Assembly: GCA_964448075.1 (NCBI GenBank) | Contig: CAYUUR010000001.1 | Location: 1,785-65,784, forward strand | DNA from: an uncultured Candidatus Saccharibacteria bacterium | Lineage (GTDB): Bacteria > Patescibacteriota > Saccharimonadia > Saccharimonadales > CAYUUR01 | Direction of reading: 5' to 3' | DNA length: 64,000 nt | In this document: positions 1 to 64,000 of the stretch, piece by piece | How positions within the stretch are numbered: position 1 is the stretch's first letter | Layout: each line of letters opens with the position of its first letter | Notes under the pieces: model-generated | The model's input: only the letters and a program-made list of their open reading frames with translations | Told to the model about the DNA's origin: nothing | Database searches by the model: none | Program-made: the position numbers and the translations under genes

Positions 1-628
1 TAAAGTGCCATGGCTCGTAGCTATAGCCCACTATGGATTCCATGCCCGGTGGGTAGCGAAGAATATACCCATAGGTATGGGCGTTCTTGGCAAGCCATTT
101 TGCGGTTTTTGTGTCTTTAAAACAATCTTCGATTACACATATGCCATCGGTGCCACTTAGGTCTATGGCCAAACCGGTTTGATGCTCGCTATAGCCTGGT
201 TTGGCGCTGTAGCGATTAGCAGCTGCTTGCCCATCCTGATCCACGTAGCGATTATAGACGGATTCTTGTAAAGAATACGATCGGTAGCCGCTAGCCAACA
301 TCAACGGCAGTCCTGTCTTTTTGGCCGCTCTTGCCAGTTGCTCTAATGCTGTTGCAGCATCATCACGCAGTTGCATTTCTGTGCTTGAATTACGGAGCAT
401 AATGTCTGGATAACGCATGTTTTTGGGCGTATAGTCACTCGGTAAGCGACGTTTTTTGTTTACAACTACCCATTGACTGTCAGGCTTACTGAGCGAATAC
501 ATGCTCTTGTTGAAAGTGCTTTGTTGTGTGGAGCTAGTTGGTGTTACGGCTTTTTCTGGTCGTAACAGCAGCCACGCAGTTACGCACAAAAATACCAGGA
601 TTCCGAAAGCAAAGAGTTTTTTAGGCAT
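1..628 (-). CDS. VanY-like D-alanyl-D-alanine carboxypeptidase (peptidase M15B); C-terminus beyond window edge
   Basis: Own minus-strand translation from ATG (626-628): MPKKLFAFGILVFLCVTAWLL (membrane anchor) ... LASGYRSY ... SEHQTGLAIDL ... YEPWHF. These are the zinc-ligand motifs of M15B D,D-carboxypeptidases. Missing from the ORF track because no stop lies in the window. Confidence 0.75.
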   Translation of the reverse strand, partial: MPKKLFAFGILVFLCVTAWLLLRPEKAVTPTSSTQQSTFNKSMYSLSKPDSQWVVVNKKRRLPSDYTPKNMRYPDIMLRNSSTEMQLRDDAATALEQLARAAKKTGLPLMLASGYRSYSLQESVYNRYVDQDGQAAANRYSAKPGYSEHQTGLAIDLSGTDGICVIEDCFKDTKTAKWLAKNAHTYGYILRYPPGMESIVGYSYEPWHF

Positions 629-705
629 GACTAGTAGTATAGCAATGTTACTATGATTCTTCTTTTGCTTGCGAGTACTACTGTTTTCAATTAGAGTTAT
701 CTGTA

Positions 706-1635
706 ATGTCTAAGAAGAAAGTGCCGCAGCCAGAAGATTATATTCGTCCGCTGTTTATTGATGGCATGCATGGGCGCGTCCTAAGGATGCCGCCTCCTGC
801 TGGAAAAACTCGAGAGATTCTCTTTGTGTACGGCCATCATTCTACGTTAGAACGTTGGTGGGGTGTTATGCAGGATCTCAATCAGTATGGAGCGGTCACC
901 ATGCCTGACCTTCCTGGATTTGGTGGAATGGACAGCTTCTACAAGAACGGTTCAGAACCAACCATAGATAATTTGGCCGATTACCTCGCGTCATTTATAA
1001 AGCTGTTCTACAAACGCCGTCGTGTGACGATAGCAGGTCTGTCGTTTGGTTTTGTAGTTGTGACCAGGATGTTACAACGCTACCCTGAGCTTGCCAAGAA
1101 AGTTGATCTGCTCGTTAGTGTGGTTGGCTTTGCCCATAAAGACGACTTTGTATTCACCAAACCTCGTTATTACAGTTATCTAGGGCTAGCAAAAGCAGTC
1201 AATGGCAAATATCGTGCCAAAGTCTTCCGTGCTTTGTTTCTTAATAGGTTTGTTTTAAAAATGGCTTATGCAAAAACTCGTAACGCCAAACAGAAATTCA
1301 TTGATAAATCCGCAGATGAATTTGCAGAAACCATGCAGAATGAAATAAAACTATGGCACGTCAATGACGTGCGTACCCGTGTATGCACAGTTATTCAATT
1401 CCTGCAGCTCAACAACTGCACTCAACAGGTTGATTTGCCCGTGTGGCATGTGTCTGTAAAAGCAGATCGATACTTTGATAATCATATGGTAGAACAACAC
1501 ATGCGCGTGATATTTAACGACTTCCATGATGTGCCGTCGAAGATGAAGACTCATGCTCCAAGTATTATTGCCAGTAAGAAGTCAGCTGCCGCTCTATTGC
1601 CAAACAGAATCCGCCAGTTATTGTCTGAATCCTAA
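706..1635 (+). CDS. alpha/beta-fold hydrolase
   Basis: 309 aa; nucleophile elbow GLSFG and overall alpha/beta hydrolase layout; no closer assignment possible. Confidence 0.55.
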   Translation: MSKKKVPQPEDYIRPLFIDGMHGRVLRMPPPAGKTREILFVYGHHSTLERWWGVMQDLNQYGAVTMPDLPGFGGMDSFYKNGSEPTIDNLADYLASFIKLFYKRRRVTIAGLSFGFVVVTRMLQRYPELAKKVDLLVSVVGFAHKDDFVFTKPRYYSYLGLAKAVNGKYRAKVFRALFLNRFVLKMAYAKTRNAKQKFIDKSADEFAETMQNEIKLWHVNDVRTRVCTVIQFLQLNNCTQQVDLPVWHVSVKADRYFDNHMVEQHMRVIFNDFHDVPSKMKTHAPSIIASKKSAAALLPNRIRQLLSES

Positions 1636-1655
1636 AGTGCTATAATACCTACAAG

Positions 1656-2795
1656 ATGAAAGTAGGGTTAGTCTGTCCGTATCATATTTTTCGTGGAGGT
1701 GGCGTCCAGGAATGCGTCTTTGCCATCCAGAAGGAGCTAACCTCACGTGGGCATACAGCCAAGATTATTACTCCCCTGCCTCGTGATGTAACAGATGAAG
1801 ACCGACATAATGAGTCGGTCGTTTTTGTTGGAACATCTGCCAATGTTAAGTCGCCCTTCCATACCACCGCGCAAGTTTCTGTAAGTCTAGACAGTAGTCA
1901 AATGAATACAATGCTCGAAGCAGAGCAATTTGATGTATTACATTTTCACGAGCCATGGGTACCAATCATGTCAAGACAGTTATTGACGCAATCAGGTGCC
2001 GTTAATGTTGCGACGTTTCACGCTAAGCTTCCAGAGACAGTTATGTCAAAGACTATCGAGAAAGTCATCACCCCGTATACCAAATCAGTTCTCAAATACA
2101 TTGATAGTTTCACTGCAGTTTCAGACGCAGCCGCCCAGTATGTCCGTACGGTGACTAATGAGCCGATTTCAATCGTTCCGAACGGTATTGATCTAAAGAA
2201 ATTCAAAGCTGTAAAAGCACGTCCTGTTTCGGATGCGCCTGTTTTAAGCTTCGTTGGACGACTCGAAAAGCGCAAGGGCGTGAAGTACCTCATCAAGGCG
2301 TTCGCACAATATCAAACCGTTAACTCAAAAGCCGAACTAAGGATTGCTGGTGATGGGCCTGACCGTGTCAAATTGGAGCAAATGGTGCACGATGAACGTA
2401 TACGTAATGTCACCTTCCTTGGCTATGTTTCTGATACCGAGAAGCAACAACTATTTGAGGAATCAGATCTGTTTTGCTCGCCGGCTTTATACGGCGAAAG
2501 TTTTGGGATTGTGCTCCTGGAAGCGATGGCAAAGGGATTAGTGACGATTGCCGGCGACAACCCAGGCTATGCTGCTGTAATGGACGGTCGTGGTGCTTTG
2601 TCGCTTGTCAATCCACAAGACACCGAACAGTTTGCACGGCGGATCCAAATTTTGCTTGAAGACGAAGCGACTCGTAAACTTTGGCGTTCATGGGCCCATG
2701 ATTACGTGAGACAGTTTGACTACCCGCTCATTGTTGAGCAGTACCTAAAAGTATATAAACAAGCCTTGGTTCATGAGAAGAAGCGACGTGGCTGA
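1656..2795 (+). CDS. glycosyltransferase family 4 (GT-B)
   Basis: 379 aa; C-terminal E-x7-E motif GESFGIVLLEAMAKG typical of GT4. Confidence 0.8.
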   Translation: MKVGLVCPYHIFRGGGVQECVFAIQKELTSRGHTAKIITPLPRDVTDEDRHNESVVFVGTSANVKSPFHTTAQVSVSLDSSQMNTMLEAEQFDVLHFHEPWVPIMSRQLLTQSGAVNVATFHAKLPETVMSKTIEKVITPYTKSVLKYIDSFTAVSDAAAQYVRTVTNEPISIVPNGIDLKKFKAVKARPVSDAPVLSFVGRLEKRKGVKYLIKAFAQYQTVNSKAELRIAGDGPDRVKLEQMVHDERIRNVTFLGYVSDTEKQQLFEESDLFCSPALYGESFGIVLLEAMAKGLVTIAGDNPGYAAVMDGRGALSLVNPQDTEQFARRIQILLEDEATRKLWRSWAHDYVRQFDYPLIVEQYLKVYKQALVHEKKRRG

Positions 2796-3936
2796 AAAGT
2801 TAAAGATAGCCTATGTCCTTGATGATAGTCTCGATGGTACAGACGGTGTACAGCAGTATGTTCTGACCGTATCTGATTGGATGACTGCACAGGGTCACGA
2901 GTGTCATTTTCTAACGGGGCATACGACCAGAACTGACATTGCAAACGTGCATAGTACTACCAAGGTTCTCAAGGTACGCTTCAACAAGAATAGAATGGCT
3001 ACTCCACTACCTGCAAACAAAAAACGCCTCAGCACACTTCTAAGAGACCAGAGGTTCGACATTGTGCACGTACAAATGCCCTATAGTCCACTTATGGCTG
3101 GACGACTACTGCGCGCCCTACCAGGTAGTACTGCGGCTGTAGGTACGTTCCACATTTTGCCATTTGGGCGCCTTCATACGAGTGCAAATCGGCTACTCGG
3201 TAAAGTGAATAGCCGAACACTGCAGCGATTTGACACCATAGTAGCTGTTTCGCCAGCCGCACAGGAGTTTGCCAAGCATGCCTATGGCGTAAACTCTGAA
3301 GTCTTGCCAAACGCTGTGAATATGCAGAAGTTTCTTACTAAAAAACCGATGCATAATCGGCCACGCAAACTGAGAATCGTTTTCTTAGGGCGACTCGTAG
3401 AGCGTAAAGGGGCGCAAGAACTGCTCACCGCCCTTGATTACCTGCAAACGCACGAACCTGCCTTTATGGCGTCGGTAGAGTGCGTAATGGTGGGCAAAGG
3501 TAAAGACCTGAGACGCCTGCGAAATTACGTATCGAGCCATCATCTAGACCATACGGTCAGCTTTGCTGGGTTTATTGACGAAGCAGGCAAGCCTGCCTTA
3601 CTTGCCAGTGCTGATCTTGCTGTATTCCCAAGTCTTGGCGGTGAAAGCTTTGGGATTGTGCTCATAGAAGCGATGGCAGCGGGTGCTGGTGTAGTGCTTG
3701 GTGGCGATAACCCAGGCTATCGTTCTGTTCTGGGCGAGCGTCCAGAGTTGCTCTGTGATCCGCAGCAGACGCAAGCATTTGCTGAACGCATCAAGCTCTT
3801 GCTCACCGACCAGGAACTTCACAATAGATTGCATGCCTGGCAAACAAGAAAAGTCCATCAATACGACATAGCACAAGTCGGGCCAAAACTGCTATCATAC
3901 TACCAAGCAGCGATAAAGCAGCATAAACGGGGGTAA
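2773..3936 (+). CDS. glycosyltransferase family 4 (GT-B), paralog of preceding gene
   Basis: 387 aa; GESFGIVLIEAMAAG motif; overlaps upstream GT4 by 23 nt, so probably co-translated. Confidence 0.8.
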   Translation: MRRSDVAEKLKIAYVLDDSLDGTDGVQQYVLTVSDWMTAQGHECHFLTGHTTRTDIANVHSTTKVLKVRFNKNRMATPLPANKKRLSTLLRDQRFDIVHVQMPYSPLMAGRLLRALPGSTAAVGTFHILPFGRLHTSANRLLGKVNSRTLQRFDTIVAVSPAAQEFAKHAYGVNSEVLPNAVNMQKFLTKKPMHNRPRKLRIVFLGRLVERKGAQELLTALDYLQTHEPAFMASVECVMVGKGKDLRRLRNYVSSHHLDHTVSFAGFIDEAGKPALLASADLAVFPSLGGESFGIVLIEAMAAGAGVVLGGDNPGYRSVLGERPELLCDPQQTQAFAERIKLLLTDQELHNRLHAWQTRKVHQYDIAQVGPKLLSYYQAAIKQHKRG

Positions 3937-3941
3937 CAACC

Positions 3942-5042
3942 ATGAAGCTCTTCACAAAAAACAGTGGTTTAACCATCAATATATCAAGTCAGGCAATCGT
4001 TCGAGCCGTCGTTATCATTGCAATTACATTATTGGGTTTGCGTTTTCTAACTCAAATCAGCTATCAGCTGACGCTCATCTTTACTGCGGCTTTTTTGGCG
4101 TTAGCGCTTAACCCCGCAGTATCATGGATTGCCGACCGTTTACGAAGTAAAAGTCGGGCTCAAGCGACCGGTATGGCCTATATACTCGTTATTCTTGTTC
4201 TAGGCGCATTTGTGGCTTTTGTGGTACCACCAATTGTGCGTCAAATGGTTGACTTTGCGAAGGACATACCAAGTACGATCAGTACAGTCAGCGACCAGGA
4301 TTCTCCGGTCGGTAATTTTGTACGCCGCAATAATCTGCAGGACGAAATCGATAGTATTAGTCAGGAACTCAAAGGCAAAGTTAACCAAGTACCAAGCACG
4401 GTCATAAGTACGGCGAGCTGGGTTGGTGGTGCCGTGTTCTCTACAATTACCGTGATAGTACTATCATTCATGATGCTTATTGAAGGGCCGCGCTGGTTTG
4501 AACGCCTATGGCAGGTTCAACCGAAAGAAAAACGAAAGCACCGACGTGATCTGGCGCACCGTATGTATCGGGTTGTTACATCGTACGTGAACGGACAGGT
4601 ATTGATTGCGCTCATCGCTTCATTGTTTTCTATGGCAGCTTTACTCATTGCTAGTACTATCACCGATTCATCGATAAATGTGGTGGCTATGGGCGGTATT
4701 GTGTTCTTGCTTGGGCTCATACCGTTAATTGGTAATACCATCGCGGCAGCGATAGTTATACTGGTTTCGTTATTTAGTTCGCTTGCCTTAGCGATAACGA
4801 TGGCAGTGTTCTTTATTGTCTATCAGCAAGTCGAGAATGCTACTCTCCAACCATATATTCAGGCCAAGGGAAATCAACTCACGCCATTAATTGTCTTCGT
4901 AGCAGCGCTGATTGGCGCTGGCTTTGGTGGTATTCTTGGCGCCTTTGTTGCTATCCCAGTAGCTGGTTGTATACGTGTACTTATGGAAGAGCACTTTGGT
5001 GAGTTTGATGCTAACGCAGAGCCAGTCAAACAAACAAAATAG
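3942..5042 (+). CDS. AI-2E (PerM/UPF0118) family transporter
   Basis: 366 aa polytopic membrane protein with AI-2E-like arrangement of TM segments and a central soluble loop. Confidence 0.6.
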   Translation: MKLFTKNSGLTINISSQAIVRAVVIIAITLLGLRFLTQISYQLTLIFTAAFLALALNPAVSWIADRLRSKSRAQATGMAYILVILVLGAFVAFVVPPIVRQMVDFAKDIPSTISTVSDQDSPVGNFVRRNNLQDEIDSISQELKGKVNQVPSTVISTASWVGGAVFSTITVIVLSFMMLIEGPRWFERLWQVQPKEKRKHRRDLAHRMYRVVTSYVNGQVLIALIASLFSMAALLIASTITDSSINVVAMGGIVFLLGLIPLIGNTIAAAIVILVSLFSSLALAITMAVFFIVYQQVENATLQPYIQAKGNQLTPLIVFVAALIGAGFGGILGAFVAIPVAGCIRVLMEEHFGEFDANAEPVKQTK

Positions 5043-5044
5043 CT

Positions 5045-6433
5045 TTATCTAATTCTTGACCAGATTTGACCGTGTTCAGTATCACGTACAACAATCCCCT
5101 GCTCTTTGAGCGCATCGCGTAGCTCATCGGACTTAGCCCAGTCCTTTTCAGCACGAGCTTTGCTCCGGTCGGCAATCAGCCGCTTCTGATCATCGGCAAT
5201 GTCGTTGTGCCCCGTGAGGTTAATCCCAAGGTATGAATTAATAGCTTTAACGGCTGCTTCTATACCTGCCTTAGAGAATTGCAAATCAAGCACCTGATTC
5301 ACATAAGCGTCGATACTAGCCACGGCAGCTGGTGTGTTTAGGTCGTCAGCGAGTGCGTGTTTGATGTTATCTTCCAGCGTTGTTTGAACAGTTGTGTCTT
5401 CTGACATGTCCTCTTGCCACTGCAAGTCGACAGCCTCAAACCATTTGTTAAGCCGGTTCTGAGATGCAGCGAGAATGTCCCAAGTGAAGTTGCCTTCTGT
5501 ACGATAGTGTTTGCTTAGTACGAGCAATTTAAATGCAGCAAGGTCGTATTTTTTATCAATGATGTCCTGAAGCGTGTATATGTTGCCAAGCGACTTACTC
5601 ATTTTGGTGCCGTCAACTTTAATATGGTTTGCATGCAACCAAATATTAGCAAACTGTTTGCCCGTTATGGCCTCCGTCTGTGCAATTTCATTTACGTGGT
5701 GCACGGGAATATGATCAATCCCGCCTGTATGTATATCGATTTGGTCGCCAAGCAGCTCACGTGCCATTACAGAACACTCTAGGTGCCATCCGGGGAAGCC
5801 TTTACCCCACGGACTGTCCCATTCCATATCACGCTTTTCTGCTGGGTCTGAGAACTTCCAGACAGCAAAGTCTGTGGGGTTCCTTTTGCCGGTGTCAGCG
5901 ACGCGTGCCCCAAAACGCAGCCCTTCAATATCAAGCTTGGCGAGTGCGCCATAATCTTCGAGTTTACTCGTGTCAAAGTAGACGCCGTCGTCGAGCTTGT
6001 ACGTGTAGCCCTTTGTTTCTAGTTGTTCCACAAATGCAATCTGCTGTGGGATATACTCGGTTGCTCGTGGCATAAAGCTGGGACGAATCAATCCCAAGAG
6101 CTCAAAGCCTTCATGCTCGGCAATCTTAATGTATTTGTCTGCAACATCCCATGCGGTCGTACCTTCTTTAAGAGCGCTTTTGAGCATTTTGTCCTCACCT
6201 GCATCCTCATCTGATGTCAGGTGGCCAACATCGGTGATGTTTTGGACACGTTTGACGTCATACCCTTCGGCTTTTAGTGCTCGGGTCAGAACATCCCAGT
6301 ATATGTATGACACCCAATTGCCAATGTGCGGTTGACTATAAACGGTCAGACCGCAGGTATATACGGTGACAGTTTTATTGTTAATTGGTGTTAGTGTTGA
6401 TTGGTCACGGGTTAAGGTGTTGAATAATTTCAT
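5045..6433 (-). CDS. cysS: cysteine--tRNA ligase
   Basis: 462 aa; class I motifs HIGN (PHIGNW) and KMSKS; CysRS-like throughout. Confidence 0.95.
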   Translation of the reverse strand: MKLFNTLTRDQSTLTPINNKTVTVYTCGLTVYSQPHIGNWVSYIYWDVLTRALKAEGYDVKRVQNITDVGHLTSDEDAGEDKMLKSALKEGTTAWDVADKYIKIAEHEGFELLGLIRPSFMPRATEYIPQQIAFVEQLETKGYTYKLDDGVYFDTSKLEDYGALAKLDIEGLRFGARVADTGKRNPTDFAVWKFSDPAEKRDMEWDSPWGKGFPGWHLECSVMARELLGDQIDIHTGGIDHIPVHHVNEIAQTEAITGKQFANIWLHANHIKVDGTKMSKSLGNIYTLQDIIDKKYDLAAFKLLVLSKHYRTEGNFTWDILAASQNRLNKWFEAVDLQWQEDMSEDTTVQTTLEDNIKHALADDLNTPAAVASIDAYVNQVLDLQFSKAGIEAAVKAINSYLGINLTGHNDIADDQKRLIADRSKARAEKDWAKSDELRDALKEQGIVVRDTEHGQIWSRIR

Positions 6434-7449
6434 GATTGCTTTTCCTGTTGAAGTTTGTCGAGTAGTTCAGTCGCAACCTTAATACATTCTGACTTTATCT
6501 CACTGAACGGTCGACCGTCTTGCACCTTGAATCCACTGGCATATTTGTGGCCACCGCCACCAAAATGTTCTGCTAGTTCACCGCCAATCGCGTATCCATA
6601 ATTGCAGCGGATTTTAGCAGTAACCTTGTTGTCCTTGTAGATTTTAAAGGCAATAGCTACTTGTGTGTCAGTCCCCATCCGCATGTCGTCTATTACCAAC
6701 ATAGAAGGGTTGTAGAGTGGGCTGTACTTTTGAATCTCTTCCCATGGTATGTCGACTGTGGCAATGCGATTGTCGGCCGCATAGGCTATCCGCTGCAGCA
6801 ATGCACCTTTGTAATTAAGCAGCTCCGGACTCTTGCGCATCATGGCACGACGGTCGTTTTCTAGGCGAGCCAGAACAACGCCATCCTCAACGAGTTCTGC
6901 GATGACATGAATGCTGCGCGGGGTTGTTCCTTCGCTAACAAGACCCAAGCTGTCAGACATGATAGACATGGCTAGCATTTCCTTGGCGGTCAGGTTGAGC
7001 TTCCAATCAAGCTGCAGTGCAAGTTCGTATATAACCTCGCCAGTAGCAACAGCCGGTTTATTGCATGTAACTGTAGCAAAAGAAATCTTGTCATCGGTTT
7101 GATGATGATCTATCACAATGCACGGTTTTGTTTTCAGCGCGTGTTTTTGACCGGAGCGTTCTGCAGAATCAAACAGGTCATCGGCGCTCATATCAACGAT
7201 GATACTGGCGTCAAACTTCTTAGGGATTTCTTTCTGCACTCTGTCCCAGCCGGGGATGTAACGAAGATACGTTGGAACATCAACGCCACAGTACATAACA
7301 GGCTCAATACCCATGTCACCAAGTATCTGCTCGAGCGCCAGGCTACTCGCCAGACTATCACCGTCTGGATTGTCCGCCTGGAGAATGACTACGCACTGAG
7401 CATCTGATAACGTTTTACCAATTTCGGCAGCTTCTGGATAGATGATCAT
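6430..7449 (-). CDS. nrnA: DHH/DHHA1 phosphoesterase (NrnA-type oligoribonuclease/pAp phosphatase)
   Basis: 339 aa; DHH motif (VIDHHQT) and DHHA1 GGGH motif; 4-nt overlap with cysS. Confidence 0.7.
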   Translation of the reverse strand: MIIYPEAAEIGKTLSDAQCVVILQADNPDGDSLASSLALEQILGDMGIEPVMYCGVDVPTYLRYIPGWDRVQKEIPKKFDASIIVDMSADDLFDSAERSGQKHALKTKPCIVIDHHQTDDKISFATVTCNKPAVATGEVIYELALQLDWKLNLTAKEMLAMSIMSDSLGLVSEGTTPRSIHVIAELVEDGVVLARLENDRRAMMRKSPELLNYKGALLQRIAYAADNRIATVDIPWEEIQKYSPLYNPSMLVIDDMRMGTDTQVAIAFKIYKDNKVTAKIRCNYGYAIGGELAEHFGGGGHKYASGFKVQDGRPFSEIKSECIKVATELLDKLQQEKQS

Positions 7450-7477
7450 AATGTTACAAGTATAAACTCTTTTGGAC

Positions 7478-8083
7478 TTAGAGTGTAGTTCGGCCTTCGA
7501 GTGCGCGACTTAAAGTTATCTGGTCAGCGTATTCAAGATCAACACCAATCGGTATGCCACGTGCCAGACGGGTTATCTTAACTTCTTTGTCTTCTAGTTG
7601 CTTTTGTATATATAGCGCGGTTGATTCGCCTTCAACACTAGCATTTGTTGCAAGTATAATTTCCTCGACACCATCCTCGTCAATGCGCTGCAAAAGCTCT
7701 GCAATATGGAGCTGTTCTGGGCCGATGCCATCAATTGGCGAAACAAGCCCGCCCAGCACGTGATATGTGCCTTGGTAAAGGCTGGTTTTCTCAAGTGCGA
7801 GGATATCAAATGGGTCAGCGACCACAGCGACGAGCTTTTTGTTACGTCCTGGGTGCGTGTAGAGCTCTGAGAGCTCTTGGTCGCCATCAATCAGTGCGAA
7901 GGTCTTCTTGCAGAGTGTTACGTTGGCTTGAAGGCTAGAAACGGCCTCTGCGATCTGATTTGACTTTGCATTGTCTGCTCTCAGTAAATAATACGCATAC
8001 CTTTCGGCAGTGCGCGGCCCAACCCCGGGAAGTTGCCCGAGTGCGTCTATGGCATTCTGGAGTGCATTGGGCAATATTTGCAT
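7478..8083 (-). CDS. recR: recombination protein RecR
   Basis: 201 aa; N-terminal HhH (LPGVGPRTAERYAYYLL) and Toprim-like C-terminal half. The usual C4 zinc finger looks degenerate, with only one Cys in VTLCKKT. Confidence 0.88.
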   Translation of the reverse strand: MQILPNALQNAIDALGQLPGVGPRTAERYAYYLLRADNAKSNQIAEAVSSLQANVTLCKKTFALIDGDQELSELYTHPGRNKKLVAVVADPFDILALEKTSLYQGTYHVLGGLVSPIDGIGPEQLHIAELLQRIDEDGVEEIILATNASVEGESTALYIQKQLEDKEVKITRLARGIPIGVDLEYADQITLSRALEGRTTL

Positions 8084-8095
8084 GAATCGTGCTCG

Positions 8096-8389
8096 CTAGA
8101 GTCCTAGATTGCCAAGGCTGCCCATAAGTGGCTGCATCTTCTCTGCTGCCAGCTTCTGACTTTGTGCAATGGCATCTTTGACGGCTTCTTCAACCCATTT
8201 TTCGAGCTGACCGATGTCGTCGGTGTCAATCATGTCTGGGTCAATGTGGATCTTCTTGATTTTTTGTTCACCAGTAATTTCAACTTTAACGGCACCATCA
8301 CCAACTTCGACAGTGATGATTTCTTTTTGTAACTGTTTTTGCAGCTTGCGTGCTTGCATTACCATCTTGGCTTGATCAAAACGACTCAT
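8096..8389 (-). CDS. ybaB: YbaB/EbfC nucleoid-associated protein
   Basis: 97 aa; YbaB-like sequence; sits next to recR as in the conserved dnaX-ybaB-recR cluster. Confidence 0.85.
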   Translation of the reverse strand: MSRFDQAKMVMQARKLQKQLQKEIITVEVGDGAVKVEITGEQKIKKIHIDPDMIDTDDIGQLEKWVEEAVKDAIAQSQKLAAEKMQPLMGSLGNLGL

Positions 8390-8437
8390 TACATGCTCCC
8401 TTACGATTCTGTAGTATTGTGTAAATATTGTAACAGA

Positions 8438-9622
8438 TTACGGTATCTGTGTCGTAAATGTTTTCTTGGTGTCAACGTTCTTTGGCCACGCTACAAAATA
8501 GCTGTAGAGATTAAAATAAACGCTCATGCAGACGAGTAATGAAACAGCAATGAACCCGATGTTGCGTGCTATAGGATTGCGCGGGAACACCGTAAACCAT
8601 TGTTGTAACAACAGGGCGATGCCGGCTGTGATGAGTACAAAAATAAATGGCATGACAATAATGAGATTTACTGCACCGTTGAGACTCGCTAAGAGCGCTC
8701 CAATAACCCCGACGCCTACCAATGCGCGCATACGGTCAAGTACGGATGTCTTATAGAGCACGTATACGCCAAGGCCAAAGAGGATCGTCATTGCTATGTC
8801 AATGTACGGCAGACGACCAAGCCAAAGCTCTGGCTGGAACGGTGCTCGTACAAAGATATGGTACGGTGTGAGAATAAAGTTAATTAAGGCATCTTTGATG
8901 ATCAGCACTTCTGGCAGTCCAAGCCAACGCGCTATTAGTGATGTATCGTTATAAAATGCGTAGCCAAGTAGACCGACAACTGGGACGCTGAGAGCGATTA
9001 AAGCGACCACAACGCCGTTATGGACATGTTTTATCTCCTGAATTACCCGTTGCCGTTGCCAGATAATCCCTGCCAAAATAATCCAAACAAAGCCCGGTAC
9101 GAACAAGAGCGACAGTATGCTGATTCCTACTATTGCGAGAGTGAGGTTGCGTGGTTTATTGGAACGCATTCGTAGCCCTACCCACAACAACGTAATACTA
9201 AGGACATACAATACAGTTGGTGCGCCGAGGCGTGCAACATGCAGGAACCAGCTAGAAGAAACAAACAATGCAGTGGCAAGCATCGCCACCCTTGAGGTAT
9301 ACCAGGTGCGCACCACCCTGTAGAAGAATACGACTGCAACAAGCGCGAAAAACGTACTGATTGCACGTGTAGCTAACAGGCTATCAAGACCAATCACAAA
9401 AAGGAATAGCTGGATAACCTTGTGTGGCAAAAACAGTGGGTTTTGGATGAGTAGGTCAACTGTTCTGGCTGCTTCACGAGCGAGCACTTCGGACGGGCCA
9501 GCATACGGCACGAGCCTGAGTAAGCGGAACCACATGATCGAGGCGACGCTTGCGCATGCAGCACCGTAGAGTAAGCACTGTTGCCAGGTAATGGTAAGAT
9601 GTTTCCGCACGGTATCCTTCAT
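8438..9622 (-). CDS. polytopic membrane protein, possibly GT-C (ArnT/PMT-like) glycosyltransferase
   Basis: 394 aa with about 10 hydrophobic segments; family assignment is a guess from topology only. Confidence 0.3.
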   Translation of the reverse strand: MKDTVRKHLTITWQQCLLYGAACASVASIMWFRLLRLVPYAGPSEVLAREAARTVDLLIQNPLFLPHKVIQLFLFVIGLDSLLATRAISTFFALVAVVFFYRVVRTWYTSRVAMLATALFVSSSWFLHVARLGAPTVLYVLSITLLWVGLRMRSNKPRNLTLAIVGISILSLLFVPGFVWIILAGIIWQRQRVIQEIKHVHNGVVVALIALSVPVVGLLGYAFYNDTSLIARWLGLPEVLIIKDALINFILTPYHIFVRAPFQPELWLGRLPYIDIAMTILFGLGVYVLYKTSVLDRMRALVGVGVIGALLASLNGAVNLIIVMPFIFVLITAGIALLLQQWFTVFPRNPIARNIGFIAVSLLVCMSVYFNLYSYFVAWPKNVDTKKTFTTQIP

Positions 9623-9651
9623 TGTTCTTTAGTATAGCATTATTGCTTATG

Positions 9652-11004
9652 CTAATTTGCAAATGGTTGTTCGTGACGTGTGTCCAGTGATCTAAAGCGT
9701 TGTTTTTCTTTGTCAAAATACAACTCAACATTACCGGTCGGTCCGTTACGATGCTTCTTGATCATGATATCGACAATGCCCTTACGTTCTGAGTCGGGAT
9801 TGTAATAATCTTCCCGGTAAATGAATGCCACGACGTCAGCATCTTGCTCGATAGATCCTGACTCACGTAGGTCAGAAAGCTGCGGATGGGGTGGCGTACG
9901 GCTTTCGACTGAGCGGCTTAACTGGCTTAGAGCAATAAGCGGAACATTCAGCTCACGAGCAATGCCCTTGAGACCACGTGATATCTCTGATATTTCTTGC
10001 ACGCGGTTGCCATCGCCGCCAAACTTGGCGCCACCGCTCATAAGTTGTAGATAGTCAACCACGATCAATCCTAGGGGCCGTAAGTGTGCCTCACGACGAG
10101 CCTTTGTGCGTAGGTCGCTCACGGTAATTCCTGGTGTGTCATCAATATATATAGGCGCTTCACCAAGCGTTCCCATTGCATGACCGATCTTTTCAAAGTC
10201 GGTGTCTGTCAGGTTGCCCGTCCGCAACGCCCAAGCATCAACTCCTGACTCCATTGCTAACATACGGTCAACAAGTTGTTCCTTGCTCATTTCCAGACTG
10301 AAGAGCAGTACTGTTTCATGAGACTTAACAGCGACGTTATGCGCCAAGTTAAGTGCCAGAGCAGTCTTACCCATAGAAGGTCGAGCCGCCAGAATGAACA
10401 GATCTGAGCGTTGTAGGCCTGCCAGCATATTGTCAAGATCTTTAAAGCCGGTCGGTACACCACGAATACGCCCTTTGTCTTTGTGGAGTTCATCTAGACG
10501 CTCAAAACTTTCTGAAAGGATTGACTCGAGACTCGCGATGTCTTGTTTAACGTGTTTTTGGCTTACTTCAAACAGTCGTGTCTCAGCTTCCTCGATCAGT
10601 TCCTGTAAGTTTGTACTCTCGTTAAAGCCCATCCCTACAATGTCTTGCGACGCATTAATAAGGCGACGGCGAATAGCTTTCTGGGAGACGATCTCTGCGT
10701 ACTGTTCGGCGTGCGCTGCAGTTGGCACAAAGTTTGTGAGTTCAGTTAGATAAGCAGCACCACCGACAGCTTCTAAAAATCCCGCACCTTTTAGCTGATC
10801 AGAAAGGGTCAATACATCGATGGGACGGTGCTGTTCGTATAGATGTGATATAGCCTCAAAAATATGACGATGTCGTTCCTCATAGAAGTCGGCCGCACCA
10901 ATTATGTCGGCAATCTTGACGATTGCGTCACTGTCAATTAAAAGAGCGCCTAATAAGCTGGCTTCAGCCTCGATATTCTGCGGCGGCACCTTCGGATTCA
11001 TCAC
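9652..11004 (-). CDS. dnaB: replicative DNA helicase DnaB
   Basis: 450 aa; N-terminal PPQNIEAEASLLGALL, Walker A ARPSMGKTALALN, RecA-like C-terminal domain. Confidence 0.95.
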   Translation of the reverse strand: MMNPKVPPQNIEAEASLLGALLIDSDAIVKIADIIGAADFYEERHRHIFEAISHLYEQHRPIDVLTLSDQLKGAGFLEAVGGAAYLTELTNFVPTAAHAEQYAEIVSQKAIRRRLINASQDIVGMGFNESTNLQELIEEAETRLFEVSQKHVKQDIASLESILSESFERLDELHKDKGRIRGVPTGFKDLDNMLAGLQRSDLFILAARPSMGKTALALNLAHNVAVKSHETVLLFSLEMSKEQLVDRMLAMESGVDAWALRTGNLTDTDFEKIGHAMGTLGEAPIYIDDTPGITVSDLRTKARREAHLRPLGLIVVDYLQLMSGGAKFGGDGNRVQEISEISRGLKGIARELNVPLIALSQLSRSVESRTPPHPQLSDLRESGSIEQDADVVAFIYREDYYNPDSERKGIVDIMIKKHRNGPTGNVELYFDKEKQRFRSLDTRHEQPFAN

Positions 11005-11038
11005 TTCCCTCTTGTTTGATCAGTTGTTGCAGTAGATA

Positions 11039-12583
11039 TTATTCTAACACCTCGGCGCCACCGAAAATATTGCTTATGGCTTCTAAACTTTCTACATCCT
11101 TAGGTTCTTCGGTCTTTGAAGCCAGTGTTTTCTGCGTTAATGGCGGCTGCACAACTGCAGCATTTTTGTCGACGATGGCCTTGATTGTAAAGCTTTGGCC
11201 ACATTGTTCGGTGATTATATCTGAAAGGATTTGCCGGTGTTTTTTGTCGGCGATTTTCTTTTGATGAAACCCAAAATTGAAGGTCAAAGTGATCGTATCG
11301 TCAGTTTGCTTAACTTGCGCCATACGTAATACTCCGTATAGCGTGTTATAGCGTTTCTTCACGACCGCCAAACACGCTTCCCAGTCAAAATCACTCACCT
11401 CTTGAGGTACTTTTATTTTTGATACTTGCTGTTTTATTTCATTCTGGGATTCTTTAGGTGTCTCATTATTGCTCTGCTTAGGATTGACGGCAGGAAGTAC
11501 TTCTTCTTTTACCACTGGCTGTGACTTCATTTTGGCTGGTTCTATCTTAACGGAAGCAAGGGGTGTACTTGCAGCTGCTTTGGTACTTTGTGAAGTGTGC
11601 GTATCGGACGCAGAAGTGGGGTGATCGAGTGCGAGGCTCATGCCAACAAGCGCAATCTCAAGTGCTGCATATGGGTCGGCGGCGGCCGAAACTTGGAGGA
11701 GCTTCTGCATTGATTGCAGTAGCAGATCGTCAGGCAGCTGGCCGGCTCTGTCCGCTAAAGATTGTCTGAATGAGACGTTGAGCTGGCTGGCAATGCGGGA
11801 TGCGTCATACCCTTCGTCACGGAGCAGAGCAAGTTGTTCGAAGATTGCACTGGCACCATTTGGTATTGCGTTCACTAGGTCGTCAATAGCAGCGTCAGGA
11901 GGTACGCCAAGCAATCCGTAGATCGTCTCGGCGTCGACCTTACCTTTGTGTTGGCTCATTTGGTCTAATAAGCTGATACTGTCACGGAAACTGCCCTGAC
12001 CATGCCGGGCAATGACTTCTAGGGCATCATCAGTGATGTCTATTTTTTCTGCCGTAGCAATAGTACGCAAATGCGCCGTCACCTGCTTTACGTCAACAGG
12101 CTTAAATGTGTACCGTTGGGTTCGACTAATGATCGTATCAGGTAACTTGTGTGCTTCTGTCGTAGCTAAAATAAAAATGACATGGGCTGGCGGTTCTTCA
12201 AGCGTCTTTAAGAGGGCGTTAAAAGCCTCTCGCGTGAGCATATGAACTTCATCAATGATATAGACTTTGTATTTACCTTGAACCGGCGCAATACTGACTC
12301 GGTCTCGAAGATCGCGCATTTCATCTATTCGCCGGTTTGATGCTGCATCGATCTCAATAATATCAACCGGTAACGCTGTCTCGTCGTATGCAAAACCATT
12401 CACTTCAAAAGCAAGGATACGTGCAATGCTGGTTTTGCCAATGCCGTGAGGCCCGGTAAACAGATATGCGTGGCTGATTCCTTCGTGTTTGAGGGCGTGA
12501 GTCAGCGCCGTGGTTATATGTTCCTGTCCGACGATTTCGGACAGACTCTTAGAACGGTACTTTCGATACAACGCTTTCCCCAT
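11039..12583 (-). CDS. dnaX: DNA polymerase III subunit gamma/tau
   Basis: 514 aa; Walker A GPHGIGKTS, clamp-loader box LLKTLEEPP, low-complexity linker, tau-like C-terminus. Confidence 0.9.
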   Translation of the reverse strand: MGKALYRKYRSKSLSEIVGQEHITTALTHALKHEGISHAYLFTGPHGIGKTSIARILAFEVNGFAYDETALPVDIIEIDAASNRRIDEMRDLRDRVSIAPVQGKYKVYIIDEVHMLTREAFNALLKTLEEPPAHVIFILATTEAHKLPDTIISRTQRYTFKPVDVKQVTAHLRTIATAEKIDITDDALEVIARHGQGSFRDSISLLDQMSQHKGKVDAETIYGLLGVPPDAAIDDLVNAIPNGASAIFEQLALLRDEGYDASRIASQLNVSFRQSLADRAGQLPDDLLLQSMQKLLQVSAAADPYAALEIALVGMSLALDHPTSASDTHTSQSTKAAASTPLASVKIEPAKMKSQPVVKEEVLPAVNPKQSNNETPKESQNEIKQQVSKIKVPQEVSDFDWEACLAVVKKRYNTLYGVLRMAQVKQTDDTITLTFNFGFHQKKIADKKHRQILSDIITEQCGQSFTIKAIVDKNAAVVQPPLTQKTLASKTEEPKDVESLEAISNIFGGAEVLE

Positions 12584-12634
12584 ATGCCTATTGATTATAG
12601 ACGCTAGAGTTCAGAATGCAGAGTGTATTAATTA

Positions 12635-13342
12635 CTATGCTGCGTTTTCACTTCGAAACGCACCGATAGCTTGTTCGGGCATTCGCACGACCACTTCAGC
12701 GTATGCTTCGAGCGATTGTTCGATCGGCGACGGCTGCGCAGGCAATAACCCTGACTGACGTGCGTAGTCGATTGATGCTACTGCAGACATGCCAATGCCA
12801 GCAGCTGCTATGCCACACGATGCTGCACGGGCAGCAAAACGACGGGTTGGTTTTTCAATCCCTGTCGATCCAAGCAGCAACCCCATTCCAAGGACTGTCT
12901 TAAACTCCCCAAGCTTCCCAGTATAATTAACATTAATCTCTTCACCTTTCACAGTGCCGATTGCGCTAATAACAGTCTTGGCTAGCTTTTGCGCCTTTGC
13001 GCTTTTACTGAGTAGCCGTGGAATGGCGCCAGATTTTTCTCCTGCGTGAATAATCGCTCCAGAAAACAGTGTATCTACGATAGGATCGCCAATCCGACCA
13101 GTTTTTGATCTTCGAAAACCCCATTTTGCCCAGTTCTGCGATTTATCCTCTTGTTTTGCCGCGAGACCGTCTGCCTTGTCGCTGAATGCAACAACCCCTG
13201 CACTTACCCAGTTTGCTGCAGGATCTCGCTTAACTGCACGATACAAAAAAGGAAGTGCAACAAGCCTCCCCAGAGTTAGGGCATTCGGTACTGTCAGCAG
13301 ATCTTCTTTGATTGCTAGTTTGTTTTCCTGTGACATTTTCAT
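12635..13342 (-). CDS. divergent CDP-alcohol phosphatidyltransferase-like protein
   Basis: 235 aa; VPNALTLGRL start and D-x2-DG-x2-A ... G-x3-D-x3-D (SDKADGLAAK ... GRIGDPIVD) with an expanded spacer. Confidence 0.35.
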   Translation of the reverse strand: MKMSQENKLAIKEDLLTVPNALTLGRLVALPFLYRAVKRDPAANWVSAGVVAFSDKADGLAAKQEDKSQNWAKWGFRRSKTGRIGDPIVDTLFSGAIIHAGEKSGAIPRLLSKSAKAQKLAKTVISAIGTVKGEEINVNYTGKLGEFKTVLGMGLLLGSTGIEKPTRRFAARAASCGIAAAGIGMSAVASIDYARQSGLLPAQPSPIEQSLEAYAEVVVRMPEQAIGAFRSENAA

Positions 13343-13398
13343 GCAAATACAATACCACCCAACAGTTTAAATACCATGAGCAATAAACTAACCTTCTT

Positions 13399-13905
13399 CT
13401 AGAGTGCGGCTTCGAGGGCGGCCCACTCGGCGCCATCTTCTTCAGGAACATTGACGCTGACTTGGTCGCCTGGCTTTGCCTTGAAGTATGTGACGCTCGC
13501 GAGCAAGACTCTGTACTGCTTGTCGCCGACCGTTACAAAGTAATGTCCGTCTTTTTGCTCGAGTACACCCACGATCTGCTTGCGTGGTATTGGGCCAATT
13601 TGCTTGTATAGGAATGCCCCGTCATCTGCAATGGTTAGTTTAAGGATGTCACCCTGTACTAGCTTTGATTTTGAGGCATAATTTGCAGGCACTGGGTATG
13701 TTTTGCCGTCAGAACCAACCATGTTCTGTCCATCAAATACACCTTCAATTACTTTGCCAAGGTTGTCATCAACAATTGCGTTAGTTACGCTCGGGTCGTC
13801 TCCTACAACGCTTACAAGCAGTTCTTTGGCTGCCGCAAGACTTGTCTCTGCCTCTGCTATTAGTGCTTTTAATCGTTTGATTTGTTTCTCTGGAAGCTCT
13901 GCCAT
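13399..13905 (-). CDS. hypothetical protein
   Basis: ORF-track frame 13399..13929 starts at TTG. The first ATG (13903-13905, MAELPEKQ) is more likely. No recognisable domain. Confidence 0.5.
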   Translation of the reverse strand: MAELPEKQIKRLKALIAEAETSLAAAKELLVSVVGDDPSVTNAIVDDNLGKVIEGVFDGQNMVGSDGKTYPVPANYASKSKLVQGDILKLTIADDGAFLYKQIGPIPRKQIVGVLEQKDGHYFVTVGDKQYRVLLASVTYFKAKPGDQVSVNVPEEDGAEWAALEAAL

Positions 13906-14011
13906 CGTTTTGGTCTCTCTTTTTACCAATAAGTGTTTATTGGGTACACTTACTCCTCAAGCTATCATGATTGTGTAATCAAGTCAAAACTATATGGAGT
14001 TTTCTGTGGAT

Positions 14012-14050
14012 AAAAAAGAACCCACCTGTATAGACAAGGGGTTCTTTTTT
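14012..14050 (-). terminator. intrinsic terminator after rplL (bidirectional shape)
   Basis: AGAACCC / GGGTTCT stem flanked by an A-run (14012-14017) and a T-run (14045-14050), about 60 nt after the rplL stop. Confidence 0.65.
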
Positions 14051-14108
14051 GAGAACAGTGCTTAGGCGAGTTCAACTGTTTGATCAAAGATCAAAGCAGC
14101 GGAGTAGG

Positions 14109-14489
14109 CTATGCCAACTCCACTGTAGCGCCAGCTTCTTCCAAAGCTTTCTTGGCGTTTTCTGCGTCTTCTTTCTTAGCCTTTTCAAGAACTGGCTTTG
14201 GTGCGCCATCAACAACTGCTTTAGCTTCACCAAGACCGAGGCCAGTGATGTCTTTAACGGCCTTGATAACAGCAACCTTTTGCGCGCCCGAATCCTTGAG
14301 GATAACGTCGTATTCGCTCTTCTCTTCTGCTGCGCCAGCGTCAGCGTCGCCGCCTGCTGGAGCTGCTACTGCAACTGCTGCAGCAGCTGGTTCGATGCCA
14401 TACTCATCCTTAAGGATGGTAGCAAGTTCGTTTACTTCTAGAACGCTCAAGTTAACGAGCTGTTCTGCAAATTTCTTTAGATCTGCCAT
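14109..14489 (-). CDS. rplL: 50S ribosomal protein L7/L12
   Basis: 126 aa; Ala-rich hinge and conserved C-terminal domain ([25 protein letters not shown]). Confidence 0.97.
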
Positions 14490-14506
14490 GAGATTGTTCC
14501 TTTCAA

Positions 14507-15031
14507 TTAGTTTGTGGCCTTAGCAGCAACTGCGTCCAAAAGACCGTGCAGGTTGCCTTTGAGCCCGCTCATTACATTATTAACTGGTGAGTTAAGGGTA
14601 TTGATAATACCGGCAATAAGCTCATTCTTGCTTGGCAATGTAGCCAAGGCTTTGACTTCGTCAGCTGACATGAAGTTGCCTTCAGCGCTGATTGCACCAA
14701 CAAACTGTAGGGTTGGTTGGGTTTTTGCAAACGTGGCAATGGTTTTTGCTGGTGCGACTTCATCATTACTGTTGAAGGCGTAGAGCAACATACCCTTGAG
14801 TTCGCTTACGTCGATGTCTTTGAATGCGTCACTACTTTGCAGCGCTTTGACGAAAAGGCGGTTTTTTATCACCTTCATTGTTGTGCCGTTCTCTCGGCCA
14901 TCGCGGCGGAGGCTTTGGAGAGCCTTTACCGGTGTGCCTTGATAAGCGACAACAACAGTCATCTTAGAACTGGTAAGTAGGTCAGATAATTCAGAGACAA
15001 CTTCATTCTTCTTTGCTTTTGTTAAAGCCAT
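14507..15031 (-). CDS. rplJ: 50S ribosomal protein L10
   Basis: 174 aa; L10-like sequence directly upstream of rplL. Confidence 0.95.
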
Positions 15032-15205
15032 AGATTAATTACTCCGTTTATTTATATCGACCTGGTGTTTTTTAAGGAGCGTTACCGACTAAAAAAGCCT
15101 TCAGCTTACGCCAAAGACTTTTTACTCGAAAACAAAATTAGATTTTGTGCCTCGGTAGCATTCTTAATCTGATTGCTCAGACGCTACTGTCTTTGGTAAC
15201 TAGAC
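15032..15205 (-). promoter_or_regulatory. rplJ 5' leader with internal attenuator hairpin (L10-leader-like)
   Basis: About 175-nt 5' UTR. On the minus strand, hairpin AGTCTTTGGC-GTAA-GCTGAAGGCT followed by T6 (15091-15119) lies about 60 nt before the ATG. Confidence 0.5.
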
Positions 15206-15208
15206 GCT

Positions 15209-15237
15209 ATTATACCGAAGTTAATCTTCAAAGTCAA
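15209..15237 (-). promoter_or_regulatory. sigma70-type promoter of rplJL
   Basis: Minus strand TTGACT (15232-15237), 17-nt spacer, TATAAT (15209-15214). Confidence 0.6.
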
Positions 15238-15500
15238 AGGTTTCGCATACGCTCAACTTTAGCACGCAAAGCTGGTGGTAGCTCATCAAGTACACGTGGC
15301 GGGCTTACGTTAGCGCCTTGCATGGCTGTAGAGCCGTCCGTTCGGGCTGGCTCTTCGGTTTCTGGGCGTTCCATCTCAACTGCGTTAAGGCCATTGCTTG
15401 GCACAAAATTGCCGCGCATAAGCGGAACGGCTGGCCGATCGCGCATCAAGGACTCGGCGAGTCTTTCAAACTCTGGTGTGTGTTCTGGATTGTTGTCCAT
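15234..15500 (-). CDS. hypothetical small acidic protein (88 aa)
   Basis: ATG preceded by SD AGGAGAG; no recognisable domain. Confidence 0.45.
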   Translation of the reverse strand: MDNNPEHTPEFERLAESLMRDRPAVPLMRGNFVPSNGLNAVEMERPETEEPARTDGSTAMQGANVSPPRVLDELPPALRAKVERMRNL

Positions 15501-15531
15501 TATTCTCTCCTGTTGTGGTGTAAGTGCAATT

Positions 15532-15560
15532 AAAAACCCCGCGCTGTTTCACGCGGGGTT
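15532..15560 (-). terminator. intrinsic terminator after the 159-aa ORF
   Basis: 9-bp stem AACCCCGCG / CGCGGGGTT followed by a U-run on the minus strand. Confidence 0.65.
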
Positions 15561-15670
15561 GTGTTGCTATTGGTAAAATGCCTCAAAACACCGCGTCTAG
15601 CGGATAATAATCTCCTGAGAAATAATTACATGAGTCATTGCATTTGATGTTACGCTTTTTTGCCCTGGTG

Positions 15671-16150
15671 TCAAGCCGGCAACTCAGCACGCATTGTGTC
15701 GAACTCTACTGCTGCCTCACGGACCACTCGTGAGTACAGACTATATACTGCATCAGCTTCTTCCATGATCATTATGCCCTGGGTTGCTCTTATGCGTGCT
15801 GCTTCGACTACTCGTTCATAGTCCTGAGATACGTTGAGTTTAGCTCCGCTATCGCGAATGTCTACTTCGCTTGCACATGCCTCTACGTAGGCTACTACCT
15901 CACAGAACTCGTGAGAATTAGTCTCGGCAATTTCAATAATCAATGGATCGTCGTTGCGTATGTGTTTCGGTTCCTTAGAGCCAAACTCTAATGTGGGCTT
16001 CATGCTGCCACGTTGTACAAACATGCTGTAGATGGTTCTGTCAGTGAACCTTATATGGATCGATGGCGTTATGATCTCTTTGATTGGTCCTATGTCTGTA
16101 GGGTCAATGTCGTGAAACTGTTCCCATCGTTTTTCTCTTGTTTCTATCAT
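15671..16150 (-). CDS. hypothetical protein (159 aa)
   Basis: ATG with strong SD (AAGGAGAcuacaaATG); own terminator; no recognisable domain. Confidence 0.55.
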   Translation of the reverse strand: MIETREKRWEQFHDIDPTDIGPIKEIITPSIHIRFTDRTIYSMFVQRGSMKPTLEFGSKEPKHIRNDDPLIIEIAETNSHEFCEVVAYVEACASEVDIRDSGAKLNVSQDYERVVEAARIRATQGIMIMEEADAVYSLYSRVVREAAVEFDTMRAELPA

Positions 16151-16334
16151 TTGTAGTCTCCTTGAATTTAATAACGGGCCTGAAGCCCGTTTATGATGAT
16201 GGCTGCGCTTGACGTCTACGACGTACGGGCTTCAATACTGAAGCACAGCCCGTTAAGGCTAAGGAGCAGGCCGAGTAGTGCTTGTTTTGTATTGAATAAA
16301 CTCATTACATACGATTCTATCATAAAAAATGTTG

Positions 16335-16363
16335 TTGACAATACAAACTCGCAAGAGTAAAGT
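16335..16363 (+). promoter_or_regulatory. sigma70-type promoter
   Basis: TTGACA (16335-16340), 17-nt spacer, TAAAGT (16358-16363). Confidence 0.5.
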
Positions 16364-16388
16364 CTGCATTGTGAAAGTTATATCGAAT

Positions 16389-16528
16389 CCAACTATTACC
16401 ATCAAGCACCTATGCCGCATGTACGGTCTCGTGCTTATTGTGGCCAAATAATAGTTGGAGTCCCCGCGTTAACATTCATCAAACAGAACACAAGCAAACC
16501 GGACTCCACAGCAGGAGGCCGGTTTTTT
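16389..16528 (+). promoter_or_regulatory. structured leader: long hairpin plus antiterminator/terminator alternative (riboswitch- or attenuator-like)
   Basis: P1 CCAACTATTA (16389-16398) pairs with TAATAGTTGG (16449-16458), enclosing about 14 more bp. TGGAGTCC (16456-16463) can pair with GGACTCCA (16501-16508), which is the 5' arm of terminator ACCGGACTCC/GGAGGCCGGT followed by T6 (16498-16528). Confidence 0.45.
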
Positions 16529-16541
16529 AAAGGAAAAGGCT

Positions 16542-16652
16542 ATGCACACCAACCACCCAAACTACAACCAAACCGTAAATGATGTCGTTTCGTATGAAAT
16601 GGCAGTGGTGCTTGCATTGTCTGAAACAAAAACGCACATGGTTGCCCAATAA
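16542..16652 (+). CDS. possible 36-aa peptide
   Basis: Own translation MHTNHPNYNQTVNDVVSYEMAVVLALSETKTHMVAQ; purine-rich AAAGGAAAAGG before the ATG; below ORF-track cutoff. Confidence 0.2.
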   Translation: MHTNHPNYNQTVNDVVSYEMAVVLALSETKTHMVAQ

Positions 16653-16664
16653 TATCGTATTAAA

Positions 16665-17045
16665 ATGACTAGCGAGAATAAGATGAGTGTATTTGAGAAA
16701 GCAGCAGTAGAAACGCCTGAGCCGAAGGATGAGCTACAGGAATACGCCGAGAAGGCGGCGCTTGGAGTATTTGAAAACTTTCAGGAGTTTGTAGACGGCC
16801 GTAGCAATGATTTCTCGGCTTACTTTGTACTTGGTAGCGATATACATGACAGGCAGAGAGAAATCTTTATGGGGTTGATAAGTGAATTCTATGAATCAAG
16901 CACTCAACTGCCTGAAGGAGCACTTGTGGTTACGGATAACGTAACACTTATGGCTTCATGTAATGCTTATATTGATCCTGATTCGCAAATAGCTATCCCA
17001 TACGACATCACGTACACCGCGACGCGGTTCGATTCAAATTTATAG
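16665..17045 (+). CDS. hypothetical acidic protein (126 aa)
   Basis: Only sizeable plus-strand ORF in this island; no clear SD; no recognisable domain. Confidence 0.4.
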   Translation: MTSENKMSVFEKAAVETPEPKDELQEYAEKAALGVFENFQEFVDGRSNDFSAYFVLGSDIHDRQREIFMGLISEFYESSTQLPEGALVVTDNVTLMASCNAYIDPDSQIAIPYDITYTATRFDSNL

Positions 17046-19334
17046 CTTTTTGAGCTTGTACTGGGTATAGCGCTCGGCGGCAAGCCGAGTTAACTCTTCG
17101 TCTTCACCTTTGTTTACAAACAGCATCGCGTCTGCCATCAGGGGATGCACTTTTGCTAGCTGTTCGTGCATTTGCAAGACGAGCTTACGGTAGCCTGGGT
17201 GCCCTTGTGGTGAGGTGCGGAGCTCATGAAAATGAAAAGCTTCCCGGGCATTGTACGTTATCTTCCAACGCATGCGATGCCCAAGCAACGTGGCGTACTG
17301 AGCCTCTAAACTATGCCCCTCAGCTTGCAGAAGACTGTACAGGGCAAGAGACAAATCAAAGCATTGTTCAAATGCATCACTCAGGCCGGCCTCTTCGATG
17401 AGTGCAGGTATTTCGTATCCGTAGCGTGGCGTCAGTTGTTGCCAGTTTAGATCGTCAACCATACGGTGTCGTTGCAGGTCGCGGAAGATCCCGTAGTCGC
17501 ACATGATGTCCCAGCTGTAGTGTGCCTTTTCGAACGCACGGCCAGGTTTGTGGCGGCGGTTGAGACGTTCACCTACTGACGCCTTGAACACAGCGTATTT
17601 CTTATCATAGCCCCATTCGCTTACTTCCTGTCTGATTTGCTCGAGCGGCAAACTACTATGCTCGTACAAAATATCCGCCACGATGTCTATCTCGTTGCGT
17701 GGCCAGTAGTCTGTCAGCGTGACCGGTTCTGATGGCGCACTATGCTGTTCAGGCAGCTGTTCATGAGCAATTGCTTTAACAGCCTGGTGCGTGTTAGCGC
17801 GATAGGCTATCAATGCACCGCCGCGATCAGGCCTGTCAGCCCTCTCCAAGAACGTAGGGATGACTTTGCGGGCCTCGTCGAGCAATTGTTGGCCAACAGT
17901 ACGTGCTTCTGGTAGCTCATCACTGAGCAGATGCATGATGAGCGACTCGAGCGCCTGCCCAGATGCATAAATACCCACTGTCGCTGTTGTTGCTACGGGC
18001 AGGACTGGTCGAACTGCATCACATGCTTGGGCTCGAACGGCTCCTTTCCAAGCTATATCGCGCTCCTTGGCAGGAACAGATGATTTATTGCCGATGTAGT
18101 CAGTTAGTTTGTGTACCATATAAGAATACAAATCAAATATCTGATCCATAGACTGAGCATACTGTTGAGCAACCTTTGCCGATAGTGAAGTCGGTGTAAA
18201 GTAGCGGTATTTACCATTGTCATCCTTGCGGTCAAAGTAAATATAGCGGGTTGATTGCTCGAGATATGCTGCCAATCTGCCCCATTCGAGTTTCTTTGTC
18301 AGGAGATTTGATGCGTTTTCAACGACAACATGTTGGCCTACCAGCTGTTGGACAGAATCATCACCGTATGCAGTGATAACTCGCTGCAATAGCTTTTCAT
18401 CTTTACCTGCAGATCCAATAAACTCATCCAATATTGTGACGCGCATATCATCAGCTCGGCGACTCAGCCGAGCCATGGCTGCCGCAATCGTCAGTGGCGT
18501 TAGGGTATCGTTAAATGCGTATACATTCCCACTCGTGTTGGTAACTGCAGTGTCTAGATATGCTTTGCCTTCGTCTGTGATGACGAAGTTACCTTGCTCT
18601 GATTTTGCTAGGTATGCAGGTGTATCCTCTGTTACGGGGCTGTTAACTGCAGGTTGCGATGCGCTTGATGATACAGAAACAGTATGGTCGATTTTGATCG
18701 TCTCACCAGGTTGGCCAAGTAAAGCGGCCACATGGTTCCATATCTCACGAGCAACTGTTTCGGCAGAACCTATAGCATAAACGACTGGCAAAGATCGGTT
18801 GTGTGCCTCCCAGAGGTACCCAGAACGCACTTTCTCTAGAAAATCAGCTTGGAGTGTGTCAAACCTTTCTGCCTGGTACCGTTCTGACATACGCTCTTGA
18901 AGCACTTTCACCGGTGCATCCAGTACGACTGTTAGATCGGGCTCCATGCCATCTATGGCGAAATTAATGATCTGATTAATTGTTTCATAGTCTTTGATGT
19001 CGCCGCGCGCATAATACTGGATTGCCAGGGTTGTAAGATAGCTACGGTCAACTAAGCAGTTAATGCCTTGATTGATGCTACGCTTGATACTCTCGAGCGA
19101 CTCCGAACGGGCTGCGTTATATAACAGTACCTCTGTGCGTGTGTTCATTGGGTAGCGTGGATCTTGTGTGAGGCTCCGGATGGCGCGAGCGGTGAGACTT
19201 GTTTGGCTATCTGGCTCACGAAAAACACGGACATCTAGTCCCTGCTTACGTAAATGATCAGCCAGGAGATTCAGTTGGGTTGATTTGCCGACTCCTTGGG
19301 GCCCTTCGATGACAATGTATTTACCCTTAGTCAT
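17040..19334 (-). CDS. fusion protein: thymidylate kinase (N-terminal) + long-form flavin-dependent thymidylate synthase ThyX
   Basis: 764 aa. N-terminus has IVIEGPQGVGKSTQ P-loop and LVDRSYLTTLAIQY (Tmk). The C-terminal ~550 aa carry ThyX-type motifs (LARLSRR; FRDLQRHRM...TPRY; FHELRTSPQGH), about twice the length of a single ThyX domain. Confidence 0.75.
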   Translation of the reverse strand: MTKGKYIVIEGPQGVGKSTQLNLLADHLRKQGLDVRVFREPDSQTSLTARAIRSLTQDPRYPMNTRTEVLLYNAARSESLESIKRSINQGINCLVDRSYLTTLAIQYYARGDIKDYETINQIINFAIDGMEPDLTVVLDAPVKVLQERMSERYQAERFDTLQADFLEKVRSGYLWEAHNRSLPVVYAIGSAETVAREIWNHVAALLGQPGETIKIDHTVSVSSSASQPAVNSPVTEDTPAYLAKSEQGNFVITDEGKAYLDTAVTNTSGNVYAFNDTLTPLTIAAAMARLSRRADDMRVTILDEFIGSAGKDEKLLQRVITAYGDDSVQQLVGQHVVVENASNLLTKKLEWGRLAAYLEQSTRYIYFDRKDDNGKYRYFTPTSLSAKVAQQYAQSMDQIFDLYSYMVHKLTDYIGNKSSVPAKERDIAWKGAVRAQACDAVRPVLPVATTATVGIYASGQALESLIMHLLSDELPEARTVGQQLLDEARKVIPTFLERADRPDRGGALIAYRANTHQAVKAIAHEQLPEQHSAPSEPVTLTDYWPRNEIDIVADILYEHSSLPLEQIRQEVSEWGYDKKYAVFKASVGERLNRRHKPGRAFEKAHYSWDIMCDYGIFRDLQRHRMVDDLNWQQLTPRYGYEIPALIEEAGLSDAFEQCFDLSLALYSLLQAEGHSLEAQYATLLGHRMRWKITYNAREAFHFHELRTSPQGHPGYRKLVLQMHEQLAKVHPLMADAMLFVNKGEDEELTRLAAERYTQYKLKKL

Positions 19335-20040
19335 ACGCCAATCCGTCTAGTTTTGTCGGCATGGAACGCTTGTCACGGTATGCTTGAGGTAACATCATAT
19401 CTGGTGACCAAAGTCGTTTTATATCCTCTATGTTTGTGCCCTGCTGGTACTTACCACTGAAGCCACTATCTCTACCAGAACCGTAATTTCCGGCAACTTC
19501 GCCAGTTTCATGGAATACCGCCTGCCCTATTCGTTCGCCTACAGGCAGCACAACCGTTTCGCGGTGGTTAAGGTTATATATCTCAAGCGTTAGGCGGTTG
19601 ATATAGCCTGGGTCGATCCATCCAGCGTCAAAGCATACGGCGATACCGTTTCTCCCCCAGCTTGAGCGGCTCTTAAGTTCACAGGCACCTGGCGGATTAA
19701 TGCCAAAGAATTCATGCGTATGCGCGAGGATGCGTTCGCCGGGCTTCAATGATATTACAGGATGGTCCGGCGGGATACTCGTTAGCAGCTTAAACCCGTT
19801 TAAGGCTGCCCAATCTTTGTGAGGCATCGCTTTATACGGACCGTCAAAGTACCGTTCAACATCTTCCTTATCAAAGGGATTGTAGATAACGCGCTCGTTA
19901 GTACGCTCAATCCGATAATAATGATAACCAAGCGTTACATCGAGACTGGCTTGTGAGACATGCCGGGGATTAAATGGTTGGCAAATAATGTGCCCCTCAT
20001 CGAGAGCTTGTCTGATCTGCGTATTGCTGTATACCCCCAT
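19327..20040 (-). CDS. dcd: dCTP deaminase family protein (possibly bifunctional dCTP deaminase/dUTPase)
   Basis: 237 aa; Dcd/Dut-fold sequence (SLDVTLG..., LTLEIYNLN); 8-nt overlap with the tmk::thyX start. Confidence 0.75.
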   Translation of the reverse strand: MGVYSNTQIRQALDEGHIICQPFNPRHVSQASLDVTLGYHYYRIERTNERVIYNPFDKEDVERYFDGPYKAMPHKDWAALNGFKLLTSIPPDHPVISLKPGERILAHTHEFFGINPPGACELKSRSSWGRNGIAVCFDAGWIDPGYINRLTLEIYNLNHRETVVLPVGERIGQAVFHETGEVAGNYGSGRDSGFSGKYQQGTNIEDIKRLWSPDMMLPQAYRDKRSMPTKLDGLAYD

Positions 20041-20122
20041 GGAACTCCTTTACCCCTAGTTTCTGCACTCATTGTACGTTTTATCACATATATGCCGCAA
20101 TAGAGCGCGAACGCTTTTTGTT

Positions 20123-20152
20123 GTATTATTTGCAAGTCAGTGTTTTAGTCAA
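20123..20152 (-). promoter_or_regulatory. candidate promoter of dcd-tmk::thyX
   Basis: Minus strand TTGACT (20147-20152), 18-nt spacer, TAATAC (20123-20128). Confidence 0.35.
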
Positions 20153-20154
20153 GT

Positions 20155-20183
20155 AAAAAGCACCACGTAGCGCGGTGCTTTTT
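20155..20183 (-). terminator. intrinsic terminator after rplA
   Basis: Stem GCACCGCG/CGTGGTGC (one G-U) flanked by A5 and T5 runs, 20 nt after the rplA stop. Confidence 0.7.
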
Positions 20184-20201
20184 ACAGGTTAAATGCTACT
20201 A

Positions 20202-21164
20202 CTATGAGTTAGCAATTTCGCTGACGGCAAGCTTCATGCTCGGACCCATCGCTGTAGTTACATATGCGGCTTTGACATATGAACCTTTAATAGAAGATGG
20301 CTTAGCGGCACGAATACTTGTGGCTACGGCCTGTGCATTCTCTAGGAGCTTTTCAGGGCCAAAACTAACTTTGCCGATTCCCAGGTGTACAATTCCCGTT
20401 GTATCGACACGGAACTCAACACGACCGGCCTGTGCATCCTTGACGCCTTTTACTACGTCGGTTGTGACAGTACCACTCTTTGGGTTTGGCATAAGTCCTT
20501 TAGGACCGAGCACACGAGCGTACTTACCAAGCTTACCCATCATCTGTGGTGTGGCAATAAGTACGTCAAAATCGAAGGTGCCTTTATCAAGTAGTTTTGT
20601 TACGGCTTCTTCGCCAGAAATATCTGCGCCGGCTTTTTTAGCTGCTGCAGCATCTTCAGAGTCAGCAAAAACAGCAATCTTCACTGTCTTGCCAGTTCCG
20701 GCTGGCAGTGCCACGATATCACGGATATTTTGATCTGCATGACGTGGGTCTACACCGAGGTTGATGTGGAGTTCTACGGTTGCATCAAACTTGACTGGGC
20801 TTGTTTTGGTAGCCAGTGTCAAAGCTTCTTTGAGCGTGTATTCTTTTTCAGCATCGACAAGCTTAGCAAGTTCACGGTACTTTTTGCTCTTGCGTTCTAG
20901 TTGGCTTTTGGGCGGGTTTTGCTTCTGTTTTGGCTTTGCCTCTGCGTCAGCTTCAGATTTCTCTGCTTTTCGTGCTTCTTTTGCTTCCTTTTCTTCAGCT
21001 TCTTTAGCGGCTTTAGCACTTCGCTTACCGGCTTTAGCGGTAGCTTTTTCTTCAGTAGCTTCTTCTACTGGTTCAGTAGTTTCAACGACGGTTTCCTCGA
21101 TGGGAGTTACTACGGTTTCTTTGATCTCTTCATTTTTAGTGGTTTTCTTCTTGGCTTCTGCCAT
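20202..21164 (-). CDS. rplA: 50S ribosomal protein L1 with ~90-aa Lys/Glu/Ala-rich N-terminal extension
   Basis: 320 aa; L1 core from about residue 92 (KKYRELAKLVD...); N-terminal low-complexity tail. Confidence 0.93.
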   Translation of the reverse strand: MAEAKKKTTKNEEIKETVVTPIEETVVETTEPVEEATEEKATAKAGKRSAKAAKEAEEKEAKEARKAEKSEADAEAKPKQKQNPPKSQLERKSKKYRELAKLVDAEKEYTLKEALTLATKTSPVKFDATVELHINLGVDPRHADQNIRDIVALPAGTGKTVKIAVFADSEDAAAAKKAGADISGEEAVTKLLDKGTFDFDVLIATPQMMGKLGKYARVLGPKGLMPNPKSGTVTTDVVKGVKDAQAGRVEFRVDTTGIVHLGIGKVSFGPEKLLENAQAVATSIRAAKPSSIKGSYVKAAYVTTAMGPSMKLAVSEIANS

Positions 21165-21226
21165 AACTATGCTCCTTTGTGGTGCGAACCCCGACTACAC
21201 GTGTGTGGTCAGGTCCCACAATCTTA
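21165..21226 (-). promoter_or_regulatory. rplA 5' leader / translation initiation region
   Basis: Minus-sense ...TTGTGGGACCTGACCACACACGTGTAGTCGGGGTTCGCACCACAAAGGAGCATAGTT-ATG; 5' TGTGG can pair with CCACA next to the SD. Confidence 0.4.
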
Positions 21227-21472
21227 TTAATTTATTACTTGTTCCTGAACGTTAATTGCTTGGGCGCTTTCAACCAAGCGTCCTACTGCATCTCGTATCT
21301 CTTGTAACCGTGCCACCGCCAGTGGGTCACCCCGCTCGGCTCGGTCAGTTATCTCTGCAATGCGTTGTCGATGCGTAGTAAGCGCATGTGTAGCGTTATC
21401 TAGCGTTGACATAAGATGATAGGTTCCACCATCTTCTCTGTCTACTACTGATTCGTGCGTGATATGTGTCAT
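21227..21472 (-). CDS. hypothetical small protein (81 aa) between rplK and rplA
   Basis: ATG start preceded by a copy of the rplA leader and SD; fills the spacer; no recognisable domain. Confidence 0.5.
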   Translation of the reverse strand: MTHITHESVVDREDGGTYHLMSTLDNATHALTTHRQRIAEITDRAERGDPLAVARLQEIRDAVGRLVESAQAINVQEQVIN

Positions 21473-21529
21473 ATACTTCCTTTGTGGTGCGAACGGCTGT
21501 TGTCAGCCTGCCACAGTTAAAAACGAATG
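21473..21529 (-). promoter_or_regulatory. duplicate of the rplA leader in front of the 81-aa ORF
   Basis: Minus-sense ...CTGTGGCAGGCTGACAACAGCCGTTCGCACCACAAAGGAAGTAT-ATG; 17-nt exact identity GTTCGCACCACAAAGGA with the rplA leader (21173-21189 vs 21478-21494). Confidence 0.45.
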
Positions 21530-21871
21530 TTATTTATCTGGGCTAAGTCTGTCTGATATCCCGTACTCCGCACAAAGTGCGTCCGCCGCGTCATCGTGAC
21601 CCAGAGCTCTCTGTTGCCAGATTTCACCAACTTTCCTGTCGAAGTCATCAATATATGTAGGTTCTAGTACGGGAACTTCGTGGTGAGAAATGAAGTAACC
21701 GAGACCAGTGGGGGTTCGAAGGACCTTAACGTCGCGTGTGCCCTCAGGATTGACTAACTCGATTGATGCGGCAAAGACATCTGGCTGTTGCATGTCGATG
21801 TCGACAACCGTATGAGGGTTTAGCTCAGTTAACTGAATTGTGCTGTCGTAAGGAGATAGACGTCCATCCAT
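21530..21871 (-). CDS. hypothetical small acidic protein (113 aa), translationally coupled to rplK
   Basis: ATG lies 3 nt after the rplK stop (TAA ATT ATG); no recognisable domain. Confidence 0.5.
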   Translation of the reverse strand: MDGRLSPYDSTIQLTELNPHTVVDIDMQQPDVFAASIELVNPEGTRDVKVLRTPTGLGYFISHHEVPVLEPTYIDDFDRKVGEIWQQRALGHDDAADALCAEYGISDRLSPDK

Positions 21872-21874
21872 AAT

Positions 21875-22306
21875 TTACTCTGCAATCTCCACGCCCATTG
21901 AACGCGCAGTGCCTGCAACCATCTTTTTGACCGCAGCGATGTCGTCGGTGTTCATGTCTTGTGCTTTGACTTCGGCAATTTCGGTCAGTTGCTGGTCGTT
22001 TAGTTTTTGGGGTAGCTTCTCCATGTTTGGCTTGCCGGAGCCTTTTTTGACACCGAGTTTTTCACGGATGAGTTCGTCGGTCGCGGCATTTACGTAGCGG
22101 AAGTCCATTGTACGGTCGTCGTAGATGGTTATGTGTGCAGTCAGCACACCTTTGAGGTCACGGGTTTGTTCATTGAAAGGATTGATAAAATCCATCATGT
22201 TGACACCGTACTGACCGAGGGTGCTACCAACCGGTGGCGCAGCACTGGCTTTGCCAGCTGGAATGCGCATCTTGAGGTTTGCTTTTACTTGTTTGGCTCC
22301 TGCCAT
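21875..22306 (-). CDS. rplK: 50S ribosomal protein L11
   Basis: 143 aa; LKMRIPAGKASAAPPVGSTLGQYGVN typical of L11. Confidence 0.96.
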   Translation of the reverse strand: MAGAKQVKANLKMRIPAGKASAAPPVGSTLGQYGVNMMDFINPFNEQTRDLKGVLTAHITIYDDRTMDFRYVNAATDELIREKLGVKKGSGKPNMEKLPQKLNDQQLTEIAEVKAQDMNTDDIAAVKKMVAGTARSMGVEIAE

Positions 22307-22374
22307 TATGTTCTCCTTGAATTGATTGCTCGTGCGGTGAAGCGTCCGCTAACGTGCGTAACTAAATAAGTATA

Positions 22375-22668
22375 CTACACTTCACCCCTGTTGTCTACTC
22401 TTATGCCAAGGATCTCATCTATCGTTATAAGATCCTCTCGCAATGATTCTACTTGCGCAGAGCTCACGGCACTAACACAGCCCAAAAGCAAGTTAACTTG
22501 TTGACGAACAAGCGCTCGTTCTTCAGCAGTAGTTCCTGCTTCATCCGCGTGATTGTCATCCCAAACAAGTTCACGATTGATACCTTCGATCGTCTCTAGA
22601 CCTTGCCGTAAACTAAAGCAAGCGCCATGCAGTCGTTCGAGTTTGTTTCGAGTCTGTTCTGACCCCAT
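22375..22668 (-). CDS. hypothetical small acidic protein (97 aa), translationally coupled to nusG
   Basis: ATG lies 3 nt after the nusG stop (TAA ACT ATG); fills the nusG-rplK spacer; no recognisable domain. Confidence 0.5.
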   Translation of the reverse strand: MGSEQTRNKLERLHGACFSLRQGLETIEGINRELVWDDNHADEAGTTAEERALVRQQVNLLLGCVSAVSSAQVESLREDLITIDEILGIRVDNRGEV

Positions 22669-22671
22669 AGT

Positions 22672-23214
22672 TTACACTCGTTTTACTTGGAGGGAATCGA
22701 GCTCGACTGGTGTTTCACGACCAAACATATTGACCAAGACCTTGAGTTTGCCTTTGGCAGCGTCAATCTCATTGATAGAGCCATCAAAGCCTTTGAAAGG
22801 ACCGTCGGTAATGTTGACGACATCGCCAATATTAAAGTCAATCTTGTGTTTTGGTTCATCACGGCCCATACGCTTGAGGATTTTTTCAATTTCGGCGTCA
22901 GACACTGGGGTTGGCTCTACGCCACTACCGACAAATCCGGTCACACTCGGCGTATTTCGTACAATGTACCATGCGTCTTCACTCAGCTTCATCTGCACGA
23001 GAACGTAGCCTTGGAAGATTTTCTTCTCAACGACTTTGCGCTTGCCGTTTTTGACCTCGATCATCTTTTCTTTAGGTACAAGTACCTGAAAGATCTTATC
23101 GGCCATATCGAGACTGTCAGCACGCTGACGAATACTCTCAGCTACCTTTTCTTCGTAGCCGCTATAGGTATGAATGGCATACCACTGTTTTTGTGAATCG
23201 TATCGTTTGCTCAT
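22672..23214 (-). CDS. nusG: transcription termination/antitermination factor NusG
   Basis: 180 aa; NGN domain (WYAIHTYSGYEEKV) and KOW motif (GDVVNITDGPFKGFDGSI). Confidence 0.95.
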   Translation of the reverse strand: MSKRYDSQKQWYAIHTYSGYEEKVAESIRQRADSLDMADKIFQVLVPKEKMIEVKNGKRKVVEKKIFQGYVLVQMKLSEDAWYIVRNTPSVTGFVGSGVEPTPVSDAEIEKILKRMGRDEPKHKIDFNIGDVVNITDGPFKGFDGSINEIDAAKGKLKVLVNMFGRETPVELDSLQVKRV

Positions 23215-23603
23215 GAACCTAGTAGTACCTTTCTAAATAGTTTATCTAAGCCGTAATCGGTTATCGCGATGATGAGTCCAAAGACCAAGGTGAACATAAT
23301 AACTGCGCTGGTAAGCCTGACTGACTCTTTGCGAGATGGCCAAGTAACTTGTTTGACCTCAGCCCAGCTCTCACGGAAGTATTTAGGGATAAATCGTCGC
23401 CGTTTGTTTAAGAAACGACCAACCTTATTGTCAGGCATTGGCAAGTAATACTCTTTACCCGCCGTACGTTTGACCGCGCTTGCTCCACCTTTGGCGCTCA
23501 CCGTTGCTTTCTTGAGTCTTCGCGGTTTCTTGTCAGCATTTGCTGAGGTCTGCGCGGCTTTTTCACGCAAGGTTTGTTTCTTACCAATCGGTTGCTTTGC
23601 CAC
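23211..23603 (-). CDS. secE: preprotein translocase subunit SecE with basic N-terminal extension
   Basis: 130 aa; GTG start with SD AAGGAGA; C-terminal SecE core (EVKQVTWPSRKESVRLTSAVIMFTLVFGLII). Confidence 0.85.
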   Translation of the reverse strand: MAKQPIGKKQTLREKAAQTSANADKKPRRLKKATVSAKGGASAVKRTAGKEYYLPMPDNKVGRFLNKRRRFIPKYFRESWAEVKQVTWPSRKESVRLTSAVIMFTLVFGLIIAITDYGLDKLFRKVLLGS

Positions 23604-23635
23604 CTAATGTCTCCTTACCGCATCTGCGATCTAAT

Positions 23636-23661
23636 AAAAAGAACCTACTAATATAGTAGGT
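23636..23661 (-). terminator. intrinsic terminator after histidine kinase gene
   Basis: 8-bp stem ACCTACTA/TAGTAGGT followed by a U-run on the minus strand. Confidence 0.6.
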
Positions 23662-23704
23662 CTCGACATGTCAATAGTACCTCACTGAGCTTCTAGGGTC
23701 AAGT

Positions 23705-24808
23705 TTATTTGAGATTAGGAAAATATACACTAAAAGTCGAGCCTTTATTGAGTTCGCTCTTGAGTTCTAATTCTGCATGCACAAGACGCGCAAGCTTCAT
23801 AGTCACGTACAGGCCAAGACCCGTTCCGCTGCTTTTTCGCGTACGAAAGTCTTCACTGCGAAAGAACTTGTCGTATACACGTTCTTGATCGCCTTTGCTA
23901 ATACCGATCCCTGTATCAGTTATTGCAAAACATATACCGTTATCCTTAGGTTTTGCGGCAATCGTAACTGAGCCTTTTTCGGTGTACTTAATAGCGTTGG
24001 TTATGAAGTTTTGCAGGACTTCGCGTACATAGAGCTGACTAGACTTCAATGCTTCAAGCTTGGGGTCCAGTGTGGCATATAACTTTAAGCCTTTGGCTTC
24101 TGCATCGGGTGTGTAGTTTTTTACGAGTTCAGTGACGAGTTCATGGGCGTTGATAGTTTCAACCTCAACGTTTAGCTTACCGCGTTCGGCACGCGAAAGT
24201 GTAGAAAGGTCATTTATGAGGCCGGATAAGAACGTAATCTGGTTATGCGCCTGGTGCAAAGCATCAATAACCGCAACATTATCGTTGCCAGACTTGTTGA
24301 CGATAAATTCTGCGTTACTGATGTTTCCTTCCGCTATAGCTATCGGTGTACGAAGTTCGTGGCTCACTACGCTAATGAATTCATCGCGTTCTTCCTCAAG
24401 TGACTTCTCACGAGTGATATCACGCATCAGCACCACATAGCCTTGCATGCCTTGCTGCCCGTAGCCGAGCTTTACTGGCGCAATACTTAAATACAAGCTT
24501 GCCATACTGTCGTCACCATATTTAAGGCGGAAATCGCGTGATGAGGTAGAAGTAGTTGCTCCTCTCACAAGTGCCTTGACATCAACTGGCTGGTTATTCT
24601 TATCTACAAGTCGTAAAACGGTGCTGAGAGATTTGTTTTGAATCTCACTGTTAAGGTCCAGGATATTAAGTGCTGCACCATTGTAAAATAGAATCTTTGC
24701 TGTTTGGTCCGTGGCTATAACACCATCACCCATACTATTGATAAGACTTCTGAGACGTTCGTGTTCGAGTTCGGCAGTTGTGTCGTTTGTTTCGCGTGGT
24801 TCAGGCAT
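23705..24808 (-). CDS. cytoplasmic PAS-domain sensor histidine kinase (no adjacent response regulator)
   Basis: H-box SHELRTPI plus N and G boxes (HATPase_c); PAS-like N-terminus; no TM segment. Start moved to ATG 24806-24808 to avoid overlap with the upstream gene. Confidence 0.8.
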   Translation of the reverse strand: MPEPRETNDTTAELEHERLRSLINSMGDGVIATDQTAKILFYNGAALNILDLNSEIQNKSLSTVLRLVDKNNQPVDVKALVRGATTSTSSRDFRLKYGDDSMASLYLSIAPVKLGYGQQGMQGYVVLMRDITREKSLEEERDEFISVVSHELRTPIAIAEGNISNAEFIVNKSGNDNVAVIDALHQAHNQITFLSGLINDLSTLSRAERGKLNVEVETINAHELVTELVKNYTPDAEAKGLKLYATLDPKLEALKSSQLYVREVLQNFITNAIKYTEKGSVTIAAKPKDNGICFAITDTGIGISKGDQERVYDKFFRSEDFRTRKSSGTGLGLYVTMKLARLVHAELELKSELNKGSTFSVYFPNLK

Positions 24809-24815
24809 ATGAGTA

Positions 24816-25544
24816 TTATGCCATACTTGTAATGCTTGCCCCAGCAAAAACACTCGGTCGATGGTTCCTCATTTGCTTGCGTACTTCTGGCAGATTTGGA
24901 ACATGCTGAGCGACAATTCGCCAAAACTCCGGGCTATGGTCAAGATGTCTTGTGTGTGCTAACTCGTGTATTAACACGTAATCAATCAATTGTTCAGGTA
25001 AGAGCATGAGGAAGTAGTTGAGCGTAATGTGATACGTACTGCTACAGCTGCCCCACCGTGATTTGAGTTGTCGTATGCTGAGTGACTGATACTGCATGCC
25101 GGTAGCATTGGCAAGGAGGCGTAATCTATCTGGCAAATAATCGTCAGCTTGGCGTTGCAGAGCGCGCTTGGCGCCACGAACGGCAGCAGCTTGAACCGAA
25201 GGATCTGCCTCGCCCAGAATACTTGGGTGTTTAACCACGACTCGATTTTCAGTTGTACTAACGCGCGGCGACGGGACTGAATTATCAGGTATAAACACTA
25301 GAACATGACTCTTGCCCAGTGTTTGTTGATTGTGCAATTGCGTTGATACGTTCTGACGTTGGCTTTGCACCCAAGCCTTCTTTTGCTGCAAGAACGCAAG
25401 ACCAGCGCTATAGGGAACCCAGGTCGGCATGTTGACCCGTACATGTCCATCCACACTGAGGCTAATTCGAATACTACGGCTGCCGCGTCGCTTAGTTAAC
25501 TGTACTTTGCCGAAGTCAACTGTGTCGATGTTTTTGGAAGACAT
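24816..25544 (-). CDS. YgjP-like (DUF45/M48-type) metal-dependent hydrolase
   Basis: 242 aa; WGSCS ... IDYVLIHELAHTRHLDHSPEFW signature. Confidence 0.75.
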   Translation of the reverse strand: MSSKNIDTVDFGKVQLTKRRGSRSIRISLSVDGHVRVNMPTWVPYSAGLAFLQQKKAWVQSQRQNVSTQLHNQQTLGKSHVLVFIPDNSVPSPRVSTTENRVVVKHPSILGEADPSVQAAAVRGAKRALQRQADDYLPDRLRLLANATGMQYQSLSIRQLKSRWGSCSSTYHITLNYFLMLLPEQLIDYVLIHELAHTRHLDHSPEFWRIVAQHVPNLPEVRKQMRNHRPSVFAGASITSMA

Positions 25545-26293
25545 TAGCGAATAACAATATTGCGTCGAGAAAGGTCAACGCGGCCACCACTTGAGTTAGG
25601 TATGAGGTTAACAAGCTCGGGTTTTGCGACATTAGAAGAATAGTTTTCGGCGGTTACAATACCCATTTCGTAGAGTTTCTTCATAACTGCGCCAAGCTGG
25701 GTGTTAAAGGTGTGCTTACCGCTTATAACCATGTAATCTTCGTGGCGTGGGTTCTGCATGCTTCCGATAAATGCATCAAACTCGGGACGGGTATACGGCT
25801 GTGCGTACTTGTCGTTGTTGCGGCGGCGGTCACGCTTGGCTGTTCGTGCAAAAGCACTGTCAGTATCGATCTGTAGCCAAATCAGCAGTGGGTCAGCTTT
25901 GGCTTTGCGCGCAATGTCTCTGATCGTACGACGCTGCACGAGCCGATGTGCATTTGTGTCAAAGATCACGCTCACGCCTGCATTCAGAAACTCCTCCGTC
26001 ATATATTCCATGAGGTGTGTTACGACTTCATTCTCTTGCTTGTCGTACTTAGGTTTATCAAAGAGTTCGTATCTAATTCTGTCGCCCTGAACATGTGCAG
26101 CCGACATGGCTTTGCTGAGTTCGTCTGCAAAGTGCGTCTTGCCTGCTCCAGGGAAGCCGTAGAGCATAATTACCACCGGTTTAGTTACGACAATTTTATT
26201 CATCCCTATATGTATAACAGAATCCCTGTTAGAAATAAAGTTGTCAGAGGTGACAAATGTTGTAAATTCGCGTATCATATCCCTGTCCTGCAA
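25544..26293 (-). CDS. P-loop kinase/ATPase (AAA_33 or zeta-toxin-like fold)
   Basis: 249 aa; Walker A YGFPGAGKTHFA; no closer assignment. Confidence 0.5.
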   Translation of the reverse strand: MQDRDMIREFTTFVTSDNFISNRDSVIHIGMNKIVVTKPVVIMLYGFPGAGKTHFADELSKAMSAAHVQGDRIRYELFDKPKYDKQENEVVTHLMEYMTEEFLNAGVSVIFDTNAHRLVQRRTIRDIARKAKADPLLIWLQIDTDSAFARTAKRDRRRNNDKYAQPYTRPEFDAFIGSMQNPRHEDYMVISGKHTFNTQLGAVMKKLYEMGIVTAENYSSNVAKPELVNLIPNSSGGRVDLSRRNIVIR

Positions 26294-26393
26294 CTATACG
26301 AGTTATGCAGTTCTGAGCCCGATCAAAATGTCACGCCATTTTGTCGGCGCGAAATATGGGGTCCCCACAAAATCAACGATTTTGAGGGGTGTC

Positions 26394-27962
26394 TTAGGGG
26401 AGTAGCTCAGTTGGTAGAGCACCGGTCTCCAAAACCGGGTGTCGCAGGTTCAAGTCCTGTCTCCCCTGCCATATAGAACTTTCAGTAAGTTTCAGCACAG
26501 TTGCAAACGGTTCGTTAGGTGTAAAACGGACCGTTTTGCCTTTCAGTGAGAGGTTCGATAGCACAATACTGATAATCTGCCGCTTTTCTTCATCGTTAGC
26601 AACTTCAAAGATTTTATCGCCGTGTTTGAATAGCTGTAACAGATACGAAGCTGTCGCATAGAAGTTTTGATCTGCGTCTTCTAGCCGTGCTAATTGACCG
26701 TCTATCCTTGCTATTTCTTGGTCGTACCGACCTTTGTTTTCGTTATAATCATCGGGAGTAATACTACCGCTAGTCATTGCATCAAAGGCAACACGAATAC
26801 GGTGCTTGTAGTCATCACGGTCAGTCCGTAGCTTTTTGAGCATATCGTCTTGGAAGCGGTTTTCGGCTTCGTGTGATGACTTTACTTCTGTTTCAAGACG
26901 AGCAATTTCATCGGCAGGTATGTTCTTGAAGGCTTTGAACACTGCCATAAACTGGGCGGTCAAATCAACTTGGGTTACATAAGTAATCTTCTTGTGTTTT
27001 TTTCGGGCATTGGTGCAATGATAGAAATGGTAGCTATGCTCATTTCCGTTCTTCTGTTTCTTTTCACGATATTCAGTCGTTACCGCACAGCCACAGTCTG
27101 CACAGGTTATCAGACCACGATAGATAAACGGTATGCCAATAAATCGCCGTTTACCTAGTCGGTTACCGTCTAGCACATCCTGGACCATTTCAAACAGCTC
27201 ACGACTGACGAGCTGTTGGTAAGTGTGTACATATTCTTTACCGCCACCTTTCTTATCAACGATTATACCGATATAAAACTTATCACGCAGTATGTCGTGA
27301 ACACGGCTTTTTGACAGATTAACCTTCAATTCTTCGGCTATCTTGCGGCGTAGACTTTCGCAAGAATACGCACCAGTCGCAAATAGCGTGAACATACGCT
27401 TAACTACTTCGCTGTTAAAAGCATCGGGCTGAACCGATTTTTGTCGTGTGCCTATGGTTACATTGTTGTAGCCGTATGGAGCACCCCACGGCAGTTCGCC
27501 CCGTTCTAGCTTGGATAGTTTGGTGTTCATACCATCTTCTTTGATGCGTTCAAGCTGCGACTTGGCAAACATTACTTTAAAGTCCCATTGGATAATTTCA
27601 TTTGATCGGCTTTCTTGCGACAACACAAGCCTATCATCAATAAAGTGCAGCTTTACTTTGTGTTTGGTGCGAAGCTCATCAATCAATACGCTGTCACGAA
27701 AGTTGCGTGTTATACGGTCTACCCGAAACGAAACAATATCTGTTACCTTGTTTTTCTTAGCAAAACTAACCATTTCCTGAAACTTATTGCGAGCCTTGTA
27801 CTCACTGCCAGTTTCACTAATTTTGAAAGTTTTGATGACATTCAAGCCGTTGGTTTTGGCGTATTCTTTTGCACGGGGTAGCTGTATTTCTTCTAGCGAC
27901 AAACCTTCTGTTTCTTGCCGCTTGGTGGATACACGGGCAAAAATGATGGTCTTGTTGCTCAT
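26394..27962 (-). CDS. large serine recombinase (integrase)
   Basis: 522 aa; resolvase catalytic domain (IIFARVSTKRQ, VDRITRN), recombinase domain, Cys-rich zinc ribbon (CADCGC...YHCTN), long coiled-coil region. The last 25 codons are antisense to tRNA-Trp. Confidence 0.88.
   Translation of the reverse strand: MSNKTIIFARVSTKRQETEGLSLEEIQLPRAKEYAKTNGLNVIKTFKISETGSEYKARNKFQEMVSFAKKNKVTDIVSFRVDRITRNFRDSVLIDELRTKHKVKLHFIDDRLVLSQESRSNEIIQWDFKVMFAKSQLERIKEDGMNTKLSKLERGELPWGAPYGYNNVTIGTRQKSVQPDAFNSEVVKRMFTLFATGAYSCESLRRKIAEELKVNLSKSRVHDILRDKFYIGIIVDKKGGGKEYVHTYQQLVSRELFEMVQDVLDGNRLGKRRFIGIPFIYRGLITCADCGCAVTTEYREKKQKNGNEHSYHFYHCTNARKKHKKITYVTQVDLTAQFMAVFKAFKNIPADEIARLETEVKSSHEAENRFQDDMLKKLRTDRDDYKHRIRVAFDAMTSGSITPDDYNENKGRYDQEIARIDGQLARLEDADQNFYATASYLLQLFKHGDKIFEVANDEEKRQIISIVLSNLSLKGKTVRFTPNEPFATVLKLTESSIWQGRQDLNLRHPVLETGALPTELLP
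26396..26471 (+). tRNA. tRNA-Trp (anticodon CCA), CCA end encoded
   Basis: Hand-folded cloverleaf: acceptor AGGGGAG/CTCCCCT, D arm GCTC/GAGC, anticodon arm CCGGT-CTCCAAA-ACCGG, T arm GCAGG-TTCAAGT-CCTGT, discriminator G, CCA. Confidence 0.9.
26450..26469 (+). repeat. attL core (TCAAGTCCTGTCTCCCCTGC)
   Basis: Identical 20-mer at 32983-33002; flanking bases differ on both sides. Confidence 0.85.
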
Positions 27963-28147
27963 ATATCAACCTTGCTGTCTTCTATCAGCTTATGAACATC
28001 ATCTATCTTGAAAAGGTACGACTTACCGACTTTGTAGGCGGTAATCTTGCCTGATTTTATCCATCTATAAATGGTTATTTTGCTAACTTGGAGCAATTCG
28101 CAAACATCTTCAATCTTGTAGAATTTGCTATCTTTCATACTTATCAT
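27959..28147 (-). CDS. excisionase-type helix-turn-helix DNA-binding protein
   Basis: 62 aa; YKIEDVCELLQVSKITIYRWIKSGKI resembles the Xis/AlpA (HTH_17) family; 4-nt overlap with the recombinase start. Confidence 0.6.
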   Translation of the reverse strand: MISMKDSKFYKIEDVCELLQVSKITIYRWIKSGKITAYKVGKSYLFKIDDVHKLIEDSKVDI

Positions 28148-28163
28148 TATATATCATTCCTTA

Positions 28164-29321
28164 TCACTTATCTAAATATCTTTGTAACTTTACAGGCTCA
28201 AACTTTTGTAACTGGCTTTCTATAATGTCAAAGCTGGCAATTTTTCGTCTAGCGAAGTTTAGGCTGTTTATCTTCTTGTTCAGGTTATACCATTGTTGGC
28301 TAGTGAAGTTACCGATATTACGGACATCACGGCTTCCTGTGGTTTCAAGCAATGTCTTATACGCAACAGCTTCCATAATCGTACCTATTTGCGTTCGTGG
28401 ATTTTGTATTGATAACTCAGTCAATAGTGCAGGTGCGGTTTTATCAGTCAGCGAGATAGCTGGATAGGTTTCACGCAGTTTGGTTATTTCGTACCGCAAC
28501 ATCTTCTTGGCGGTGGTTTCGTTGAACAGATCACGGAAAGTTAAACTATCAGTCTGTAAACCTGCATCTTTGAACGACTTTTTGATCTGTGGTCTACCAA
28601 TGTACCGTGCTTCAACACGCACCATTTCAAACGGACTGGCAAGCGGTTTTTCATCAAATAGTGATAGCTGGCAGTAATAGTCTTTTTCTAGCAAGCCTTT
28701 TTCGGTAACTTTAGACTTTGTGTGTTCTTTTAGCTTGTCATAGATACACAAGCCCCACTTACTGCTGTAAAAGTGCATTGCTTCGCCGTTGTTGATGTAC
28801 TTTTGCCCGTCACTTTTCTTGCGTGTCGTATAGTTGCATTTTTCTAAGTCGGTTATGATGGCGTGAGCAGTTGAATAGTCGGTCAGCGTTATGTTTTTAG
28901 AATAGTGTATGGTGCTGACCATTGCGTCTTTAAGCGTGTTCGGACCAGTAACTACCACGCCGATATTGTGTAGTTTGCGTTGTAGCTGGACGCACAGGTA
29001 ATCAAAATCGCTTTGCGTTATTTCATTAAAATTGTCGTTATGAACGACCTTTTGTGCAGAAAACTCAATGTTGAGAGTGATGGGTACGCCACCACGGCGT
29101 ACTGCCTTAATAAGCGTCAGGCGGGGTATATAGTTGCCGTCAGCCTTTTCTTTGGCGGTTGGGTTGCGTTCTACCAAAAAAGCCTTCTTTGTGCCGAACT
29201 GAACAAATGGCGGTCTAAAGAAATTGGTTACATCTGTCGCAAACTGTTTGTAGCAACCTTCCATCAGCTCAAAGTCTTTACGCCATTCTAGCGTTATTAC
29301 TACTGTATCTACCATTTTCAT
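28164..29321 (-). CDS. putative rolling-circle replication initiator (Rep_trans / phage gpII-like)
   Basis: 385 aa. N-terminal MVDTVVITLEW and the motif GLCIYDKLKEH resemble the xRIYDKxxE box I recall from this family. From memory only. Confidence 0.35.
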   Translation of the reverse strand: MKMVDTVVITLEWRKDFELMEGCYKQFATDVTNFFRPPFVQFGTKKAFLVERNPTAKEKADGNYIPRLTLIKAVRRGGVPITLNIEFSAQKVVHNDNFNEITQSDFDYLCVQLQRKLHNIGVVVTGPNTLKDAMVSTIHYSKNITLTDYSTAHAIITDLEKCNYTTRKKSDGQKYINNGEAMHFYSSKWGLCIYDKLKEHTKSKVTEKGLLEKDYYCQLSLFDEKPLASPFEMVRVEARYIGRPQIKKSFKDAGLQTDSLTFRDLFNETTAKKMLRYEITKLRETYPAISLTDKTAPALLTELSIQNPRTQIGTIMEAVAYKTLLETTGSRDVRNIGNFTSQQWYNLNKKINSLNFARRKIASFDIIESQLQKFEPVKLQRYLDK

Positions 29322-29583
29322 TGCTCACTACTTCTTCAAACTTTATTGCTACTGCTTCTTCTATGGCTAAGCCCACCTGTTTGTTGATGGGATAGTACAC
29401 ATCAATGTCCTTGCCAATCATCTTGCGTGTTGGGTACACAAGCCTATAACCGCCATTCGGTCTGGTAAACACACCGACTGAACCGCAGTAGATGGCTTCG
29501 TACAGCACAAAGCTGGCAAAGCCAACCAAGCCGTTATTGGCTTTGACTGGCACTATCTGCACTTCGCTGATCGCTTTCATCAT
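29278..29583 (-). CDS. SpoVG-like nucleic-acid-binding protein
   Basis: 101 aa; aligns by eye with B. subtilis SpoVG (VxxVxx...G..GFASFVL...VYPTRK...YYPIN vs AIASITL...AMPSKR...THPIN). Confidence 0.55.
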   Translation of the reverse strand: MMKAISEVQIVPVKANNGLVGFASFVLYEAIYCGSVGVFTRPNGGYRLVYPTRKMIGKDIDVYYPINKQVGLAIEEAVAIKFEEVVSNENGRYSSNNARMA

Positions 29584-29713
29584 CTACATCGCCTTCCTGT
29601 AATTTTTCAATTACTTTTTCCCGTTGATCTATCTTGATCAGCAATTTAGTCAGCAAAAGCATAGGGTCGGGATTGGCGACCTGTTCGTCTTGTTTCTTTG
29701 GTTGCTTGATCAT
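29534..29713 (-). CDS. possible 59-aa protein
   Basis: Own translation MIKQPKKQDEQVANPDPMLLLTKLLIKIDQREKVIEKLQEGDVDDES...; overlaps the SpoVG-like start by 50 nt; below ORF-track cutoff. Confidence 0.25.
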   Translation of the reverse strand: MIKQPKKQDEQVANPDPMLLLTKLLIKIDQREKVIEKLQEGDVDDESDQRSADSASQSQ

Positions 29714-29743
29714 ACCCCGATGGTATGAAAAAGCTATTTAGCC

Positions 29744-30565
29744 TTATTTTGGCTGTTTTTTGGGCGGAGCAATATATTTTGGGTTAAGCCGAACTGATTT
29801 TGTAGTGAGTTTGAATAAATCAGGTATATCTGTGTATTTTTCTACACGGGCATTTATCTTCTTGATAGCGTCATACACCTTATTCCAGTCAGTCGGCTTT
29901 TGTAAGTCAGGTAAATAGTCGTATAGGCTGTCCCAGGCTTGCTGCAAGTCTTTAAGCTGCCAAAGTTCGTGCGGCTTTTCAAATATCAGCTTGCAGATAG
30001 CTGGTTGATATTCTGCATTCTTCTTAAAGCGTATGGCTTCGTCAGCGAAGAATATGGTGCGTTTGTCGGCATCGTAGCTGGCTGGTTCGGTGGTAGTAGA
30101 TTTGGCTGGTAATATGTGTTCACTACTTTCTTCATAGTCAAAAATGATACGCCGAAGTTCAGCTACACGGTCACTAAAATCATCAAGTATATCTTCTAGT
30201 TTCTGCTCATTTTTGGTCAGTTCGTTTATTGATAAATGCCTAGCACCTACCGTATGAGGGTCGCTGAATTGCATTTTATAGCGTGTCTTGCCAATCCTAT
30301 CCAGCACAGCTTCAACATCCTTTATCCAACCTTCTACGAACTGCTGGGCTGCCCGTAAAACTTCTATAGTTTTTTCGTGTTCTGGTTCTGGTTCAGGGTA
30401 TCCAAATGTAGGAATACCAAACGGACCAGTCTTTACTATCTGTGGCGTGGACATTATATGAGGCATTCTGGTTGGCACTAGGGACGCATTTAACTTGCTA
30501 AAGTCATTGCTAACCTTATTACCTTCTTCATACAGTTTTACCAGTTCAGCTACATCGTCTTTCAT
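29744..30565 (-). CDS. hypothetical protein (273 aa), element-encoded
   Basis: Long ORF in the element backbone; C-terminal third might be a winged-helix domain (guess). Confidence 0.5.
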   Translation of the reverse strand: MKDDVAELVKLYEEGNKVSNDFSKLNASLVPTRMPHIMSTPQIVKTGPFGIPTFGYPEPEPEHEKTIEVLRAAQQFVEGWIKDVEAVLDRIGKTRYKMQFSDPHTVGARHLSINELTKNEQKLEDILDDFSDRVAELRRIIFDYEESSEHILPAKSTTTEPASYDADKRTIFFADEAIRFKKNAEYQPAICKLIFEKPHELWQLKDLQQAWDSLYDYLPDLQKPTDWNKVYDAIKKINARVEKYTDIPDLFKLTTKSVRLNPKYIAPPKKQPK

Positions 30566-30654
30566 ACACCTTCAAATCCTGCTTTTATTATACAAAATGA
30601 TGATTGCGTTTGATAACGATTGATAAGTTATTCGTGGTAAGATTGTAAGAAGTT

Positions 30655-31605
30655 ATGTCATTAAAATCACCACAAAATAGCTTAAAGAATGCCTACGGTA
30701 CATTTTTGTTCAAAGACGGTGGTTACCTTCCAGGCATACTGCTAATAGCCCATAAGCTTCGTGAGCTTAGCGATGGGGATACTAAGCTTATATGTCTTCA
30801 CACAAACGATGTTGAGCAGTCTGTACTTGAAGCCATTGCCACAATTTATGATGAAGTGCAGTCTGTTGAACATCTTAGATTTGGTCAAAATCGGGTCGGT
30901 AGGCAAACGCCTTTGCCATTTATGTTCACCCGCTTTCGTTTTTTGCAGCTCAAACATATAGATAAGGTTTTGGTTTTTGACGCAGATATGCTGCCACTGG
31001 CTGACTATGATGGTCTATTTGAGTTGGACGCACCAGCAGGTGTAATCAATGAGAGTAAAGAAAATATGAAGGGTGACAATCATACCGCCGAAAAGTTAGA
31101 TAAATGGGAATGGCATAAGAAATATGAGCCACTGTACGGACACGGCAAGCTGTTGCCAAAAGATATGACTGATAAACCAATCTTACAGCCTGAACAAAAT
31201 ATGGGTATAAATGGTGGTCTAATGCTATTGCAGCCATCGGAAGCTGACTTTGAAGCTTTTTCTAGCTGGTGTAAACAGCCCGACAATCAGGCTGCCATTG
31301 AGAAAATGCCTTGGCCTGATATGCAAGCAGTCACGGCTTTTTATTCTGGGAAATGGATAAATATAGACGCAAAGTATTTGGGTTTATATGGTTATCCAAA
31401 CATATCATCGTTAAATGGTATTCATTTCATAGGACCAAAGCCTTGGCAATGGCGAGCCAAAGGTTTTGCATATCGCTTAAATAACTATCCTGACTATAAG
31501 CTATGGGCAGATGAGTATTTGAAGATGTGTGAACAGCGACCCGAATTACTTAAATACAAGCAGCTTGCAAACTTGAAGCAGCAAATAGAAGCTGAAATTA
31601 AATAG
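30655..31605 (+). CDS. glycosyltransferase family 8 (glycogenin/LgtC-like), element cargo
   Basis: 316 aa; N-terminal AYGTFLF..GYLPG, DxD motif VFDADML, GT8-like C-terminal region. Confidence 0.65.
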   Translation: MSLKSPQNSLKNAYGTFLFKDGGYLPGILLIAHKLRELSDGDTKLICLHTNDVEQSVLEAIATIYDEVQSVEHLRFGQNRVGRQTPLPFMFTRFRFLQLKHIDKVLVFDADMLPLADYDGLFELDAPAGVINESKENMKGDNHTAEKLDKWEWHKKYEPLYGHGKLLPKDMTDKPILQPEQNMGINGGLMLLQPSEADFEAFSSWCKQPDNQAAIEKMPWPDMQAVTAFYSGKWINIDAKYLGLYGYPNISSLNGIHFIGPKPWQWRAKGFAYRLNNYPDYKLWADEYLKMCEQRPELLKYKQLANLKQQIEAEIK

Positions 31606-31695
31606 TAAAAAACGCTTGGTATTTTTACAGCCGTAAAAATTCGGCATTGATACGGCGGAGTACCTACAACAGATATAAAGGGTGACCACCCCCCC

Positions 31696-32646
31696 CTAGG
31701 TTACTTCTTTCGGTACTCCTTCATAAAAAGGTAGTAAATCTTCCAAATACTCTTTACGGGTGGCATAGGCATAGTCTTTAGACCACCGAACAAGCAGTAG
31801 GTTACTTTGAACTATCATTTCGTCATCTGTTATTGCGTGTCTTTTTTGTTTCTTACCAGATTTTATTGGGTCTATAAGCTCAATAAGTATTTCGGGTGTT
31901 AGGGCAAGATAGTGCCTTCTTTGGGCGATGTGATTGCTGTACATCTTTTCAACCATCGTTTTGCCAGTTTTGTTGAACACTTCAACCACTGGTGTATCAG
32001 TGGTTATGAATTTTTTTGAGCCTTTGGCTAAATAAAACCGCCATTTCTTTATCGAAAACCATCTGTAAAACTCTTCGCATTTGGCAATAAGTTGTAAATG
32101 ATTAACGTTGTTATCAAAATCTAGTTCGTATTCGCCACTTTCAAGGGTCTTTCTAGCGTCTTCAATCTGTTCATCAGTTACCTTATACCCTTTTTCTGCC
32201 AAAGCTTCTTTAGCACCATCTGTAAAGTTCGGGTGCGAAGCCATTAGCGTAGTCATTTGCTTCATACCATCAGCCATAGTCTTGTTCACCTGTCTTCGCA
32301 TATGTGGACTTCTAATCCATAAAGAAGCCATAAACCACGCCAGAATATCTAGCTGATGGTCAGTTAGTAGTCTGTAACTCCATATTGCATCAACTATATT
32401 GTTATATTCTTTGGCAAACTTATCTTCAATTTCACCGAAGAATTGTTCAAACACTTGGCTGGTTTCATCTTCTTTGCCAGTTTCAACAGCGTAATAGAAG
32501 TCGGCATAACAAACACCACTATACGGCTGTGCCTTTATGATTTCCCCTTTTTTAATATCTAAAGTCTGTAACATATTATCAACTGCAAATCGCTTGAAGT
32601 AAAAACGGGGTGCGAAATGTTGCTTCTTAGTGATCTGTTTTGTCAT
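31696..32646 (-). CDS. DUF4238-like protein, element cargo
   Basis: 316 aa; N-terminal KKQHFAPRFYFKRFA resembles the H-x-x-P-x-F-Y-L-x-x-F start I associate with DUF4238 (from memory). Confidence 0.45.
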   Translation of the reverse strand: MTKQITKKQHFAPRFYFKRFAVDNMLQTLDIKKGEIIKAQPYSGVCYADFYYAVETGKEDETSQVFEQFFGEIEDKFAKEYNNIVDAIWSYRLLTDHQLDILAWFMASLWIRSPHMRRQVNKTMADGMKQMTTLMASHPNFTDGAKEALAEKGYKVTDEQIEDARKTLESGEYELDFDNNVNHLQLIAKCEEFYRWFSIKKWRFYLAKGSKKFITTDTPVVEVFNKTGKTMVEKMYSNHIAQRRHYLALTPEILIELIDPIKSGKKQKRHAITDDEMIVQSNLLLVRWSKDYAYATRKEYLEDLLPFYEGVPKEVT

Positions 32647-32780
32647 ACTGCTATTTTACAGCCGCATAAGTCATAAGCACAGGTGTATAGCCGTGTCGGT
32701 CTAGTATTGGTTTAAGTATTTCGGATATAATTTCAAAAGGCAGTTCGGGGTTACATATTGCGTCCTTTAGGGGCTGCCAA

Positions 32781-32812
32781 AATAAAAGGATCCCGTCTGG
32801 GGTCCTTTTATT
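32781..32812. other. 14-bp perfect/G-U hairpin (terminator- or ssDNA-origin-like) near the right end of the element
   Basis: AATAAAAGGATCCC-GTCT-GGGGTCCTTTTATT; A/T runs on both sides. Confidence 0.5.
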
Positions 32813-32982
32813 TTGTTGGTGAGCCAAGACTCGGTTCTGCGTCGTAGATTTTGCTTTAGCAAAAGATACTTGTCGCTGGTGCATTCGTGAAGTGCTGCGC
32901 ACAGAAACTTGTTTCGAGCACAGCACAATACGGCCACGGGCTGACTGTCTCCTGGAAATAGGGACAATTGCCAGCGCACTAG

Positions 32983-33002
32983 TCAAGTCCTGTCTCCCCT
33001 GC
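32983..33002 (+). repeat. attR core (TCAAGTCCTGTCTCCCCTGC), partial tRNA-Trp 3' end
   Basis: Identical to 26450-26469; followed by TT instead of CA. Confidence 0.85.
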
Positions 33003-33031
33003 TTCGCAAAATCCTGTTAAACTAAAAAACA

Positions 33032-33592
33032 ATGAATCAACTCCCAACATTTATAACTGGAAATCAGAACAAGGCTGATTACCTTTCTAGGCAGCTTGGA
33101 TTTGACCTTGATCATCAAAAAATTGAGCTTGATGAACTCCAGTCAACAGACTTGCATGTGATTGTTGAGCACAAGTTACGTCAGGCTTATGAAGTTTGCG
33201 TAAAGCCCGTGCTTGTCGAAGATGTAAGTCTTGTTTTTAATGCACTCAATGACTTACCAGGACCGTATATCAGATGGTTCGTTGATCACGCCGGCGATGA
33301 AGCCTGCTGTCGGATGCTTGATGGTTTTGATGACCGTAGTGCAGTTATTCGCTGCACGTTTGGTTATTATGATGGAGACGCTATAGAGTTCTTCGATAGT
33401 GAGCTGCCTGGTACGATATCCGACACACCCCGTGGGAGTAATGGTTTCGGGTTTGATAGGTTCTTTATAAACGAAGGTTACACAATAACGCGTGCTGAAA
33501 TGACACAAGAAGAAAACGAACGAACCTACGCAGAACTAATGAAGCCATTTGCGCAAGTGCGTAGTTTTCTGCAATCACAAAGTAACGAGTAA
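33032..33592 (+). CDS. rdgB: non-canonical purine NTP pyrophosphatase (RdgB/HAM1 family)
   Basis: 186 aa; FITGNQNK start and C-terminal GFGFD motif. Confidence 0.8.
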   Translation: MNQLPTFITGNQNKADYLSRQLGFDLDHQKIELDELQSTDLHVIVEHKLRQAYEVCVKPVLVEDVSLVFNALNDLPGPYIRWFVDHAGDEACCRMLDGFDDRSAVIRCTFGYYDGDAIEFFDSELPGTISDTPRGSNGFGFDRFFINEGYTITRAEMTQEENERTYAELMKPFAQVRSFLQSQSNE

Positions 33593-33597
33593 ATAGC

Positions 33598-33630
33598 AAA
33601 AGCCCGCAGAGTAAATCTACGGGCTTTGTT
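33598..33630. terminator. bidirectional terminator between rdgB and rpf
   Basis: 8-bp stem AAAGCCCG/CGGGCTTT between convergent genes. Confidence 0.6.
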
Positions 33631-33649
33631 TACGTCTTTAGCATAGACG

Positions 33650-34285
33650 CTATCTCAAACCGAGTTTTGCGCTACATGCTGGCCAGTGACCCCAGCCGCC
33701 GCTACCTTTAAGCATTTCAGCGCGACGGATTTGCTCTGCCTTGCTTGCTTGGTGTGGATAGCCGCTGCCGCCAACTCCGCGCCAACTACTCAAGCTAAAC
33801 TGCAGGCCTCCGTAGTAACCGTTGCCAGTGTTAATTGACCAGTTACCGCCTGATTCACAGGCAGCGAGCCTATCCCACGCACTTCCAGTGCTCGCAGTAA
33901 CTTTTGGCGCAACATAAGCTTTGCGTGGTGTATTGCGAACAGTTGTTTTTGGTGACTGTACTGGCGTTGATGCTGGAACAACTGCATCACTCGGCAATTC
34001 TCGCCGTTTAAGTTTTTCCGACTTACTTGGAATGCGGATTTTGTCACCTGGATAGATGAGATCCGGGTGCTTTATCTTTTTGTTAGCGTAGAACAGTCGT
34101 TCGTATGTTGAACGATGTTTTTTGGCGATAATCGATAAGCTATCGCCTGGCTTAACCGTAACAACCTTTTTGGTTTCTACGGGCTTTGGTTTCTGATTTG
34201 ATTCCTGTGCATGCACAGATGAGCCGCTGGACGTCAAGATAATTGCGCCCAAAAACAGACCCACTATTGTTGCGATTACTCGCAT
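33650..34285 (-). CDS. secreted LysM + Rpf (resuscitation-promoting factor-like transglycosylase) protein
   Basis: Start set at ATG 34283-34285 (SD AGGGAGG; signal/TM MRVIATIVGLFLGAIIL). LysM (VKPGDSLSIIAKK...YPGDKIRIP) and Rpf domain (WDRLAACESGGNWSINTGNGYYGGLQF). Confidence 0.85.
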   Translation of the reverse strand: MRVIATIVGLFLGAIILTSSGSSVHAQESNQKPKPVETKKVVTVKPGDSLSIIAKKHRSTYERLFYANKKIKHPDLIYPGDKIRIPSKSEKLKRRELPSDAVVPASTPVQSPKTTVRNTPRKAYVAPKVTASTGSAWDRLAACESGGNWSINTGNGYYGGLQFSLSSWRGVGGSGYPHQASKAEQIRRAEMLKGSGGWGHWPACSAKLGLR

Positions 34286-34464
34286 AGTAGCCTCCCTTAT
34301 ACCCTGTTGTAATGTACCCTTATTGCTATTTAAAAGTTTCGCAGCCGACGCCGCGTGGGTCATTTAGGTAAGTATCTTTTCCACCTCACGAGTAAAAAAG
34401 ACACAATGACTAGCCTACTACACCCACATGTAGTGTCAAGCCCCTTACGCCTAACCATATAACT

Positions 34465-34494
34465 AAAAAGCTCCATAACAGATGTCATGGAGCT
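34465..34494 (-). terminator. intrinsic terminator after rpmG
   Basis: Stem AGCTCCAT/ATGGAGCT followed by U5 on the minus strand. Confidence 0.65.
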
Positions 34495-34515
34495 TTATGC
34501 GCAGTAATGTAATAT

Positions 34516-34713
34516 TTACTTTGTTACTTGATTTCGGCCAAGATTTTTCTTGGTTTCTGTATACCAAGTATGCTTTCGCAACACTGGATTATACTTTTTC
34601 AGACGCAGTTTGTCTGGAGTATTCATAGTGTTTTTCTTGGTGTAGTAGTGTCGGTGACCCGTCTCTTCACACACTAGACCAATTACTTTGCGTTTATCGC
34701 CTTTTTTTGCCAT
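34516..34713 (-). CDS. rpmG: 50S ribosomal protein L33
   Basis: 65 aa; KVIGLVCEETGHRHYYTKKN...LRLKKYNPVLRKHTWYTETK matches the L33 pattern. Confidence 0.9.
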   Translation of the reverse strand: MAKKGDKRKVIGLVCEETGHRHYYTKKNTMNTPDKLRLKKYNPVLRKHTWYTETKKNLGRNQVTK

Positions 34714-34919
34714 TATTTCTTCACCTCACTTTTCTTTGGAATGATGATTGCAAGTACAACATAGGCTACAACACCTGGGAATAGTCCAGTGATAACTGTA
34801 CCGAGCGCCCATCCAGCACGTACGAGTGTTGGATCAACGTCAAAATACTCAGCAATACCCGCACATACACCGTCGAGTTTGCGATCATCTTCTGATTTGT
34901 ATAGTATCTTCTTTGCCAT
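34713..34919 (-). CDS. PspC-domain membrane protein
   Basis: 68 aa; LYKSEDDRKLDGVCAGIAEYFDVDPTLVR plus one TM segment. Confidence 0.8.
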   Translation of the reverse strand: MAKKILYKSEDDRKLDGVCAGIAEYFDVDPTLVRAGWALGTVITGLFPGVVAYVVLAIIIPKKSEVKK

Positions 34920-34955
34920 TTACAACATTCTAACAGATTATAGTTGATATTTCAA

Positions 34956-35032
34956 TGGAGCCGTTGTAATCTTCGATTTCACCTGGCCTCCTTGGAAAAT
35001 ACGAGCAAACACGGTTGTTCAGTATTGTCCTC
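34956..35032 (-). repeat. tRNA-Thr-trailing structured unit u' (ends in a copy of the tRNA-Thr(GGU) acceptor 3' strand)
   Basis: Minus-sense GAGGACAATAC-TGAACAACCGTGTTTGCTC-GTATTTTCC-AAGGAGGCC..AATC-GAA-GATT-ACAACGGCTCCA; the last 12 nt match the tRNA 3' end at 35033-35044. Confidence 0.6.
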
Positions 35033-35107
<75 letters not shown>

Positions 35108-35137
35108 ACATTCAGTGGACTATGATAGCATTTTTAG

Positions 35138-35521
35138 CTATTTTCTGAAAGCTCTCTCTGAAGGTAGTTTCAGAGTATACAAGGGTGCAATCTCCTCGAC
35201 AACTGCCGCCTGCTCAACAATAAGCCAAGGCTTAACAGTGCTGGTTAATCCCCGCCGGACAATACTAAAGTATCTACTGTCTTCATCGGACATTTCGGTT
35301 ATTAATGGCTCAAAAAGCATTTCTGCGTCATCTGCACCGAGTCTTAGGTATTCAGCTGGCTGTGAATGTACGAAACACACCAATCTGCCTAAAGCATGCT
35401 CTTTATCCTGGGCAACTATAGTAAAGTCGACAGCTCGAACATCATCCTCGACCCTGCCCCAATACCATTTCTCGCGTTCATCCATTATATATACAGTAGA
35501 ACGGTTCACCATGCTTAACAA
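35138..35521 (-). CDS. hypothetical acidic protein (about 115-127 aa) between tRNA genes
   Basis: ORF-track start is TTG; ATG candidates at 35512 and 35485; no SD; no recognisable domain. Confidence 0.4.
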   Translation of the reverse strand: MLSMVNRSTVYIMDEREKWYWGRVEDDVRAVDFTIVAQDKEHALGRLVCFVHSQPAEYLRLGADDAEMLFEPLITEMSDEDSRYFSIVRRGLTSTVKPWLIVEQAAVVEEIAPLYTLKLPSERAFRK

Positions 35522-35679
35522 CTATAAACACCAATATTCTGTTGTAATTTCAATCTCGACAGTGTTGGATGAAAACACTTCCGTGGTTTTTTGAAAAAGT
35601 AAGAATTCGCTTAACAGATAAAAAGACCTCCGATGAGGCCTTAATTCAGTATGGTGCAGCATCATGGCTGAGATCAGAC

Positions 35680-35907
35680 CTATTTTAGACCTGAGCCCGC
35701 AGCACAGGTTGAGCCAATGACTTTACAGGACATTTCGCTTTTATGAGGATTTCTCACATATACTTCTGTCAGTTCACACTCTTGAACGCCGCCACATGTC
35801 ACGACAAGCTCGTCAGCTCCATCTCTTGTCATAAATTCTTCTACCGCTGGGTCGCAATTCCTATAGATAAGACAGTTATCCCATTCGATTGTCTCTTGCG
35901 TTCTCAT
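35680..35907 (-). CDS. hypothetical Cys-rich small protein (75 aa) between tRNA genes
   Basis: First ATG at 35905-35907. An extended -10-like TGATATACT ends about 7 nt upstream, so possibly leaderless. Confidence 0.35.
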   Translation of the reverse strand: MRTQETIEWDNCLIYRNCDPAVEEFMTRDGADELVVTCGGVQECELTEVYVRNPHKSEMSCKVIGSTCAAGSGLK

Positions 35908-35927
35908 TAGCAAAGTATATCAAATCT

Positions 35928-35951
35928 AAAAGACTTCCGAAGAAGTCTTTT
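35928..35951 (-). terminator. intrinsic terminator after tRNA-Tyr
   Basis: Perfect 10-bp stem AAAAGACTTC/GAAGTCTTTT with a 4-nt loop, 15 nt after the tRNA 3' end. Confidence 0.7.
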
Positions 35952-35965
35952 GAGCATAAGCGATT

Positions 35966-36051
35966 TGGTGCAGGGAGAGGGATTCGAACCCCCGAAGGCA
36001 TAAGCCAGCAGATTTACAGTCTGCCGTGTTTGACCGCTTCACTACCCCTGC
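35966..36051 (-). tRNA. tRNA-Tyr (anticodon GUA), long variable arm, CCA encoded
   Basis: Hand fold: anticodon arm GCAGA-CTGTAAA-TCTGC, long extra arm, T loop TTCGAAT. Confidence 0.88.
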
Positions 36052-36158
36052 ATATGAAGGAGCCGGAGCTCCTTCTTTGTTAAAACACTTCTTGAAACTA
36101 CACTCACATTGTAATCTCTTTTGATTAGGATTCCTCGCAATGGTCCTAATCAACTCAA

Positions 36159-36237
36159 TTCTGGAGCCGCCTGTAGCCTTCGGCTTCATCCGGCTTCCTC
36201 GAAAACATATTGCCAGCAAGCTGTCATATGTTTTCTG
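36159..36237 (-). repeat. tRNA-Thr-trailing structured unit u1
   Basis: Minus-sense GAAAACATAT-GACAGCTTGCTGGCA-ATATGTTTTC-GAGGAAGCC..AGCC-GAA-GGCT-ACAGGCGGCTCCA; the last 13 nt match the 3' end of tRNA-Thr(UGU). Confidence 0.6.
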
Positions 36238-36314
36238 TTGAGCCGCCTGTAACCCTTTGGGATGCAGTTGCTCCCTCAGAAAGTTCAAGCCAGCAAGCTG
36301 TCAGAACTTTCTTC
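36238..36314 (-). repeat. tRNA-Thr-trailing structured unit u2
   Basis: Minus-sense AGAAAGTTC-TGACAGCTTGCTGGCTT-GAACTTTCT-GAGGGAGCA..CCC-AAA-GGG-TTACAGGCGGCTCA; directly abuts the tRNA-Thr(UGU) 3' end. Confidence 0.6.
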
Positions 36315-36391
36315 TGGAGCCGCCTGTCGGATTCGAACCGACGACCTACGGTTTACAAAACCGTCGCTCTAACCAACTGAGCTAAGGCGGC
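36315..36391 (-). tRNA. tRNA-Thr (anticodon UGU), CCA encoded
   Basis: Hand fold: GCCGCCT acceptor, anticodon arm ACGGT-TTTGTAA-ACCGT, T arm GTCGG-TTCGAAT-CCGAC. Confidence 0.9.
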
Positions 36392-36434
36392 ATCAATTAC
36401 TTAAAAGTACCGCAGAAGTGTACCAAAACAGGGG

Positions 36435-37088
36435 TTAAATTACAACTCTTTTGGGGCGCACAACCCGTTTACGCTTGCCAGATGGCACGACTAACTTACT
36501 TAACTTTGCCTTAACTTCATCTGCTTCTGGCTGCATGCCGCGACTTTCATAGGCTTTCATAAGGAGTGTGTAACTTTCTTTGTTTGGCTCAAGTTCTATA
36601 GCTTTGTTTAGCTCATCAAACATTTGTTTGTCGTTATTGAGCTTTTCTAGCACTTTGGCGTAAGCGATATGTCGCGCGGCAAGCTGATCATCGAGTTTCA
36701 GCGCTTGTTCAAAGGCAACAGCTGCTTTCTGGTAATTCTCTGTTTCATAGTATATAAGGCCGAGGTTGTGAAGGCTCGACTGCGTTGCTTCTATGCTTGA
36801 AGCAATTTCAAAACAGTCGATGGCGTCTTTGTATTCCTTTTGCTTTGCGTACAGTATGCCAAGGCGGTTATAGGCAGCAGCATTCTTTTCGTCGATCTTT
36901 AGAATAGTCAGAAGTGCTTTCTCTGCACGTAAGAAACGGTTTTCACGCATTCCTTGATGGGCAATATCCCAGAGTTTTCCTACTTTATCCGATATTTTAC
37001 GTGGAAGTGGTGACAGCTCCTCGTCACGCCATTGTGTGCTGCGTAATGCGAACATTCCGAATCCTGCGATGAGTAGTAATGCAAACAT
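36435..37088 (-). CDS. membrane-anchored TPR-repeat protein
   Basis: 217 aa; N-terminal TM then several TPR-like repeats (AAYNRLGILYAKQKEYKDAIDCFE...). Confidence 0.7.
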   Translation of the reverse strand: MFALLLIAGFGMFALRSTQWRDEELSPLPRKISDKVGKLWDIAHQGMRENRFLRAEKALLTILKIDEKNAAAYNRLGILYAKQKEYKDAIDCFEIASSIEATQSSLHNLGLIYYETENYQKAAVAFEQALKLDDQLAARHIAYAKVLEKLNNDKQMFDELNKAIELEPNKESYTLLMKAYESRGMQPEADEVKAKLSKLVVPSGKRKRVVRPKRVVI

Positions 37089-37116
37089 TGCTAGCTATTA
37101 TAGCATGCCTGGGCAA

Positions 37117-37977
37117 CTATATTTGCAGAGCAAGGTCAGTCAGTATAAGCTTTTTGTTAACGCCAGACCGAGTTGATGACTCACTGTGTGAGATTGCTTC
37201 ACGGCATGATTGCCAGCGCTTTACTTGTTGCGACTGCTTTTTGGACGCTGCTGCGCGTTGCCCTATTTGAGCAATTCTATCCATTGCCCACAGTAAGTCT
37301 GTAATCGTTGCTTGTTCTTTGGCAAGTGTCTCAATCATCGTTAAGCGCTGATATTGATCTGCAACAATGAACTGTTTTGCAATGTCAATCTGCCCAATGA
37401 GTGGGTGTTCCTCTTCTGCCAGTAAGGCGTGTGTAAGGCCAGGTAAACCTGCACTTAAAAGGATCATTTTGTCGATTTCGTTAGAAGCTGAAAACTCACG
37501 AGAAAAGTACTCTTTAATGACTGCTGACTGAGGGCAAATTACCTCACATGCCTGCATTCTTGAGTGGATGGTTCTGAGCAATTTTTGAGGCTGGCTGGCA
37601 GTCAAGATAATGCAGGTATCAGCAGGCGGTTCTTCGAGTGTTTTAAGTAAGGCATTCTGGGCCTCGTTTGTCATAGTGTCTGCGTCTGAAATGTGTATAA
37701 CACGGCGAATGCCGGCTTTGCCAGGCGTTATGAGCTTCAAGAATGCCGTGATTTCACGAACGTGCTCAATTGATATTGATGCGTCCTCTGCAATATGTTT
37801 GTAGTATGGATAGTCGGCAAGTTTACTCGGTTCGATGTTAAGTAACCTTGCTACGTACCATTTAGCAACCGTGTCTTTACCAACACCTCGCTGTCCAGTA
37901 AGTAATATAGTGTGTGGCTTTTTTTTCAGAAAAGCTTCAAGCGTCTGTTGTGTACGTGGATGGAGTAGAACTTCCAT
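37117..37977 (-). CDS. holB: DNA polymerase III subunit delta'
   Basis: 286 aa; LLTGQRGVGKDT P-loop-like and ALLKTLEEPP clamp-loader box. Confidence 0.75.
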   Translation of the reverse strand: MEVLLHPRTQQTLEAFLKKKPHTILLTGQRGVGKDTVAKWYVARLLNIEPSKLADYPYYKHIAEDASISIEHVREITAFLKLITPGKAGIRRVIHISDADTMTNEAQNALLKTLEEPPADTCIILTASQPQKLLRTIHSRMQACEVICPQSAVIKEYFSREFSASNEIDKMILLSAGLPGLTHALLAEEEHPLIGQIDIAKQFIVADQYQRLTMIETLAKEQATITDLLWAMDRIAQIGQRAAASKKQSQQVKRWQSCREAISHSESSTRSGVNKKLILTDLALQI

Positions 37978-37983
37978 ATATCG

Positions 37984-38841
37984 CTAGCCTATCATGACAG
38001 TGAAGTTATCTGGCAAAGGTGACTCAAACACTTTGCGTTCGCTACTTGGCAGTGTTATTTCAAGCGAAGTTGCGTGCAAGTACATGCGATCAGCTGGTTC
38101 TCCGCCATATAGAATGTCCCCAACGATTGGATGCTTGATATGCTGCAAATGAACGCGCAGCTGATGCGTACGCCCTGTGTAGGGATAAAGTGCCAGGTGG
38201 GTATGGACACCATCGGTTGCGATTACTTTATATGTCGTTGTTGCGGTTTTGCCGTGCACAGTTGGGTAAAAGCTTTTGGGGTCTTTTGGATTTCTTCCAA
38301 TAGGTATGTCAATCACAGCCTCCGCTGGGTCTACGGTGCCAGTGACGATAGCTTGATAGCTTTTCTTTACTTTGCGCAACGAGAACTGCTTTTGCAGAAA
38401 GCTTAAAGCTTCTGGGGTCTTTGCACAAATAATGACCCCTGAAGTCGCCCTATCAAGCCTATGAACAATACCGCCACGATCACCGGTTTGATCACGTAGT
38501 TTTGGCGCAATAAACGTGGCTACTGTAGCCTCTGGGTTAAATGCACCTTTGCTATGAGTTAAAACGCCGGCTGGCTTATTGATTACAATACAATCGTCGT
38601 CTTCATACAGTACAGGCAGATCGATATCAGGAATGATCTGTGCTTGCTCAAAGTCAAAGTCAACTTCTATAGTATCGTTTTCACGAATCTTATAGCTCGG
38701 TCGTTCTTTTTGACCGTTCACGGTCACCTTATTCTGATCAAACAGCTTACCGACAAATGCCCGACTGACAGCGTCAGCATGCTTTGTTATGGTTACATCT
38801 AATCGTGCACCAGTGTCATCCAACGAGGCCTTAAACTTCAT
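37984..38841 (-). CDS. rluD: RluA-family 23S rRNA pseudouridine synthase (RluD-like) with S4 domain
   Basis: 285 aa; catalytic HRLDRATSG motif; N-terminal S4-like domain. Confidence 0.85.
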   Translation of the reverse strand: MKFKASLDDTGARLDVTITKHADAVSRAFVGKLFDQNKVTVNGQKERPSYKIRENDTIEVDFDFEQAQIIPDIDLPVLYEDDDCIVINKPAGVLTHSKGAFNPEATVATFIAPKLRDQTGDRGGIVHRLDRATSGVIICAKTPEALSFLQKQFSLRKVKKSYQAIVTGTVDPAEAVIDIPIGRNPKDPKSFYPTVHGKTATTTYKVIATDGVHTHLALYPYTGRTHQLRVHLQHIKHPIVGDILYGGEPADRMYLHATSLEITLPSSERKVFESPLPDNFTVMIG

Positions 38842-38850
38842 AGTCGTATG

Positions 38851-39882
38851 CTATTTCCTCAATCCAACGGCTTTTTGCACGCGGTTGAGTGTTTGGTTGG
38901 CTACTACGTTCATCGCTTCTTCAGACGAAACAAGCTTAGCATCAACTGCTTTTTGGTCGATAGCTGCAAACTTGGCCTGAAAATCTGTAAGGAATGATTT
39001 TACGACGTCTGCTGTTGCTTGCTTTAATGGTCCGTATTGCGTTTGACCTTCAAATTCAGCAATGACTTCCTTGAGTTCGCGGCCACTTAATGCGCTCAGG
39101 ATAGTTAGAAGGTTGCTGATCCCCGGACGTTCTTTCATATCAAATTTTATCTCGTTAAAGCTGTCAGTTGCTGCACTCATAATCTTCTTGGCGGCTGCTT
39201 CTGGCGTATCGCCAAGGAAGATAACACCTTTACCTGTTTCATCTGATTTGCTCATTTTTTTGGTTGGATCAATCAGATCACGAATTCGTAAGCGTTCTTG
39301 AGATTCAGCAAAAGCAATCTGAGCTTTCTCCGGTTCTGGTGGTCTAAATAACTCACCAAACTTATTGTTCATTCGTATGGCAATGTCGCGGGCCAGCTCT
39401 ACATGCTGAGTCTGATCAGCACCTACAGGCACATACTTAGCGCCGTAAAGGATAATGTCTGCTGTCATCAGCACCGGGTAGCCAAATAGGCCGACACTAA
39501 CATTAGCCTTGCCATCTGATTTCTCTTTGTATTGAGTCATACGGTTTAGTTCACCCATGTAGGTAAAGCAGTTGAGAATGATCGTAAGCTCACTATGGGC
39601 AGGTACCATGCTCTGTCGATACACGAAGGTGTCATTATTTGACAGGTCTAGCCCTGATGCCACAAACAGTCGCACATTATGCATCGTTTGCTCATACAGC
39701 TTACTGTGGTCTATTGGTGTGGTGAAGCTATGCAGATCAGGCACGAACAGATTGATCTGATACTCACCAGCATATTGCTTTTGCATTTGGACAATGGGTA
39801 ACAACGCTCCAAGGTAGTTGCCAAGGTGCAAGTCGTTATTGGCACGCAGGCCGGTCAAAATTACTGGTTTACTCATCGTCAC
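38851..39882 (-). CDS. trpS: tryptophan--tRNA ligase
   Basis: 343 aa; class I HIGH-like HLGNYLGA and KMSKS motifs; TrpRS-like. Confidence 0.93.
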   Translation of the reverse strand: MTMSKPVILTGLRANNDLHLGNYLGALLPIVQMQKQYAGEYQINLFVPDLHSFTTPIDHSKLYEQTMHNVRLFVASGLDLSNNDTFVYRQSMVPAHSELTIILNCFTYMGELNRMTQYKEKSDGKANVSVGLFGYPVLMTADIILYGAKYVPVGADQTQHVELARDIAIRMNNKFGELFRPPEPEKAQIAFAESQERLRIRDLIDPTKKMSKSDETGKGVIFLGDTPEAAAKKIMSAATDSFNEIKFDMKERPGISNLLTILSALSGRELKEVIAEFEGQTQYGPLKQATADVVKSFLTDFQAKFAAIDQKAVDAKLVSSEEAMNVVANQTLNRVQKAVGLRK

Positions 39883-40561
39883 TACCTATAATAACCTTTT
39901 CTTTCTTGCGCGCAAAGAAGCCGGCGTAGGTTGCATACTCTTTTTCGCCGTACAGAAACGGATAGCCGTTAATTTGGCTGCTGTATTGATAGTTCTGCAT
40001 AGGCTTATTCAAGTAACTACTATCAAGCAAGTCTTCAATATAGAAGACCTCGATTGAACCAGCTTGTTCGCGGCCATTACTATTTGCAATACGCTTAGCA
40101 AGTCGCTTTGCCTCGCCTATGGTCTGAAGCGCATCTGCACCATATTCAATCGAGATGCCGCATTGCACGTTGCCTATTAAAGCATGCTCAACAATATGTG
40201 GCGGCATCACCACGGCTCGTTCCATACCAAGGCCGAGGGCTATCCGCAATATCTCAGGGCTTGCCTCGCGGATGATTGCGACTTTGCCAACGTCAGACGT
40301 TGACGAATGGATGTCTAGCACCAGTTGGTACTGGCGGGCCTTTTTGAGTATTTGCTGCGCACGTCTGACCTCAGCTAACCCTATGTCTTTAGTAGCGTAT
40401 GCACGATTCATGTCAATTGTGATGAATCGCTTGTTTTGCATAAAGGCTATGGGGTTTCCCAATAGAACGGCTTGTTTTAGCTCAGCGAGCGCCTCAGCAA
40501 CGAGCGCGCCAAAGCGCTCGTTGCCATGTTGGCAATATATCGTAAGAGTAGCCTTATTCAT
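39869..40561 (-). CDS. AstE/AspA-family (succinylglutamate desuccinylase/aspartoacylase-like) zinc deacylase
   Basis: 230 aa; QHGNERFG, DMNR and LDIHSST motifs typical of the family. Confidence 0.55.
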   Translation of the reverse strand: MNKATLTIYCQHGNERFGALVAEALAELKQAVLLGNPIAFMQNKRFITIDMNRAYATKDIGLAEVRRAQQILKKARQYQLVLDIHSSTSDVGKVAIIREASPEILRIALGLGMERAVVMPPHIVEHALIGNVQCGISIEYGADALQTIGEAKRLAKRIANSNGREQAGSIEVFYIEDLLDSSYLNKPMQNYQYSSQINGYPFLYGEKEYATYAGFFARKKEKVIIGSDDE

Positions 40562-41180
40562 GAATTTCTCCTATGAGCATTACTGCATCTGTTATGTTAC
40601 GTAGGTCGTATACTGTTTCAAACTGCTCTTGTATGACTGGGTTCCTGTGAGTTGGAATCCTGCCATAAAGATTTCGAGGGTATCTATCGCGATGGTACGG
40701 CAAATCGTCTTGTGGTAGTCCAATTTTAGTAGCCAACCTTGCGACTTCAGCTTCTGATACTATCGATCCATGTGGACTTCTAGCTGTTGGCTGAACAAGA
40801 TTGCAAACCGTCTCGAACATCCTTAGAATCGCTGGGTTTCGCGTGACGGCAAATAATCGTTTTGCGTTGGTTGTCTCAATTGCTTCTCGTAGCATCGATG
40901 TCCCTATCTTCCGGTTTTGAGCTTGTTGACGAATAACAATTCCATTTAAGTATAGGAGTGCTCCAGGATACTCTTCATACATAGCAAACCCAACAAGCTG
41001 TTCTTCCGAAAACACATACTGAACTAAGCCTGCTGTTCGCAGGTGCTCTTCTGCGTCAACAATGCAGTCATCTAGTGTCCTGCCGCCGAAGCCAGTTTGC
41101 ACGACTTCTCCTGCAGACATACTATTAACCTGTGTTTCCGAAGTATATGGCGCCAGCGGTGTGATCTTTATATCGTTCAT
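40554..41180 (-). CDS. GNAT-family N-acetyltransferase
   Basis: 208 aa; acetyl-CoA site IVIRQQAQNRKIGTSML; 8-nt overlap with the downstream deacylase gene. Confidence 0.65.
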   Translation of the reverse strand: MNDIKITPLAPYTSETQVNSMSAGEVVQTGFGGRTLDDCIVDAEEHLRTAGLVQYVFSEEQLVGFAMYEEYPGALLYLNGIVIRQQAQNRKIGTSMLREAIETTNAKRLFAVTRNPAILRMFETVCNLVQPTARSPHGSIVSEAEVARLATKIGLPQDDLPYHRDRYPRNLYGRIPTHRNPVIQEQFETVYDLRNITDAVMLIGEIHE

Positions 41181-41318
41181 CGCCTTTCCCCCGTGTTGCT
41201 ATGAATGTGGGCGTTTGGCTTGCCGCTACAGGCCGCGAATCCATTCACGGTCTTTCTACCAGTTTGGTTGATTTCAAGAGCTATTTTCTGGGCATGAACG
41301 GCAAATGCCTGATCCTGC

Positions 41319-41573
41319 TTACTGAATGACTGGCCAAACTGACTCCTGTGCACCTTTGGGTGCAACAAGTACGTCACGAGCGCCTGCTAGTATTGCAAGG
41401 TAGTCGCGCTTCAACTCTGATTTCATGTCAAATACATCAATCTCAACACAAACACCGACAGCTGAACGTGCAGCAGCTAGTAGCATCTGGGATTGCATGA
41501 ATGGTTTCAATTTTTCTTGTTGTATTTGATCAGCAATTTCTTGAATATGCTTATTTCTTTCTTCTAATTCCAT
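41319..41573 (-). CDS. hypothetical small protein (84 aa)
   Basis: ATG with SD AAGGAGA; no recognisable domain. Confidence 0.45.
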   Translation of the reverse strand: MELEERNKHIQEIADQIQQEKLKPFMQSQMLLAAARSAVGVCVEIDVFDMKSELKRDYLAILAGARDVLVAPKGAQESVWPVIQ

Positions 41574-41614
41574 AGTTTCTCCTTAGTATTCTTTCAAAAT
41601 TCTTACATATTTTG

Positions 41615-41863
41615 TTATGTTGCTCGTTTATCACGCGCTTCTTTTTGTTTGACTTGTGCTTCGCGTAGTTGGGCTAGTGCCATAACTGCTGTTCTGTGCA
41701 TTTGCTCAAGTTTACCGCGATGTTCTTCTTCGTCCTGGCCTTCAATAAATCTTGACTGCCAGTTTTCGTTTTCCCATGATGCCCATTCTGCAATTAGTTC
41801 ATCTCCTCGTTGGTTAATGTTGTTTTCTTGCTCTGGGGTCATAGGTGATTCAAATTCGTTCAT
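41615..41863 (-). CDS. hypothetical small acidic protein (82 aa)
   Basis: ATG with SD-like AAAGGAA; no recognisable domain. Confidence 0.45.
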   Translation of the reverse strand: MNEFESPMTPEQENNINQRGDELIAEWASWENENWQSRFIEGQDEEEHRGKLEQMHRTAVMALAQLREAQVKQKEARDKRAT

Positions 41864-41886
41864 GTTAGTTCCTTTTCGTTAGTATT

Positions 41887-42012
41887 AAAAAAACCGCCTT
41901 GTGGCGGTTCGCGAGTTAGTTGTTTTACAAAATTATGCTAATACGAAACAGAACGCCACATGGAGGTGGAGTTATACCAATAACCAAAAAAGTTTATGAT
42001 ATGTTTCATAAC
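41887..42012 (-). ncRNA. candidate small RNA (~125 nt) or 23-aa peptide transcript
   Basis: Bounded by a TTGACA-17-TATCTT promoter and the terminator AACCGCC-ACAA-GGCGGTT followed by U7. Contains a CCAC-CUCCAU-GUGG hairpin and the small ORF MKHIINFFGYWYNSTSMWRSVSY, which has no SD. Confidence 0.35.
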
Positions 42013-42018
42013 TACAGT

Positions 42019-42047
42019 AAGATACGTCATTAAGTGTATTCTGTCAA
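42019..42047 (-). promoter_or_regulatory. sigma70-type promoter of the candidate small RNA
   Basis: Minus strand TTGACA (42042-42047), 17-nt spacer, TATCTT (42019-42024). Confidence 0.4.
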
Positions 42048-42054
42048 ATACATA

Positions 42055-42089
42055 AATAGAATGTTCGGATTTACTCCGAACATTCTATT
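42055..42089 (-). terminator. 15-bp perfect hairpin, probable rplM-rpsI terminator
   Basis: AATAGAATGTTCGGA / TCCGAACATTCTATT with a 5-nt loop; U-rich tail on the minus strand. Confidence 0.55.
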
Positions 42090-42172
42090 ACAGTTTCCGG
42101 GAAGAGCAGCCCGACAAAATGTATCATTTTGCCGGAGCGACGAGAAACCCTAACCAGGGTGTCTCGTTACGT

Positions 42173-42571
42173 CTAACGCTTCGTGAACTGTCGTTGCTTA
42201 CGTGCGCCCTTAAGACCGAACTTCTTACGTTCTTTCTCACGTGGGTCACGACCAAGCAGGTCAGCGCGCTTAAGCGTGCTTTTGAGGTCTTCGTTCATGA
42301 CTGCAAGTGCCTTAGCGATGCCAAGACGGATTGCATCAACCTGACCGGCATGTCCGCCGCCACTCACAACAGCTGATACATTGTACTTATCAGTCTGTTC
42401 TAGTACAGCAAAAGGACGCTCAAGTTCTGTCATCAAGTTTTTGCTACTTGCAAGATACTCAACTGCAGGCTTGCCGTTGATGGTAATCTCGCCTTTGCCG
42501 CTTGTGAGGCGTACACGTGCTGTGGCGCTCTTACGACGGCCCAGTGCGTAGAAATAGTTATTTGTAGCCAT
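42173..42571 (-). CDS. rpsI: 30S ribosomal protein S9
   Basis: 132 aa; ends in KKFGLKGARKQRQFTKR, typical of S9. Confidence 0.96.
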   Translation of the reverse strand: MATNNYFYALGRRKSATARVRLTSGKGEITINGKPAVEYLASSKNLMTELERPFAVLEQTDKYNVSAVVSGGGHAGQVDAIRLGIAKALAVMNEDLKSTLKRADLLGRDPREKERKKFGLKGARKQRQFTKR

Positions 42572-43011
42572 TACTTACCTTCCTTTACAGAATACTTCTG
42601 TGGCTTCTGTGGTGCATGCTGGTGTTCACTACCTGCATAGATCTTCAAACGAGCAAGACGTCCATCACGTAGCTTGTTCACAGGCAACATGCCGCGTACG
42701 GCCTTGAAGATAACTTCTGTTGGGTCTTGATCAAGCTGTTCTTGTAGTGTCTTCTCTCTAAGCCCACCTGGGTAGTGGCTGTGCTTGTAGTAAACTTTCT
42801 TTAGTTTTTTATCACCTGTTACTACCAAATCTGCAGCGTTGATGACAACAACAAAGTCACCGCAATCAATGTGCTTGGTGAAGCTTGGCTTGCCTTTGCC
42901 TGTCAGTAGTGTAGCAACAACTGTTGCAACACGGCCAAGTGGTGCTTCAGCAGCATCAACTTCGTGCCAAGCGCGTGTCACATCTTCTGGTTTGGCGCTA
43001 TAAGTTTTCAT
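42571..43011 (-). CDS. rplM: 50S ribosomal protein L13
   Basis: 146 aa; L13-like, upstream of rpsI. Confidence 0.95.
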   Translation of the reverse strand: MKTYSAKPEDVTRAWHEVDAAEAPLGRVATVVATLLTGKGKPSFTKHIDCGDFVVVINAADLVVTGDKKLKKVYYKHSHYPGGLREKTLQEQLDQDPTEVIFKAVRGMLPVNKLRDGRLARLKIYAGSEHQHAPQKPQKYSVKEGK

Positions 43012-43484
43012 TATTTCGCCTCCTTCGTGGCTTTTGGCTTTGCAGCGGGCTTCTTGGCGACTGTTTTTGCAGGTGCCTTTGGCTTAGCTGCTGCTTTAGC
43101 TGGCTTTGCAACTGGTGCAGCTGACAAATCGTCAACAAAACTTATGCGTGCCATCTGCGTGTTATCACCGCGGCGTGTACCTGTTTTTTCAATTCGTAGG
43201 TGGCCACTGTCGCGTGCACTTAACTTAGGCGCAATCTCATCGACAAGTTTGTGCGCGCTTTCGATAGTCTGTAATGAGCTGACAATCTGACGACGGTTGT
43301 GGAGATCAGCTTTCTTGGCCTTAGTAATCAGCTTTTCGACATATGGAACTGTCTCTTTAGCCTTCGTAAGGGTCGTTTCTATAGACTCATACTTGATGAG
43401 TGAGTCGGCAAGGCCCTTAATAAGGGCTTCGCGCTGGTCGCGCTCTCTACCGAACTTCTTACCTTTATATCCGTGGCGATGCAT
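43011..43484 (-). CDS. rplQ: 50S ribosomal protein L17 with Ala/Lys/Pro-rich C-terminal tail
   Basis: 157 aa; MHRHGYKGKKFGRERDQR start; about 40-aa basic tail. Confidence 0.95.
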   Translation of the reverse strand: MHRHGYKGKKFGRERDQREALIKGLADSLIKYESIETTLTKAKETVPYVEKLITKAKKADLHNRRQIVSSLQTIESAHKLVDEIAPKLSARDSGHLRIEKTGTRRGDNTQMARISFVDDLSAAPVAKPAKAAAKPKAPAKTVAKKPAAKPKATKEAK

Positions 43485-43485
43485 C

Positions 43486-44430
43486 TTAAAGCTCCATCTC
43501 CGCCATTTTTTCTTTGACTTCGTCTAGGGCTTTGCTGCCAAAACCTTTGAGGTCACGCAACTCAGCATCACTCAGTGAGAACAAGTCTTTGAGTGTATGA
43601 ATTTCATTGTTAATGAGTGCGTTTGTGGTACGAGCTGAAAGATTAAGATCTTCGATTGGAGTCATCAGCTCAGCTGAATCATCGCCAGAAGCGATGTCTT
43701 CACTGCCTGGTTCATGTGCACCAGCTGCAGCACCTGCTTCTACGCGGGTTTGACCTGCGAGAGCGGTGTACTGGTTAACAAGGATGGCTGAGGCTTCTTC
43801 AAAGGCTTCAGCTGGCGTGATAGTACCGTCTGTGTCGATGGTGATCAAGAGCTTGTCGAGGTCGGTCATCTGACCAACACGAGTGTTTTCAACCTTATAA
43901 CGCACACGCTGTACTGGACTGAATACTGCGTCAACAGCAATCATGTCGCTTGCTTTGCGGTTAGCGCTTTCGTCGATTGTTCGGTAGCCACGACCTGTTT
44001 CGATAACCATGTCGATAACAAGTTCTGCTTTAGAGCCGTCAAGGTGAGCAATAACGTGATCAGTGTTTACAACTTCTACATCAGCATTCGTTTGGATATC
44101 TTTTGCGGTAACAACGCCAGACCCTTTTTTGGTCAAACGAATAGTTTGTGGCTCTTCGCTAAAAGTACGGAAGCGAATGCCTTTGAGGTTCAACATGATG
44201 TCTACCACGTCTTCTTTGACGTTTGGTAGCGTTGTGAACTCGTGACTTGCGCCTTCTACCTTAAAGGCAGTGATTGCTGCACCAGAAATACTAGAAAGCA
44301 GTACGCGCCGTAGTGAGTTCCCAAGAGTCATGCCGTAGCCACTGTGCAATGGTTCAACTATTAATGTAGCTGATGTCTTGGTGTGGTCGTCTACGCTTAC
44401 AACGCCTGGGGTATAGATTGTCTTTGACAT
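43486..44430 (-). CDS. rpoA: DNA-directed RNA polymerase subunit alpha
   Basis: ORF-track start 44466 is TTG and overlaps rpsD; ATG 44428-44430 follows SD AAGGAGG. NTD and CTD (LNLSARTTNAL) recognisable. Confidence 0.93.
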   Translation of the reverse strand: MSKTIYTPGVVSVDDHTKTSATLIVEPLHSGYGMTLGNSLRRVLLSSISGAAITAFKVEGASHEFTTLPNVKEDVVDIMLNLKGIRFRTFSEEPQTIRLTKKGSGVVTAKDIQTNADVEVVNTDHVIAHLDGSKAELVIDMVIETGRGYRTIDESANRKASDMIAVDAVFSPVQRVRYKVENTRVGQMTDLDKLLITIDTDGTITPAEAFEEASAILVNQYTALAGQTRVEAGAAAGAHEPGSEDIASGDDSAELMTPIEDLNLSARTTNALINNEIHTLKDLFSLSDAELRDLKGFGSKALDEVKEKMAEMEL

Positions 44431-44446
44431 AGGTTTGTCCGCCTCC

Positions 44447-45064
44447 TTATCGTGAGTAATACTCAACGATTAATTGTTCATTAATTTCTGGTTCTGCCTC
44501 TTCTCGTAATGGCTTGCCAGTGACACTTACTTCAATTTTCTTACGATTAACCTTGAGCCAGCTATTTGCTTCTGCTGCTGGGCTAATTTCATCGATACGC
44601 TTGAAATACTCATTTGCTTTACTGTGGTCGCGGAGAGTGATCTTATCACCTTCTTTGACGCGGATTGAAGGAATGTCGACGCGTCGGTCGTTCAACATGA
44701 AGTGGCCATGAGTTACAAGTTGTCGTGCTGCACGACGGCTAGGTGCGAAGCCGCTCCGGTAAACAACGTTATCGAGTCTTCGTTCCAAAAGTTGTAAGAG
44801 CATTGCTCCAGATTGACCCTGAGTTCGTGAAGCTTCCTTCATGAGGTTTGAGAACTGTCGCTCCAGCAAACCGTATAGGCGCTTAACTTTCTGTTTCTCA
44901 CGAAGTTGCAGTGAATACTGACTGGCTTTGCCACGTGGTGGTCGTCCTGTTGGAGACTTACCCGGCAAAGTTGTGCGCTTTGCAAGCGCTTTATGAGCTT
45001 TAGGGTGAAGAGCATAGCCTTCACGACGGCTCATTTTTACAATTGATTGTCTATCTCGTGCCAT
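44447..45064 (-). CDS. rpsD: 30S ribosomal protein S4
   Basis: Start set at ATG 45062-45064 (MARDRQSIVKMSRREG), one nt after the rpsK stop; S4 domain present. Confidence 0.94.
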   Translation of the reverse strand: MARDRQSIVKMSRREGYALHPKAHKALAKRTTLPGKSPTGRPPRGKASQYSLQLREKQKVKRLYGLLERQFSNLMKEASRTQGQSGAMLLQLLERRLDNVVYRSGFAPSRRAARQLVTHGHFMLNDRRVDIPSIRVKEGDKITLRDHSKANEYFKRIDEISPAAEANSWLKVNRKKIEVSVTGKPLREEAEPEINEQLIVEYYSR

Positions 45065-45065
45065 A

Positions 45066-45461
45066 TTAGATCCTTCGCGCCTTACGTGGACGGCAACCAC
45101 CGTGTGGTACACCTGTCACGTCGCTAATACTCTCGACCTGTACTTCTTGGGCTTGCAACACACGAACGGCTGCATCGCGACCAAGTCCTACACCTTTAAT
45201 AAATACATCTGCCTTGCTAAAACCATGTAGCTGTTTAGCTGCCTGAATAGCTTTTTCTGCTGCAACTTGTGCTGCGTAAGCCGTACCTTTCTTAGAGCCA
45301 CGGAACCCGCAACCACCTGCACTAGCAGTAGTAAGGACGCCGCCCTTGCTATCTGTTACCGTAATAATGGTGTTATTGAATGTTGCGAGTACGTGAACTT
45401 GCCCAAAGGGTACTGATCGCTTAGCTTTTTTCTTCTTGACTGTTGTAGTAATTTGTTCCAT
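45066..45461 (-). CDS. rpsK: 30S ribosomal protein S11
   Basis: 131 aa; GQVHVLATFNNTIITVTD typical of S11. Confidence 0.96.
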   Translation of the reverse strand: MEQITTTVKKKKAKRSVPFGQVHVLATFNNTIITVTDSKGGVLTTASAGGCGFRGSKKGTAYAAQVAAEKAIQAAKQLHGFSKADVFIKGVGLGRDAAVRVLQAQEVQVESISDVTGVPHGGCRPRKARRI

Positions 45462-45469
45462 ATCTATCC

Positions 45470-45856
45470 TTAGGTCTTAGACGCTACCTTCTTAGCGGTA
45501 CCACCCACAGTTGTCTTGCGCCCACGACGCGTACGTGCGTTTGTTCGTGTTCGTTGTCCCCGTGATGGAAGGTTAGATTTGTGACGAAGGCCTCGGTAAG
45601 AACCGATGTCCTTGAGACGCTTAATGTTTGTGGCAACAATACGCTGTAACTCACCTTCAACTACGAGGTCAGCGTTGATAACGTCCTGAATTCGTGAAAT
45701 TTCTGCGTCAGTAAGGTCTTTGACACGTACTGTTGGCTCAACTTTAGCTTTTTCTAAAATATCAGCACTTGTCTTTGGTCCAACGCCGTAGACATACGTC
45801 AGTGCTATCTGAACTTGCTTTTCTGTCGGGATAGTTACCCCTGAAATTCGAGCCAT
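45470..45856 (-). CDS. rpsM: 30S ribosomal protein S13
   Basis: 128 aa; MARISGVTIP... typical of S13. Confidence 0.96.
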   Translation of the reverse strand: MARISGVTIPTEKQVQIALTYVYGVGPKTSADILEKAKVEPTVRVKDLTDAEISRIQDVINADLVVEGELQRIVATNIKRLKDIGSYRGLRHKSNLPSRGQRTRTNARTRRGRKTTVGGTAKKVASKT

Positions 45857-45859
45857 TCT

Positions 45860-45976
45860 CTACCCCTGCCTTTGCTTGTGCTTTGGCTTAAACTTGTTAA
45901 TAACATACAAACGACCCTTGCGACGAACAATCTTGTCGTCGGGGCTGATTTTTTTTACACTTGCACGCACTTTCAT
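45860..45976 (-). CDS. rpmJ: 50S ribosomal protein L36
   Basis: Own translation [38 protein letters not shown] (38 aa; non-zinc form without Cys); below ORF-track cutoff. Confidence 0.9.
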
Positions 45977-46085
45977 GCGGATCACCGGTCCTTTCTATGA
46001 GCCTGGATGACACACTGCTTAATATTGATAACGTCGCTAGAACTTCTGCAGAAAGGCACTAAGGATGTACCCTGTTGTAAAAGCA

Positions 46086-46307
46086 CTAGGACTTGCGATA
46101 GGTGATTCTGCCCTTAGTAAGATCATAAGGGGTCAACTCGACCGTAACGCTGTCACCTGGCACGATACGAATGTAATGTTTTCGCATTTTACCGGCGACG
46201 TGAGCTATAATTTGATGACCGTTTTCGAGCTCGACACGAAATTGAGTACCCGGAAGGGTCTCGATTATAGTGCCTGTTAGTTCGATTACTTCCTTATTTC
46301 CAGCCAT
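46086..46307 (-). CDS. infA: translation initiation factor IF-1
   Basis: 73 aa; S1-like fold sequence ([24 protein letters not shown]). Confidence 0.95.
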
Positions 46308-46358
46308 AAATATATAACAAGACCTGATTATATCAGATAGAGTGCCTATCTGTAAACA

Positions 46359-47879
46359 CTATTTTGATTTACTTTTCGGTTTTGTAGATCTTTTACCCGA
46401 CGGTAATCGATCCCGCATGCGTAGCCGGCCACCACCACTTGCGGCTAATGCTGGCTCGCTGCTGTCATAGAAGAAATCAGGCTGCTCATACTGGTCGTAA
46501 GTCACCATCAACGCTCGTGATTCTATCTGACGCATCGTCTCTAGCGCAACAGCTACGAGGATCAACACACTAGTACCGCCAAGCGCGATATTCGAATTAG
46601 TGAACATCTGCCCCAAAATAGGCATTAAGGCCAGTGCGCCGAGGCTGAGAGCCCCAAAGAGCGTTAAACGGTTAACTGTCTTGGCAAGATATTTCTCAGT
46701 TTGTTTACCAGAACGCACTCCTTCGATAAACCCACCTTGCTTCTGTAGGTTCTCTGATATTTCTTTGGAGTCAAAAGTAATACCGGTATAGAAGAACGTA
46801 AAGACAACGACGAGCAGGAAGTAGACGATTGGGTAGATGTATGGTTCCCATCCACCTGCGGCAAAGGTTTGTGGACTTGGGTTTTGGAACCATAGGACTA
46901 AGTTTGTGCCAAGTTCTTGCAAGCGCACGCTATCAGAACCTTGTAGAATTTGACCAACGAAGCTCGGAACACTCAAGAACGCTAATGCAAAGATGATTGG
47001 CACTACACCAGCAGTAATGATCTTGATGGGCAATGTAGTGGTCACTCCGCCGTAAGCGCGGTTGCCTTGGACGCGTTTAGCATAGTGTACTGTTATGCGT
47101 CTGGCACCTTCATTTAATTTGACAACAAGATATGTTAATACTACCGTGACGACCAAAACAATTAACGCAAATATGAGTGCACCTCTGTTTACTGGTAAAG
47201 TGAGTCCGAGGACACGCCAGGTGCCATCCCCTGTTGTGACGGCTGCAGCAAGACTCGCTATCGTCGACGGCAACTGACTAACAATACCTACAGTAATAAG
47301 AAGTGATATACCATTTCCAATGCCTTCTTCGGTTATGAGTTCGCCGAGCCACATCAGTAGCATTGAACCACCGGTCAGGGCAGCAATCATCAGCGCCCAC
47401 TGCATCGGGGAACTCGTTGCGGTAATATCGATACCGCCAACCGATTGCGCTGACTGCCTTACGAGGAAAATTGCGCCAACAGATTGAACAATGGCCAGCG
47501 GCAGGGAAAGCAGGCGCGTATACTGGTTGATCTTCTTGCGGCCGAATTCACCCTCTTGATTGAGTGCTTCAAGCTTAGGGATTGCTTTGGTGAGCAACTG
47601 CATAATAATCGATGCGTTAATATATGGCCCAAGACCAATCAACATAATTGAGAAGTTGGCCAGTGCACCACCTGAAAGGACGTCAAGAAAACTGAGTAAC
47701 TGCGTTGTTTCAGTAGATGTATAGATTGATTCAAGTACTTGCTTGAGGGTCTGTGGGTCGCTCAGTGGTATCGGTATATGCGCTAGGATACGAAAAATAA
47801 GAAGCATTCCAAGTACTGCAAGTACACGCTTTCGCATGTCTGCATTCTTCAGTGACTTCCAAATTAAACGCCAATTCAT
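46359..47879 (-). CDS. secY: preprotein translocase subunit SecY with basic C-terminal extension
   Basis: 506 aa, 10 TM SecY layout; about 50 extra C-terminal residues. Confidence 0.95.
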   Translation of the reverse strand: MNWRLIWKSLKNADMRKRVLAVLGMLLIFRILAHIPIPLSDPQTLKQVLESIYTSTETTQLLSFLDVLSGGALANFSIMLIGLGPYINASIIMQLLTKAIPKLEALNQEGEFGRKKINQYTRLLSLPLAIVQSVGAIFLVRQSAQSVGGIDITATSSPMQWALMIAALTGGSMLLMWLGELITEEGIGNGISLLITVGIVSQLPSTIASLAAAVTTGDGTWRVLGLTLPVNRGALIFALIVLVVTVVLTYLVVKLNEGARRITVHYAKRVQGNRAYGGVTTTLPIKIITAGVVPIIFALAFLSVPSFVGQILQGSDSVRLQELGTNLVLWFQNPSPQTFAAGGWEPYIYPIVYFLLVVVFTFFYTGITFDSKEISENLQKQGGFIEGVRSGKQTEKYLAKTVNRLTLFGALSLGALALMPILGQMFTNSNIALGGTSVLILVAVALETMRQIESRALMVTYDQYEQPDFFYDSSEPALAASGGGRLRMRDRLPSGKRSTKPKSKSK

Positions 47880-47959
47880 GTTCTACCCTCTAGCTCACTT
47901 GTAAATATTCCTATGCAGTATAGCGCATAACGAATACGAATATCTATTACTATGTGTTG

Positions 47960-48421
47960 TTATTTCGTAACTTTTGGACGAGCGACACGTTCAGTTTTGG
48001 TGAATGTTCCGCCAGCTTTGGTAACTGCTGCAATAGCACTTTGACTAGCTGCCGGCAATTTAACGCTTATTTTGCGCTTCAGTTCGCCCTTAACGATCAA
48101 CTTAACATTGACGTGCAAGCTTGATATCAGGCCATGACCTGCAAGGACTGCAGTATCAATGGTCGTTTCTTTCAGATCGTTGATTTGTCCAGTGTAGATG
48201 TTCTCAAAAGGTACGCGCTTAGACGTAAAACCACGAAGTTTTGGTATACGCTGCATGAGAGGATTCTGACCACCTTCAAAACCTGGTCGTGTTCCACCAC
48301 TCTTACGTGCGTTCTGTCCTTTTGTACCGCGTCCAGCTGTTTTACCACGACCGGCTGCTATACCGCGACCAACGCGTTTGCGATTCTTTGACGATGTGAT
48401 ATTTAGATCATTGTATTTCAT
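47960..48421 (-). CDS. rplO: 50S ribosomal protein L15
   Basis: 153 aa; GRGIAAGRGKTAGRGTKGQ typical of L15; overlaps the rpsE stop by 4 nt. Confidence 0.95.
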   Translation of the reverse strand: MKYNDLNITSSKNRKRVGRGIAAGRGKTAGRGTKGQNARKSGGTRPGFEGGQNPLMQRIPKLRGFTSKRVPFENIYTGQINDLKETTIDTAVLAGHGLISSLHVNVKLIVKGELKRKISVKLPAASQSAIAAVTKAGGTFTKTERVARPKVTK

Positions 48422-48990
48422 GCGACCTCCGCTTCGGGCTTTTTGGCAGCAGGCTTGCTAGCTTTTTTGGTTTCAGCAATAGCTCCGTACTTGTTGGAAA
48501 CCCAATTCTTTGCTGGTTGGATTGATTCTAGAGCTGCGATGGTTGCGTAAGCAGTGTTTGTCTTATTGCTTGAGCCAAGAGACTTCGATAGCGCGTTATG
48601 TACGCCTGCAACATCCAGAATCGTACGAACAACGCCGCCGGCAATAAGACCAGTACCCGCACTCGCAGGCTTCAACAAAATGTATGCACCACTCACGCGG
48701 CCAGTAGCTTCATGTGGCAAAGTATCTTTGTAAAGTGCGACCGTGATCATATTTTTCTTAGCAACTTCTGTGGCCTTAGTAATGGCTGCCGTAACATCTG
48801 CACCCTTTGCAGTACCAACGCCAACTTTACGTTTGTGATCACCAACAACAACAAGTGCGCGGAATCTAAAACGCCGACCACCTTTTACTACACGAGCAAC
48901 ACGGTCAATGTGAAGGACCTGCTCATCAAACTGTTTTTCTTCTGCTGGCGCATCATTGCGACGGCCACGTGATTGATCGTACTGTGCCAT
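48418..48990 (-). CDS. rpsE: 30S ribosomal protein S5
   Basis: Start set at ATG 48988-48990 (MAQYDQSRGRR), one nt after the rplR stop; S5 dsRBD and C-terminal domains. Confidence 0.94.
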   Translation of the reverse strand: MAQYDQSRGRRNDAPAEEKQFDEQVLHIDRVARVVKGGRRFRFRALVVVGDHKRKVGVGTAKGADVTAAITKATEVAKKNMITVALYKDTLPHEATGRVSGAYILLKPASAGTGLIAGGVVRTILDVAGVHNALSKSLGSSNKTNTAYATIAALESIQPAKNWVSNKYGAIAETKKASKPAAKKPEAEVA

Positions 48991-48991
48991 A

Positions 48992-49348
48992 TTAGAACTC
49001 CAATCCATTCTGGCGTGCCGCATCAGCAAGCGCCTTGATTCGGCCATGATACTTGCGACCGTTTCTATCAAATACTACTTTTTTAACCTTAACTGCTGTA
49101 GCTTTCTTGGCAAGGTTCTCACCAACATAAGCAGCTTTTTCAGTCATCGTCCCTGTTGCCTTTTTGTCTCCAACAGTTGTGAAACTTGCAAGTGTCTTAT
49201 GTGCGGTATCATCAATGATCTGTGCTGATACATGCAGGTTAGTAATAGAAACACTGAGGCGTGGACGTTCAGTCGTGCCACTAACTGTTGCGCGTACGCG
49301 GCGCTTTCGTTGTGCCGCATTCTGTATTTTCTTGGTTAGTCTATTCAT
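48992..49348 (-). CDS. rplR: 50S ribosomal protein L18
   Basis: 118 aa; L18-like, spc order. Confidence 0.95.
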   Translation of the reverse strand: MNRLTKKIQNAAQRKRRVRATVSGTTERPRLSVSITNLHVSAQIIDDTAHKTLASFTTVGDKKATGTMTEKAAYVGENLAKKATAVKVKKVVFDRNGRKYHGRIKALADAARQNGLEF

Positions 49349-49356
49349 AATGGTTC

Positions 49357-49896
49357 CTATTTGTCCTTACCTGATTTACCGCTCTTACGGATAATACGTT
49401 CACCAACATACTTAATACCTTTGCCTTTGTATGGCTCTGGCTTCTTCAGGGAGCGGATTTCAGCCGCTACTTGGCCAACTTGCTGCTTGTTTATACCGCT
49501 GATTGTGATAATGTTCTGCTCAACACTCACGGTGATTCCTTGAGGGATCTTATACATAACGTCGTGTGAAAACCCGACATTAAGCTTAAGGTCAGTACCT
49601 GCAAGCGCTACGCGGTAACCAACACCGTTAAGTTCTAGCTTTTTCTCAAAGCCTTGGCTTACACCAACTACAAGGTTTTGTAGTAGTGCACGCATCAGGC
49701 CGTGCTTTGCACGAACTTTTGGTTCGTCGTTGGCTCGCGTAACGATGATTTCATCGCCTTCTTGTTTGACGGTGATGTCCGGCATGGTGAACTGGCTCAA
49801 TGAACCTTTGCTCCCGTTAACCGTGATGACATCTTTGTCGACAGTGATTGTCACACCGCTGGGGATTTGAATGGGCAGTTTTCCTACTCGACTCAT
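49357..49896 (-). CDS. rplF: 50S ribosomal protein L6
   Basis: 179 aa; MSRVGKLPIQIPSGV typical of L6. Confidence 0.96.
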   Translation of the reverse strand: MSRVGKLPIQIPSGVTITVDKDVITVNGSKGSLSQFTMPDITVKQEGDEIIVTRANDEPKVRAKHGLMRALLQNLVVGVSQGFEKKLELNGVGYRVALAGTDLKLNVGFSHDVMYKIPQGITVSVEQNIITISGINKQQVGQVAAEIRSLKKPEPYKGKGIKYVGERIIRKSGKSGKDK

Positions 49897-49918
49897 GATG
49901 TTATTCCTTTAATTTCCT

Positions 49919-50326
49919 TTAATATACTCTACAAATTAGTTCGCCACCGAGACGTTGATCTTTGGCGTCTTTGCCGGTCATAATACCTTTTGATGTAGAT
50001 ACGATGACCAGTCCACGTCCGCGCATGATTGTCGGGATCTTGTCAGCTCTTGTGTACATGCGGCGGCCGGGAGTACTCATTCGACTGATCTCAGTGATAC
50101 GTGCGTTTTCAGATGGCTGATTTATGACGATTGACAGCGTTTTGCCTGGTGTGTCTTCGTTCTTTTTAACAGAAACACTCTGAACAAAGTGATTTTGCTT
50201 GAGAATCTCAGCAATTGATTCCTTCATCTTTGAATGAGGCATCGTCACTTCTTGTTTGTTTACATTAATAGCATTGCGGATGCGTGTTAGCATATCTGCA
50301 ACTGGGTCTGTACTTACCATACTCAT
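49919..50326 (-). CDS. rpsH: 30S ribosomal protein S8
   Basis: 135 aa; DPVADMLTRIRNA typical of S8. Confidence 0.96.
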   Translation of the reverse strand: MSMVSTDPVADMLTRIRNAINVNKQEVTMPHSKMKESIAEILKQNHFVQSVSVKKNEDTPGKTLSIVINQPSENARITEISRMSTPGRRMYTRADKIPTIMRGRGLVIVSTSKGIMTGKDAKDQRLGGELICRVY

Positions 50327-50331
50327 ACTCC

Positions 50332-50601
50332 TTACCAGCTCGCTTTCGTTACACCAGGAATCTCACCCTTTGAGGCGTGCTCACGGAAACTTATACGACT
50401 CAAGCCAAAGGTGCGCATATACGCATGAGGACGACCAGTTTCCATACAGCGATTCTTCCATCGTGTTGGCGATGAATTACGGGGGAGCTTGTGCAGACCA
50501 TCGTAATCACCCATTTTCTTTAGCTCAGCACGCTTGTCGGCGTACTGCTTGATCATCTTTTGACGCTTCAAGTCACGTGCAATGATTGATTTCTTAGCCA
50601 T
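50332..50601 (-). CDS. rpsN: 30S ribosomal protein S14 (long, non-zinc form)
   Basis: 89 aa; [15 protein letters not shown]... and C-terminal IPGVTKASW. Confidence 0.95.
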
Positions 50602-51194
50602 TACTTGGCTCCCTTCTCATGTGTTTTCTCAAATGGCATACCAAACTTTTCGAGCAAGGCTCGGCTGTGGTCTGGATTATTTGCCTTGATGACAAATACT
50701 ACTTGCATACCGTGTGGGGTTGTTGTTTCTTCAAAGGTCAGTTCTGGGAATACTGATTGATCAACCAAACCTAAGCTAAAGTTGCCCTGACGGTCAAAGG
50801 CTTTTGCACTCACACCGTGGAAGTCACGCAGTCGTGGGAGGACTATGTTGATCAAGCGGTCGGCAAATTCGTACATTTTTTCACCCCGAAGAGTTACCTT
50901 GAGCCCAATTTTGTTACCTTCGCGCAGTTTGAACGTTGCAATCGAAAGACGTGCAGTGGTTTCAATCGGTTGCTGACCTGTTATTTTGCGAAGTGTGTTT
51001 GCAGCAATTTCCATGAGCTTCTTATCGTCTTTTGCACGTCCAAGACCAACGTTTAGAACGATTTTCTCAAGACGTGGTACCTCATTCGAATTCTTAAGGC
51101 CAAGATCCTTTTGCAAAGCTGCAGCGTACTCATTGTTGTAGAGTACTTTCAGTCGTGCGTTTGTGGTTGCTACTTGTTTTGTTGCGGTAGCCAT
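50601..51194 (-). CDS. rplE: 50S ribosomal protein L5
   Basis: 197 aa; L5-like, spc order. Confidence 0.95.
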
Positions 51195-51520
51195 TACTTG
51201 ATCTCCTTGCCGCTTTTCTTAGCGATACGAACTTTGGTGCCTGCTTTGTCAAAGCTGTAGCCAATACGGGTTGGCTTCTTTGAGGTTGGGTCAACCAAAG
51301 CTACTTTTGATACCCAGATTGGTTTTGTCAGTTCGATAATACCGCCCTGAGGGTACTGCTTGTTTGGCTTCTGGTGCTTCTTAACGATGTTAATGCCTTC
51401 TACTGTGACTTTGTTGTCGCTTGGGTGTACGGCAACGACTTTACCAGTCTTGCCTTTGTACTTACCAGCCAACACCACAACGGTGTCATTCTTCTTCAAT
51501 CGAATCTTATAAAGCGTCAT
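51194..51520 (-). CDS. rplX: 50S ribosomal protein L24
   Basis: 108 aa; KOW motif ([20 protein letters not shown]). Confidence 0.95.
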
Positions 51521-51888
51521 TATAGTACCTCCGGAGCGAGTGAGATAATCTTGGCGTAACCCATGTCGCGGAGTTCACGAGGAACTGGCCCGAAGATACG
51601 AGTTGCCTTAGGTAGTTTATCGTCACCAATGATAACTGCAGCGTTATCATCAAACTTAATTGTTGAACCGTCTTTGCGCTTGATTGGGTAGCTTGTACGT
51701 ACCACAACCGCGCGAACAACAGTCTTCTTTTTGACGTTGCCGCTAGGGTTAGCTACTTTAACGGTAGCAACGATAGTGTCGCCAACGCGAGCGTAACGCT
51801 TGCGTGTGCCGCCAAGAACACGAATGCAAAGGATTTCCTTAGCACCGCTGTTGTCACATACGATTAATCGTGATTCTTGTTGGATCAT
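51520..51888 (-). CDS. rplN: 50S ribosomal protein L14
   Basis: 122 aa; [18 protein letters not shown] typical of L14. Confidence 0.97.
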
Positions 51889-52154
51889 ACGTCTTCCCCT
51901 TTGGACTCACGGATAACTGGACGTTCTACTACTTTTGTAAGTGTAAACCGCTTACGTGCACTGATTGGTCGAACTTCGCTAATAATGACTTTGTCGCCTT
52001 CTTGCGCTTCGTTCTTTTCATCGTGTGCCATGAATTTCTTACTGACAGAATACTGCTTCTTATAGATTGGGTGTGTCATGCGAGTAACGACGGTGACGGT
52101 AATGGTCTTGTCGGCTTTGCTTGATGACACAACACCAGTAAATGTTTTAGCCAT
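51885..52154 (-). CDS. rpsQ: 30S ribosomal protein S17
   Basis: 89 aa; S17-like, S10/spc order. Confidence 0.95.
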
Positions 52155-52354
52155 TACATGTTCTCCTTCGTTAGCTGCTCGCCCAAAACGGTAAGCATAC
52201 GCGCCAAGTCTTTACGCTTGTGTCGGATGACCTTAACGTTCTGCACTTCACCACCGTGCATACGGCGTCGTAGTTCAGCGATCTCTTCGCGTAGTTTAGT
52301 GCTTTCCTTGGTCAGGTCTGCTGTTGATAATTTACGGATTTCTACAACTTTCAT
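52154..52354 (-). CDS. rpmC: 50S ribosomal protein L29
   Basis: 66 aa; L29-like helical hairpin sequence. Confidence 0.93.
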
Positions 52355-52358
52355 AGTG

Positions 52359-52772
52359 TTACGCCTCCTCCCTTACGAGGAACTTGGTTTTAATTGGCAA
52401 CTTGTGGGCAGCCAATCGCATTGCTTCACGGGCTACATCTTCTGGTACACCTTGCATTTCAAACAAGATTGTCCCCGGACGGACCTTAGCTGCAAAATAC
52501 TCTGGGTTTCCTTTACCACTACCCATCTTTACGTCCTGTGGCTTACGAGTCACTGGAGTATGAGGGAAGATGCGGATCCAGATCTTTCCACCACGCTTGA
52601 TATGACGAGTCATAGCTTGACGTGCAGCCTCGATCTGGCGAGATGTGATACGCTCTGAGCCTTGTGACTGTAGTGCGTATTCACCAAAGGCAATCGCGTT
52701 TCCACTAGTAGCTACTCCGCGGATCTTGCCCTTGCGTACCTTTCGGTACTTTGTTCGTTTTGGCATTAGCAT
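52359..52772 (-). CDS. rplP: 50S ribosomal protein L16
   Basis: 137 aa; [11 protein letters not shown] typical of L16. Confidence 0.97.
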
Positions 52773-52773
52773 G

Positions 52774-53403
52774 TTAGGCTACCTCACCCTTGTAGATCCA
52801 TACTTTAACCCCAATAATGCCTTTTTGCGTCGTGGCTCGTGCTGCAGCGTAGTCGATATCTGCTCGAATGGTATGTAGTGGAACACTACCAGCGACTTCT
52901 TTTTCAAGTCGTGACATGTCAGCACCATTAAGTCGACCAGCGACTTCGATACGAATACCCTTAGCGCCAGCACGCATAGTGTTTGCAGAAGACTGCTTAA
53001 TAGCACGACGGAATGAGATTCTTCGTTCTAGTTGGTTAGCAATGTTTTCAGCAACAAGCTTGGCGTACATTTCTGGCTTCTTGATTTCTTCGATGTTAAC
53101 ACGAGCAGGAACTCCGTAGATCTTTTCGATAGCAGCCTTCAGCTCTTGTGCACCAGAACCACCACGACCAATCACAACACCAGCTTTTGCTGTGGTGACT
53201 GTTACAGTGACAAGGTTTGGTGATCGTTCAATATCTACCTTGTTAATTGCTCCACGTGAGCCAACTTTGTTGACAATCAAGCGTCGAACTTCAAGATCTT
53301 GACGAAGGTAGTTTGCATAATCTTTCTTGGATGCGAACCACTTGCTGCGCCAGTCCTTATTGACTTGAAGTCGCATGCTGATTGGGTTTACTTTTTGTCC
53401 CAT
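52774..53403 (-). CDS. rpsC: 30S ribosomal protein S3
   Basis: 209 aa; [14 protein letters not shown] domain. Confidence 0.97.
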
Positions 53404-53786
53404 TACTTCTTCTCCTCAGCTTTCTTAGCTTGCGCAGGTTTCTTAGGTGCACGCTGCTCACCATCAACAATTACAGTGATATGAGATGTGCGACGTTGGA
53501 AAGGAAGGGCACGACCATGTGCTGCAGGACGGTATCGCTTGTAACGAACACCAGGGGTGACGGTAATTGCAGTAATAGTCAGCGTGTCGGCCTTGTAGTT
53601 ATGGTTGTTATCAGCATTTGCCTTGGCAGACTTGATAGCCTTGATAACTGGTTCAGCTGCACGACGTGGTGTGTGCTGCAGGATGGTGATGGCGTCTTCA
53701 ACAGAGCGACCACGAACCAAGCTAGCTACAACACCAACCTTACGTGGGCTCATACGAACACCTTTACTAATAGATTGGACAGACAT
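53403..53786 (-). CDS. rplV: 50S ribosomal protein L22
   Basis: 127 aa; L22-like with a short basic C-terminal tail. Confidence 0.95.
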   Translation of the reverse strand: MSVQSISKGVRMSPRKVGVVASLVRGRSVEDAITILQHTPRRAAEPVIKAIKSAKANADNNHNYKADTLTITAITVTPGVRYKRYRPAAHGRALPFQRRTSHITVIVDGEQRAPKKPAQAKKAEEKK

Positions 53787-53788
53787 TG

Positions 53789-54064
53789 TTATTTGCCTCC
53801 CTTAGCAAGCTTACCGCCATGTGAGCGGAACTTGCGGGTAGGTGCAAATTCACCGAGCTTATGACCAACCATGTTTTCGGTAATGAAAACAGGAACATGC
53901 ACTTTACCGTTGTGAACAGCAATAGTTTTGCCAACAAACTCAGGACTAATTGTGCAAGCACGTGCCCAAGTCTTAATGATAGTACGGTCTTCGTTGCCCA
54001 AAGCGTTTACTTTCTTAGCAAGCTTTGGATCGACAAATGGACCTTTCTTTAGTGATCGACTCAT
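53789..54064 (-). CDS. rpsS: 30S ribosomal protein S19
   Basis: 91 aa; [12 protein letters not shown] typical of S19. Confidence 0.97.
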
Positions 54065-54073
54065 AATGCTACC

Positions 54074-54910
54074 TTATTTCCTCTTCGCCTGATGACGGGT
54101 TCTTACAATAAACTTACTGCTCGTCTTGCGACTACGTGTCTTGAAACCAAGTGTCTTCTGACCCCAAGGCGTACGTGGATCGCGACCAATACCGTGTGCA
54201 CCACCGTCACCACCACCGTGCGGATGATCAGCTGCGTTCATAGCAATACCACGAACGCCTGGACGCTTACCCTTGAGGCGATTACGGCCAGCTTTACCAA
54301 TCTTGATGTTCTGATGTTGTACGTTACCAACGGTTCCGAGACTCGCAGTACATGTCAGATGGACTAAGCGGACTTCGCCACTAGGCAGTTTAACTTGTGC
54401 ATAGTCACCTTCTTTTGCAGCAAGCTGAACACTAGCACCAGCAGAGCGTGCTAGCTGGGCACCACGTCCTGGCTGTAATTCAACAGCGTGGAGAATACTA
54501 CCAACCGGGATGTTCTTGAGAGGAAGACGGTTACCAAGTTCTATGGCTACTTCTTCGCCAGACTCAATCTTCTGGCCAACCTGCATGTTAGCGGCTGCCA
54601 GAATGTAGTGATATACGTTATCGCTGTCTTTGATACGAGCAATACGAGCAGAACGGTTCGGGTCATACTCAATGTGTTCAATCGTAGCAACTGTACCAGG
54701 GGCTAGCTTGAAGTTAACCTTACGGTAGAACTTCTTTGCGCCACCACCACGATGACGAGTAGTAATGCGGCCTTGGTTGTTACGCCCACTCTTTTGCTTC
54801 TTTACAACGAGAAGTGAACGAACAGGCTTGCGTGTAGTGATTTCGCTCATATCCTGCGTGGTCATACCGCGCTGTGCAGGAGTAACTGGCTTCATCTGTT
54901 TAATGGCCAT
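54074..54910 (-). CDS. rplB: 50S ribosomal protein L2
   Basis: 278 aa; L2 signature [14 protein letters not shown]. Confidence 0.97.
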
Positions 54911-55278
54911 TACTTGGTCTCCTTTTTAGCCTTCTTAGCGGCTTTTTCAGCTTGCTTAGCTTCAGCGTCGGCAGCTTCATCAATTGCATCAAATACAGGT
55001 ATTTTGTCGCCTTTTGCTACGCGGACGTAGGCTTTTTTGATGTCACTGCGCTTACCGGCAACTGCTCGGCTTCGCTTACGATAGCTCTGCTTGACTTTGC
55101 CTTTAGCAACAATAATGTTTACTTCTTCAACCTTAACGTCAAACTGAGCAGCAACAGCTGCAGCTACCATGACTTTATTAGCGCTGGTAGGCACATCAAA
55201 AACGTAGGTGTTATGTAGTTTGCTCAAAGCGTAAGTCTTTTCACTCATGCGTGGCTTCAATGCTAGTTCTTTACTCAT
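54910..55278 (-). CDS. rplW: 50S ribosomal protein L23 with Ala/Lys-rich C-terminal tail
   Basis: 122 aa; L23 core plus an ~25-aa tail. Confidence 0.93.
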
Positions 55279-55934
55279 TTTGCAGCCTCATCTTTCTTTG
55301 CCGGAGCTGTAAGCCAAGCTACAACTTCCTTGAGTGCTCCAGCAGTAATCAGGATCATATCTGCATTCAGAACATCATATACGTTTAGGTAGCTACTCTG
55401 GGAGACCTTTACGTCACGGAGATTACTGGTCGCACGGACAATTTCTGGAGTTTTCTGCTCAGTGACAATAAGCGTTCGACGCATAGCACCAACCTTATCA
55501 AGTAATTTGACGGCTTCTGAGGTTTTGCCGTCTTTGATAGCAAAGGCTTCAATGACTGCAATCTTGTTTGCTTCTGCAGCAACGCTCAACGCTTGGCGGA
55601 TTGCCTGGCGCTTTGCAGCTGTTGGCATTCGCTTGGTGTAGTTTTCGTTACCTGTTGGGCCGAAAACGATACCACCACCGCGCCAAATTGGGTTACGGCT
55701 TGAACCGAAACGTGCGCGGCCAGTACCCTTTTGTTTCCAAGGCTTGCGGCCACCACCACGGACATCGCCGCGGTTTTTAACATTAGCTGTGCCGAGTCGG
55801 CCGTTAGCAAGATACGCTACGTATGCTTGCTTAAGTAGATCATGGTTAGCTGTGTCGACTGCAAAGACTGCTTTGTCGAGTTTTGCAGCAGTTGTAGCTT
55901 TAGTGCCGGATTTGGTAAATGTTGTTACTGCCAT
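55275..55934 (-). CDS. rplD: 50S ribosomal protein L4
   Basis: Start set at ATG 55932-55934 ([10 protein letters not shown]), one nt after the rplC stop; L4 loop [16 protein letters not shown]. Confidence 0.95.
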
Positions 55935-55935
55935 A

Positions 55936-56547
55936 TTATGCTCCTTGTACCACAACTATGCTTTTGCGTGGACCTGGCACTGCACCGACGACGCCGATGA
56001 TATTGTGCTCTGTGTCTACGAGTGCAATCTTTAGGTTTGTGACGGTAACGCGTTCGTGACCCATTTGGCCGGCCATTTTCTTACCCTTGAAGATGCGCTG
56101 TGGGTACATAGAACCGATAGAACCAACCTTACGGGTGTTTCCTTTACCACCATGTGTTTTGCGCTGTCGGTGGAAGTTGTGACGCTTGATCGTTCCTGCC
56201 CAGCCTTTACCTTTGCTCGTGCCAGTGACTTGTACCGTGTCGCCAATTGAAAAGACCTCTGGTGTGAGCGTTTCGCCAACCTTGAGGTCTTCTGTGATTT
56301 CTGGAACGCGAATTTCGCGTACGATTTTTGGTGTTACTTTTGATTGCTTGAAATGTCCTGCCTGGGCTTTGCCCATATTCTTGGCAGTTTCAAAACCGAG
56401 CTGCACAGCTGTATAGCCGTCAACATCTGTGGTTTTGACTTGCGTAATAACGCAAGGACTAGCGGAAAGCAAGGTAACAGCAGTCATAGTACCGTCATCA
56501 GAGATGGTACTGGTCATGCCAACCTTTCGTGTAATAAGGGCTTTCAT
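55936..56547 (-). CDS. rplC: 50S ribosomal protein L3
   Basis: 203 aa; [13 protein letters not shown] and [13 protein letters not shown] typical of L3. Confidence 0.97.
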
Positions 56548-56759
56548 AGTGTCTTATAACCTTTTCGTTACAGGTACAGTGCATGAAAATACTTGATGGC
56601 CGGTGGTTTCTACCTCTGTAGACCTACCAATTCATCAAGTTCATGATGTACACAAAGTTTGATATACCATAACAGATTAGCAGAAAACACCCACTACTGT
56701 CAATATGTTGTCTATTCTACATTTAATTCTGAAAGATTTTGGGTGGATCTTTTTAAAGG

Positions 56760-57035
56760 CTATATAACAATATGGAGGCCGAGGGGGAGCCAGAAGCTAA
56801 TGAAGGCCGACATCAAGAGAATAGCGTAGCCAATCTTTTTGTCGAGCTGTAAACGCTCGTGACGCAGTAATACTACACCAGCTAGCAGACCAATTGGTAT
56901 GGGTATTTGTGCTCCACTACTAGTGACAATGCGTAGCCAGAACGATCCTAGTACGAGGTAAACGACGAGTTTTAGAAAGTATATACTGTCTACTTCTTTG
57001 GTTCGTGTTTGTTTTGTTTTTGTTTTACTCGGCAT
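56760..57035 (-). CDS. hypothetical small membrane protein (91 aa) between rpsJ and rplC
   Basis: Three hydrophobic segments after a basic N-terminus; no SD. Confidence 0.4.
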   Translation of the reverse strand: MPSKTKTKQTRTKEVDSIYFLKLVVYLVLGSFWLRIVTSSGAQIPIPIGLLAGVVLLRHERLQLDKKIGYAILLMSAFISFWLPLGLHIVI

Positions 57036-57083
57036 TTAGTTAGTATAACAGCTTACGCTTTCTAAACCAGTTGGATTGTTCTA

Positions 57084-57779
57084 TTAACTATTGGTAGGAC
57101 CGGTCAAATAATGATGCAAAGTTTCATCGCTCAGTACATCGTTTGCTAGTACTTCTGCCTCATGTCGCATGGCTCTCGTTGCACTATCCAACCTGAAAAC
57201 TCGGCTGAAGTTGCCAAACTGAGCCTTATCTACCTCATGGCTGAGCCTCTCGGTATGTGCGATCGAGGCCATATACGCGATAGAATGTGAATACACACGC
57301 GCTGTACTCCTTCGGTAACTACTGTGCGGTTCGGACCCAACGAGTGCCAGTAGTTTCCAGTGCCCACGACCGGCGATATCTTGAGCTGACGAACGAGCAT
57401 TTGCCATGATAGTATCCTCAATCGTTTCATGTGTTGCCACTGACTGAAGAAGCCCATTGACGGTGCTGAAGTAGCGGCGCCGTTCACTGATACTGGCCAT
57501 CATTTTTCTTCCGAGCATGAGTCCAACTATTGCGCCAGTGACGAATGCAGCTCCAGATTGTGACATCAACGTCGGGTCGTCTTCATGTTTTTCTGATGCC
57601 CCACTCAATGTTACACGTAAATAATATGGCACCTTCTGCCAGTTGTAATTTGCATACTCAATACTACCCTTTTTTGCAACAGCATCAATAATCGACTCGC
57701 AAGCATTGTCAAATTCAAACTGAACGTTATCTAATGCTCGTTGAGTTGGCATTGTTCCAAGAATTTCTAAATCAGACAT
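57084..57779 (-). CDS. hypothetical protein (231 aa) between rpsJ and rplC
   Basis: Longest ORF in the 1.29-kb rpsJ-rplC spacer; ATG start, no SD; one central hydrophobic segment; no recognisable domain. Confidence 0.45.
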
Positions 57780-57833
57780 GGGTAGTATGTTATTTATGTT
57801 CGGTGTATGTAGTTACTTCAGCGTAACTGACAA

Positions 57834-58175
57834 CTACATCTTTATTTCGGCATCACAGCCGGCAGGAAGCGAAAGATTCATTAGTGAATCAATTGTCTTT
57901 GGTGTTGGCTCTAACACATCGATAATACGTTTGTGTACACGCATTTCAAACTGTTCACGGCCTTTTTTATAAACGTGCGGGCTCTTAACAACAGTGTAAG
58001 TTGTTTTCTTGGTTGGAAGTGGGATTGGCCCAGCAATTGTTGCACCGGTACGGATTGCTGTATCAACAATCTGCTTAGCAGACTGATCGATTACTTTGTG
58101 ATCATATGCCTTAAGACGGATACGGATCTTTTGCTTACCGTCTTTCTTTTCTAGTGGTTTTTTGGCGTCAGCCAT
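57834..58175 (-). CDS. rpsJ: 30S ribosomal protein S10
   Basis: 113 aa; [17 protein letters not shown] typical of S10. Confidence 0.97.
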
Positions 58176-58386
58176 GATGTGCTCCTTTCATGAGCACTAG
58201 GGCGGAGGGGGAAGGATGAAGGGTGGAGGTTTTCCTCATTCCCTTTTGCCTTAGCCCTTAGCCCTAGTCTGTGATGTAACATCTCCGTAAGTGCTATAGA
58301 GAGCCCTGTACGACGACTTTTAGTCATCACGATTAGTTTGTAATACAATCCTACAACAATAATCAATTTTTGTGAAGGATCTTCTG
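58176..58386 (-). promoter_or_regulatory. long structured rpsJ 5' leader
   Basis: 211 nt. Hairpin GTGCTC-ATGAAAG-GAGCAC overlaps the SD (58179-58197). A pyrimidine tract with two CCTCC faces the tandem GGGCTAAGGGCTAAGG. Confidence 0.4.
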
Positions 58387-58821
58387 TTAAGTGATACTAG
58401 ATGCAGCCTCTAATGTGCGCTGCCTTTCACTTCGCTCAATGCCATAGCGTTTATCAAGTGTATGTCGCGGCCCGCCTTGAAAAGCATTATATGCCGATAG
58501 TGCGTAGTTAAGTGCGCGCTTACCAACTAAGTGACACCTGTCATATCTGCCGTAGTAGTATCCACTGGTATCGATATTGAAGTATCTCTCTTGTCGCAGC
58601 GTTTCAACTTCATGAAGTGTTACACCTTCATCATCTGCGAGCTGCCTGAATATGTAGCCACTAAGTTCATATGCAACATCATTGGCGAGGGCTATTTCAC
58701 CGTTGTCGATAAGTTCTGTAGCTTTCTGAATAGTTTCAGCTAAACCACATTCTTGACTAGCAATCTCCTCAATACTAGTTCGTATGAGTCCCGCCTGGCT
58801 ATCACGCGAATAATAGGTCAT
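58387..58821 (-). CDS. hypothetical protein (144 aa) between tuf and rpsJ
   Basis: ATG with SD AAGGAGA; no recognisable domain. Confidence 0.5.
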   Translation of the reverse strand: MTYYSRDSQAGLIRTSIEEIASQECGLAETIQKATELIDNGEIALANDVAYELSGYIFRQLADDEGVTLHEVETLRQERYFNIDTSGYYYGRYDRCHLVGKRALNYALSAYNAFQGGPRHTLDKRYGIERSERQRTLEAASSIT

Positions 58822-58963
58822 GTTTTCTCCTTAAGATCGTCTGAAATATATACAAAAGTAGCGATAAACGCAAGCACAAGCATAATCAGAACACTTTGCG
58901 TGGTGGTTTTAGATAGAGCTCGGGTTTTTCAAGCGTGTTATGCAGTGTTAGTAACCGATAATG

Positions 58964-58998
58964 AAAAAGGAGCTGTACTTAGCGTATAGCTCCTTTTT
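58964..58998 (-). terminator. intrinsic terminator after tuf (bidirectional shape)
   Basis: AAAAAGGAGCT ... AGCTCCTTTTT, 50 nt after the tuf stop. Confidence 0.65.
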
Positions 58999-59047
58999 CT
59001 GTCGCAGGTCTTATCCTGCAGTGTGCCCTGGTAAAGGGGCGAGATCG

Positions 59048-60229
59048 CTACTTGTTGATCTTGGTAACAACACCAGCACCTACGGTACGGCCACCTTCGC
59101 GGATAGCGAAGCGTAGACCCTGTTCCATAGCGATTGGTGCAAGCAGTTTAACCTTGAAGGTTACTGTGTCGCCCGGCATGACCATTTCTTTGTCAGCTGG
59201 GAGTTCAACCTCACCAGTTACGTCCGTAGTACGGAAGTAGAACTGTGGCTTGTAGCCCTTGAAGAATGGTGTGTGACGACCGCCTTCATCCTTAGTGAGG
59301 ATATAGACTTCTGCATCAAACTCAGTGTGAGGAGTGATTGAACCAGGCTTAGCCAAAACTTGGCCGCGCTCGATGTCATCACGCTCAATACCACGAAGCA
59401 AGATACCAGCGTTATCACCAGCTTGTCCTTGATCAAGAGATTTCTTGAACATTTCGATGCCAGTTACAACTGATTTCTTGGTGTCGCGGACACCAGTAAT
59501 TTCAACTTCGTCGTTAACTTTAACGATACCCTGTTCAATACGGCCAGTAGCAACAGTGCCACGACCTTTGATTGAGAAGACGTCTTCGATAGCCATCATG
59601 AAAGGCTTGTCGAGGTCGCGCTTAGGCTCTTCAACATAGTCATCCATAGCTTTGATCAGTTCCATGATTGCATCTTCGTTAGCTGCATCGCCTTCGAGTG
59701 CCTTGGTAGCTGAACCCTTGATGATTGGAGCATCTTCGTCAAAACCGTTCTTAGCGAGCAGTTCACGAATGTCCATTTCAACTAGTTCGATGAGTTCTGG
59801 ATCAGCAAGATCCATCTTGTTCATGAATACAAGAATCTTAGGTACGCCCACTTGCTTAGCAAGAAGTACGTGTTCACGAGTCTGAGGCAACGGACCGTCG
59901 TTAGCGGCAACCACGAGGATAGCACCATCGATCTGCGCAGCACCGGTAATCATGTTCTTCACATAGTCGGCGTGACCTGGCATGTCAACGTGCGCGTAGT
60001 GGCGCTTTTCTGATTCATATTCTTGGTGAGAAGTCGCAATGGTAATACCACGTGCTTTCTCTTCTGGGGCGTTGTCAATCTGATCATACGCAATTGGTTT
60101 GTTAACGTCGCTCGGTAGCTTTTTAGCTAGTACAGCGGTGATAGCAGCCGTAAGTGTCGTTTTACCGTGGTCAACGTGACCCATAGTACCTACGTTTACA
60201 TGCGGCTTGCTTCGGTCAAAATCTGCCAT
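59048..60229 (-). CDS. tuf: elongation factor Tu
   Basis: 393 aa; [22 protein letters not shown] GTPase motifs. Confidence 0.98.
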
Positions 60230-60380
60230 GTAGATTTGTCTCCTATTATTAGTTCATTATTTTATCGCGGTCCATGTCACATCAATAGCAACGCCCTCTC
60301 GCGAGTACATCAATAATCTTACCTGTTAGTCGGTCTTTTGTAAAGAGTTTTAACGTCAGTTTAGGAAGTGCACAAGTATA

Positions 60381-60791
60381 TTATTGAGCTGCCAATATTT
60401 GCACACAAAACCGTTCTTCTAGTTCTTGTTGTGCAGTCATGGTTCTATCAAGAGCTAGACGCTCATAGTCATTCACCATGAATTGAGGCATTTTTACAGT
60501 AGGAATAGATTCGTTGTCTGATGATACAGGTAAACCAAGCCAGATATACTGATTACTTACAGCAGTACTACAGCGTCGAAGCGTATCAGCACATTCTCGA
60601 TCTGGAATATAGTGAGCAGCTTCAATCTGTCTTTTGACCAGTTGTCTACTTAGCCACAAACCCATTGTGAACGTTGACTGTTCCCGATCGTAGCTCGTAT
60701 ATGCAAAGTAAATAACTGCATGACCACTGTAGCCTGGCTCTATGCTACGGAATCGTTCGGCGCTAATCTCGGTAAACTTGTCGCGAAGCAT
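60381..60791 (-). CDS. hypothetical protein (136 aa) between fusA and tuf
   Basis: ATG 5 nt after the fusA stop (TAG TAAGC ATG); no recognisable domain. Confidence 0.5.
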   Translation of the reverse strand: MLRDKFTEISAERFRSIEPGYSGHAVIYFAYTSYDREQSTFTMGLWLSRQLVKRQIEAAHYIPDRECADTLRRCSTAVSNQYIWLGLPVSSDNESIPTVKMPQFMVNDYERLALDRTMTAQQELEERFCVQILAAQ

Positions 60792-60796
60792 GCTTA

Positions 60797-62884
60797 CTAC
60801 TTGGCGTTTTTGGCAATGATAGCTTCTGTGACGTTTGGTGGAACGTCTTCGTAGTGGTCAAGCTCCATACTTGAACTCGCACGACCTTGCGTCATTGAAC
60901 GCAGGTTGGTGGTGTAACCAAACATTTCACCAAGTGGTACAAAGGCAGTGATTTCTTTAACGCCGCTGGAAAGGTCTTCCATAGACTCGATGCGTCCACG
61001 CTTACTGTTGAGGTCACCAATGACATCGCCCATGAACTCTTCAGGTGTTACGGCAACAACCTTCATGATAGGTTCAAGGAGTACTGGCTTAGCAACCTTC
61101 ACACCAGCTTGCAGTGCCATAGAGCCAGCAATCTTAAAGGCCATTTCGTTTGAGTCAACGTCGTGGTAGCTTCCGTCGTACAGTTCTGCCTTGATATCAA
61201 CAACAGGGTATCCGGCGATAACACCGTTAGACATTGCCTCGATGATACCTTGCTCAACTGGCTTGATGTATTCACTTGGGACAACTCCACCCTTGATAGA
61301 GTTAATGAACTCAAAGCCTTTACCAGCTTCGTTCTGAGACAGGCGAAGCCAAACGTGACCGTACTGACCACGTCCACCAGATTGCTTGACGAACTTACCT
61401 TCAATTTCAACAGCGTCTTTGCGGATAGTTTCACGGTAGGCAACCTGTGGTTGACCAATGTTGGCCTCGACATTGAACTCGCGCTTCATACGGTCAACGA
61501 GAATTTCGAGGTGAAGCTCACCCATACCAGAGATAATTGTCTGGCCTGTTTCTTCGTCAACACGAACACGGAAAGTTGGATCTTCCTCTGCAAGACGCTG
61601 CAATGCTAGGCTCATCTTCTCTTGGTCAGCCTTTGTCTTTGGTTCGATTGCAATGCTGACAGGCGGTTCAGGGAATGTAATGCTCTCAAGCACAATAGGA
61701 TCATTGATTTCACAAAGTGTGTTACCAGTTGTTGTACCCTTAAGGCCAACGATGGCAGCGATATCACCAGCACCGATTTCAGTAACGTCTTCACGCTTGT
61801 CAGCTTGCAGACGTACAATACGGCCGATGCGTTCTTTGCTACCCGTAGAACTGTTCAGAATATATGACCCAGCTACGAGCTTACCTGAGTAAACACGGAA
61901 GTAAGCCAGCTTACCAACAAAAGGATCAGTTGTGATCTTAAAGGCCAGCGCTGCAAAAGGATCAGATTCGCTTGGCTTTCGCTCAATTTCATCACCAGTC
62001 TTTGGGTGCGTGCCCCAGGTAGAACCAACGTCAAGTGGGCTTGGCAGGTAGTCATTAACCATATCGAGTACTTTTTCTACGATAACGCCACGGCCATCGC
62101 CCCCAGTTACGGCAAAGAACTTACCTGATAGCACAGCGGTACGGATAGCTTGCTTGATTTCATCAGTTGACAGACCTTCTTCACCGACTTCAAAGAACTT
62201 CTCCATCATGGCTTCGTCTTCTGCGACGGCATTTTCTATCAGCAGGCTGCGGTATTTCTTGGCCTTGTCGAGCATATCTTCTGGGATTTCACCCTCAATC
62301 AGCTCTTTATCGGTGAAGTCTTTGTAGGTGTATGCCTTCATTTCGACGAGGTCAATTACACCGTTGATGGCTTGTTCAAAACCAATTGGCAAATGCACAG
62401 GGAATGCGTGTTTGCTGAGGCGGTTATGGATAGAGTCGAGAGACTTGTAGAAGTCACCACCCGTTTGGTTGATTTTGTTGATGAAACAAATACGTGGGAC
62501 TTTGTACTTGTCAGCTTGGCGCCAGACAGTTTCAGATTGTGATTCAACACCCATCTTACCGTCAAAGACCACACACGCACCATCAAGCACACGTAGTGAA
62601 CGCTCAACTTCAACGGTGAAGTCGATGTGACCAGGAGTATCGATAATGTTAATCTGGTTACTCTTCCAGTAACAAGTCACTGAAGCAGCCACGATAGTAA
62701 TACCGCGCTCGCGCTCTTGTGCCATCCAGTCGGTTGTTGTCTCACCTTCGTGCACTGCACCGATCTTGTGGTTCAAACCAGTACGGTAGAGGATACCTTC
62801 TGTAGTGGTAGTTTTACCGGCATCAATGTGCGCGATAATACCGAGGTTCCTAATATCTTTCATTGGTGTTGTTTTTGCCGCCAT
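60797..62884 (-). CDS. fusA: elongation factor G
   Basis: 695 aa; AHIDAGKTTTTE, DTPGHIDF motifs, five-domain EF-G length. Confidence 0.98.
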   Translation of the reverse strand: MAAKTTPMKDIRNLGIIAHIDAGKTTTTEGILYRTGLNHKIGAVHEGETTTDWMAQERERGITIVAASVTCYWKSNQINIIDTPGHIDFTVEVERSLRVLDGACVVFDGKMGVESQSETVWRQADKYKVPRICFINKINQTGGDFYKSLDSIHNRLSKHAFPVHLPIGFEQAINGVIDLVEMKAYTYKDFTDKELIEGEIPEDMLDKAKKYRSLLIENAVAEDEAMMEKFFEVGEEGLSTDEIKQAIRTAVLSGKFFAVTGGDGRGVIVEKVLDMVNDYLPSPLDVGSTWGTHPKTGDEIERKPSESDPFAALAFKITTDPFVGKLAYFRVYSGKLVAGSYILNSSTGSKERIGRIVRLQADKREDVTEIGAGDIAAIVGLKGTTTGNTLCEINDPIVLESITFPEPPVSIAIEPKTKADQEKMSLALQRLAEEDPTFRVRVDEETGQTIISGMGELHLEILVDRMKREFNVEANIGQPQVAYRETIRKDAVEIEGKFVKQSGGRGQYGHVWLRLSQNEAGKGFEFINSIKGGVVPSEYIKPVEQGIIEAMSNGVIAGYPVVDIKAELYDGSYHDVDSNEMAFKIAGSMALQAGVKVAKPVLLEPIMKVVAVTPEEFMGDVIGDLNSKRGRIESMEDLSSGVKEITAFVPLGEMFGYTTNLRSMTQGRASSSMELDHYEDVPPNVTEAIIAKNAK

Positions 62885-62887
62885 TCT

Positions 62888-63346
62888 CTATCCCTCTTTC
62901 TGTTCGTTCGTAATGCTCTTGTATTGTGTTGCGAGTGTTTCTAATCGTTGTTGAGTACCTTCAGCACCATCTGCCATTTGGCTTCTGTAGGCTAGGCTGT
63001 ATGCAAGGGTGTCCCAGACGGCCTCTTCGGCTGCGAAAACATCATTAGTAGACAGGTCGAGTGCTGAATCAAGATCAACACGTACACTGTCCCTAACGAC
63101 AGACTTGGCCAGCGCCATATACAACTCTGAAGGCGAATCAACGGATTCTTTCTCAAAGAGTTCTTCAGCAAGCTGCATCCATCTGGTTTTGTTTATTGCA
63201 ATCTCAGCCACTCTATTGTGCCACACCGCTTTCTGCATCTTGTGGCACGCCAGCGTATGGTGACGCTTCGTACAAGAAGTCAACATTTGCAACTGGTCCG
63301 TAGTCTCTGAAGACTTCGATAGCGTCATCTCGGACATCGACGTCAT
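62888..63346 (-). CDS. hypothetical acidic protein (96-152 aa) between rpsG and fusA; start uncertain
   Basis: Stop lies 3 nt before the fusA ATG. The longest form overlaps the 99-aa ORF by 134 nt; internal ATGs at 63238 and 63178. Confidence 0.45.
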   Translation of the reverse strand: MTSMSEMTLSKSSETTDQLQMLTSCTKRHHTLACHKMQKAVWHNRVAEIAINKTRWMQLAEELFEKESVDSPSELYMALAKSVVRDSVRVDLDSALDLSTNDVFAAEEAVWDTLAYSLAYRSQMADGAEGTQQRLETLATQYKSITNEQKEG

Positions 63347-63512
63347 CTACCACCCAAGCACGGACAGTGTCAAAGCCTTCTACCTGGAATGGATTCTGTG
63401 GTCGATACCTTAGTGCATCGACTACAAACAGCTCACCACAAGCAGCTTCATTGAACATTCCTTGGTCGCCGATACTGAGGAGATCTGCTGATACTTTTGT
63501 TTCAAACGCCAT
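63213..63512 (-). CDS. hypothetical acidic protein (99 aa), translationally coupled to rpsG
   Basis: ATG 2 nt after the rpsG stop (TAA TC ATG); no recognisable domain. Confidence 0.5.
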   Translation of the reverse strand: MAFETKVSADLLSIGDQGMFNEAACGELFVVDALRYRPQNPFQVEGFDTVRAWVVDDVDVRDDAIEVFRDYGPVANVDFLYEASPYAGVPQDAESGVAQ

Positions 63513-63514
63513 GA

Positions 63515-63991
63515 TTATCTCGCAAAGTGAGCAAAGGCTCGGTTAGCTTCAGCCATCTTGTGTGTGTCTTCACGCTTCTTAACGGCTGTTCCTGTGTTGT
63601 TGTAGGCGTCCATAAGCTCTGCAGCAATGCGGTCTTCCATGCTCATACCTTTTTTGGCGCGAGCAGCAGCAACAAACCACATCATGGTGAGGTGATTCTG
63701 GCGTTGGCCCTTAACTTCAAAAGGAATCTGGTAGTTCGCACCACCAACGCGGCGAGAACGAGTCTCAACCTGCGGCTGAATGTTCTTCATAGCTTGTTCA
63801 AACACATCAAGTGGGTTCTGCACCTTGAGCTTATCGGCAGCTTTTTGCATACCACCATAGACAAGTCGTTCAGCAAGCTGCTTCTTACCGTTAAGCATGA
63901 CGCGGTTAATAAGACGCTGGACCTGTACAGAGTTGTACACGCGGTCAGCTGGGATATCTCGCACGAGTGATTTGGTTACTTTTCTAGGCAT
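63515..63991 (-). CDS. rpsG: 30S ribosomal protein S7
   Basis: 158 aa; MPRKVTKSLVRDIPADRVYNS typical of S7. Confidence 0.97.
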   Translation of the reverse strand: MPRKVTKSLVRDIPADRVYNSVQVQRLINRVMLNGKKQLAERLVYGGMQKAADKLKVQNPLDVFEQAMKNIQPQVETRSRRVGGANYQIPFEVKGQRQNHLTMMWFVAAARAKKGMSMEDRIAAELMDAYNNTGTAVKKREDTHKMAEANRAFAHFAR

Positions 63992-64000
63992 TTTGGACTC

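What the first reader, a model, noticed from the sequence alone, without database searches (positions are those of the whole stretch)
21165..21529. The rplA leader and Shine-Dalgarno region is duplicated in front of an inserted 81-aa ORF
The 62-nt region before rplA and the 57-nt region before the 81-aa ORF share an exact 17-mer ending in the SD. It is GTTCGCACCACAAAGGA in minus sense (21173-21189 and 21478-21494). They also share a common architecture upstream: TGTGG...CTGAC.ACA...CCG...TTCGCACCACAAAGGA. In both, the 5' TGTGG can pair with CCACA next to the SD.

Two explanations fit:
- A regulatory leader (an L1 autoregulatory mimic is the obvious candidate) was copied, so the orphan is co-regulated with L1.
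- The ORF arrived by an event that duplicated its target.

Either way it is a molecular scar that dates and explains the insertion.
Basis: seen in the sequence. Interest (0 to 1): 0.55.

Follow-up and report, generated by a model that had tools for sequence, protein, structure and literature searches.

The report
Duplicated L1-binding leader controls orphan gene
In this Saccharibacteria genome the short RNA switch through which ribosomal protein L1 is known to throttle its own synthesis is present twice, once before the L1 gene and once before a small lineage-specific gene of unknown function inserted just upstream, so the orphan protein is probably tied to the ribosome-building feedback loop.

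Summary
The 17-mer GTTCGCACCACAAAGGA occurs exactly twice in 64 kb, at 21173-21189 and 21478-21494 on the minus strand. Each copy is the 3' half of a ~45-nt element: P1 (UGUGG/CCACA), a 2-nt bulge, a P2 hairpin, a 7-nt loop, then the Shine-Dalgarno.

This element is the known L1-interacting (23S L1-stalk mimic) leader:
- All 18 Saccharibacteria relatives have one copy directly before rplA, and P2 covaries.
- A covariance model built only from those 18 finds just the two window copies (27.4 and 26.5 bits; next best 11.6).
- The same model finds the sites before rplA and rplK in Firmicutes, matching the published dual-site pattern.

orf81 is a real, clade-restricted gene (dN/dS 0.13-0.22) encoding a predicted acidic helical hairpin with no known relatives. 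In four lineages with readable rplA leaders it lies between two leader copies; two more show a canonical copy B. Hairpin types swap between the two positions, which indicates gene conversion, so the 17-mer identity cannot date the insertion.

A second clade has leader-orf101-leader-rplA with an unrelated ORF.

In the window, copy B reads GGCAG instead of the near-invariant GGGAG. This is a segregating SNP.

Verdict: a new variant of a known regulator. L1 binding itself is untested.

The parts
21165..21222 (-). Leader copy A, the L1-type operator directly 5' of rplA. P1 is 21220-21216 with 21182-21178. The bulge is GA (21215-21214). P2 is 21213-21208 with 21195-21190 (the 'long' hairpin type). 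The 3' loop is GUUCGCA (21189-21183). The SD is AAGGAG (21177-21172).
   Evidence: Sequence. Model R2, built without window sequences, scores it 27.4 bits, E 3e-5. The fold gives the canonical P1 and P2.
21473..21517 (-). Leader copy B, the same operator directly 5' of orf81. P1 is 21515-21511 with 21487-21483. The bulge is CA (21510-21509), where the family has GA. P2 is GGCUG/CAGCC (21508-21504 with 21499-21495) with loop ACAA. The 3' loop is GUUCGCA (21494-21488). The SD is AAGGA (21482-21478).
   Evidence: Model R2 scores it 26.5 bits, E 5e-5. Homologous copies are present before orf81 homologues in L081, L082/83, L084/85, L212 and L213.
21173..21189 (-). Exact 17-mer, copy A: 3' loop + P1 3' strand + SD.
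21478..21494 (-). Exact 17-mer, copy B.
21510..21510 (-). Segregating SNP in copy B. C (GGCAG) occurs in the window and in strains L086, L087 and L088. G (canonical GGGAG) occurs in strain L089 and in all other lineages.
   Evidence: The G allele scores 33.8 bits against 26.6 for the C allele.
21227..21472 (-). orf81, a clade-restricted protein-coding gene. The product is acidic (pI 5.4) and predicted to be a two-helix hairpin. Function unknown.
   Evidence: Homologues at 71-76% identity. dN/dS 0.13-0.22. AF2 pLDDT 82.4. No family or fold match.
20202..21164 (-). rplA (ribosomal protein L1, 320 aa, with a ~95-aa Lys/Glu/Ala-rich N-terminal extension).
   Evidence: Pfam Ribosomal_L1, E 8e-60.
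21530..21871 (-). orf113, a second clade-restricted gene. It starts 4 nt after the rplK stop codon and has no L1-type leader of its own.
   Evidence: Homologues at 66-77% identity. dN/dS 0.07-0.11. No CM hit upstream.
21875..22306 (-). rplK (ribosomal protein L11). No L1-type site upstream.
   Evidence: Pfam. CM searches.
22369..22397 (-). Promoter-like site (TAGACA-17-TATACT) upstream of rplK, the likely start of the rplK-orf113-orf81-rplA transcript.
   Evidence: The region is nearly invariant between lineages.
20160..20173 (-). Terminator-like hairpin plus T-run downstream of rplA. No minus-strand terminator lies between rplK and rplA.

Best explanation
Both repeats are copies of the L1-binding translational operator, an mRNA mimic of the 23S rRNA L1-stalk junction. 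In Saccharibacteria this operator sits immediately 5' of the rplA Shine-Dalgarno sequence.

Shown by comparison:
- The element has the family architecture: P1, a GA bulge, a variable P2 hairpin, a 7-nt loop ending in A, the P1 return strand, then the SD.
- It is conserved with covariation.
- It is the same motif that precedes rplA and rplK in Firmicutes, where L1 binding has been measured.

Inferred mechanism:
- When L1 exceeds free 23S rRNA, it binds the operator and blocks initiation at the adjacent SD.
- Copy A autoregulates rplA.
- Copy B puts orf81, a clade-specific small acidic helical protein, under the same L1 feedback, so orf81 is made in step with ribosome assembly.

The pair arose once in the ancestor of this clade. 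It has been kept by selection, shown by compensatory P2 changes. Gene conversion between the two copies repeatedly homogenises them, which is why the window copies share an exact 17-mer that includes a lineage-specific C.

In the window strain a recent G-to-C change at the bulge G of copy B probably weakens L1 binding and so partly derepresses orf81.

My probabilities: about 0.9 that both copies belong to the L1-leader family, and about 0.65 that L1 really represses orf81 translation in this clade.
For: 1. All 18 Saccharibacteria relatives carry UGUGG-GA-G[hairpin]C-GYUNNYA-CCACA-(G)AAAGGA just before the rplA AUG.
2. P2 covaries. All 4 pairs show double changes; covariation score is 0.388 against 0.124 in shuffles (0/500 reach it); slid controls give 0.18 or less.
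3. Model R2, built from those 18 sequences only, finds exactly two significant sites in the 64-kb window, copies A and B (27.4 and 26.5 bits). The next best hit is 11.6 bits.
4. R2 also hits directly upstream of rplA, and about 480 nt further up before rplK, in many Firmicutes and Bacteroidota loci. Those sequences read GUGGGAG-hairpin-CG-N5-6-ACCAC-SD.
5. In metagenome loci, 57 hits precede L1 and 38 precede L11. This is the distribution published for the L1-interacting RNA, with nM L1 binding shown for both Geobacillus sites (PMC3616713; review PMC10931766).
6. The E. coli 23S L1-stalk sequence is GGUGG-GA-GGCU...AGCC-GACCUUGAAAUA-CCACC. It was confirmed 100% identical to annotated 23S rRNA. 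It has the same order of elements and shares GUGGGAGGCU with the operator (window copy B reads GUGGCAGGCU).
7. orf81 homologues occur in L081, L082/83, L084/85, L212 and L213, in the same gene order wherever flanking genes are on the contig. A leader copy lies before orf81 in every case and a second before rplA wherever that region is present. P2 is 100% paired with compensatory changes in these loci, although dS between four of these lineages is about 1.1-1.4.
8. orf81 is under purifying selection (dN/dS 0.13-0.22).
9. Gene conversion: the window and L081 have A 'long' and B 'short' hairpins, L082 has both short, and L084 has both long. L082's A copy matches the window's B copy at 35 of 37 positions. 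The loop C (GUUCGCA) is shared by both window copies and occurs in none of the 18 outgroups.
10. Recurrence: L145 and L211 (72% identical ORFs) have leader-orf101-leader-rplA with an ORF unrelated to orf81. L128 has rplK-orf77-leader-unrelated ORF.
Against: - No binding or expression data exist for any Saccharibacteria L1 or leader. The regulatory step is inferred from family membership.
- In this genome, copy B has C instead of the bulge G. That G is present in 18 of 18 relatives, in all other copy-B sequences, and in 37 of 38 unbiased sites from other phyla. The change costs 7.2 bits. The window's copy B may therefore bind L1 poorly or not at all.
- Folding energies are not better than shuffles. 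For copy B the MFE uses an alternative P1 (UGUGG with UCGCA of the loop).
- R2 does not detect the E. coli 23S L1 stalk, so the rRNA mimicry rests on direct sequence comparison.
- orf81 is acidic and looks nothing like a ribosomal protein. There is no independent reason to link it to ribosomes.
- Other ORFs inserted between rplK and rplA do without an L1 leader: orf113 here, and those in L001-L003. Leader control is therefore not a general requirement of the location.
Confidence: 0.7

Rival explanations
1. Copy B works mainly in cis for rplA. On this view the two operators form a dual site, like the rplK and rplA sites of Firmicutes, Thermus and Thermotoga. Repressing translation of the ORF immediately upstream stops ribosomes that terminate 5 nt before copy A from unfolding it or displacing L1. 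Control of orf81 itself would be incidental.
For: - Dual L1 sites within one operon are documented (PMC3616713; PMC10931766).
- The orf81 stop codon (21229-21227) lies 6 nt before P1 of copy A. The orf101 stop in L145 lies 7 nt before its downstream leader.
- No terminator or convincing promoter separates the genes.
Against: - In the simplest relatives (for example L005) the rplK stop also abuts the single leader, with no L1-type site before rplK.
- In L001-L003 an unregulated ORF sits directly upstream of the single leader.
- Upstream translation is therefore tolerated without a second operator.
- This view does not exclude real co-regulation of orf81.
Confidence: 0.15
2. Copy B is a neutral scar. 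The repeat would be a by-product of the event that created or inserted orf81: a tandem duplication of the leader region, or an insertion that duplicated its target. Copy B would then provide only an SD, with no L1-dependent role.
For: - The geometry is direct repeat-ORF-direct repeat.
- The window allele of copy B has lost the conserved bulge G.
- The region is a hotspot of ORF gain and loss in Saccharibacteria.
Against: - Copy B retains P1, the loop and a fully paired P2 through compensatory changes in six lineages, separated by dS about 1.1-1.4 where measured.
- The GGGAG allele is ancestral and still segregating.
- The same arrangement is conserved in a second clade with a different ORF.
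- No transposase, integrase or other mobile-element signature is present.
- orf81 shows no residual similarity to the rplA 5' region in any frame.
Confidence: 0.1
3. The element is recognised by something other than L1, or the repeat is a generic translation-initiation consensus or a chance match. Candidates would be an RNase, another RNA-binding protein, or the structure acting alone as a translational enhancer or standby site.
For: - There is no direct evidence of L1 binding in this phylum.
- Rfam has no model that matches.
Against: - Only two sites exist in 64 kb, so it is not a generic TIR.
- Across phyla the motif tracks rplA and rplK specifically: 95 of 101 classified hits, and 4 of the remaining 6 are truncated or mis-started L1 or L11 genes.
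- It copies the 23S L1-stalk sequence.
- The same motif binds L1 in Geobacillus (PMC3616713).
Confidence: 0.05

Closest known systems
L1-interacting RNA, the autoregulatory operator of the L11 (rplKA) operon (E. coli, Methanococcus; family defined across phyla by Fu et al. 2013, PMC3616713)
   Same: - A stem interrupted by an internal bulge with a G-A pair plus an unpaired A, flanked by G-C pairs.
- It mimics the 23S L1 stalk.
- It lies next to the SD.
- In Actinobacteria, Cyanobacteria and Chloroflexi it lies directly before rplA, as in Saccharibacteria here.
- My model from the Saccharibacteria leaders cross-detects the Firmicutes sites.
   Different: - It had not been described for Saccharibacteria or CPR in the literature I could search.
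- The family is absent from Rfam.
- The second copy precedes a non-ribosomal orphan ORF, not rplK.
Dual L1 sites in Firmicutes, Thermus and Thermotoga (one before rplK, one before rplA)
   Same: Two L1 operators sit on one rplK-rplA transcript, each next to the SD of a cistron (PMC3616713; PMC10931766). I recovered this arrangement in many loci.
   Different: - Here rplK has no L1-type site.
- The extra operator serves an inserted 81-aa gene.
- The two copies show concerted evolution by gene conversion, which has not been reported for the rplK and rplA sites.
23S rRNA L1 stalk (H76-H78), the primary L1 binding site
   Same: The order of elements is the same: GGUGG-GA-GGCU...AGCC-G...A-CCACC in E. 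coli 23S, against UGUGG-GA-G...C-GYUNNYA-CCACA in the leaders.
   Different: - In the leaders a short hairpin replaces the H78 arm, and the 3' joining strand is 7 nt instead of 12.
- The leader model does not score the rRNA site.
Ribosomal proteins that repress non-ribosomal mRNAs (uL4 on tnaA, bL9 on exsA; called rare in PMC10931766)
   Same: An r-protein operator predicted to control a gene that is not a recognisable ribosomal protein.
   Different: - Those cases use sites unlike the rRNA site, or act in trans on distant genes.
- Here a bona fide copy of the autoregulatory operator sits inside the r-protein operon itself.
Non-ribosomal ORF embedded in an r-protein operon, for example rplU-ysxB(prp)-rpmA in Firmicutes (recalled from memory, not tested)
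   Same: A small gene of initially unknown function sits between two r-protein genes and shares their regulation. In that case it proved to be ribosome-related.
   Different: - There is no operator duplication there.
- Any ribosome link for orf81 is pure conjecture.

Membership tests
L1-interacting RNA (L1 autoregulatory operator; Fu et al. 2013) | A 6-12-bp stem interrupted by an internal bulge, supported by covariation | tested here: met
   P1 (4-5 bp) plus P2 (4-6 bp) around an asymmetric bulge. In P2, 4 of 4 pairs show compensatory changes; no shuffle (0/500) reaches the observed covariation score. Both window copies fit.
L1-interacting RNA (L1 autoregulatory operator; Fu et al. 2013) | A bulge with a potential G-A pair followed by an unpaired A (GGGAG on the 5' side, conserved A closing the 3' loop) | tested here: inconclusive
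   Copy A has GGGAC with a C-G-flipped closing pair, as in relative L015, so the feature is met. Window copy B has GGCAG, so the G is lost and the feature is not met in this strain. It is met in strain L089 and in all other lineages.
L1-interacting RNA (L1 autoregulatory operator; Fu et al. 2013) | Located in the 5' region of rplA or rplK, next to the ribosome-binding site | tested here: inconclusive
   Copy A is met: P1 ends 1 nt before the rplA SD. Copy B has the same spacing to an SD, but the gene is orf81, not rplA or rplK.
L1-interacting RNA (L1 autoregulatory operator; Fu et al. 2013) | Detectable homology with established members | tested here: met
   Rfam has no model. Model R2, built from Saccharibacteria only, hits the rplA and rplK upstream sites of Firmicutes and Bacteroidota and of metagenome contigs (57 before L1, 38 before L11).
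L1-interacting RNA (L1 autoregulatory operator; Fu et al. 2013) | Sequence and structure mimicry of the 23S rRNA L1-binding site | tested here: met
   Direct comparison with the E. coli 23S L1 stalk, verified as annotated 23S rRNA. The elements are in the same order, and GUGGGAGGCU is shared. The CM did not score the rRNA. The organism's own 23S is not in the window.
L1-interacting RNA (L1 autoregulatory operator; Fu et al. 2013) | Specific binding of L1 and L1-dependent translational repression | not testable with these tools
   Requires filter-binding or EMSA and reporter assays.
Insertion scar / target-site duplication of a mobile element | Direct repeats flanking an inserted segment that carries mobility genes or ends | tested here: not met
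   The repeats do flank orf81. However, there is no transposase, integrase or phage family, and the reading of the region found no inverted ends.
Insertion scar / target-site duplication of a mobile element | Repeats decay neutrally after the event | tested here: not met
   Structure and key bases are conserved, with compensatory changes, across lineages separated by dS about 1.1-1.4.

The most novel reading that the evidence does not exclude
Saccharibacteria may have a variable gene slot immediately upstream of rplA that is bracketed by two L1 operators. Different lineages hold unrelated orphan proteins there: orf81 here, orf101 in L145/L211, and another ORF in L128. The repeated operators would act as a portable L1-controlled initiation region and also as homology arms for cassette gain, loss and exchange. 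The conversion between copies and the mosaic orf81 in L213 are consistent with this. The proteins in the slot would be lineage-specific partners of the ribosome or the L1 stalk, or genes born de novo from a duplicated initiation region.
Probability: 0.15. Interest if true: 0.7.

Novelty: new variant of a known kind. Interest (0 to 1): 0.5.

Why it matters
The L1 operator is one of the oldest and most widespread r-protein feedback elements. It is missing from Rfam, and I found no description of it for the Candidate Phyla Radiation.

Three things are shown here:
- Saccharibacteria use the rplA-proximal form of the operator.
- The operator has been duplicated to capture a non-ribosomal orphan gene, at least twice independently with unrelated ORFs.
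- The copies evolve in concert.

An r-protein operator controlling a non-ribosomal gene is considered rare. It gives a concrete, testable functional hint for proteins that otherwise have no annotation at all: they should be expressed in step with ribosome assembly.

The segregating G/C polymorphism at the key bulge base is a natural mutant pair for binding assays.

The covariance model built here could also be used to annotate L1 leaders in CPR genomes.

Tried and rejected
- **Rfam.** Searches at gathering thresholds (whole window) and at E up to 10 (21100-22450) found no family at either leader. The only relevant hit was L10_leader at 15081-15214.
- **Single-sequence folding.** Stabilities are not significant.
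- **Known families and folds.** orf81, orf113 and orf97 were searched against Pfam, NCBIfam, PHROGs and PADLOC; orf81 and orf113 were also searched against PDB sequences. Nothing was found.
- **Profile search of 1.84 billion representatives with orf81.** It returned only its own cluster plus long repetitive coiled-coil proteins, which I regard as compositional matches.
- **AF2 of orf81.** The model is a helical hairpin with no PDB fold match.
- **AF2 of orf113.** Confidence was too low (pLDDT 48.6) to use.
- **orf81 as a diverged duplicate of the rplA 5' extension.** No similarity in any frame (z at or below 0). The same holds for orf101 in L145.
- **Homology among the inserted ORFs of different lineages.** Not supported (z below 3).
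- **orf81 homologues in JGI metagenome contigs.** None found.
- **Leader model against E. coli 23S.** No hit.
- **An L1-type site before rplK in Saccharibacteria.** None in the window or in 18 relatives.
- **'Insulation' rationale.** The idea that an upstream translated ORF must also be L1-repressed was considered and down-weighted. Relatives tolerate unregulated ORFs, or rplK itself, directly upstream of a single leader.
Full report
**What is in the window**

All genes in this region are on the minus strand:
- secE (23603-23211)
- nusG (23214-22672)
- a 97-aa ORF (22668-22375)
- rplK, encoding L11 (22306-21875)
- a 113-aa ORF (21871-21530), which starts 4 nt after the rplK stop
- an 81-aa ORF (21472-21227)
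- rplA, encoding L1 (21164-20202), 320 aa with a Lys/Glu/Ala-rich N-terminal extension of about 95 aa

The closest L1 relatives are all Candidatus Saccharibacteria at 53-67% identity, so the window comes from a Saccharibacteria (TM7) genome.

A promoter-like site precedes rplK and a terminator-like hairpin follows rplA. No minus-strand terminator lies in between. One rplK-orf113-orf81-rplA transcript is therefore likely, though this is inferred.

GTTCGCACCACAAAGGA occurs exactly twice, at 21189-21173 and 21494-21478. Chance expectation is well below one.

Each copy is the 3' half of a ~45-nt element that fills the intergenic spacer:
- Copy A: UGUGG-GA-CCUGAC[CACACACGUGUA]GUCGGG-GUUCGCA-CCACA-AAGGAG-N7-AUG(rplA)
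- Copy B: UGUGG-CA-GGCUG[ACAA]CAGCC-GUUCGCA-CCACA-AAGGA-N5-AUG(orf81)

**What the element is**

All 18 Saccharibacteria species representatives recovered through L1 carry one element of the same design directly before the rplA start. The design is (U)GUGG-GA-G[hairpin]C-G-Y-U-N-N-Y-A-CCAC(A/G)-(G)AAAGGA.

The P2 hairpin differs in sequence in nearly every species but stays paired:
- All four modelled P2 pairs show changes on both sides.
- The covariation score is 0.388 against 0.124 in shuffles (0/500 reach it).
- Slid controls give 0.18 or less.

P1 is almost invariant. One relative (L009) has a U-A to C-G compensatory change.

I built a covariance model from the 18 relatives only (R2) and scanned the whole window with filters off. 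It finds copy A (27.4 bits, E 3e-5) and copy B (26.5 bits, E 5e-5) and nothing else; the next hit scores 11.6 bits.

The repeat is therefore neither a generic initiation-region consensus nor a chance match. Both copies are members of the rplA-leader family.

**Link to the known L1 operator**

The same model, which contains no Firmicutes sequence, hits immediately upstream of rplA in dozens of Clostridia, Bacilli and Bacteroidota loci. In many of them it also hits a second site before rplK.

Those sites read GUGGGAG-hairpin-CG-N5-6-ACCAC followed by the SD.

In a further 80 metagenome loci found with a DNA pattern, 57 model hits precede L1 and 38 precede L11.

This matches what Fu et al. 2013 (PMC3616713) reported for the L1-interacting RNA:
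- A 6-12-bp stem with an internal bulge containing a G-A pair and an unpaired A.
- A location before rplA in Actinobacteria, Cyanobacteria and Chloroflexi.
- A location before rplK in Proteobacteria.
- Sites before both genes in more than 40% of Firmicutes, where both Geobacillus sites bound L1 with Kd of 25-50 nM and G-to-A mutants did not.

A 2024 review (PMC10931766) summarises the mechanism. The mRNA site mimics the 23S H76-H78 site, binds L1 more weakly than rRNA does, and represses translation when L1 is in excess.

I checked the mimicry against E. coli 23S. The sequence GGUGG-GA-GGCU...AGCC-GACCUUGAAAUA-CCACC is 100% identical to annotated 23S rRNA. It has the same order of elements as the leaders and shares GUGGGAGGCU with them. 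The leader model itself does not score the rRNA site, so this point rests on direct comparison.

Rfam 15 contains no family that matches the leaders.

**orf81 is a real gene and is always flanked by two operators**

orf81 has homologues at 71-76% identity, restricted to a narrow clade. A profile search of 1.84 billion representatives adds nothing credible.

The genomic contexts come:
- L081 and L084 show the full gene order nusG, variable ORF, rplK, orf113, orf81, and L081 continues into rplA.
- The shorter contigs (L082/83, L085, L212, L213) show the parts of that order they contain.

Each of these contigs has an operator copy before orf81. Each also has a second copy before rplA wherever that region is on the contig.

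Pairwise dS between four of these lineages (window, L081, L082, L084) is about 1.1-1.4, apart from the close pair L082/L084 at 0.32. dN/dS is as follows:

| Gene | dN/dS |
|---|---|
| orf81 | 0.13-0.22 |
| orf113 | 0.07-0.11 |
| rplK, rplA, nusG | 0.005-0.07 |

Both ORFs are therefore under purifying selection.

Despite this divergence, copy B keeps P1, the loop and the SD. Its P2 changes in compensatory fashion:
- GGCUG/CAGCC (window)
- GGUU/AACC (L081)
- GGCUU/AAGUC (L082)
- a long CCCGGC.../...GCCGGG form (L084)

In the alignment of all copies from duplicated loci, P2 is 100% paired, with double changes at all four pairs.

This is the signature of a selected RNA structure, not of a decaying scar.

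**Concerted evolution of the two copies**

Two hairpin types exist, 'long' (C-G closing pair, CCACACNCGUGUA loop) and 'short' (G-C closing pair). They occupy the two positions as follows:

| Genome | Copy A (before rplA) | Copy B (before orf81) |
|---|---|---|
| Window | long | short |
| L081 | long | short |
| L082 | short | short |
| L084 | long | long |
| L213 | long | long |

L082's copy A matches the window's copy B at 35 of 37 positions.

Both window copies share the loop variant GUUCGCA. Its fourth base, C, is not seen in any of the 18 outgroups, which have U or A there.

The simplest reading is repeated gene conversion between the two copies.

L213 also carries a mosaic orf81, with an N-terminus like L084 and a C-terminus like the window. 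This shows recombination between lineages.

The exact 17-mer therefore marks a recent conversion tract and cannot date the insertion.

**The window's own copy B is a variant**

It reads GGCAG where the family has GGGAG. The G is present in:
- 18 of 18 relatives
- every other copy B
- 37 of 38 unbiased sites from other phyla

By the published description, this G is the base that forms the G-A pair of the bulge. That assignment is my inference.

Four near-identical strains from independent metagenomes were recovered. Three carry C, as the window does, and one (L089) carries G. L089 differs from the window at only 2 positions in 1.9 kb, and this is one of them.

The G allele scores 7.2 bits higher.

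So a recent, segregating substitution has hit the key base of copy B. I predict weaker L1 binding and partial derepression of orf81 in this strain. This is untested.

**What orf81 might be**

Pfam, NCBIfam, PHROGs, PADLOC and PDB sequence searches find nothing.

AlphaFold predicts two long antiparallel helices (pLDDT 82.4), with no meaningful PDB fold match. The protein is acidic (pI 5.4).

The only functional clue is its operator.

orf113 is likewise an orphan, and its model was too poor to use.

**The arrangement recurs**

Among the metagenome loci, L145 has leader, 101-aa acidic ORF, leader, rplA.

Its 72%-identical homologue in L211 has the same layout, again with a different but fully paired P2 in the upstream copy.

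L128, a neighbour of the window clade, has rplK, orf77, leader, then an unrelated ORF that runs off the contig.

These ORFs show no significant similarity to orf81, to orf113, to each other, or to the 5' part of rplA in any frame.

In contrast, none of the 18 species representatives has a second copy, although several hold unrelated ORFs between rplK and the single leader.

So an ORF in this region does not need an operator, but operator-bearing orphan ORFs have arisen at least twice.

**How it most likely works**

Family membership of both copies is shown. The mechanism is inferred:
- L1 in excess over 23S rRNA binds the operator, whose P1 return strand abuts the SD, and blocks initiation.
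- Copy A gives classical autoregulation of rplA.
- Copy B subjects orf81 to the same feedback.

A cis role of copy B for rplA (a dual operator) is a reasonable rival, but the relatives show it is not required.

How the duplication arose remains open. It could have been a tandem duplication of the initiation region or the capture of an ORF between duplicated leaders. I found no trace of a mobile element and no trace of rplA-derived sequence in orf81.

**Verdict**

The 'scar that dates the insertion' reading is not supported.

This is a new variant of a well-known regulator, not a new kind of system. Interest is moderate for four reasons:
- It extends the L1 operator to Saccharibacteria.
- It shows a rare predicted case of an r-protein operator recruited to non-ribosomal orphan genes.
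- It documents concerted evolution of the copies.
- It offers a natural G/C allele pair for a direct test.

Noticed in passing
window 22306-22400 (minus strand); L081 2052-2168; L084 2046-2162: The ~95 nt upstream of rplK are almost invariant among lineages separated by dS about 0.8-1.3 (rplK). The region holds a promoter-like TAGACA-17-TATACT plus the 5'UTR. A GUUACGCA(C/U) motif just after a -10 box recurs upstream of rplK in most of the more distant Saccharibacteria. It is not an L1-type site by my model, and its role is unexplained.
   Followed up: partly
window 22375-22668 (orf97); L081 1777-2097; L084 1741-2091; L212 80-472: The slot between nusG and rplK holds non-homologous ORFs (97, 106, 116 and 130 aa) in otherwise closely related genomes. 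In the three that were aligned (window, L081, L084), only the last 7 codons (V/L-DNRGEV) are shared, and these overlap the conserved rplK promoter.
   Followed up: partly
L001-L018 (nusG-rplK-rplA region): Spacing between nusG, rplK and rplA varies from 24 to about 2300 nt among species, with lineage-specific ORFs in the gaps. rplK is inverted relative to rplA in L008, L014 and L017. Many rplA genes have their own TATAAT-type promoter just before the leader. The cluster is a hotspot of rearrangement in Saccharibacteria.
   Followed up: partly
L145 967-1372; L211 1-410; L128 201-253: A second clade has leader-orf101-leader-rplA with an ORF unrelated to orf81. A third contig has an L1-type leader before yet another unrelated ORF downstream of rplK-orf77.
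   Followed up: yes
L213 677-922: The orf81 homologue is a mosaic. The N-terminal half resembles the L084 lineage, and the C-terminal 35 residues are nearly identical to the window protein. This suggests recombination between lineages.
   Followed up: no
window 20202-21164: L1 carries a Lys/Glu/Ala-rich N-terminal extension of about 95 aa that other bacterial L1 proteins lack. It is present in all the Saccharibacteria relatives recovered.
   Followed up: no
window 15081-15214 (minus strand): There is an Rfam L10_leader hit (58.2 bits). The rplJL unit is thus separated from rplKA by about 5 kb that holds dcd (19327-20040) and a 764-aa thymidylate kinase-ThyX fusion (17040-19334).
   Followed up: no
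window 21873: Strain L086 differs from the window by a single base (T to A) in the 3-nt spacer between the rplK stop and the orf113 start.
   Followed up: no

Follow-up and report, generated by a model that had tools for sequence, protein, structure and literature searches.

Integron gene cassettes are short, mostly orphan, promoterless, and co-directional ORFs that are stacked at a fixed site, are expressed from upstream signals, and vary in content among close relatives. Phage morons bring their own promoter and terminator. Together with T6SS displaced effector/immunity arrays (PMC5361080), they represent hotspots flanked by core genes, where positions are fixed and contents are replaced by nonhomologous sequence, likely through exchange in the homologous flanks. 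Species-specific orphan genes, native or de novo (PMC11293555), are short, taxonomically restricted, and fast-evolving, with no detectable homologues. Regulation at rplA has also been described. In Actinobacteria, Cyanobacteria, and Chloroflexi, the rplK-rplA interval carries an L1 autoregulatory mRNA structure immediately ahead of rplA (Fu et al. 2013, PMC3616713).

Here, we analyzed a 64,000-nucleotide stretch of DNA (the window) from a Saccharibacterium (TM7/CPR), in which three small ORFs, ORF97, ORF113, and ORF81, lie within the secE-nusG/rplK-rplA cluster. With reasonable though not high confidence, we consider them accessory passenger genes that borrow expression through translational coupling, are dispensable and lineage-restricted, and occupy permissive slots of this cluster. 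As the best explanation, the encoded proteins are small, acidic, and soluble, and the permissive slots number two, here three. These ORFs resemble integron cassettes in the properties listed above, with 0 to 4 ORFs stacked per slot. However, no tyrosine-recombinase integron integrase (intI) lies next to the slots, and no attC-like imperfect inverted repeats surround the slot ORFs, which are apparently stop-start coupled and are bounded by a promoter and an RNA hairpin instead of attI/attC. The slots share fixed positions, nonhomologous replacement, and likely flank-homology exchange with the core-gene hotspots. Unlike those, they lie inside nusG-rplK-rplA, among the most syntenic bacterial gene strings, and their occupants are single tiny ORFs with no expression signals of their own and no detected effector/immunity family. 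They are as short, restricted, fast-evolving, and devoid of detectable homologues as the orphan genes, but they cluster at coupled positions, are nearly all acidic, and are under clear purifying selection. A full-text literature search returned no description of this slot pattern in Saccharibacteria.

Small ORFs between nusG, rplK, and rplA

The genes secE-nusG-ORF97-rplK-ORF113-ORF81-rplA are all encoded on the minus strand. Downstream of secE (23211-23603), nusG (22672-23214; Pfam NusG, 2.7e-30) forms the left edge of slot 1, which holds ORF97 (22375-22668; 97 aa). The L11 gene rplK (21875-22306; Pfam Ribosomal_L11_N and Ribosomal_L11) forms the left edge of slot 2, which holds ORF113 (21530-21871; 113 aa). 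ORF81 (21227-21472; 81 aa) lies upstream of the L1 gene rplA (20202-21164), in which the Pfam Ribosomal_L1 match (8e-60) covers residues 120-308 only. The rplA product also carries a K/E/A-rich N-terminal extension of about 100 aa. Other neighbors of the cluster are dcd, tmk-thyX, a histidine kinase, and a YgjP-like protein.

An earlier sequence-only reading of this DNA had noted 3-nt gaps between upstream stop and ORF start. Both gaps were read directly at the junctions, GTG TAA ACT ATG from nusG to ORF97 and GAG TAA ATT ATG from rplK to ORF113. That reading had also called the three products acidic, without recognizable domains, and dissimilar to one another. This description held, with pI values of 4.6 (ORF97), 4.4 (ORF113), and 5.4 (ORF81) against a window background median of 9.2, no mutual similarity, and no match in Pfam (E up to 1), PADLOC, PHROGs, or NCBIfam (E up to 0.001). 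It had further stated that each ORF fills nearly its whole spacer in one frame; the fill ends at a conserved regulatory element, present in each spacer, and not at the next gene.

One alternative is that these are chance ORFs within expanded noncoding spacers. The ORFs have no homologues beyond their clade and no domains, and the AF2 model of ORF113 was poor (pLDDT 48.6, too poor for structure search), as might be expected of such ORFs. Across 5000 dinucleotide shuffles, however, P was 0.005 both for a sense ORF of 97 aa or more in the nusG/rplK spacer and for sense ORFs covering 588 nt or more of the 710-nt rplK/rplA spacer, and antisense ORFs in these spacers reached 46-48 aa at most. From the window alone, chance is unlikely, yet not negligible; conservation settles the question. 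The earlier reading had named loss of the frames in close relatives as grounds for refutation. The frames proved intact in the same slots and were retained over dS >1, with pN far below pS and dN/dS of about 0.07-0.26 for the three ORFs, ratios that are approximate because dS is near saturation in most pairs. By this dN/dS comparison across relatives, which the earlier reading had proposed, purifying selection acts on all three. Their dN exceeded that of nusG, rplK, and dcd about 5- to 35-fold, and conserved blocks were visible in the family alignments. The order L11-ORF113-ORF81-L1 was found again in three independent assemblies from separate sequencing runs. Judged by these substitution patterns, ORF97, ORF113, and ORF81 are genuine, fast-evolving protein-coding genes, whose products matter, as purifying selection on their amino-acid sequences shows. 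The chance-ORF reading, which we rate as extremely improbable, is already refuted by the same patterns.

In searches that covered 5.8 billion and 1.84 billion proteins, homologues of the window ORFs turned up solely in close relatives, with L11 92-99% identical, and always in the corresponding slot. The ORF97 homologue, in the same slot of L007-L009, is 85% identical (dN/dS 0.09; dN 0.11, dS 1.2). ORF113 homologues are 52-77% identical, every one in the same slot (dN/dS 0.07-0.11; dN 0.14-0.44). Those of ORF81 are 68-91% identical and keep the same position (dN/dS 0.09-0.26; dN 0.06-0.20). A HMMER profile of the ORF113 family, run against the 1.84 billion proteins, recovered its own family plus three long proteins at E ~1e-4. 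The latter matches fell in three different repeated beta-sandwich domains (Big_12, P_proprotein, and CarboxypepD_reg) and were rejected as repeat-summed noise.

The AF2 model of ORF97 is a three-helix bundle (pLDDT 75), with no significant fold match among PDB and viral structures. EsxB was among its best Foldseek PDB matches, but E was 2.9 and TM 0.36, and the ORF97 turn reads W-D-D, not W-x-G; a WXG100/Esx-like hairpin was therefore discarded. PDB sequence profiles gave nothing below E=0.19, and tblastn against phage genomes gave no match. No paralogues of the three ORFs occur elsewhere in the window.

Slot boundaries and the duplicated rplA leader

ORF97 carries neither its own Shine-Dalgarno sequence nor its own promoter. 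Its final 7 codons (VDNRGEV) and TAG stop sit within the rplK promoter element TAGACAACAGGGGTGAAGTGTAGTATACT (22369-22397, minus strand; -35 TAGACA, 17-nt spacer, -10 TATACT), which forms the right edge of slot 1. This element scored 10/12 matches in a promoter scan, occurs once in the window and in none of 100 shuffles, and is kept in most Saccharibacteria loci. It holds stops in all three frames. In 24 of 43 loci, the final ORF of slot 1 lacks its own stop and is closed by one inside the conserved promoter, so that otherwise unrelated slot-1 proteins have the VDNRGEV tail in common. The rplK 5' leader follows (22307-22362, minus strand; GTTACGCAC), with a hairpin bearing a GCUUCA loop and an AAGGAG Shine-Dalgarno sequence. 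It is 94% identical to those of L001 and L010, compared with 84-87% for rplK, and its conservation also exceeded that of flanking coding DNA in an alignment of 80 loci. Rfam had no family for the rplK or rplA leader, whether the whole window was scanned at gathering thresholds or 20000-23800 at E up to 10.

An L1-type hairpin lies upstream of rplA in 78 of the 81 sources searched with a covariance model, R1 (83 hits; 5 sources with two copies). R1 matches lie on the sense strand, typically one per locus, and end about 5-10 nt before the rplA start. The hairpin has an invariant P1 (GUGG/CCAC), a 5' GA loop, and a P2 in which each of the 4 pairs shows compensatory changes. Overall, 95.4% of cells are paired, and P2 has 76 compensatory cells, against 15.5 in shuffles; the covariation score was 0.312 against 0.113. 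Neither value was reached in any of 500 shuffles. Like the structure described in other phyla (PMC3616713), the Saccharibacteria hairpin sits directly 5' of rplA and is a short stem interrupted by an internal loop beginning G-A.

The window carries two such hairpins, each with a Shine-Dalgarno sequence, which flank ORF81 on both sides. Copy 1 (GUGGCAGGC...GCCGUUCGCACCAC AAAGGAAG; 21473-21515, minus strand; R1 52.7 bits) lies directly 5' of ORF81, and copy 2 (21168-21220, minus strand; R1 40.3 bits) lies directly 5' of rplA at the right edge of slot 2. ORF113 fills 95% of slot 2 and stops 14 nt before the first hairpin. A 17-nt exact direct repeat (21478-21494 and 21173-21189) is common to both copies, and copy 1 is, by this sequence likeness, a duplicate of the rplA leader. 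P2 of copy 2 is remodeled through compensatory changes (CCUGAC/GUCGGG), and copy 1 reads GUGGCA where GUGGGA is expected, a change that may weaken L1 binding. Both hairpins show the position, G-A loop, and covariation of an L1-binding autoregulatory leader and are putative members of that class. A second copy before a nonribosomal passenger ORF is a difference from the published structure (PMC3616713), in whose description it does not appear, and L1 binding here is predicted. The window contains no 23S rRNA, the L1 stalk of which such a leader would mimic.

ORF81 is missing from L010 and L007, both of which have a single leader. Duplicated leaders enclose an inserted ORF in the clade of the window and, as an independent event, in L054; the leader-ORF-leader order suggests a possible integration via crossover within the leader. 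A diverged copy of the 5' end of rplA was rejected as the origin of ORF81, as neither DNA nor six-frame similarity was found; the same applies to the L054 insert. Between L094 and L095, ORF81 identity switches from 100% to 60% inside the gene, reflecting either real recombination or a chimeric 1-kb assembly, and this pair was not relied on.

Slot contents across Saccharibacteria

The slots were surveyed in about 80 Saccharibacteria species, with slot 1 taken from the nusG stop to the conserved rplK promoter and slot 2 from the rplK stop to the L1-type hairpin conserved upstream of rplA. Among the loci are many from MAGs or short metagenome contigs, in which strain chimeras can mimic recombination (e.g., L094 vs L095). 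Slot 1 exceeded 170 nt in 54 of 79 loci, 50 of which had at least one co-directional ORF of at least 50 aa; 25 of 79 species had no room for an ORF. Of 83 loci, 29 had an empty slot 2 (30 nt or less) and 51 had one of 150 nt or more. In 43 of these 51, co-directional ORFs covered a median 95% of the slot and ended a median 10 nt before the leader. No more than 10 nt separated the upstream stop from the start of the first ORF in 36 of 50 slot-1 loci and 37 of 42 slot-2 loci; these gaps are biased downward because the ORF caller picks the most upstream start codon. The 3-nt spacing in the window is thus one case of a phylum-wide stop-start rule.

BLASTP sorted the 141 slot ORFs into 120 unrelated clusters, of which 106 were singletons. 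Of the co-directional slot ORFs, 88% were acidic. The median pI was 4.74 for the ORF frame, and the five alternative frames gave medians of 9.2-11.2; this strong frame-specific acidity across the population points to a shared constraint. In 55 kb of long spacers, sense ORFs occupied 71% of the DNA and antisense ORFs 7.6%. Both this strand asymmetry and the frame-specific acidity also stand against chance ORFs. Matches of the 141 slot ORFs numbered 3 in Pfam, 1 in PADLOC, 4 in PHROGs, and 0 in NCBIfam, with no toxin-antitoxin family among the Pfam/PADLOC matches.

Translation of the spacer might itself be what matters, the peptide being a harmless acidic by-product. A long untranslated insert would expose the mRNA to Rho-dependent polarity or decay, and only inserts left open all the way from the upstream stop to the following regulatory element would survive. 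Near-complete filling of the slots by almost entirely unrelated ORFs that start just past the upstream stop fits this cis function, as do the 24 ORFs with a promoter-encoded tail and a uniform acidic bias suited to "benign" products. However, the low dN/dS and invariant blocks indicate selection on amino-acid sequence, and empty slots are common, hence no spacer is required. Polarity across slot 1 should also matter little because rplK has its own promoter. We find this explanation improbable.

Slot contents also changed among close relatives. Where rplK DNA is 87-93% identical, slot 1 holds four mutually unrelated ORFs. Between L093 and L095, rplK is 93% identical (dS 0.34) and the promoter and leader are 97-100% identical, whereas the slot-1 body is 30-45% identical, a random level, with sharp edges. 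The window shares its slot 1 content with the more distant L007 and not with the closer L001, L093, and L095; its slot 2 content is common to L001, L093, and L095 and not to L007. The distribution of ORF97 versus ORF113/ORF81 therefore departs from phylogeny. The synteny check proposed in the sequence-only reading thus found all three states: a slot may be empty, hold a homologue (in the closest relatives only), or hold unrelated ORFs.

Each slot could instead contain one ancient Saccharibacteria-specific gene that evolves too fast to be recognized, or is reborn de novo, without exchange of cassettes. Position, orientation, coupling, length (median 86-99 aa), and acidity are alike within a slot, and weak similarities (E 0.001-0.1) occur within slots at about twice their between-slot frequency. 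ORF113 identity drops from 66-77% to 52-56% while that of L11 drops only from 98-99% to 93-94%, and neutral DNA would be unalignable at the dS ~1 that separates most compared genomes. Part of the diversity could accordingly be in situ divergence, not replacement. The sharp-edged L093/L095 difference at such low rplK dS, the distribution off phylogeny, and the presence of 0 to 4 ORFs per slot speak against this account, which we regard as possible, though unlikely.

The earlier reading had also raised lineage-specific ribosome- or RNAP-associated factors; acidic partners or chaperones of L11, L1, or NusG, co-expressed with their partner, would be examples. The ORFs are presumably co-transcribed and apparently translationally coupled with nusG and rplK, ORF81 is apparently under the same L1-type leader as rplA, and acidic proteins would suit basic ribosomal partners. 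As conserved components, however, such factors do not fit slots that are empty in about one-third of species, though the supposed partners are 73-99% identical, or slot-1 proteins that are unrelated among close relatives whose L11 and NusG are 98-99% identical. The ORFs also lack similarity to known ribosome-associated families. We consider this role very unlikely. Of the selfish or hitch-hiking cassettes that the same reading suggested, the hitch-hiking kind agrees with the comparative data.

Proposed expression and exchange of passenger genes

For the passenger genes that we favor, stop-start translational coupling is inferred from spacing. The high expression expected in the sequence-only reading is likewise a prediction, made from gene position. 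Ribosomes terminating at the nusG UAA would restart at the ORF97 AUG 3 nt downstream, as the anatomy suggests, and would continue until the stop within the rplK promoter. ORF113 would be translated by ribosomes leaving rplK, ending shortly before the L1-binding-type hairpin. Preceded by a separate copy of the rplA leader, with hairpin and Shine-Dalgarno sequence, ORF81 would be initiated independently and repressed by free L1 jointly with rplA.

The slot edges are among the most conserved DNA of the genome. Between close relatives, whole slot contents are swapped for nonhomologous sequence, most plausibly by homologous recombination in these flanks. At the slots, no mobility genes, attC-like repeats, or toxin-antitoxin signature that might mark a selfish element were found. 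Apart from the 17-nt leader repeat, a repeat search of 21100-22750 returned a single 12-nt inverted pair, its arms 510 nt apart. The closest recombinase, a large serine recombinase (26394-27962), is encoded 4 kb away within a separate integrated element.

An accessory function, not one in the translation machinery, is indicated because slots can be empty and their contents replaced. As a preferred but low-confidence guess, the products would be strain-specific binders of inhibitor or immunity-like type, directed at basic or nucleic-acid-binding partners; there was no immunity or antitoxin family match, and predicted structures were uninformative. A broader and more speculative proposal, to which we give little weight, is that translation operons contain integrase-free cassette slots (nusG, rplK, rplA-leader duplicates, and possibly rpsG/fusA/tuf/rpsJ), each with a stop-start coupling site at one end and a conserved regulatory element at the other. 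Hypervariable acidic microproteins from a pool that recombines across the phylum would occupy them, acting as conflict proteins (immunity/anti-effector binders expressed in step with the ribosome), or else the slots would be a new-gene nursery for translated inserts.

The nusG-rplK-rplA string is a paradigm of frozen synteny and a phylogenetic marker. Throughout a phylum of ultrasmall episymbionts, tiny unrelated acidic genes repeatedly land in this string, and they would take transcription and translation from their neighbors. CPR annotation pipelines and marker-gene concatenations should allow for such inserts. A ribosomal-protein autoregulatory leader would be copyable, placing a foreign gene under ribosomal feedback control. 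The slots offer a repeatable place for studying orphan-gene origin, signal-free expression, and exchange, and they point to a large untapped class of microproteins in genomes thought to be streamlined.

Small genes between nusG, rplK and rplA

On the minus strand, the region reads secE (23211-23603), nusG (22672-23214), ORF97 (22375-22668), rplK for L11 (21875-22306), ORF113 (21530-21871), ORF81 (21227-21472) and rplA for L1 (20202-21164), followed by dcd and a tmk-thyX fusion. The three small ORFs are named by their length in amino acids. A further 5 kb on come the L10 leader and rplJ, so that nucleotide-metabolism genes interrupt the usual rplKAJL string. The thymidylate kinase-ThyX fusion is 764 aa long (17040-19334, minus strand), and L1 carries a K/E/A-rich N-terminal extension of ~100 aa, differing in length among species.

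A sequence-only reading had described the ORFs as acidic, mutually dissimilar and without a recognised domain, with ORF97 and ORF113 each starting 3 nt after the upstream stop. The junctions agree exactly, with TAA-ACT-ATG between nusG and ORF97 and TAA-ATT-ATG between rplK and ORF113. ORF97, ORF113 and ORF81 have pI values of 4.6, 4.4 and 5.4, gave zero Pfam matches, and are related neither to each other nor to any paralogue within the 64-kb window.

The claim that these are not chance ORFs was borne out as well. Dinucleotide shuffles reached the observed sense-strand ORF length/coverage with P=0.005 for each spacer; composition alone is moderate support for coding status. A search of 5.8 billion proteins returned 1-4 homologues per ORF at 66-85% identity, every one on a contig with the same gene order, and the window's arrangement was seen again in three independent assemblies from different sequencing runs. 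By its database matches and the relatives retrieved, the organism belongs to the Saccharibacteria. Nei-Gojobori dN/dS was 0.09 for ORF97, 0.07-0.11 for ORF113 and 0.09-0.26 for ORF81, against 0.004-0.07 for nusG, rplK, rplA and dcd, ratios that are rough because dS is ~1 or saturated in most pairs. In every ORF comparison pN (0.05-0.33) was far below pS (0.26-0.88), and the family alignments contain invariant blocks, so the ORFs are under purifying selection, though they change in amino acid sequence ~5-35 times faster than neighbouring genes. These comparisons point decisively to the ORFs being genes. A promoter-like site (TAGACA, 17 nt, TATCAT; 10/12 matches) in the 5' part of ORF81 (21416-21444, minus strand) may be chance.

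Two slots bounded by regulatory elements

Conserved regulatory elements occupy both spacers and therefore delimit two slots, the first (slot 1) lying between the nusG stop and the rplK promoter and the second (slot 2) between the rplK stop and an L1-type hairpin. Roughly 80 Saccharibacteria species were retrieved with L11, and aligning their 120 nt 5' of rplK revealed a strongly conserved element, TAGACAACAGGGGT-N4-TGTAGTATAAT, with GTTACGCAC and a leader hairpin after it. The window copy (22369-22397, minus strand; TAGACA, 17 nt, TATACT) was the best site in a promoter scan and occurs once in 64 kb. The 68-nt ORF97-rplK interval is 94% identical to that of two relatives, against 84-87% for the rplK coding DNA. 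Across loci L010-L089, conservation of the 29-nt element far exceeds that of a normal sigma-70 promoter, and its spacer holds an inverted repeat, ACAG...CTGT. After the GTTACGCAC start, the leader (window 22307-22362, minus strand) is of two types among loci, one a hairpin with a GCUUCA loop and the other longer, with GGGAAGGAG...CCGUUCGAA, resembling the L1-type motif. No Rfam family matched the promoter and leader, which may be an undescribed regulatory RNA or operator of rplK.

The conserved promoter contains stop codons in all three frames, and the last slot-1 ORF terminates within it in 24 of 43 loci. Because their stops fall inside this element, ORF97 and other, unrelated slot-1 proteins end in the same VDNRGEV. 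In nine loci (L021, L043, L061, L068, L070, L071, L075, L080 and L088), just 6-12 nt separate nusG from rplK, and there is no rplK promoter or leader. Their slot 2 is mostly minimal, except for an 85-aa ORF in L021, and several have low-GC leaders; this may be a streamlined or ancestral state.

The hairpin 5' of rplA reads GUGG-GA-GGC...GCC-GUUUGCA-CCAC, then AAAGGAG. A covariance model made from 20 copies gave one match per locus, on the sense strand directly before rplA; a second search gave 83 matches in 78 of 81 sources, with two copies in five. P1 is invariant, and P2 shows compensatory changes at all four pairs (76 cells against 15.5 in shuffles, with 0 of 500 shuffles reaching 76), a signal that collapses once pairing partners are slid. 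The published L1-interacting RNA lies in front of rplA in Actinobacteria, Cyanobacteria and Chloroflexi, and has a stem and an internal loop starting G-A (PMC3616713). The Saccharibacteria hairpin agrees with it in position and shape, and by this analogy we infer that it would bind L1.

Among 79 loci, the nusG-rplK spacer was ≤20 nt in 9, had space for promoter and leader only in 16, and exceeded 170 nt in 54, of which 50 carried one to four co-directional ORFs of ≥50 aa. Slot 2 was ≤30 nt in 29 of 83 loci and ≥150 nt in 51; in 43 of these 51, co-directional ORFs cover a median 95% and end a median 10 nt 5' of the hairpin. Long spacers, totalling 55 kb, are 71% sense ORF and 7.6% antisense ORF. 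Measured from the most upstream start codon, the first ORF begins ≤10 nt past the upstream stop in 36/50 slot-1 loci (median 5 nt) and 37/42 slot-2 loci (median 3 nt).

The 141 slot ORFs formed 120 BLASTP clusters, 106 of them singletons, and matched Pfam in 3 cases, PADLOC in 1, PHROGs in 4 and NCBIfam in 0. Among co-directional ORFs, the pI was below 6 for 96% in slot 2 and 81% in slot 1, compared with 27% of window ORFs. This acidity is frame-specific: the ORF frame has a median pI of 4.74, the other five frames medians of 9.2-11.2.

Turnover of slot content and a duplicated leader

The synteny comparison suggested by the sequence-only reading found slots with homologues in close relatives and no conserved occupant, being empty or filled by unrelated ORFs elsewhere. 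In the window's clade, slot 1 holds mutually unrelated ORFs, of 97 aa (window, L007), 106 aa (L001), 130 aa (L093), 116 aa (L095) and 103 aa (L010). Between L093 and L095, identity is 93% in rplK (dS 0.34) and 97-100% in promoter and leader, while the slot-1 bodies match only at random level (30-45%), and the change is sharp both at the nusG stop and immediately 5' of the -35 box. Near-identical flanks, a random-level body and sharp edges indicate replacement, not divergence.

ORF97 is common to the window and L007 (rplK 81% nt identity) and is not in the closer L001, L093 and L095. ORF113 and ORF81 are common to the window, L001, L093 and L095 and not L007, which has a single unrelated 84-aa ORF in their place; L010 has an ORF113 homologue (52-56%) and lacks ORF81. 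Sequence comparison thus describes a mosaic distribution. Fast in-situ divergence probably also contributes in part, because weak similarities between ORFs of one slot are about twice as frequent as those between ORFs of different slots. L094 and L095 (L094:1-1074) are 100% identical from rplK through ORF113 and leader copy 1 as far as ~100 nt into ORF81, beyond which identity falls abruptly to 57-77%; this switch reflects either recombination within ORF81 or a short assembly that is chimeric.

A second rplA hairpin with Shine-Dalgarno (leader copy 1) lies 5' of ORF81 in the window, L001, L005, L094 and L095, and relatives without ORF81 have a single leader copy. The duplication includes a 17-nt exact repeat (21173-21189 and 21478-21494), and copy 1 of the window has GUGGCA for the consensus GUGGGA. 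L054, an unrelated and distant species of Saccharibacteria, is an independent case, with nearly identical 45-nt leader copies (3628-3669 and 4215-4256) flanking a 175-aa acidic ORF unrelated to ORF81. Neither insert resembles rplA. Crossover within the leader, for example by integration of a leader-bearing molecule, could generate the leader-ORF-leader order. ORF81 translation would then start from its own Shine-Dalgarno and would be repressed by L1 together with rplA.

Probable accessory passengers of ribosomal operons

PDB profile, phage-genome and fold searches for a function were negative. An ORF113-family profile run against 1.84 billion proteins retrieved its own family and repeat-protein matches judged spurious. 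ORF97 is predicted to form a three-helix bundle (pLDDT 75); the ORF113 model was unreliable. Hydrophobic membrane- or signal-type segments occur in ~29% of slot-1 ORFs and in none of ORF97, ORF113, ORF81 or any slot-2 ORF.

A purely cis role, as translated spacer, is unlikely since the products are selected. The ORFs are also dispensable and exchangeable, which makes core ribosome or RNAP factors unlikely; lineage-specific ribosome- or RNAP-associated factors had been one option of the sequence-only reading. Being selected, exchangeable and jointly acidic despite unrelated sequences, they are best read as accessory passenger genes exploiting stop-start coupling in an operon presumed highly expressed. 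The alternative proposal of selfish or hitch-hiking cassettes survives in part, as passengers with replaceable content; the slots have neither integrase nor attC sites, which sets them apart from integron cassettes. With low confidence, their role may be guessed to be that of inhibitors or immunity-like proteins.

Similar Pfam-less co-directional ORFs lie in the rpsG/fusA/tuf/rpsJ/rplC junctions (62888-63346, 60381-60791, 58387-58821, 57084-57779 and 56760-57035, all minus strand), four acidic (152, 136, 144 and 231 aa) and one basic and membrane-like (91 aa). The 136-aa ORF begins 5 nt past the fusA stop, and 3 nt separate the end of the 152-aa ORF from the start of fusA; slots of this kind may also exist in the str/S10 operons. 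Other small acidic orphans (pI 4.1-5.1, without Pfam match) occur after rpsI, ahead of the L10 leader and after rplL (41615-41863, 41319-41573, 15671-16150 and 13399-13929, minus strand; 16665-17045, plus strand). Separately, an integrated element, probably inovirus-like or plasmid-like, occupies 26394-29321 next to a tRNA (26396-26468). It encodes a large serine recombinase with Resolvase, Recombinase and Zn_ribbon_recom domains, together with an excisionase-like protein (HTH_17) and a replication protein of the G2P type (Phage_CRI).

Integron cassettes, hotspots flanked by core genes and phage morons are the nearest parallels. The slots belong to none of these, and their ORFs have neither expression signals of their own nor family matches. 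A literature search did not find this slot pattern described. Alone, ORF97, ORF113 and ORF81 are "hypothetical proteins"; they become worth recording through the slot architecture, which spans the phylum, and through the duplicated leader.

Follow-up and report, generated by a model that had tools for sequence, protein, structure and literature searches.

The window, a 64,000-nucleotide stretch of a Saccharibacteria (CPR) genome, carries a 6.3-kb plasmid-like mobile element at the end of its tRNA-Trp gene, a member of a previously undescribed, widespread family whose recombinase is found mostly at tRNA 3′ ends (36 of 47 loci). Because attP lies inside the open reading frame (ORF) of the large serine recombinase (LSR), integration swaps the last ~40 amino acids of the enzyme for tRNA-antisense residues: the circle form encodes ~533–539 aa with a conserved ~40-aa tail, and the integrated form encodes residues 1–498 plus tRNA antisense. 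An integrated, CTGCCA-bounded, LSR-driven small plasmid-like element of Saccharibacteria, together with the isoform switch and the replication proposed below, is very probably the correct explanation as a whole.

Element boundaries and the tRNA-Trp locus

The features of the target locus are as follows.

26396–26471, + strand: tRNA-Trp(CCA), integration target (ARAGORN; Rfam RF00005, 71.3 bits)
26466–26471, + strand: attL core CTGCCA (6-bp overlap of empty-site contig L085 with both flanks; BLAST similarity to circle L086 is lost at 26466)
32774–32779, + strand: attR core CTGCCA, true distal end (L085 alignment begins at 32774; L086, L005 and L001 cease to match at 32779–32784)
32780–32982, no strand: 203-bp spacer, host-locus DNA outside the mobile element (100% in L085, 87% in sister species L006)
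32983–33002, + strand: distal 20-mer copy (retained in empty allele L085, not intact in L006)

A preliminary description had proposed a small self-contained integrative element without virion or conjugation genes at the 3′ end of a tRNA-Trp(CCA) around 26450–26469, which our annotation supports. Its extent has to be redrawn from 6,533 bp bounded by 20-mers to 6,308 bp bounded by CTGCCA. In L085, a contig of the same species that is 99.87% identical, the tRNA ending in CTGCCA is joined directly to window position 32780 onward (tRNA-CCA followed by AAATAAAAGG). Nucleotides 1–30 of this contig equal window 26442–26471 and nucleotides 25–2341 equal window 32774–35090 with three mismatches, the overlap being CTGCCA; from the contig start to the divergence point the distance is exactly k-1 = 30 nt. 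The mobile unit is window 26472–32779, with one CTGCCA counted. An empty allele had been predicted and exists, but the tRNA followed directly by TTCGCAAAATCC, the form predicted for it, was not found.

The tRNA-Trp is intact in the occupied and the empty allele, its 3′ end being present in L085. The attL core corresponds to tRNA positions 71–76 (end of the acceptor stem, discriminator G and CCA) and, in antisense, to LSR codons W498–Q499. The four sites read tccc-CTGCCA-aaat (attB), gggg-CTGCCA-tata (attP), tccc-CTGCCA-tata (attL) and gggg-CTGCCA-aaat (attR), with an identity of 6 bp. Short attP/attB identity is normal for serine integrases. Since att identity is only 6 bp, no tyrosine-like long core is left to explain, and the paradox of a long identity block raised earlier disappears.

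The 20-mer TCAAGTCCTGTCTCCCCTGC occurs exactly twice in the window (26450–26469 and 32983–33002; 0.01 matches expected by chance), a window search allowing up to three mismatches revealed no third copy, and the flanks are unrelated outside the 20 bp. These copies and their termini, CTGC-CA at attL and CTGC-TT distally, had been read correctly. They could be taken to bound a 6,533-bp element whose LSR uses a long tyrosine-integrase-like identity block and which converted a CCA-less tRNA to a CCA-encoding one. The repeat is perfect and statistically significant, and circularisation at the 20-mers, with an expected outer attP of ...GCGCACTAG-20mer-CATATAGAAC, gives a recombinase frame of 614 codons without a stop. 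However, in the empty allele the spacer and the distal 20-mer are still there and the tRNA already has an encoded CCA, so the change of the tRNA terminus is not due to this element. Three independent circles and L005 are homologous to the window copy only as far as the inner CTGCCA junctions, L006 has the spacer without an intact 20-mer, and the 614-aa ORF lacks a homologue, crosses the terminator hairpin and is not on record as an exact protein. The probability of this reading is close to negligible, and the 20-mers as boundary of the current mobile unit are refuted by L085 and by the limits of circle homology.

Because the empty allele keeps both, the spacer and the distal 20-mer represent an older host-locus scar. 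The distal copy is a displaced, CCA-less tRNA-Trp 3′ fragment from an earlier insertion; the present element, which is younger than the repeat, does not use it as an att site. The spacer begins with a hairpin (32780–32814; 15-bp stem and T-run, -25.7 kcal/mol, z -4.3) that serves as terminator of the tRNA-Trp gene when the site is empty; no Rfam match was obtained for the spacer. Ham1/rdgB (Pfam) is located on the right flank.

The recombinase gene and its detached tail

The recombinase gene is represented by two separate segments.

26394–27962, - strand: LSR, integrated isoform, 522 aa (Pfam Resolvase, Recombinase and Zn_ribbon_recom; PHROG integrase 1e-52; ORF geometry)
32651–32779, - strand: detached 3′ part of the LSR gene, tail (W)QPLKDAICNPELPFEIISEILKPILDRHGYTPVLMTYAAVK and stop (circle-form LSRs P0006, P0003, P0126 and P0132 have homologous C-termini)

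The LSR ORF traverses the whole tRNA-Trp antisense: residues 1–498 are element-encoded and the final 24 aa, QGRQDLNLRHPVLETGALPTELLP, are an antisense translation of the tRNA. This antisense passage, like the inner CTGCCA junction 203 bp inside the distal 20-mer, had gone unseen in the preliminary description. Catalytic motifs are invariant, and the AF2 model of a sibling LSR (pLDDT 80.7) has LSR–DNA complexes (cryo-EM, crystal) as all of its top fold matches (E 4e-20). Only in the circular form does the tail join W498 in frame, giving a predicted 539-aa isoform that is absent from the protein collection. The first ~30 bp of the tail segment also serve as the P′ arm of attP.

A tail HMM matched 12 other integrated elements, each in frame at the distal junction; the split gene with a conserved in-frame tail is thus present in 13 integrated elements whose att identity is just 6–11 bp. 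Of 47 related loci across CPR phyla, 36 have the 3′ end of the LSR gene lying antisense within a tRNA (Trp, Gln, Asn or Arg), and in 28 of those 36 the invariant last Trp codon of the LSR is the antisense of CCA.

Codon comparisons among close relatives suggest that the ~40-aa tail is under purifying selection, with the first 10 codons constrained as DNA, so that the conservation is partly not at the protein level. The ORF might also cross attP without regulatory meaning: LSR 1–498 would be fully functional, the tail would be kept mainly through its overlap with the P′ half-site or a marginal folding role, and directionality would depend on the coiled-coil motif and the recombination directionality factor (RDF) only, as it does for other LSRs. 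In line with this, the DNA coding for the first 10 tail residues does not vary and matches the conserved attP arm in position, AF2 models the junction as a flexible linker and the tail with low-to-moderate confidence (pLDDT 40–68), integrated copies with arbitrary tails of 2–35 aa retain intact ORFs, and one sub-group reads the integration junction in another frame. Against it, synonymous changes exceed non-synonymous ones in codons 11–34, which lie 30–100 bp from the crossover, beyond a typical LSR half-site; the motif ...FN.E..K..LE[RK]HG is retained down to 43% LSR identity and across different tRNA targets; and the frame across the junction is kept in 13 of 13 mapped elements and all circles. 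We regard the absence of regulatory meaning as possible, with a chance of roughly one in three.

Backbone, cargo, mobility and proposed mechanism

The remaining genes of the element are the following.

27959–28147, - strand: HTH_17/excisionase-like protein, 62 aa (Pfam HTH_17 3e-15; PHROG excisionase families)
28164–29321, - strand: rolling-circle Rep, Phage_CRI/G2P family, 385 aa (Pfam PF05144, E 4e-7, 30.5 bits, cut-off 21.7)
29278–29583, - strand: SpoVG-like protein, 101 aa, backbone (Pfam SpoVG 5e-5, weak, below gathering score)
29534–29713, - strand: 59-aa ORF, backbone in close relatives (called in L084 and L096; 74–88% identical in L005, L006 and L086)
29744–30565, - strand: 273-aa conserved backbone protein (in all circles, 12 of 38 loci)
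30655–31605, + strand: GT8 glycosyltransferase, cargo, 316 aa (Pfam PF01501)
31696–32646, - strand: DUF4238 protein, cargo, 316 aa (Pfam PF14022 8e-30)

All the earlier gene calls (LSR, HTH, Rep, SpoVG-like, GT8 and DUF4238) were recovered in Pfam. The HTH_17 gene overlaps the LSR start by 4 nt and adjoins the LSR in all close relatives, and its product is a candidate RDF; of 38 family loci, only 13 gave a match to it. In 36 of 38 loci the Rep gene immediately precedes the LSR, and SpoVG-like homologues occur in 32 of 38. The 59-aa ORF gave no family match (Pfam among those searched), and neither did the 273-aa protein in Pfam, PHROG or PADLOC; the gene of the latter heads the backbone operon, with a promoter-like site at 30616–30587 in a promoter scan. 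The backbone (SpoVG-like, rolling-circle Rep, LSR) is conserved, the cargo variable. The variable slot, flanked by the 273-aa gene and the tail segment, holds GT8 and DUF4238 in the window and a methyltransferase with an SNF2/ResIII helicase, or membrane/SHOCT proteins, in siblings. GT8 is specific to the window copy (absent from L006, L086, L005 and L001) and occurs only in integrated contigs; the DUF4238 gene is common to L006 (90%) and absent from the circles.

Neither virion or conjugation genes nor a recognisable transfer or mobilisation gene was found in the element. It is very unlikely that the element is a filamentous (inovirus-like) prophage comparable to Ralstonia phiRSM, which has a G2P-type Rep, a serine recombinase and a tRNA 3′-end attP. 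The Phage_CRI/G2P Rep, the genome size (6.3–8.6 kb), several ORFs without assigned function and the phiRSM precedent (PMC4471427) fit it, but searches of the window element and of the complete circle L001 at E up to 1 gave no Zot/pI morphogenesis ATPase, coat or adsorption family. Moreover, the short hydrophobic ORFs of the window element all lie within annotated genes as antisense shadows, IMG/VR contains essentially one family member, the cargo in the variable slot is cellular in type, and the phiRSM enzyme and attP position differ (see below).

Sibling elements (LSR 77–97% identical) were found as free circles of 6,331 bp (L001/L002, two assemblies), 8,589 bp (L086–L092, L094 and L095; nine assemblies, 0 mismatches, terminal overlaps = k) and 8,527 bp (L096/L097), known as circular assemblies, which alone do not prove autonomous replication. 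The L086 attP equals the window attL arm (40/40 nt), TGGCAG and the window attR arm, and BLAST similarity between the two stops exactly at 26466 and 32779. The circular junction predicted earlier thus exists in siblings; a circle of the exact window copy was not found, and its attP 32-mer is absent from IMG/VR. Two observations speak for the window element being mobile: an otherwise 99.87%-identical allele lacks it, and near-identical siblings are free circles. LSRs at least 90% identical bear antisense tails of at least six different tRNA-Trp sequences, and L005 (LSR 97%) occupies a non-tRNA site with only TGGCAG in common, which suggests mobility between hosts.

The window copy might instead be a fixed, vertically inherited, immobile relic, the polymorphism being one old deletion. 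In L006, the tRNA-Trp likewise holds a related element and is accompanied by the same spacer, element proteins (74–94% identical) are only moderately more conserved than host flanks (55–100%), and the exact copy lacks a known circle. Yet the empty allele is base-precise at CTGCCA, all ORFs are intact, including the detached tail segment, the closest LSR relative is a free circle (97%) and not L006 (92%), and the cargo differs from that of L006. The relic has a slim chance of being the right explanation.

For the mobile element, we propose the following mechanism. Serine recombinases make a 2-bp staggered exchange. Here it would fall within the 6 bp, most likely at tRNA 71–72 (AG in the recombinase sense), a position estimated from dyad geometry and one possibly mutated copy (L038). 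G73-CCA would be re-supplied from the element side, leaving the tRNA unchanged. The recombinase may read the antisense acceptor and T-arm (GGG....GGA.TCGAACC) as chromosomal B′ half-site, with attP bearing a mimic of it. That the T-arm and CCA are universal would explain how relatives came to target tRNA-Gln, tRNA-Asn and tRNA-Arg instead. By analogy with IntP/IntX of phage Mx8, the isoform switch, with HTH_17 as directionality factor, may bias the reaction: the full-length enzyme would favour integration and the tail-less one stable maintenance or RDF-dependent excision. The Phage_CRI Rep would replicate the excised circle by the rolling-circle mode.

Comparison with known integration systems

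Like PhiC31, Bxb1, Listeria A118/LI and TP901-1, the enzyme has a catalytic domain, an alpha-E helix, a recombinase domain and a zinc ribbon with an inserted coiled coil. Its best structural matches are LSR–att DNA complexes, the attP/attB identity is short (6 bp), and a small DNA-binding protein, here a possible directionality factor, is adjacent. Unlike phage and ICE LSRs, it shares only ~15% sequence identity with solved LSRs, only its catalytic domain matches PDB by sequence, attP is inside the integrase ORF, and the carrier is a 6–9-kb Rep plasmid-like element of CPR bacteria, not a phage or ICE. We know of no other serine recombinase with attP inside its own gene, and a literature search for such a case found none. 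The whole clade also differs in targeting tRNA 3′ ends, which has been stated to be unreported for large serine integrases (Mageeney et al. 2020, PMC7192596).

Integration into tRNA genes by recombination within the integrase coding sequence is known for Mx8 IntP/IntX and SSV1-type archaeal integrases, where it yields an enzyme with a different C-terminus in the Mx8 prophage and a split integrase gene in SSV1 (PMC6070905, PMC4383910). The present element shares the attP inside the integrase gene and the tRNA target; those enzymes are tyrosine recombinases of unrelated fold and mechanism, whereas here the last ~40 of ~535 residues are swapped and the catalytic and DNA-binding domains stay intact.

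The phages phiRSM1 and phiRSM3 are small circular replicons that likewise combine a G2P-type rolling-circle Rep and a serine recombinase with a tRNA 3′ end (tRNA-Ser, 13-bp core; PMC4471427). In contrast to the element, they encode an Int of the small resolvase/invertase type that has neither a recombinase nor a zinc-ribbon domain, and their attP is situated between orf14 and orf15. As true inoviruses they possess M13-like genes for structure and assembly, of which none could be detected here. The compact rolling-circle Rep, Xis and Int module of pSAM2-type AICEs and streptococcal integrative mobilizable elements (PMC2440964) is similar in having circular and integrated forms at a tRNA 3′ end and variable cargo. 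The pSAM2-type elements differ in their tyrosine integrases, long tRNA identity blocks and FtsK-like transfer genes; the host of the present element is a CPR episymbiont.

Boundaries of the element and an older scar at tRNA-Trp

The mobile element recognized in the preliminary description is real, its recombinase was correctly named there, and the gene calls were confirmed by Pfam. The genes of the locus are as follows.

Genes of the element and its flanks (window positions)
26396-26471, + strand: tRNA-Trp(CCA) (ARAGORN, Rfam)
26394-27962, - strand: recombinase with Resolvase, Recombinase, and Zn_ribbon_recom domains (Pfam)
27959-28147, - strand: HTH_17 protein, overlapping the recombinase start (Pfam)
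28164-29321, - strand: Rep of the Phage_CRI/G2P rolling-circle type (Pfam)
Within the element: SpoVG-like protein, weak match (Pfam)
Within the element: two proteins of 59 aa and 273 aa without family match (Pfam)
30655-31605, + strand: GT8 (Pfam)
31696-32646, - strand: DUF4238 (Pfam)
Right flank of the element: Ham1/rdgB (Pfam)

Rep matches Phage_CRI at 30.5 bits against a cut-off of 21.7 (Pfam) and also a PHROG replication protein. The genes of the backbone operon overlap one another, with a promoter-like site at 30616-30587, and G+C is about 0.38-0.44 within the element versus 0.45-0.50 outside. The cargo was considered as an anti-phage defense system, which was dropped because the GT8, DUF4238, 273-aa, SpoVG-like, and Rep proteins gave no PADLOC match. 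In the integrated state, transcription of the backbone operon runs antisense through tRNA-Trp (26394-26471), which might interfere with expression of this tRNA, and a minus-strand terminator-like hairpin (26331-26352) lies just past the 5′ end of this tRNA. Three more tRNA genes (Thr-GGT, Tyr-GTA, and Thr-TGT) are clustered on the minus strand at 35033-36391, 2-3 kb right of the element, with no recombinase beside any of them.

A precise empty site is present in L085, a contig from another sequencing run that was found by look-up of the exact rdgB protein and carries an allele 99.87% identical to the window. Nucleotides 1-30 of L085 equal window 26442-26471, i.e., the tRNA 3′ end with CCA, and nucleotides 25-2341 correspond to window 32774-35090 with three mismatches; the two alignments share CTGCCA as overlap, and 26471 is joined to 32780 through one CTGCCA. 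The tRNA is directly followed by AAATAAAAGGATCCCGTCTGGGGTCCTTTTATTTT, a hairpin with a 15-bp stem and a T-run (-25.7 kcal/mol, z -4.3) at the usual position of a tRNA terminator, as at many unrelated tRNA-Trp loci, and then by the remaining 203-bp spacer, the distal 20-mer, and rdgB. L085 starts exactly 30 nt ahead of the first base separating attB from attL. This distance equals k-1 in Logan assemblies (the Logan circles L096 and L097 likewise overlap by 30 nt) and is characteristic of a branch in the assembly graph; accordingly, the occupied and the empty allele probably both occur in that sample.

BLAST similarity between the window and circle L086 stops exactly at 26466 and 32779. This places the distal end of the element at the CTGCCA of 32774-32779, with 203 bp between it and the distal 20-mer, and gives the mobile unit a length of 6,308 bp. 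All four att sites were recovered, and CTGCCA is their only common identity.

Attachment sites and junctions
attB: tccc-CTGCCA-aaat; tRNA-CCA, then AAATAAAAGG
attP: gggg-CTGCCA-tata; junction GGGGCTGCCATATAGAAC
attL: tccc-CTGCCA-tata; CCA, then TATAGAAC
attR: gggg-CTGCCA-aaat
Hypothetical outer attP (circularization at the 20-mers): GCGCACTAG + 20-mer + CATATAG

A 6,533-bp element bounded by two copies of a 20-mer had been proposed in the preliminary description, with a long identity block that would be unusual for a serine integrase. The repeat itself is as described: TCAAGTCCTGTCTCCCCTGC is present exactly twice (26450-26469 and 32983-33002), the surroundings of the two copies are unrelated past the 20 bp, and there is no third match at up to three mismatches (0.01 expected by chance). 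The proposed boundary falls on an older scar. The empty allele L085, the kind of evidence that had been suggested as a check, joins the tRNA to 32780 at the inner boundary and retains the spacer and the distal 20-mer, which therefore belong to the host locus. The apparent paradox arose from misplacing the boundary at this scar and disappears with the true core, as attP and attB share 6 bp and no long block, as is expected of serine integrases.

The spacer was found only in this species (L084 and L085) and, at 87%, in a syntenic sister species (L006), which is without an intact 20-mer. On the simplest reading, the 20-mer and spacer are a scar: an earlier insertion would have pushed aside a tRNA-Trp 3′ end lacking CCA (...CTGC-TTCG) and brought in CCA and a terminator. 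The change of the tRNA terminus previously ascribed to the present element thus applies to the older event only. The scar is still present in the empty allele and measures 223 bp (32780-33002; counterparts at L085 31-253 and L006 about 5636-5808) and comprises the 203-bp spacer and the displaced CCA-less tRNA-Trp 3′ fragment, a perfect 20-bp repeat. The acceptor strand has a second, partial copy at about 32944-32951 (CTGTCTCC within gaCTGTCTCCtgg), 30 bp inside the 20-mer, and about 38 bp between the two copies are missing in L006, which suggests that past insertions were repeated at this tRNA-Trp. A metagenome scan with the 23-mer tRNA end gave at least 120 matches, and neither the spacer nor TTCGCAAAATCC occurred in any of the 80 loci read among the matches listed; this 23-mer is a common tRNA-Trp 3′ end across many phyla, and the scan is therefore uninformative on the origin of the scar. 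The spacer was dropped as a candidate non-coding RNA, having no Rfam match at E up to 1.

A serine integrase gene that contains attP

By domain, motif, and fold tests, the enzyme is a bona fide large serine integrase (large serine recombinase, LSR). Its N-terminal catalytic domain matches Pfam Resolvase (6e-14), with A9, R10, V11, S12, T13, R15, Q16 and R80, D82, R83, T85, R86 invariant down to 38% identity. The C-terminal part matches Recombinase (4e-9) and Zn_ribbon_recom (1e-6), with C287, C290, and C316 invariant and an inserted coiled-coil hairpin formed by helices 350-397 and 403-454 in the AlphaFold2 model. The model of the homologous recombinase P0006 (pLDDT 80.7) has the complete LSR architecture; LSR-DNA complexes make up all of its top structural matches, and Foldseek aligned it over its full length with the PhiC31, Bxb1, and LI integrase complexes (E 4e-20 to 6e-13). 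By Pfam, the element encodes no tyrosine integrase.

The recombinase ORF runs antisense across the whole tRNA, its last 24 residues being a translation of the complementary strand and the codon of W498 (TGG) the reverse complement of the encoded CCA. Homologues from a search of 5.8 billion proteins all have the C-terminus ...PFATVLKLSERSxWQG and diverge thereafter: some carry other tRNA-antisense peptides, while P0003 and P0006 go on with LKDALCNPELPFELISE..RHG, a peptide with homology to the final part of a 111-codon ORF (32651-32986, - strand) at the far end of the window element. ORFs of the circle form (533-535 aa) span attP, and integrated ORFs finish in tRNA antisense; attP lies within the ORF, and integration changes the recombinase protein. 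In the P0006 model, the att-encoded residues 495-502 form a linker of low confidence, after which come two short helices (pLDDT 55-68). If circularized, the window element is predicted to encode a 539-aa enzyme ending ...SSIW-QPLKDAICNPELPFEIISEILKPILDRHGYTPVLMTYAAVK.

A search for distal ends by direct repeats of at least 11 bp mostly failed because the true cores are 6-11 bp, and an HMM of the conserved C-terminal tail was used instead. It gave matches on the recombinase strand in 12 further integrated elements, each time at the distal end, with LSRs 43-97% identical to that of the window and Trp, Gln, Asn, or a non-tRNA site as targets. The tail (consensus W[QL]G[FL][KRQ][DN]LI.NP....FN.E..K..LE[RK]HG) begins at the junction TGGC[AT][GC], in frame every time and with 6-11 bp common to both junctions; the detached tail is thus in frame in 13 elements, the window included. 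Among close relatives, tail codons 1-10 show no variation, even synonymous, consistent with a second role as the P′ half-site. Synonymous changes exceed non-synonymous ones in codons 11-34 (6:3, 11:5, 9:5, and similar), which indicates that the tail peptide is under purifying selection.

Circularization at the 20-mers, which joins 32651-32986 (-) to 26470-27962 (-), would keep the recombinase frame open for 614 codons, passing through 68 unrelated codons, including the terminator hairpin, and then back into the conserved tail in frame. Such a read-through recombinase was rejected: it crosses the terminator hairpin, its extension is not covered by any homologue, and the protein collection does not contain this exact protein. 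The open frame is probably due to chance (roughly 1-4%).

Circular forms, family, and site logic

Three different sibling circles with LSRs 77-97% identical were recovered in 2, 9, and 2 assemblies, and the recombinase ORF crosses the junction uninterrupted in every circle; circular assembly is evidence of the junction, not of circle replication. P0006 is encoded on two 6,472-bp MEGAHIT contigs from different samples, which have a terminal overlap of 141 bp (= k) and, once rotated, are identical and give a 6,331-bp circle. P0126 (533 aa), within the 90%-identity cluster of the window recombinase, occurs on 12 contigs, nine of which were compared after rotation and represent one 8,589-bp circle with 0 mismatches; terminal overlaps of 127, 119, 78, and 77 follow the assembler k. 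P0132 (535 aa) is encoded by a circle of 8,527 bp that occurs in two Logan assemblies. The junction of circle L086 reads ...agttctata TGGCAG cccctaaaggacgcaatatgtaacccc..., in which the left 40 nt are identical to the element side of the window attL and the right side matches the window from 32773 downward. The circular junction anticipated in the preliminary description therefore exists in siblings but was not found for the exact copy in the window: its predicted 539-aa isoform was absent from a collection of 15 billion proteins and its attP 32-mer from IMG/VR, and look-ups of GT8 and DUF4238 returned integrated contigs only. The cargo slots of L086 (2998-7025) and L096 (229-1950, 6459-8555) hold an N6/N4 DNA methyltransferase and a 766-aa ResIII/SWI2-SNF2 helicase, which look like a restriction-modification or defense-like module on a Saccharibacteria plasmid.

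One genome per species was scanned, which yielded 79 loci; 47 of them align over nearly the full recombinase (29-97% identity). Most are from Saccharibacteria, others from Nomurabacteria, Paceibacterota, Peribacteria/Peregrinibacteria, and Dependentiae. They constitute a family of integrative plasmids, widespread in CPR, that combine Rep with an LSR, are dedicated to the 3′ ends of tRNAs, and carry attP within the recombinase gene. Of the 47 recombinase genes, 36 have an antisense tRNA gene at their 3′ end (Trp 9, Gln 17, Asn 9, Arg 1), and the invariant last Trp codon is the exact antisense of CCA in 28 of these 36. The rule does not extend to all because a tRNA-Gln sub-group (L024, L027-L033, L047) has the antisense CCA (TGG) in another frame than the recombinase ORF, whose stop after ...NGWG is reached a few codons inside the tRNA. 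Rep lies directly upstream of the LSR in 36 of 38 loci examined and a SpoVG-like gene ahead of Rep in 32 of 38, a conservation that marks the elements as a single coherent family.

Recombinases at least 90% identical to that of the window have at least six different tRNA-Trp antisense tails, and a sibling with a 97% identical LSR (L005 6430-11498, CAZTQB010000001.1; about 5.06 kb, cargo slot empty) is integrated at a non-tRNA site; together these are direct evidence of horizontal movement. The L005 site shares only TGGCAG with attP and is a natural secondary site bounding the crossover region. Family recombinases beside tRNA-Asn or tRNA-Gln were also identified in bins labeled Pseudomonadales/Gammaproteobacteria and, in one case, Oscillospiraceae (L040, L043, L044, L045, L007), reflecting either mis-binned CPR contigs or a wider host range. 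On two soil metagenome contigs (L142, about 1974-3552; L102, about 634-1554), LSRs of 24-27% identity directly adjoin the same tRNA-Trp 3′ end, which hints that LSR targeting of tRNA ends extends past the family analyzed here.

We aligned 16 attP and 13 attB sites. The right arm of attB is the antisense acceptor and T-arm (TGGCaG GGG.g...gGA.TcGAACc), and its left arm has no conservation across the 13 sites. The right arm of attP resembles the tRNA arm (g.C.T.AAGGAC.tAAT.c.cAACCC), with an offset of GGA(C) identical to that in attB and with AACC lying farther out by about 6 bp; LSR sites are reportedly characterized by a zinc-ribbon motif that is shifted outward in attP relative to attB, as Rutherford and co-workers are said to have found for LI integrase in 2013. 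CTGAAA(G/C) repeats in the left P arm are direct, not inverted, and the half-site assignments are putative. A perfect dyad symmetry of attP was rejected, as only a weak GTTC/GGAC pairing is present, centered on TGGCAG positions 5-6 (AG in the recombinase sense; tRNA 71-72). The junctions of a degenerate copy, L038, differ at position 4 (TGGTAG vs. TGGCAG), compatible with this center. Exchange is thus confined to the 6-bp core and, judging from dyad geometry and L038, probably takes place at tRNA 71-72. G73-CCA is always re-supplied by the element side, and hence TGGC is invariant and the tRNA unaffected.

In the proposed mechanism, the circle would express the backbone operon, including the full-length recombinase, which would synapse attP with the tRNA-Trp 3′ end and exchange strands inside CTGCCA. 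As integration would detach the tail-coding segment, the resident copy would make a tail-less enzyme with a tRNA-encoded peptide, and this isoform change may bias the system toward stable residence, by analogy with Mx8 IntP/IntX (PMC6070905). Excision would need the HTH_17 protein as directionality factor, and Rep would replicate the circle once excised. We infer these roles of the tail, HTH_17, and Rep, as well as the route of cell-to-cell transfer; Pfam, PHROG, and ORF checks identified no conjugation or virion genes in the element or circle L001. A tentative extension, which we consider possible but rather doubtful, is that a CPR-wide LSR clade reads universal tRNA features (antisense T-arm and G73-CCA) as attB and so hops between tRNA species, with attP-in-ORF as a state sensor: the circle form full-length and integration-competent, the integrated form tail-less with altered directionality or stability. 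If this were true, Saccharibacteria/Patescibacteria would have in these elements their first natural integrative plasmids; with attP/attB pairs that are fully defined, the elements could be used directly as parts of genetic tools for these bacteria.

Comparison with known systems

Large serine integrases are the main genome-engineering tools; to our knowledge, they are regarded as not using tRNA genes, and we know of none with attP inside the ORF and state-specific isoforms. We are also aware of almost no plasmids or integrative vectors described for CPR/Patescibacteria. In the literature searched on serine integrases at tRNA genes and on integrative plasmids of Saccharibacteria or CPR, with incomplete coverage, the family is undescribed. 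A tRNA-dedicated family with an embedded attP is more interesting than what the preliminary description had claimed. It offers a natural experiment in the building of att specificity upon a conserved RNA-gene scaffold and in its retargeting (Trp, Gln, Asn, Arg), and its state-specific isoforms suggest an extra layer of directionality control. Occurring both free and integrated, the 6-9-kb backbone of Rep and integrase has a tolerant cargo slot and is a starting point for Saccharibacteria genetic tools.

Several known systems share individual traits with the element. In the phiRSM inoviruses, a G2P Rep occurs together with a serine recombinase and an attP of the tRNA-Ser 3′ end, but these phages differ in their small resolvase-type enzyme, intergenic attP, and M13-like structural genes (PMC4471427). 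At E up to 1, neither the window element nor circle L001 matched a Pfam or PHROG family of a pI/Zot ATPase or small transmembrane major coat protein, there was no credible short transmembrane ORF outside annotated genes, and the element is not assigned to the inoviruses on these markers. The integrase genes of Mx8 and SSV viruses extend across attP and encode tyrosine enzymes (PMC4383910); the likeness to the Mx8/SSV1 type is limited to gene-att geometry, as the enzyme of the element is a serine recombinase. AICEs of the pSAM2 type have a similar Rep-Xis-Int module at tRNA genes, whereas their integrases are tyrosine enzymes (PMC2440964). From described large serine integrases, the enzyme departs in target class, attP position, and carrier: according to a 2020 survey (Mageeney et al., PMC7192596), no large serine integrase had been reported to use a tRNA gene, and a whole LSR clade on tRNA genes with defined attB, attP, attL, and attR contrasts with this.
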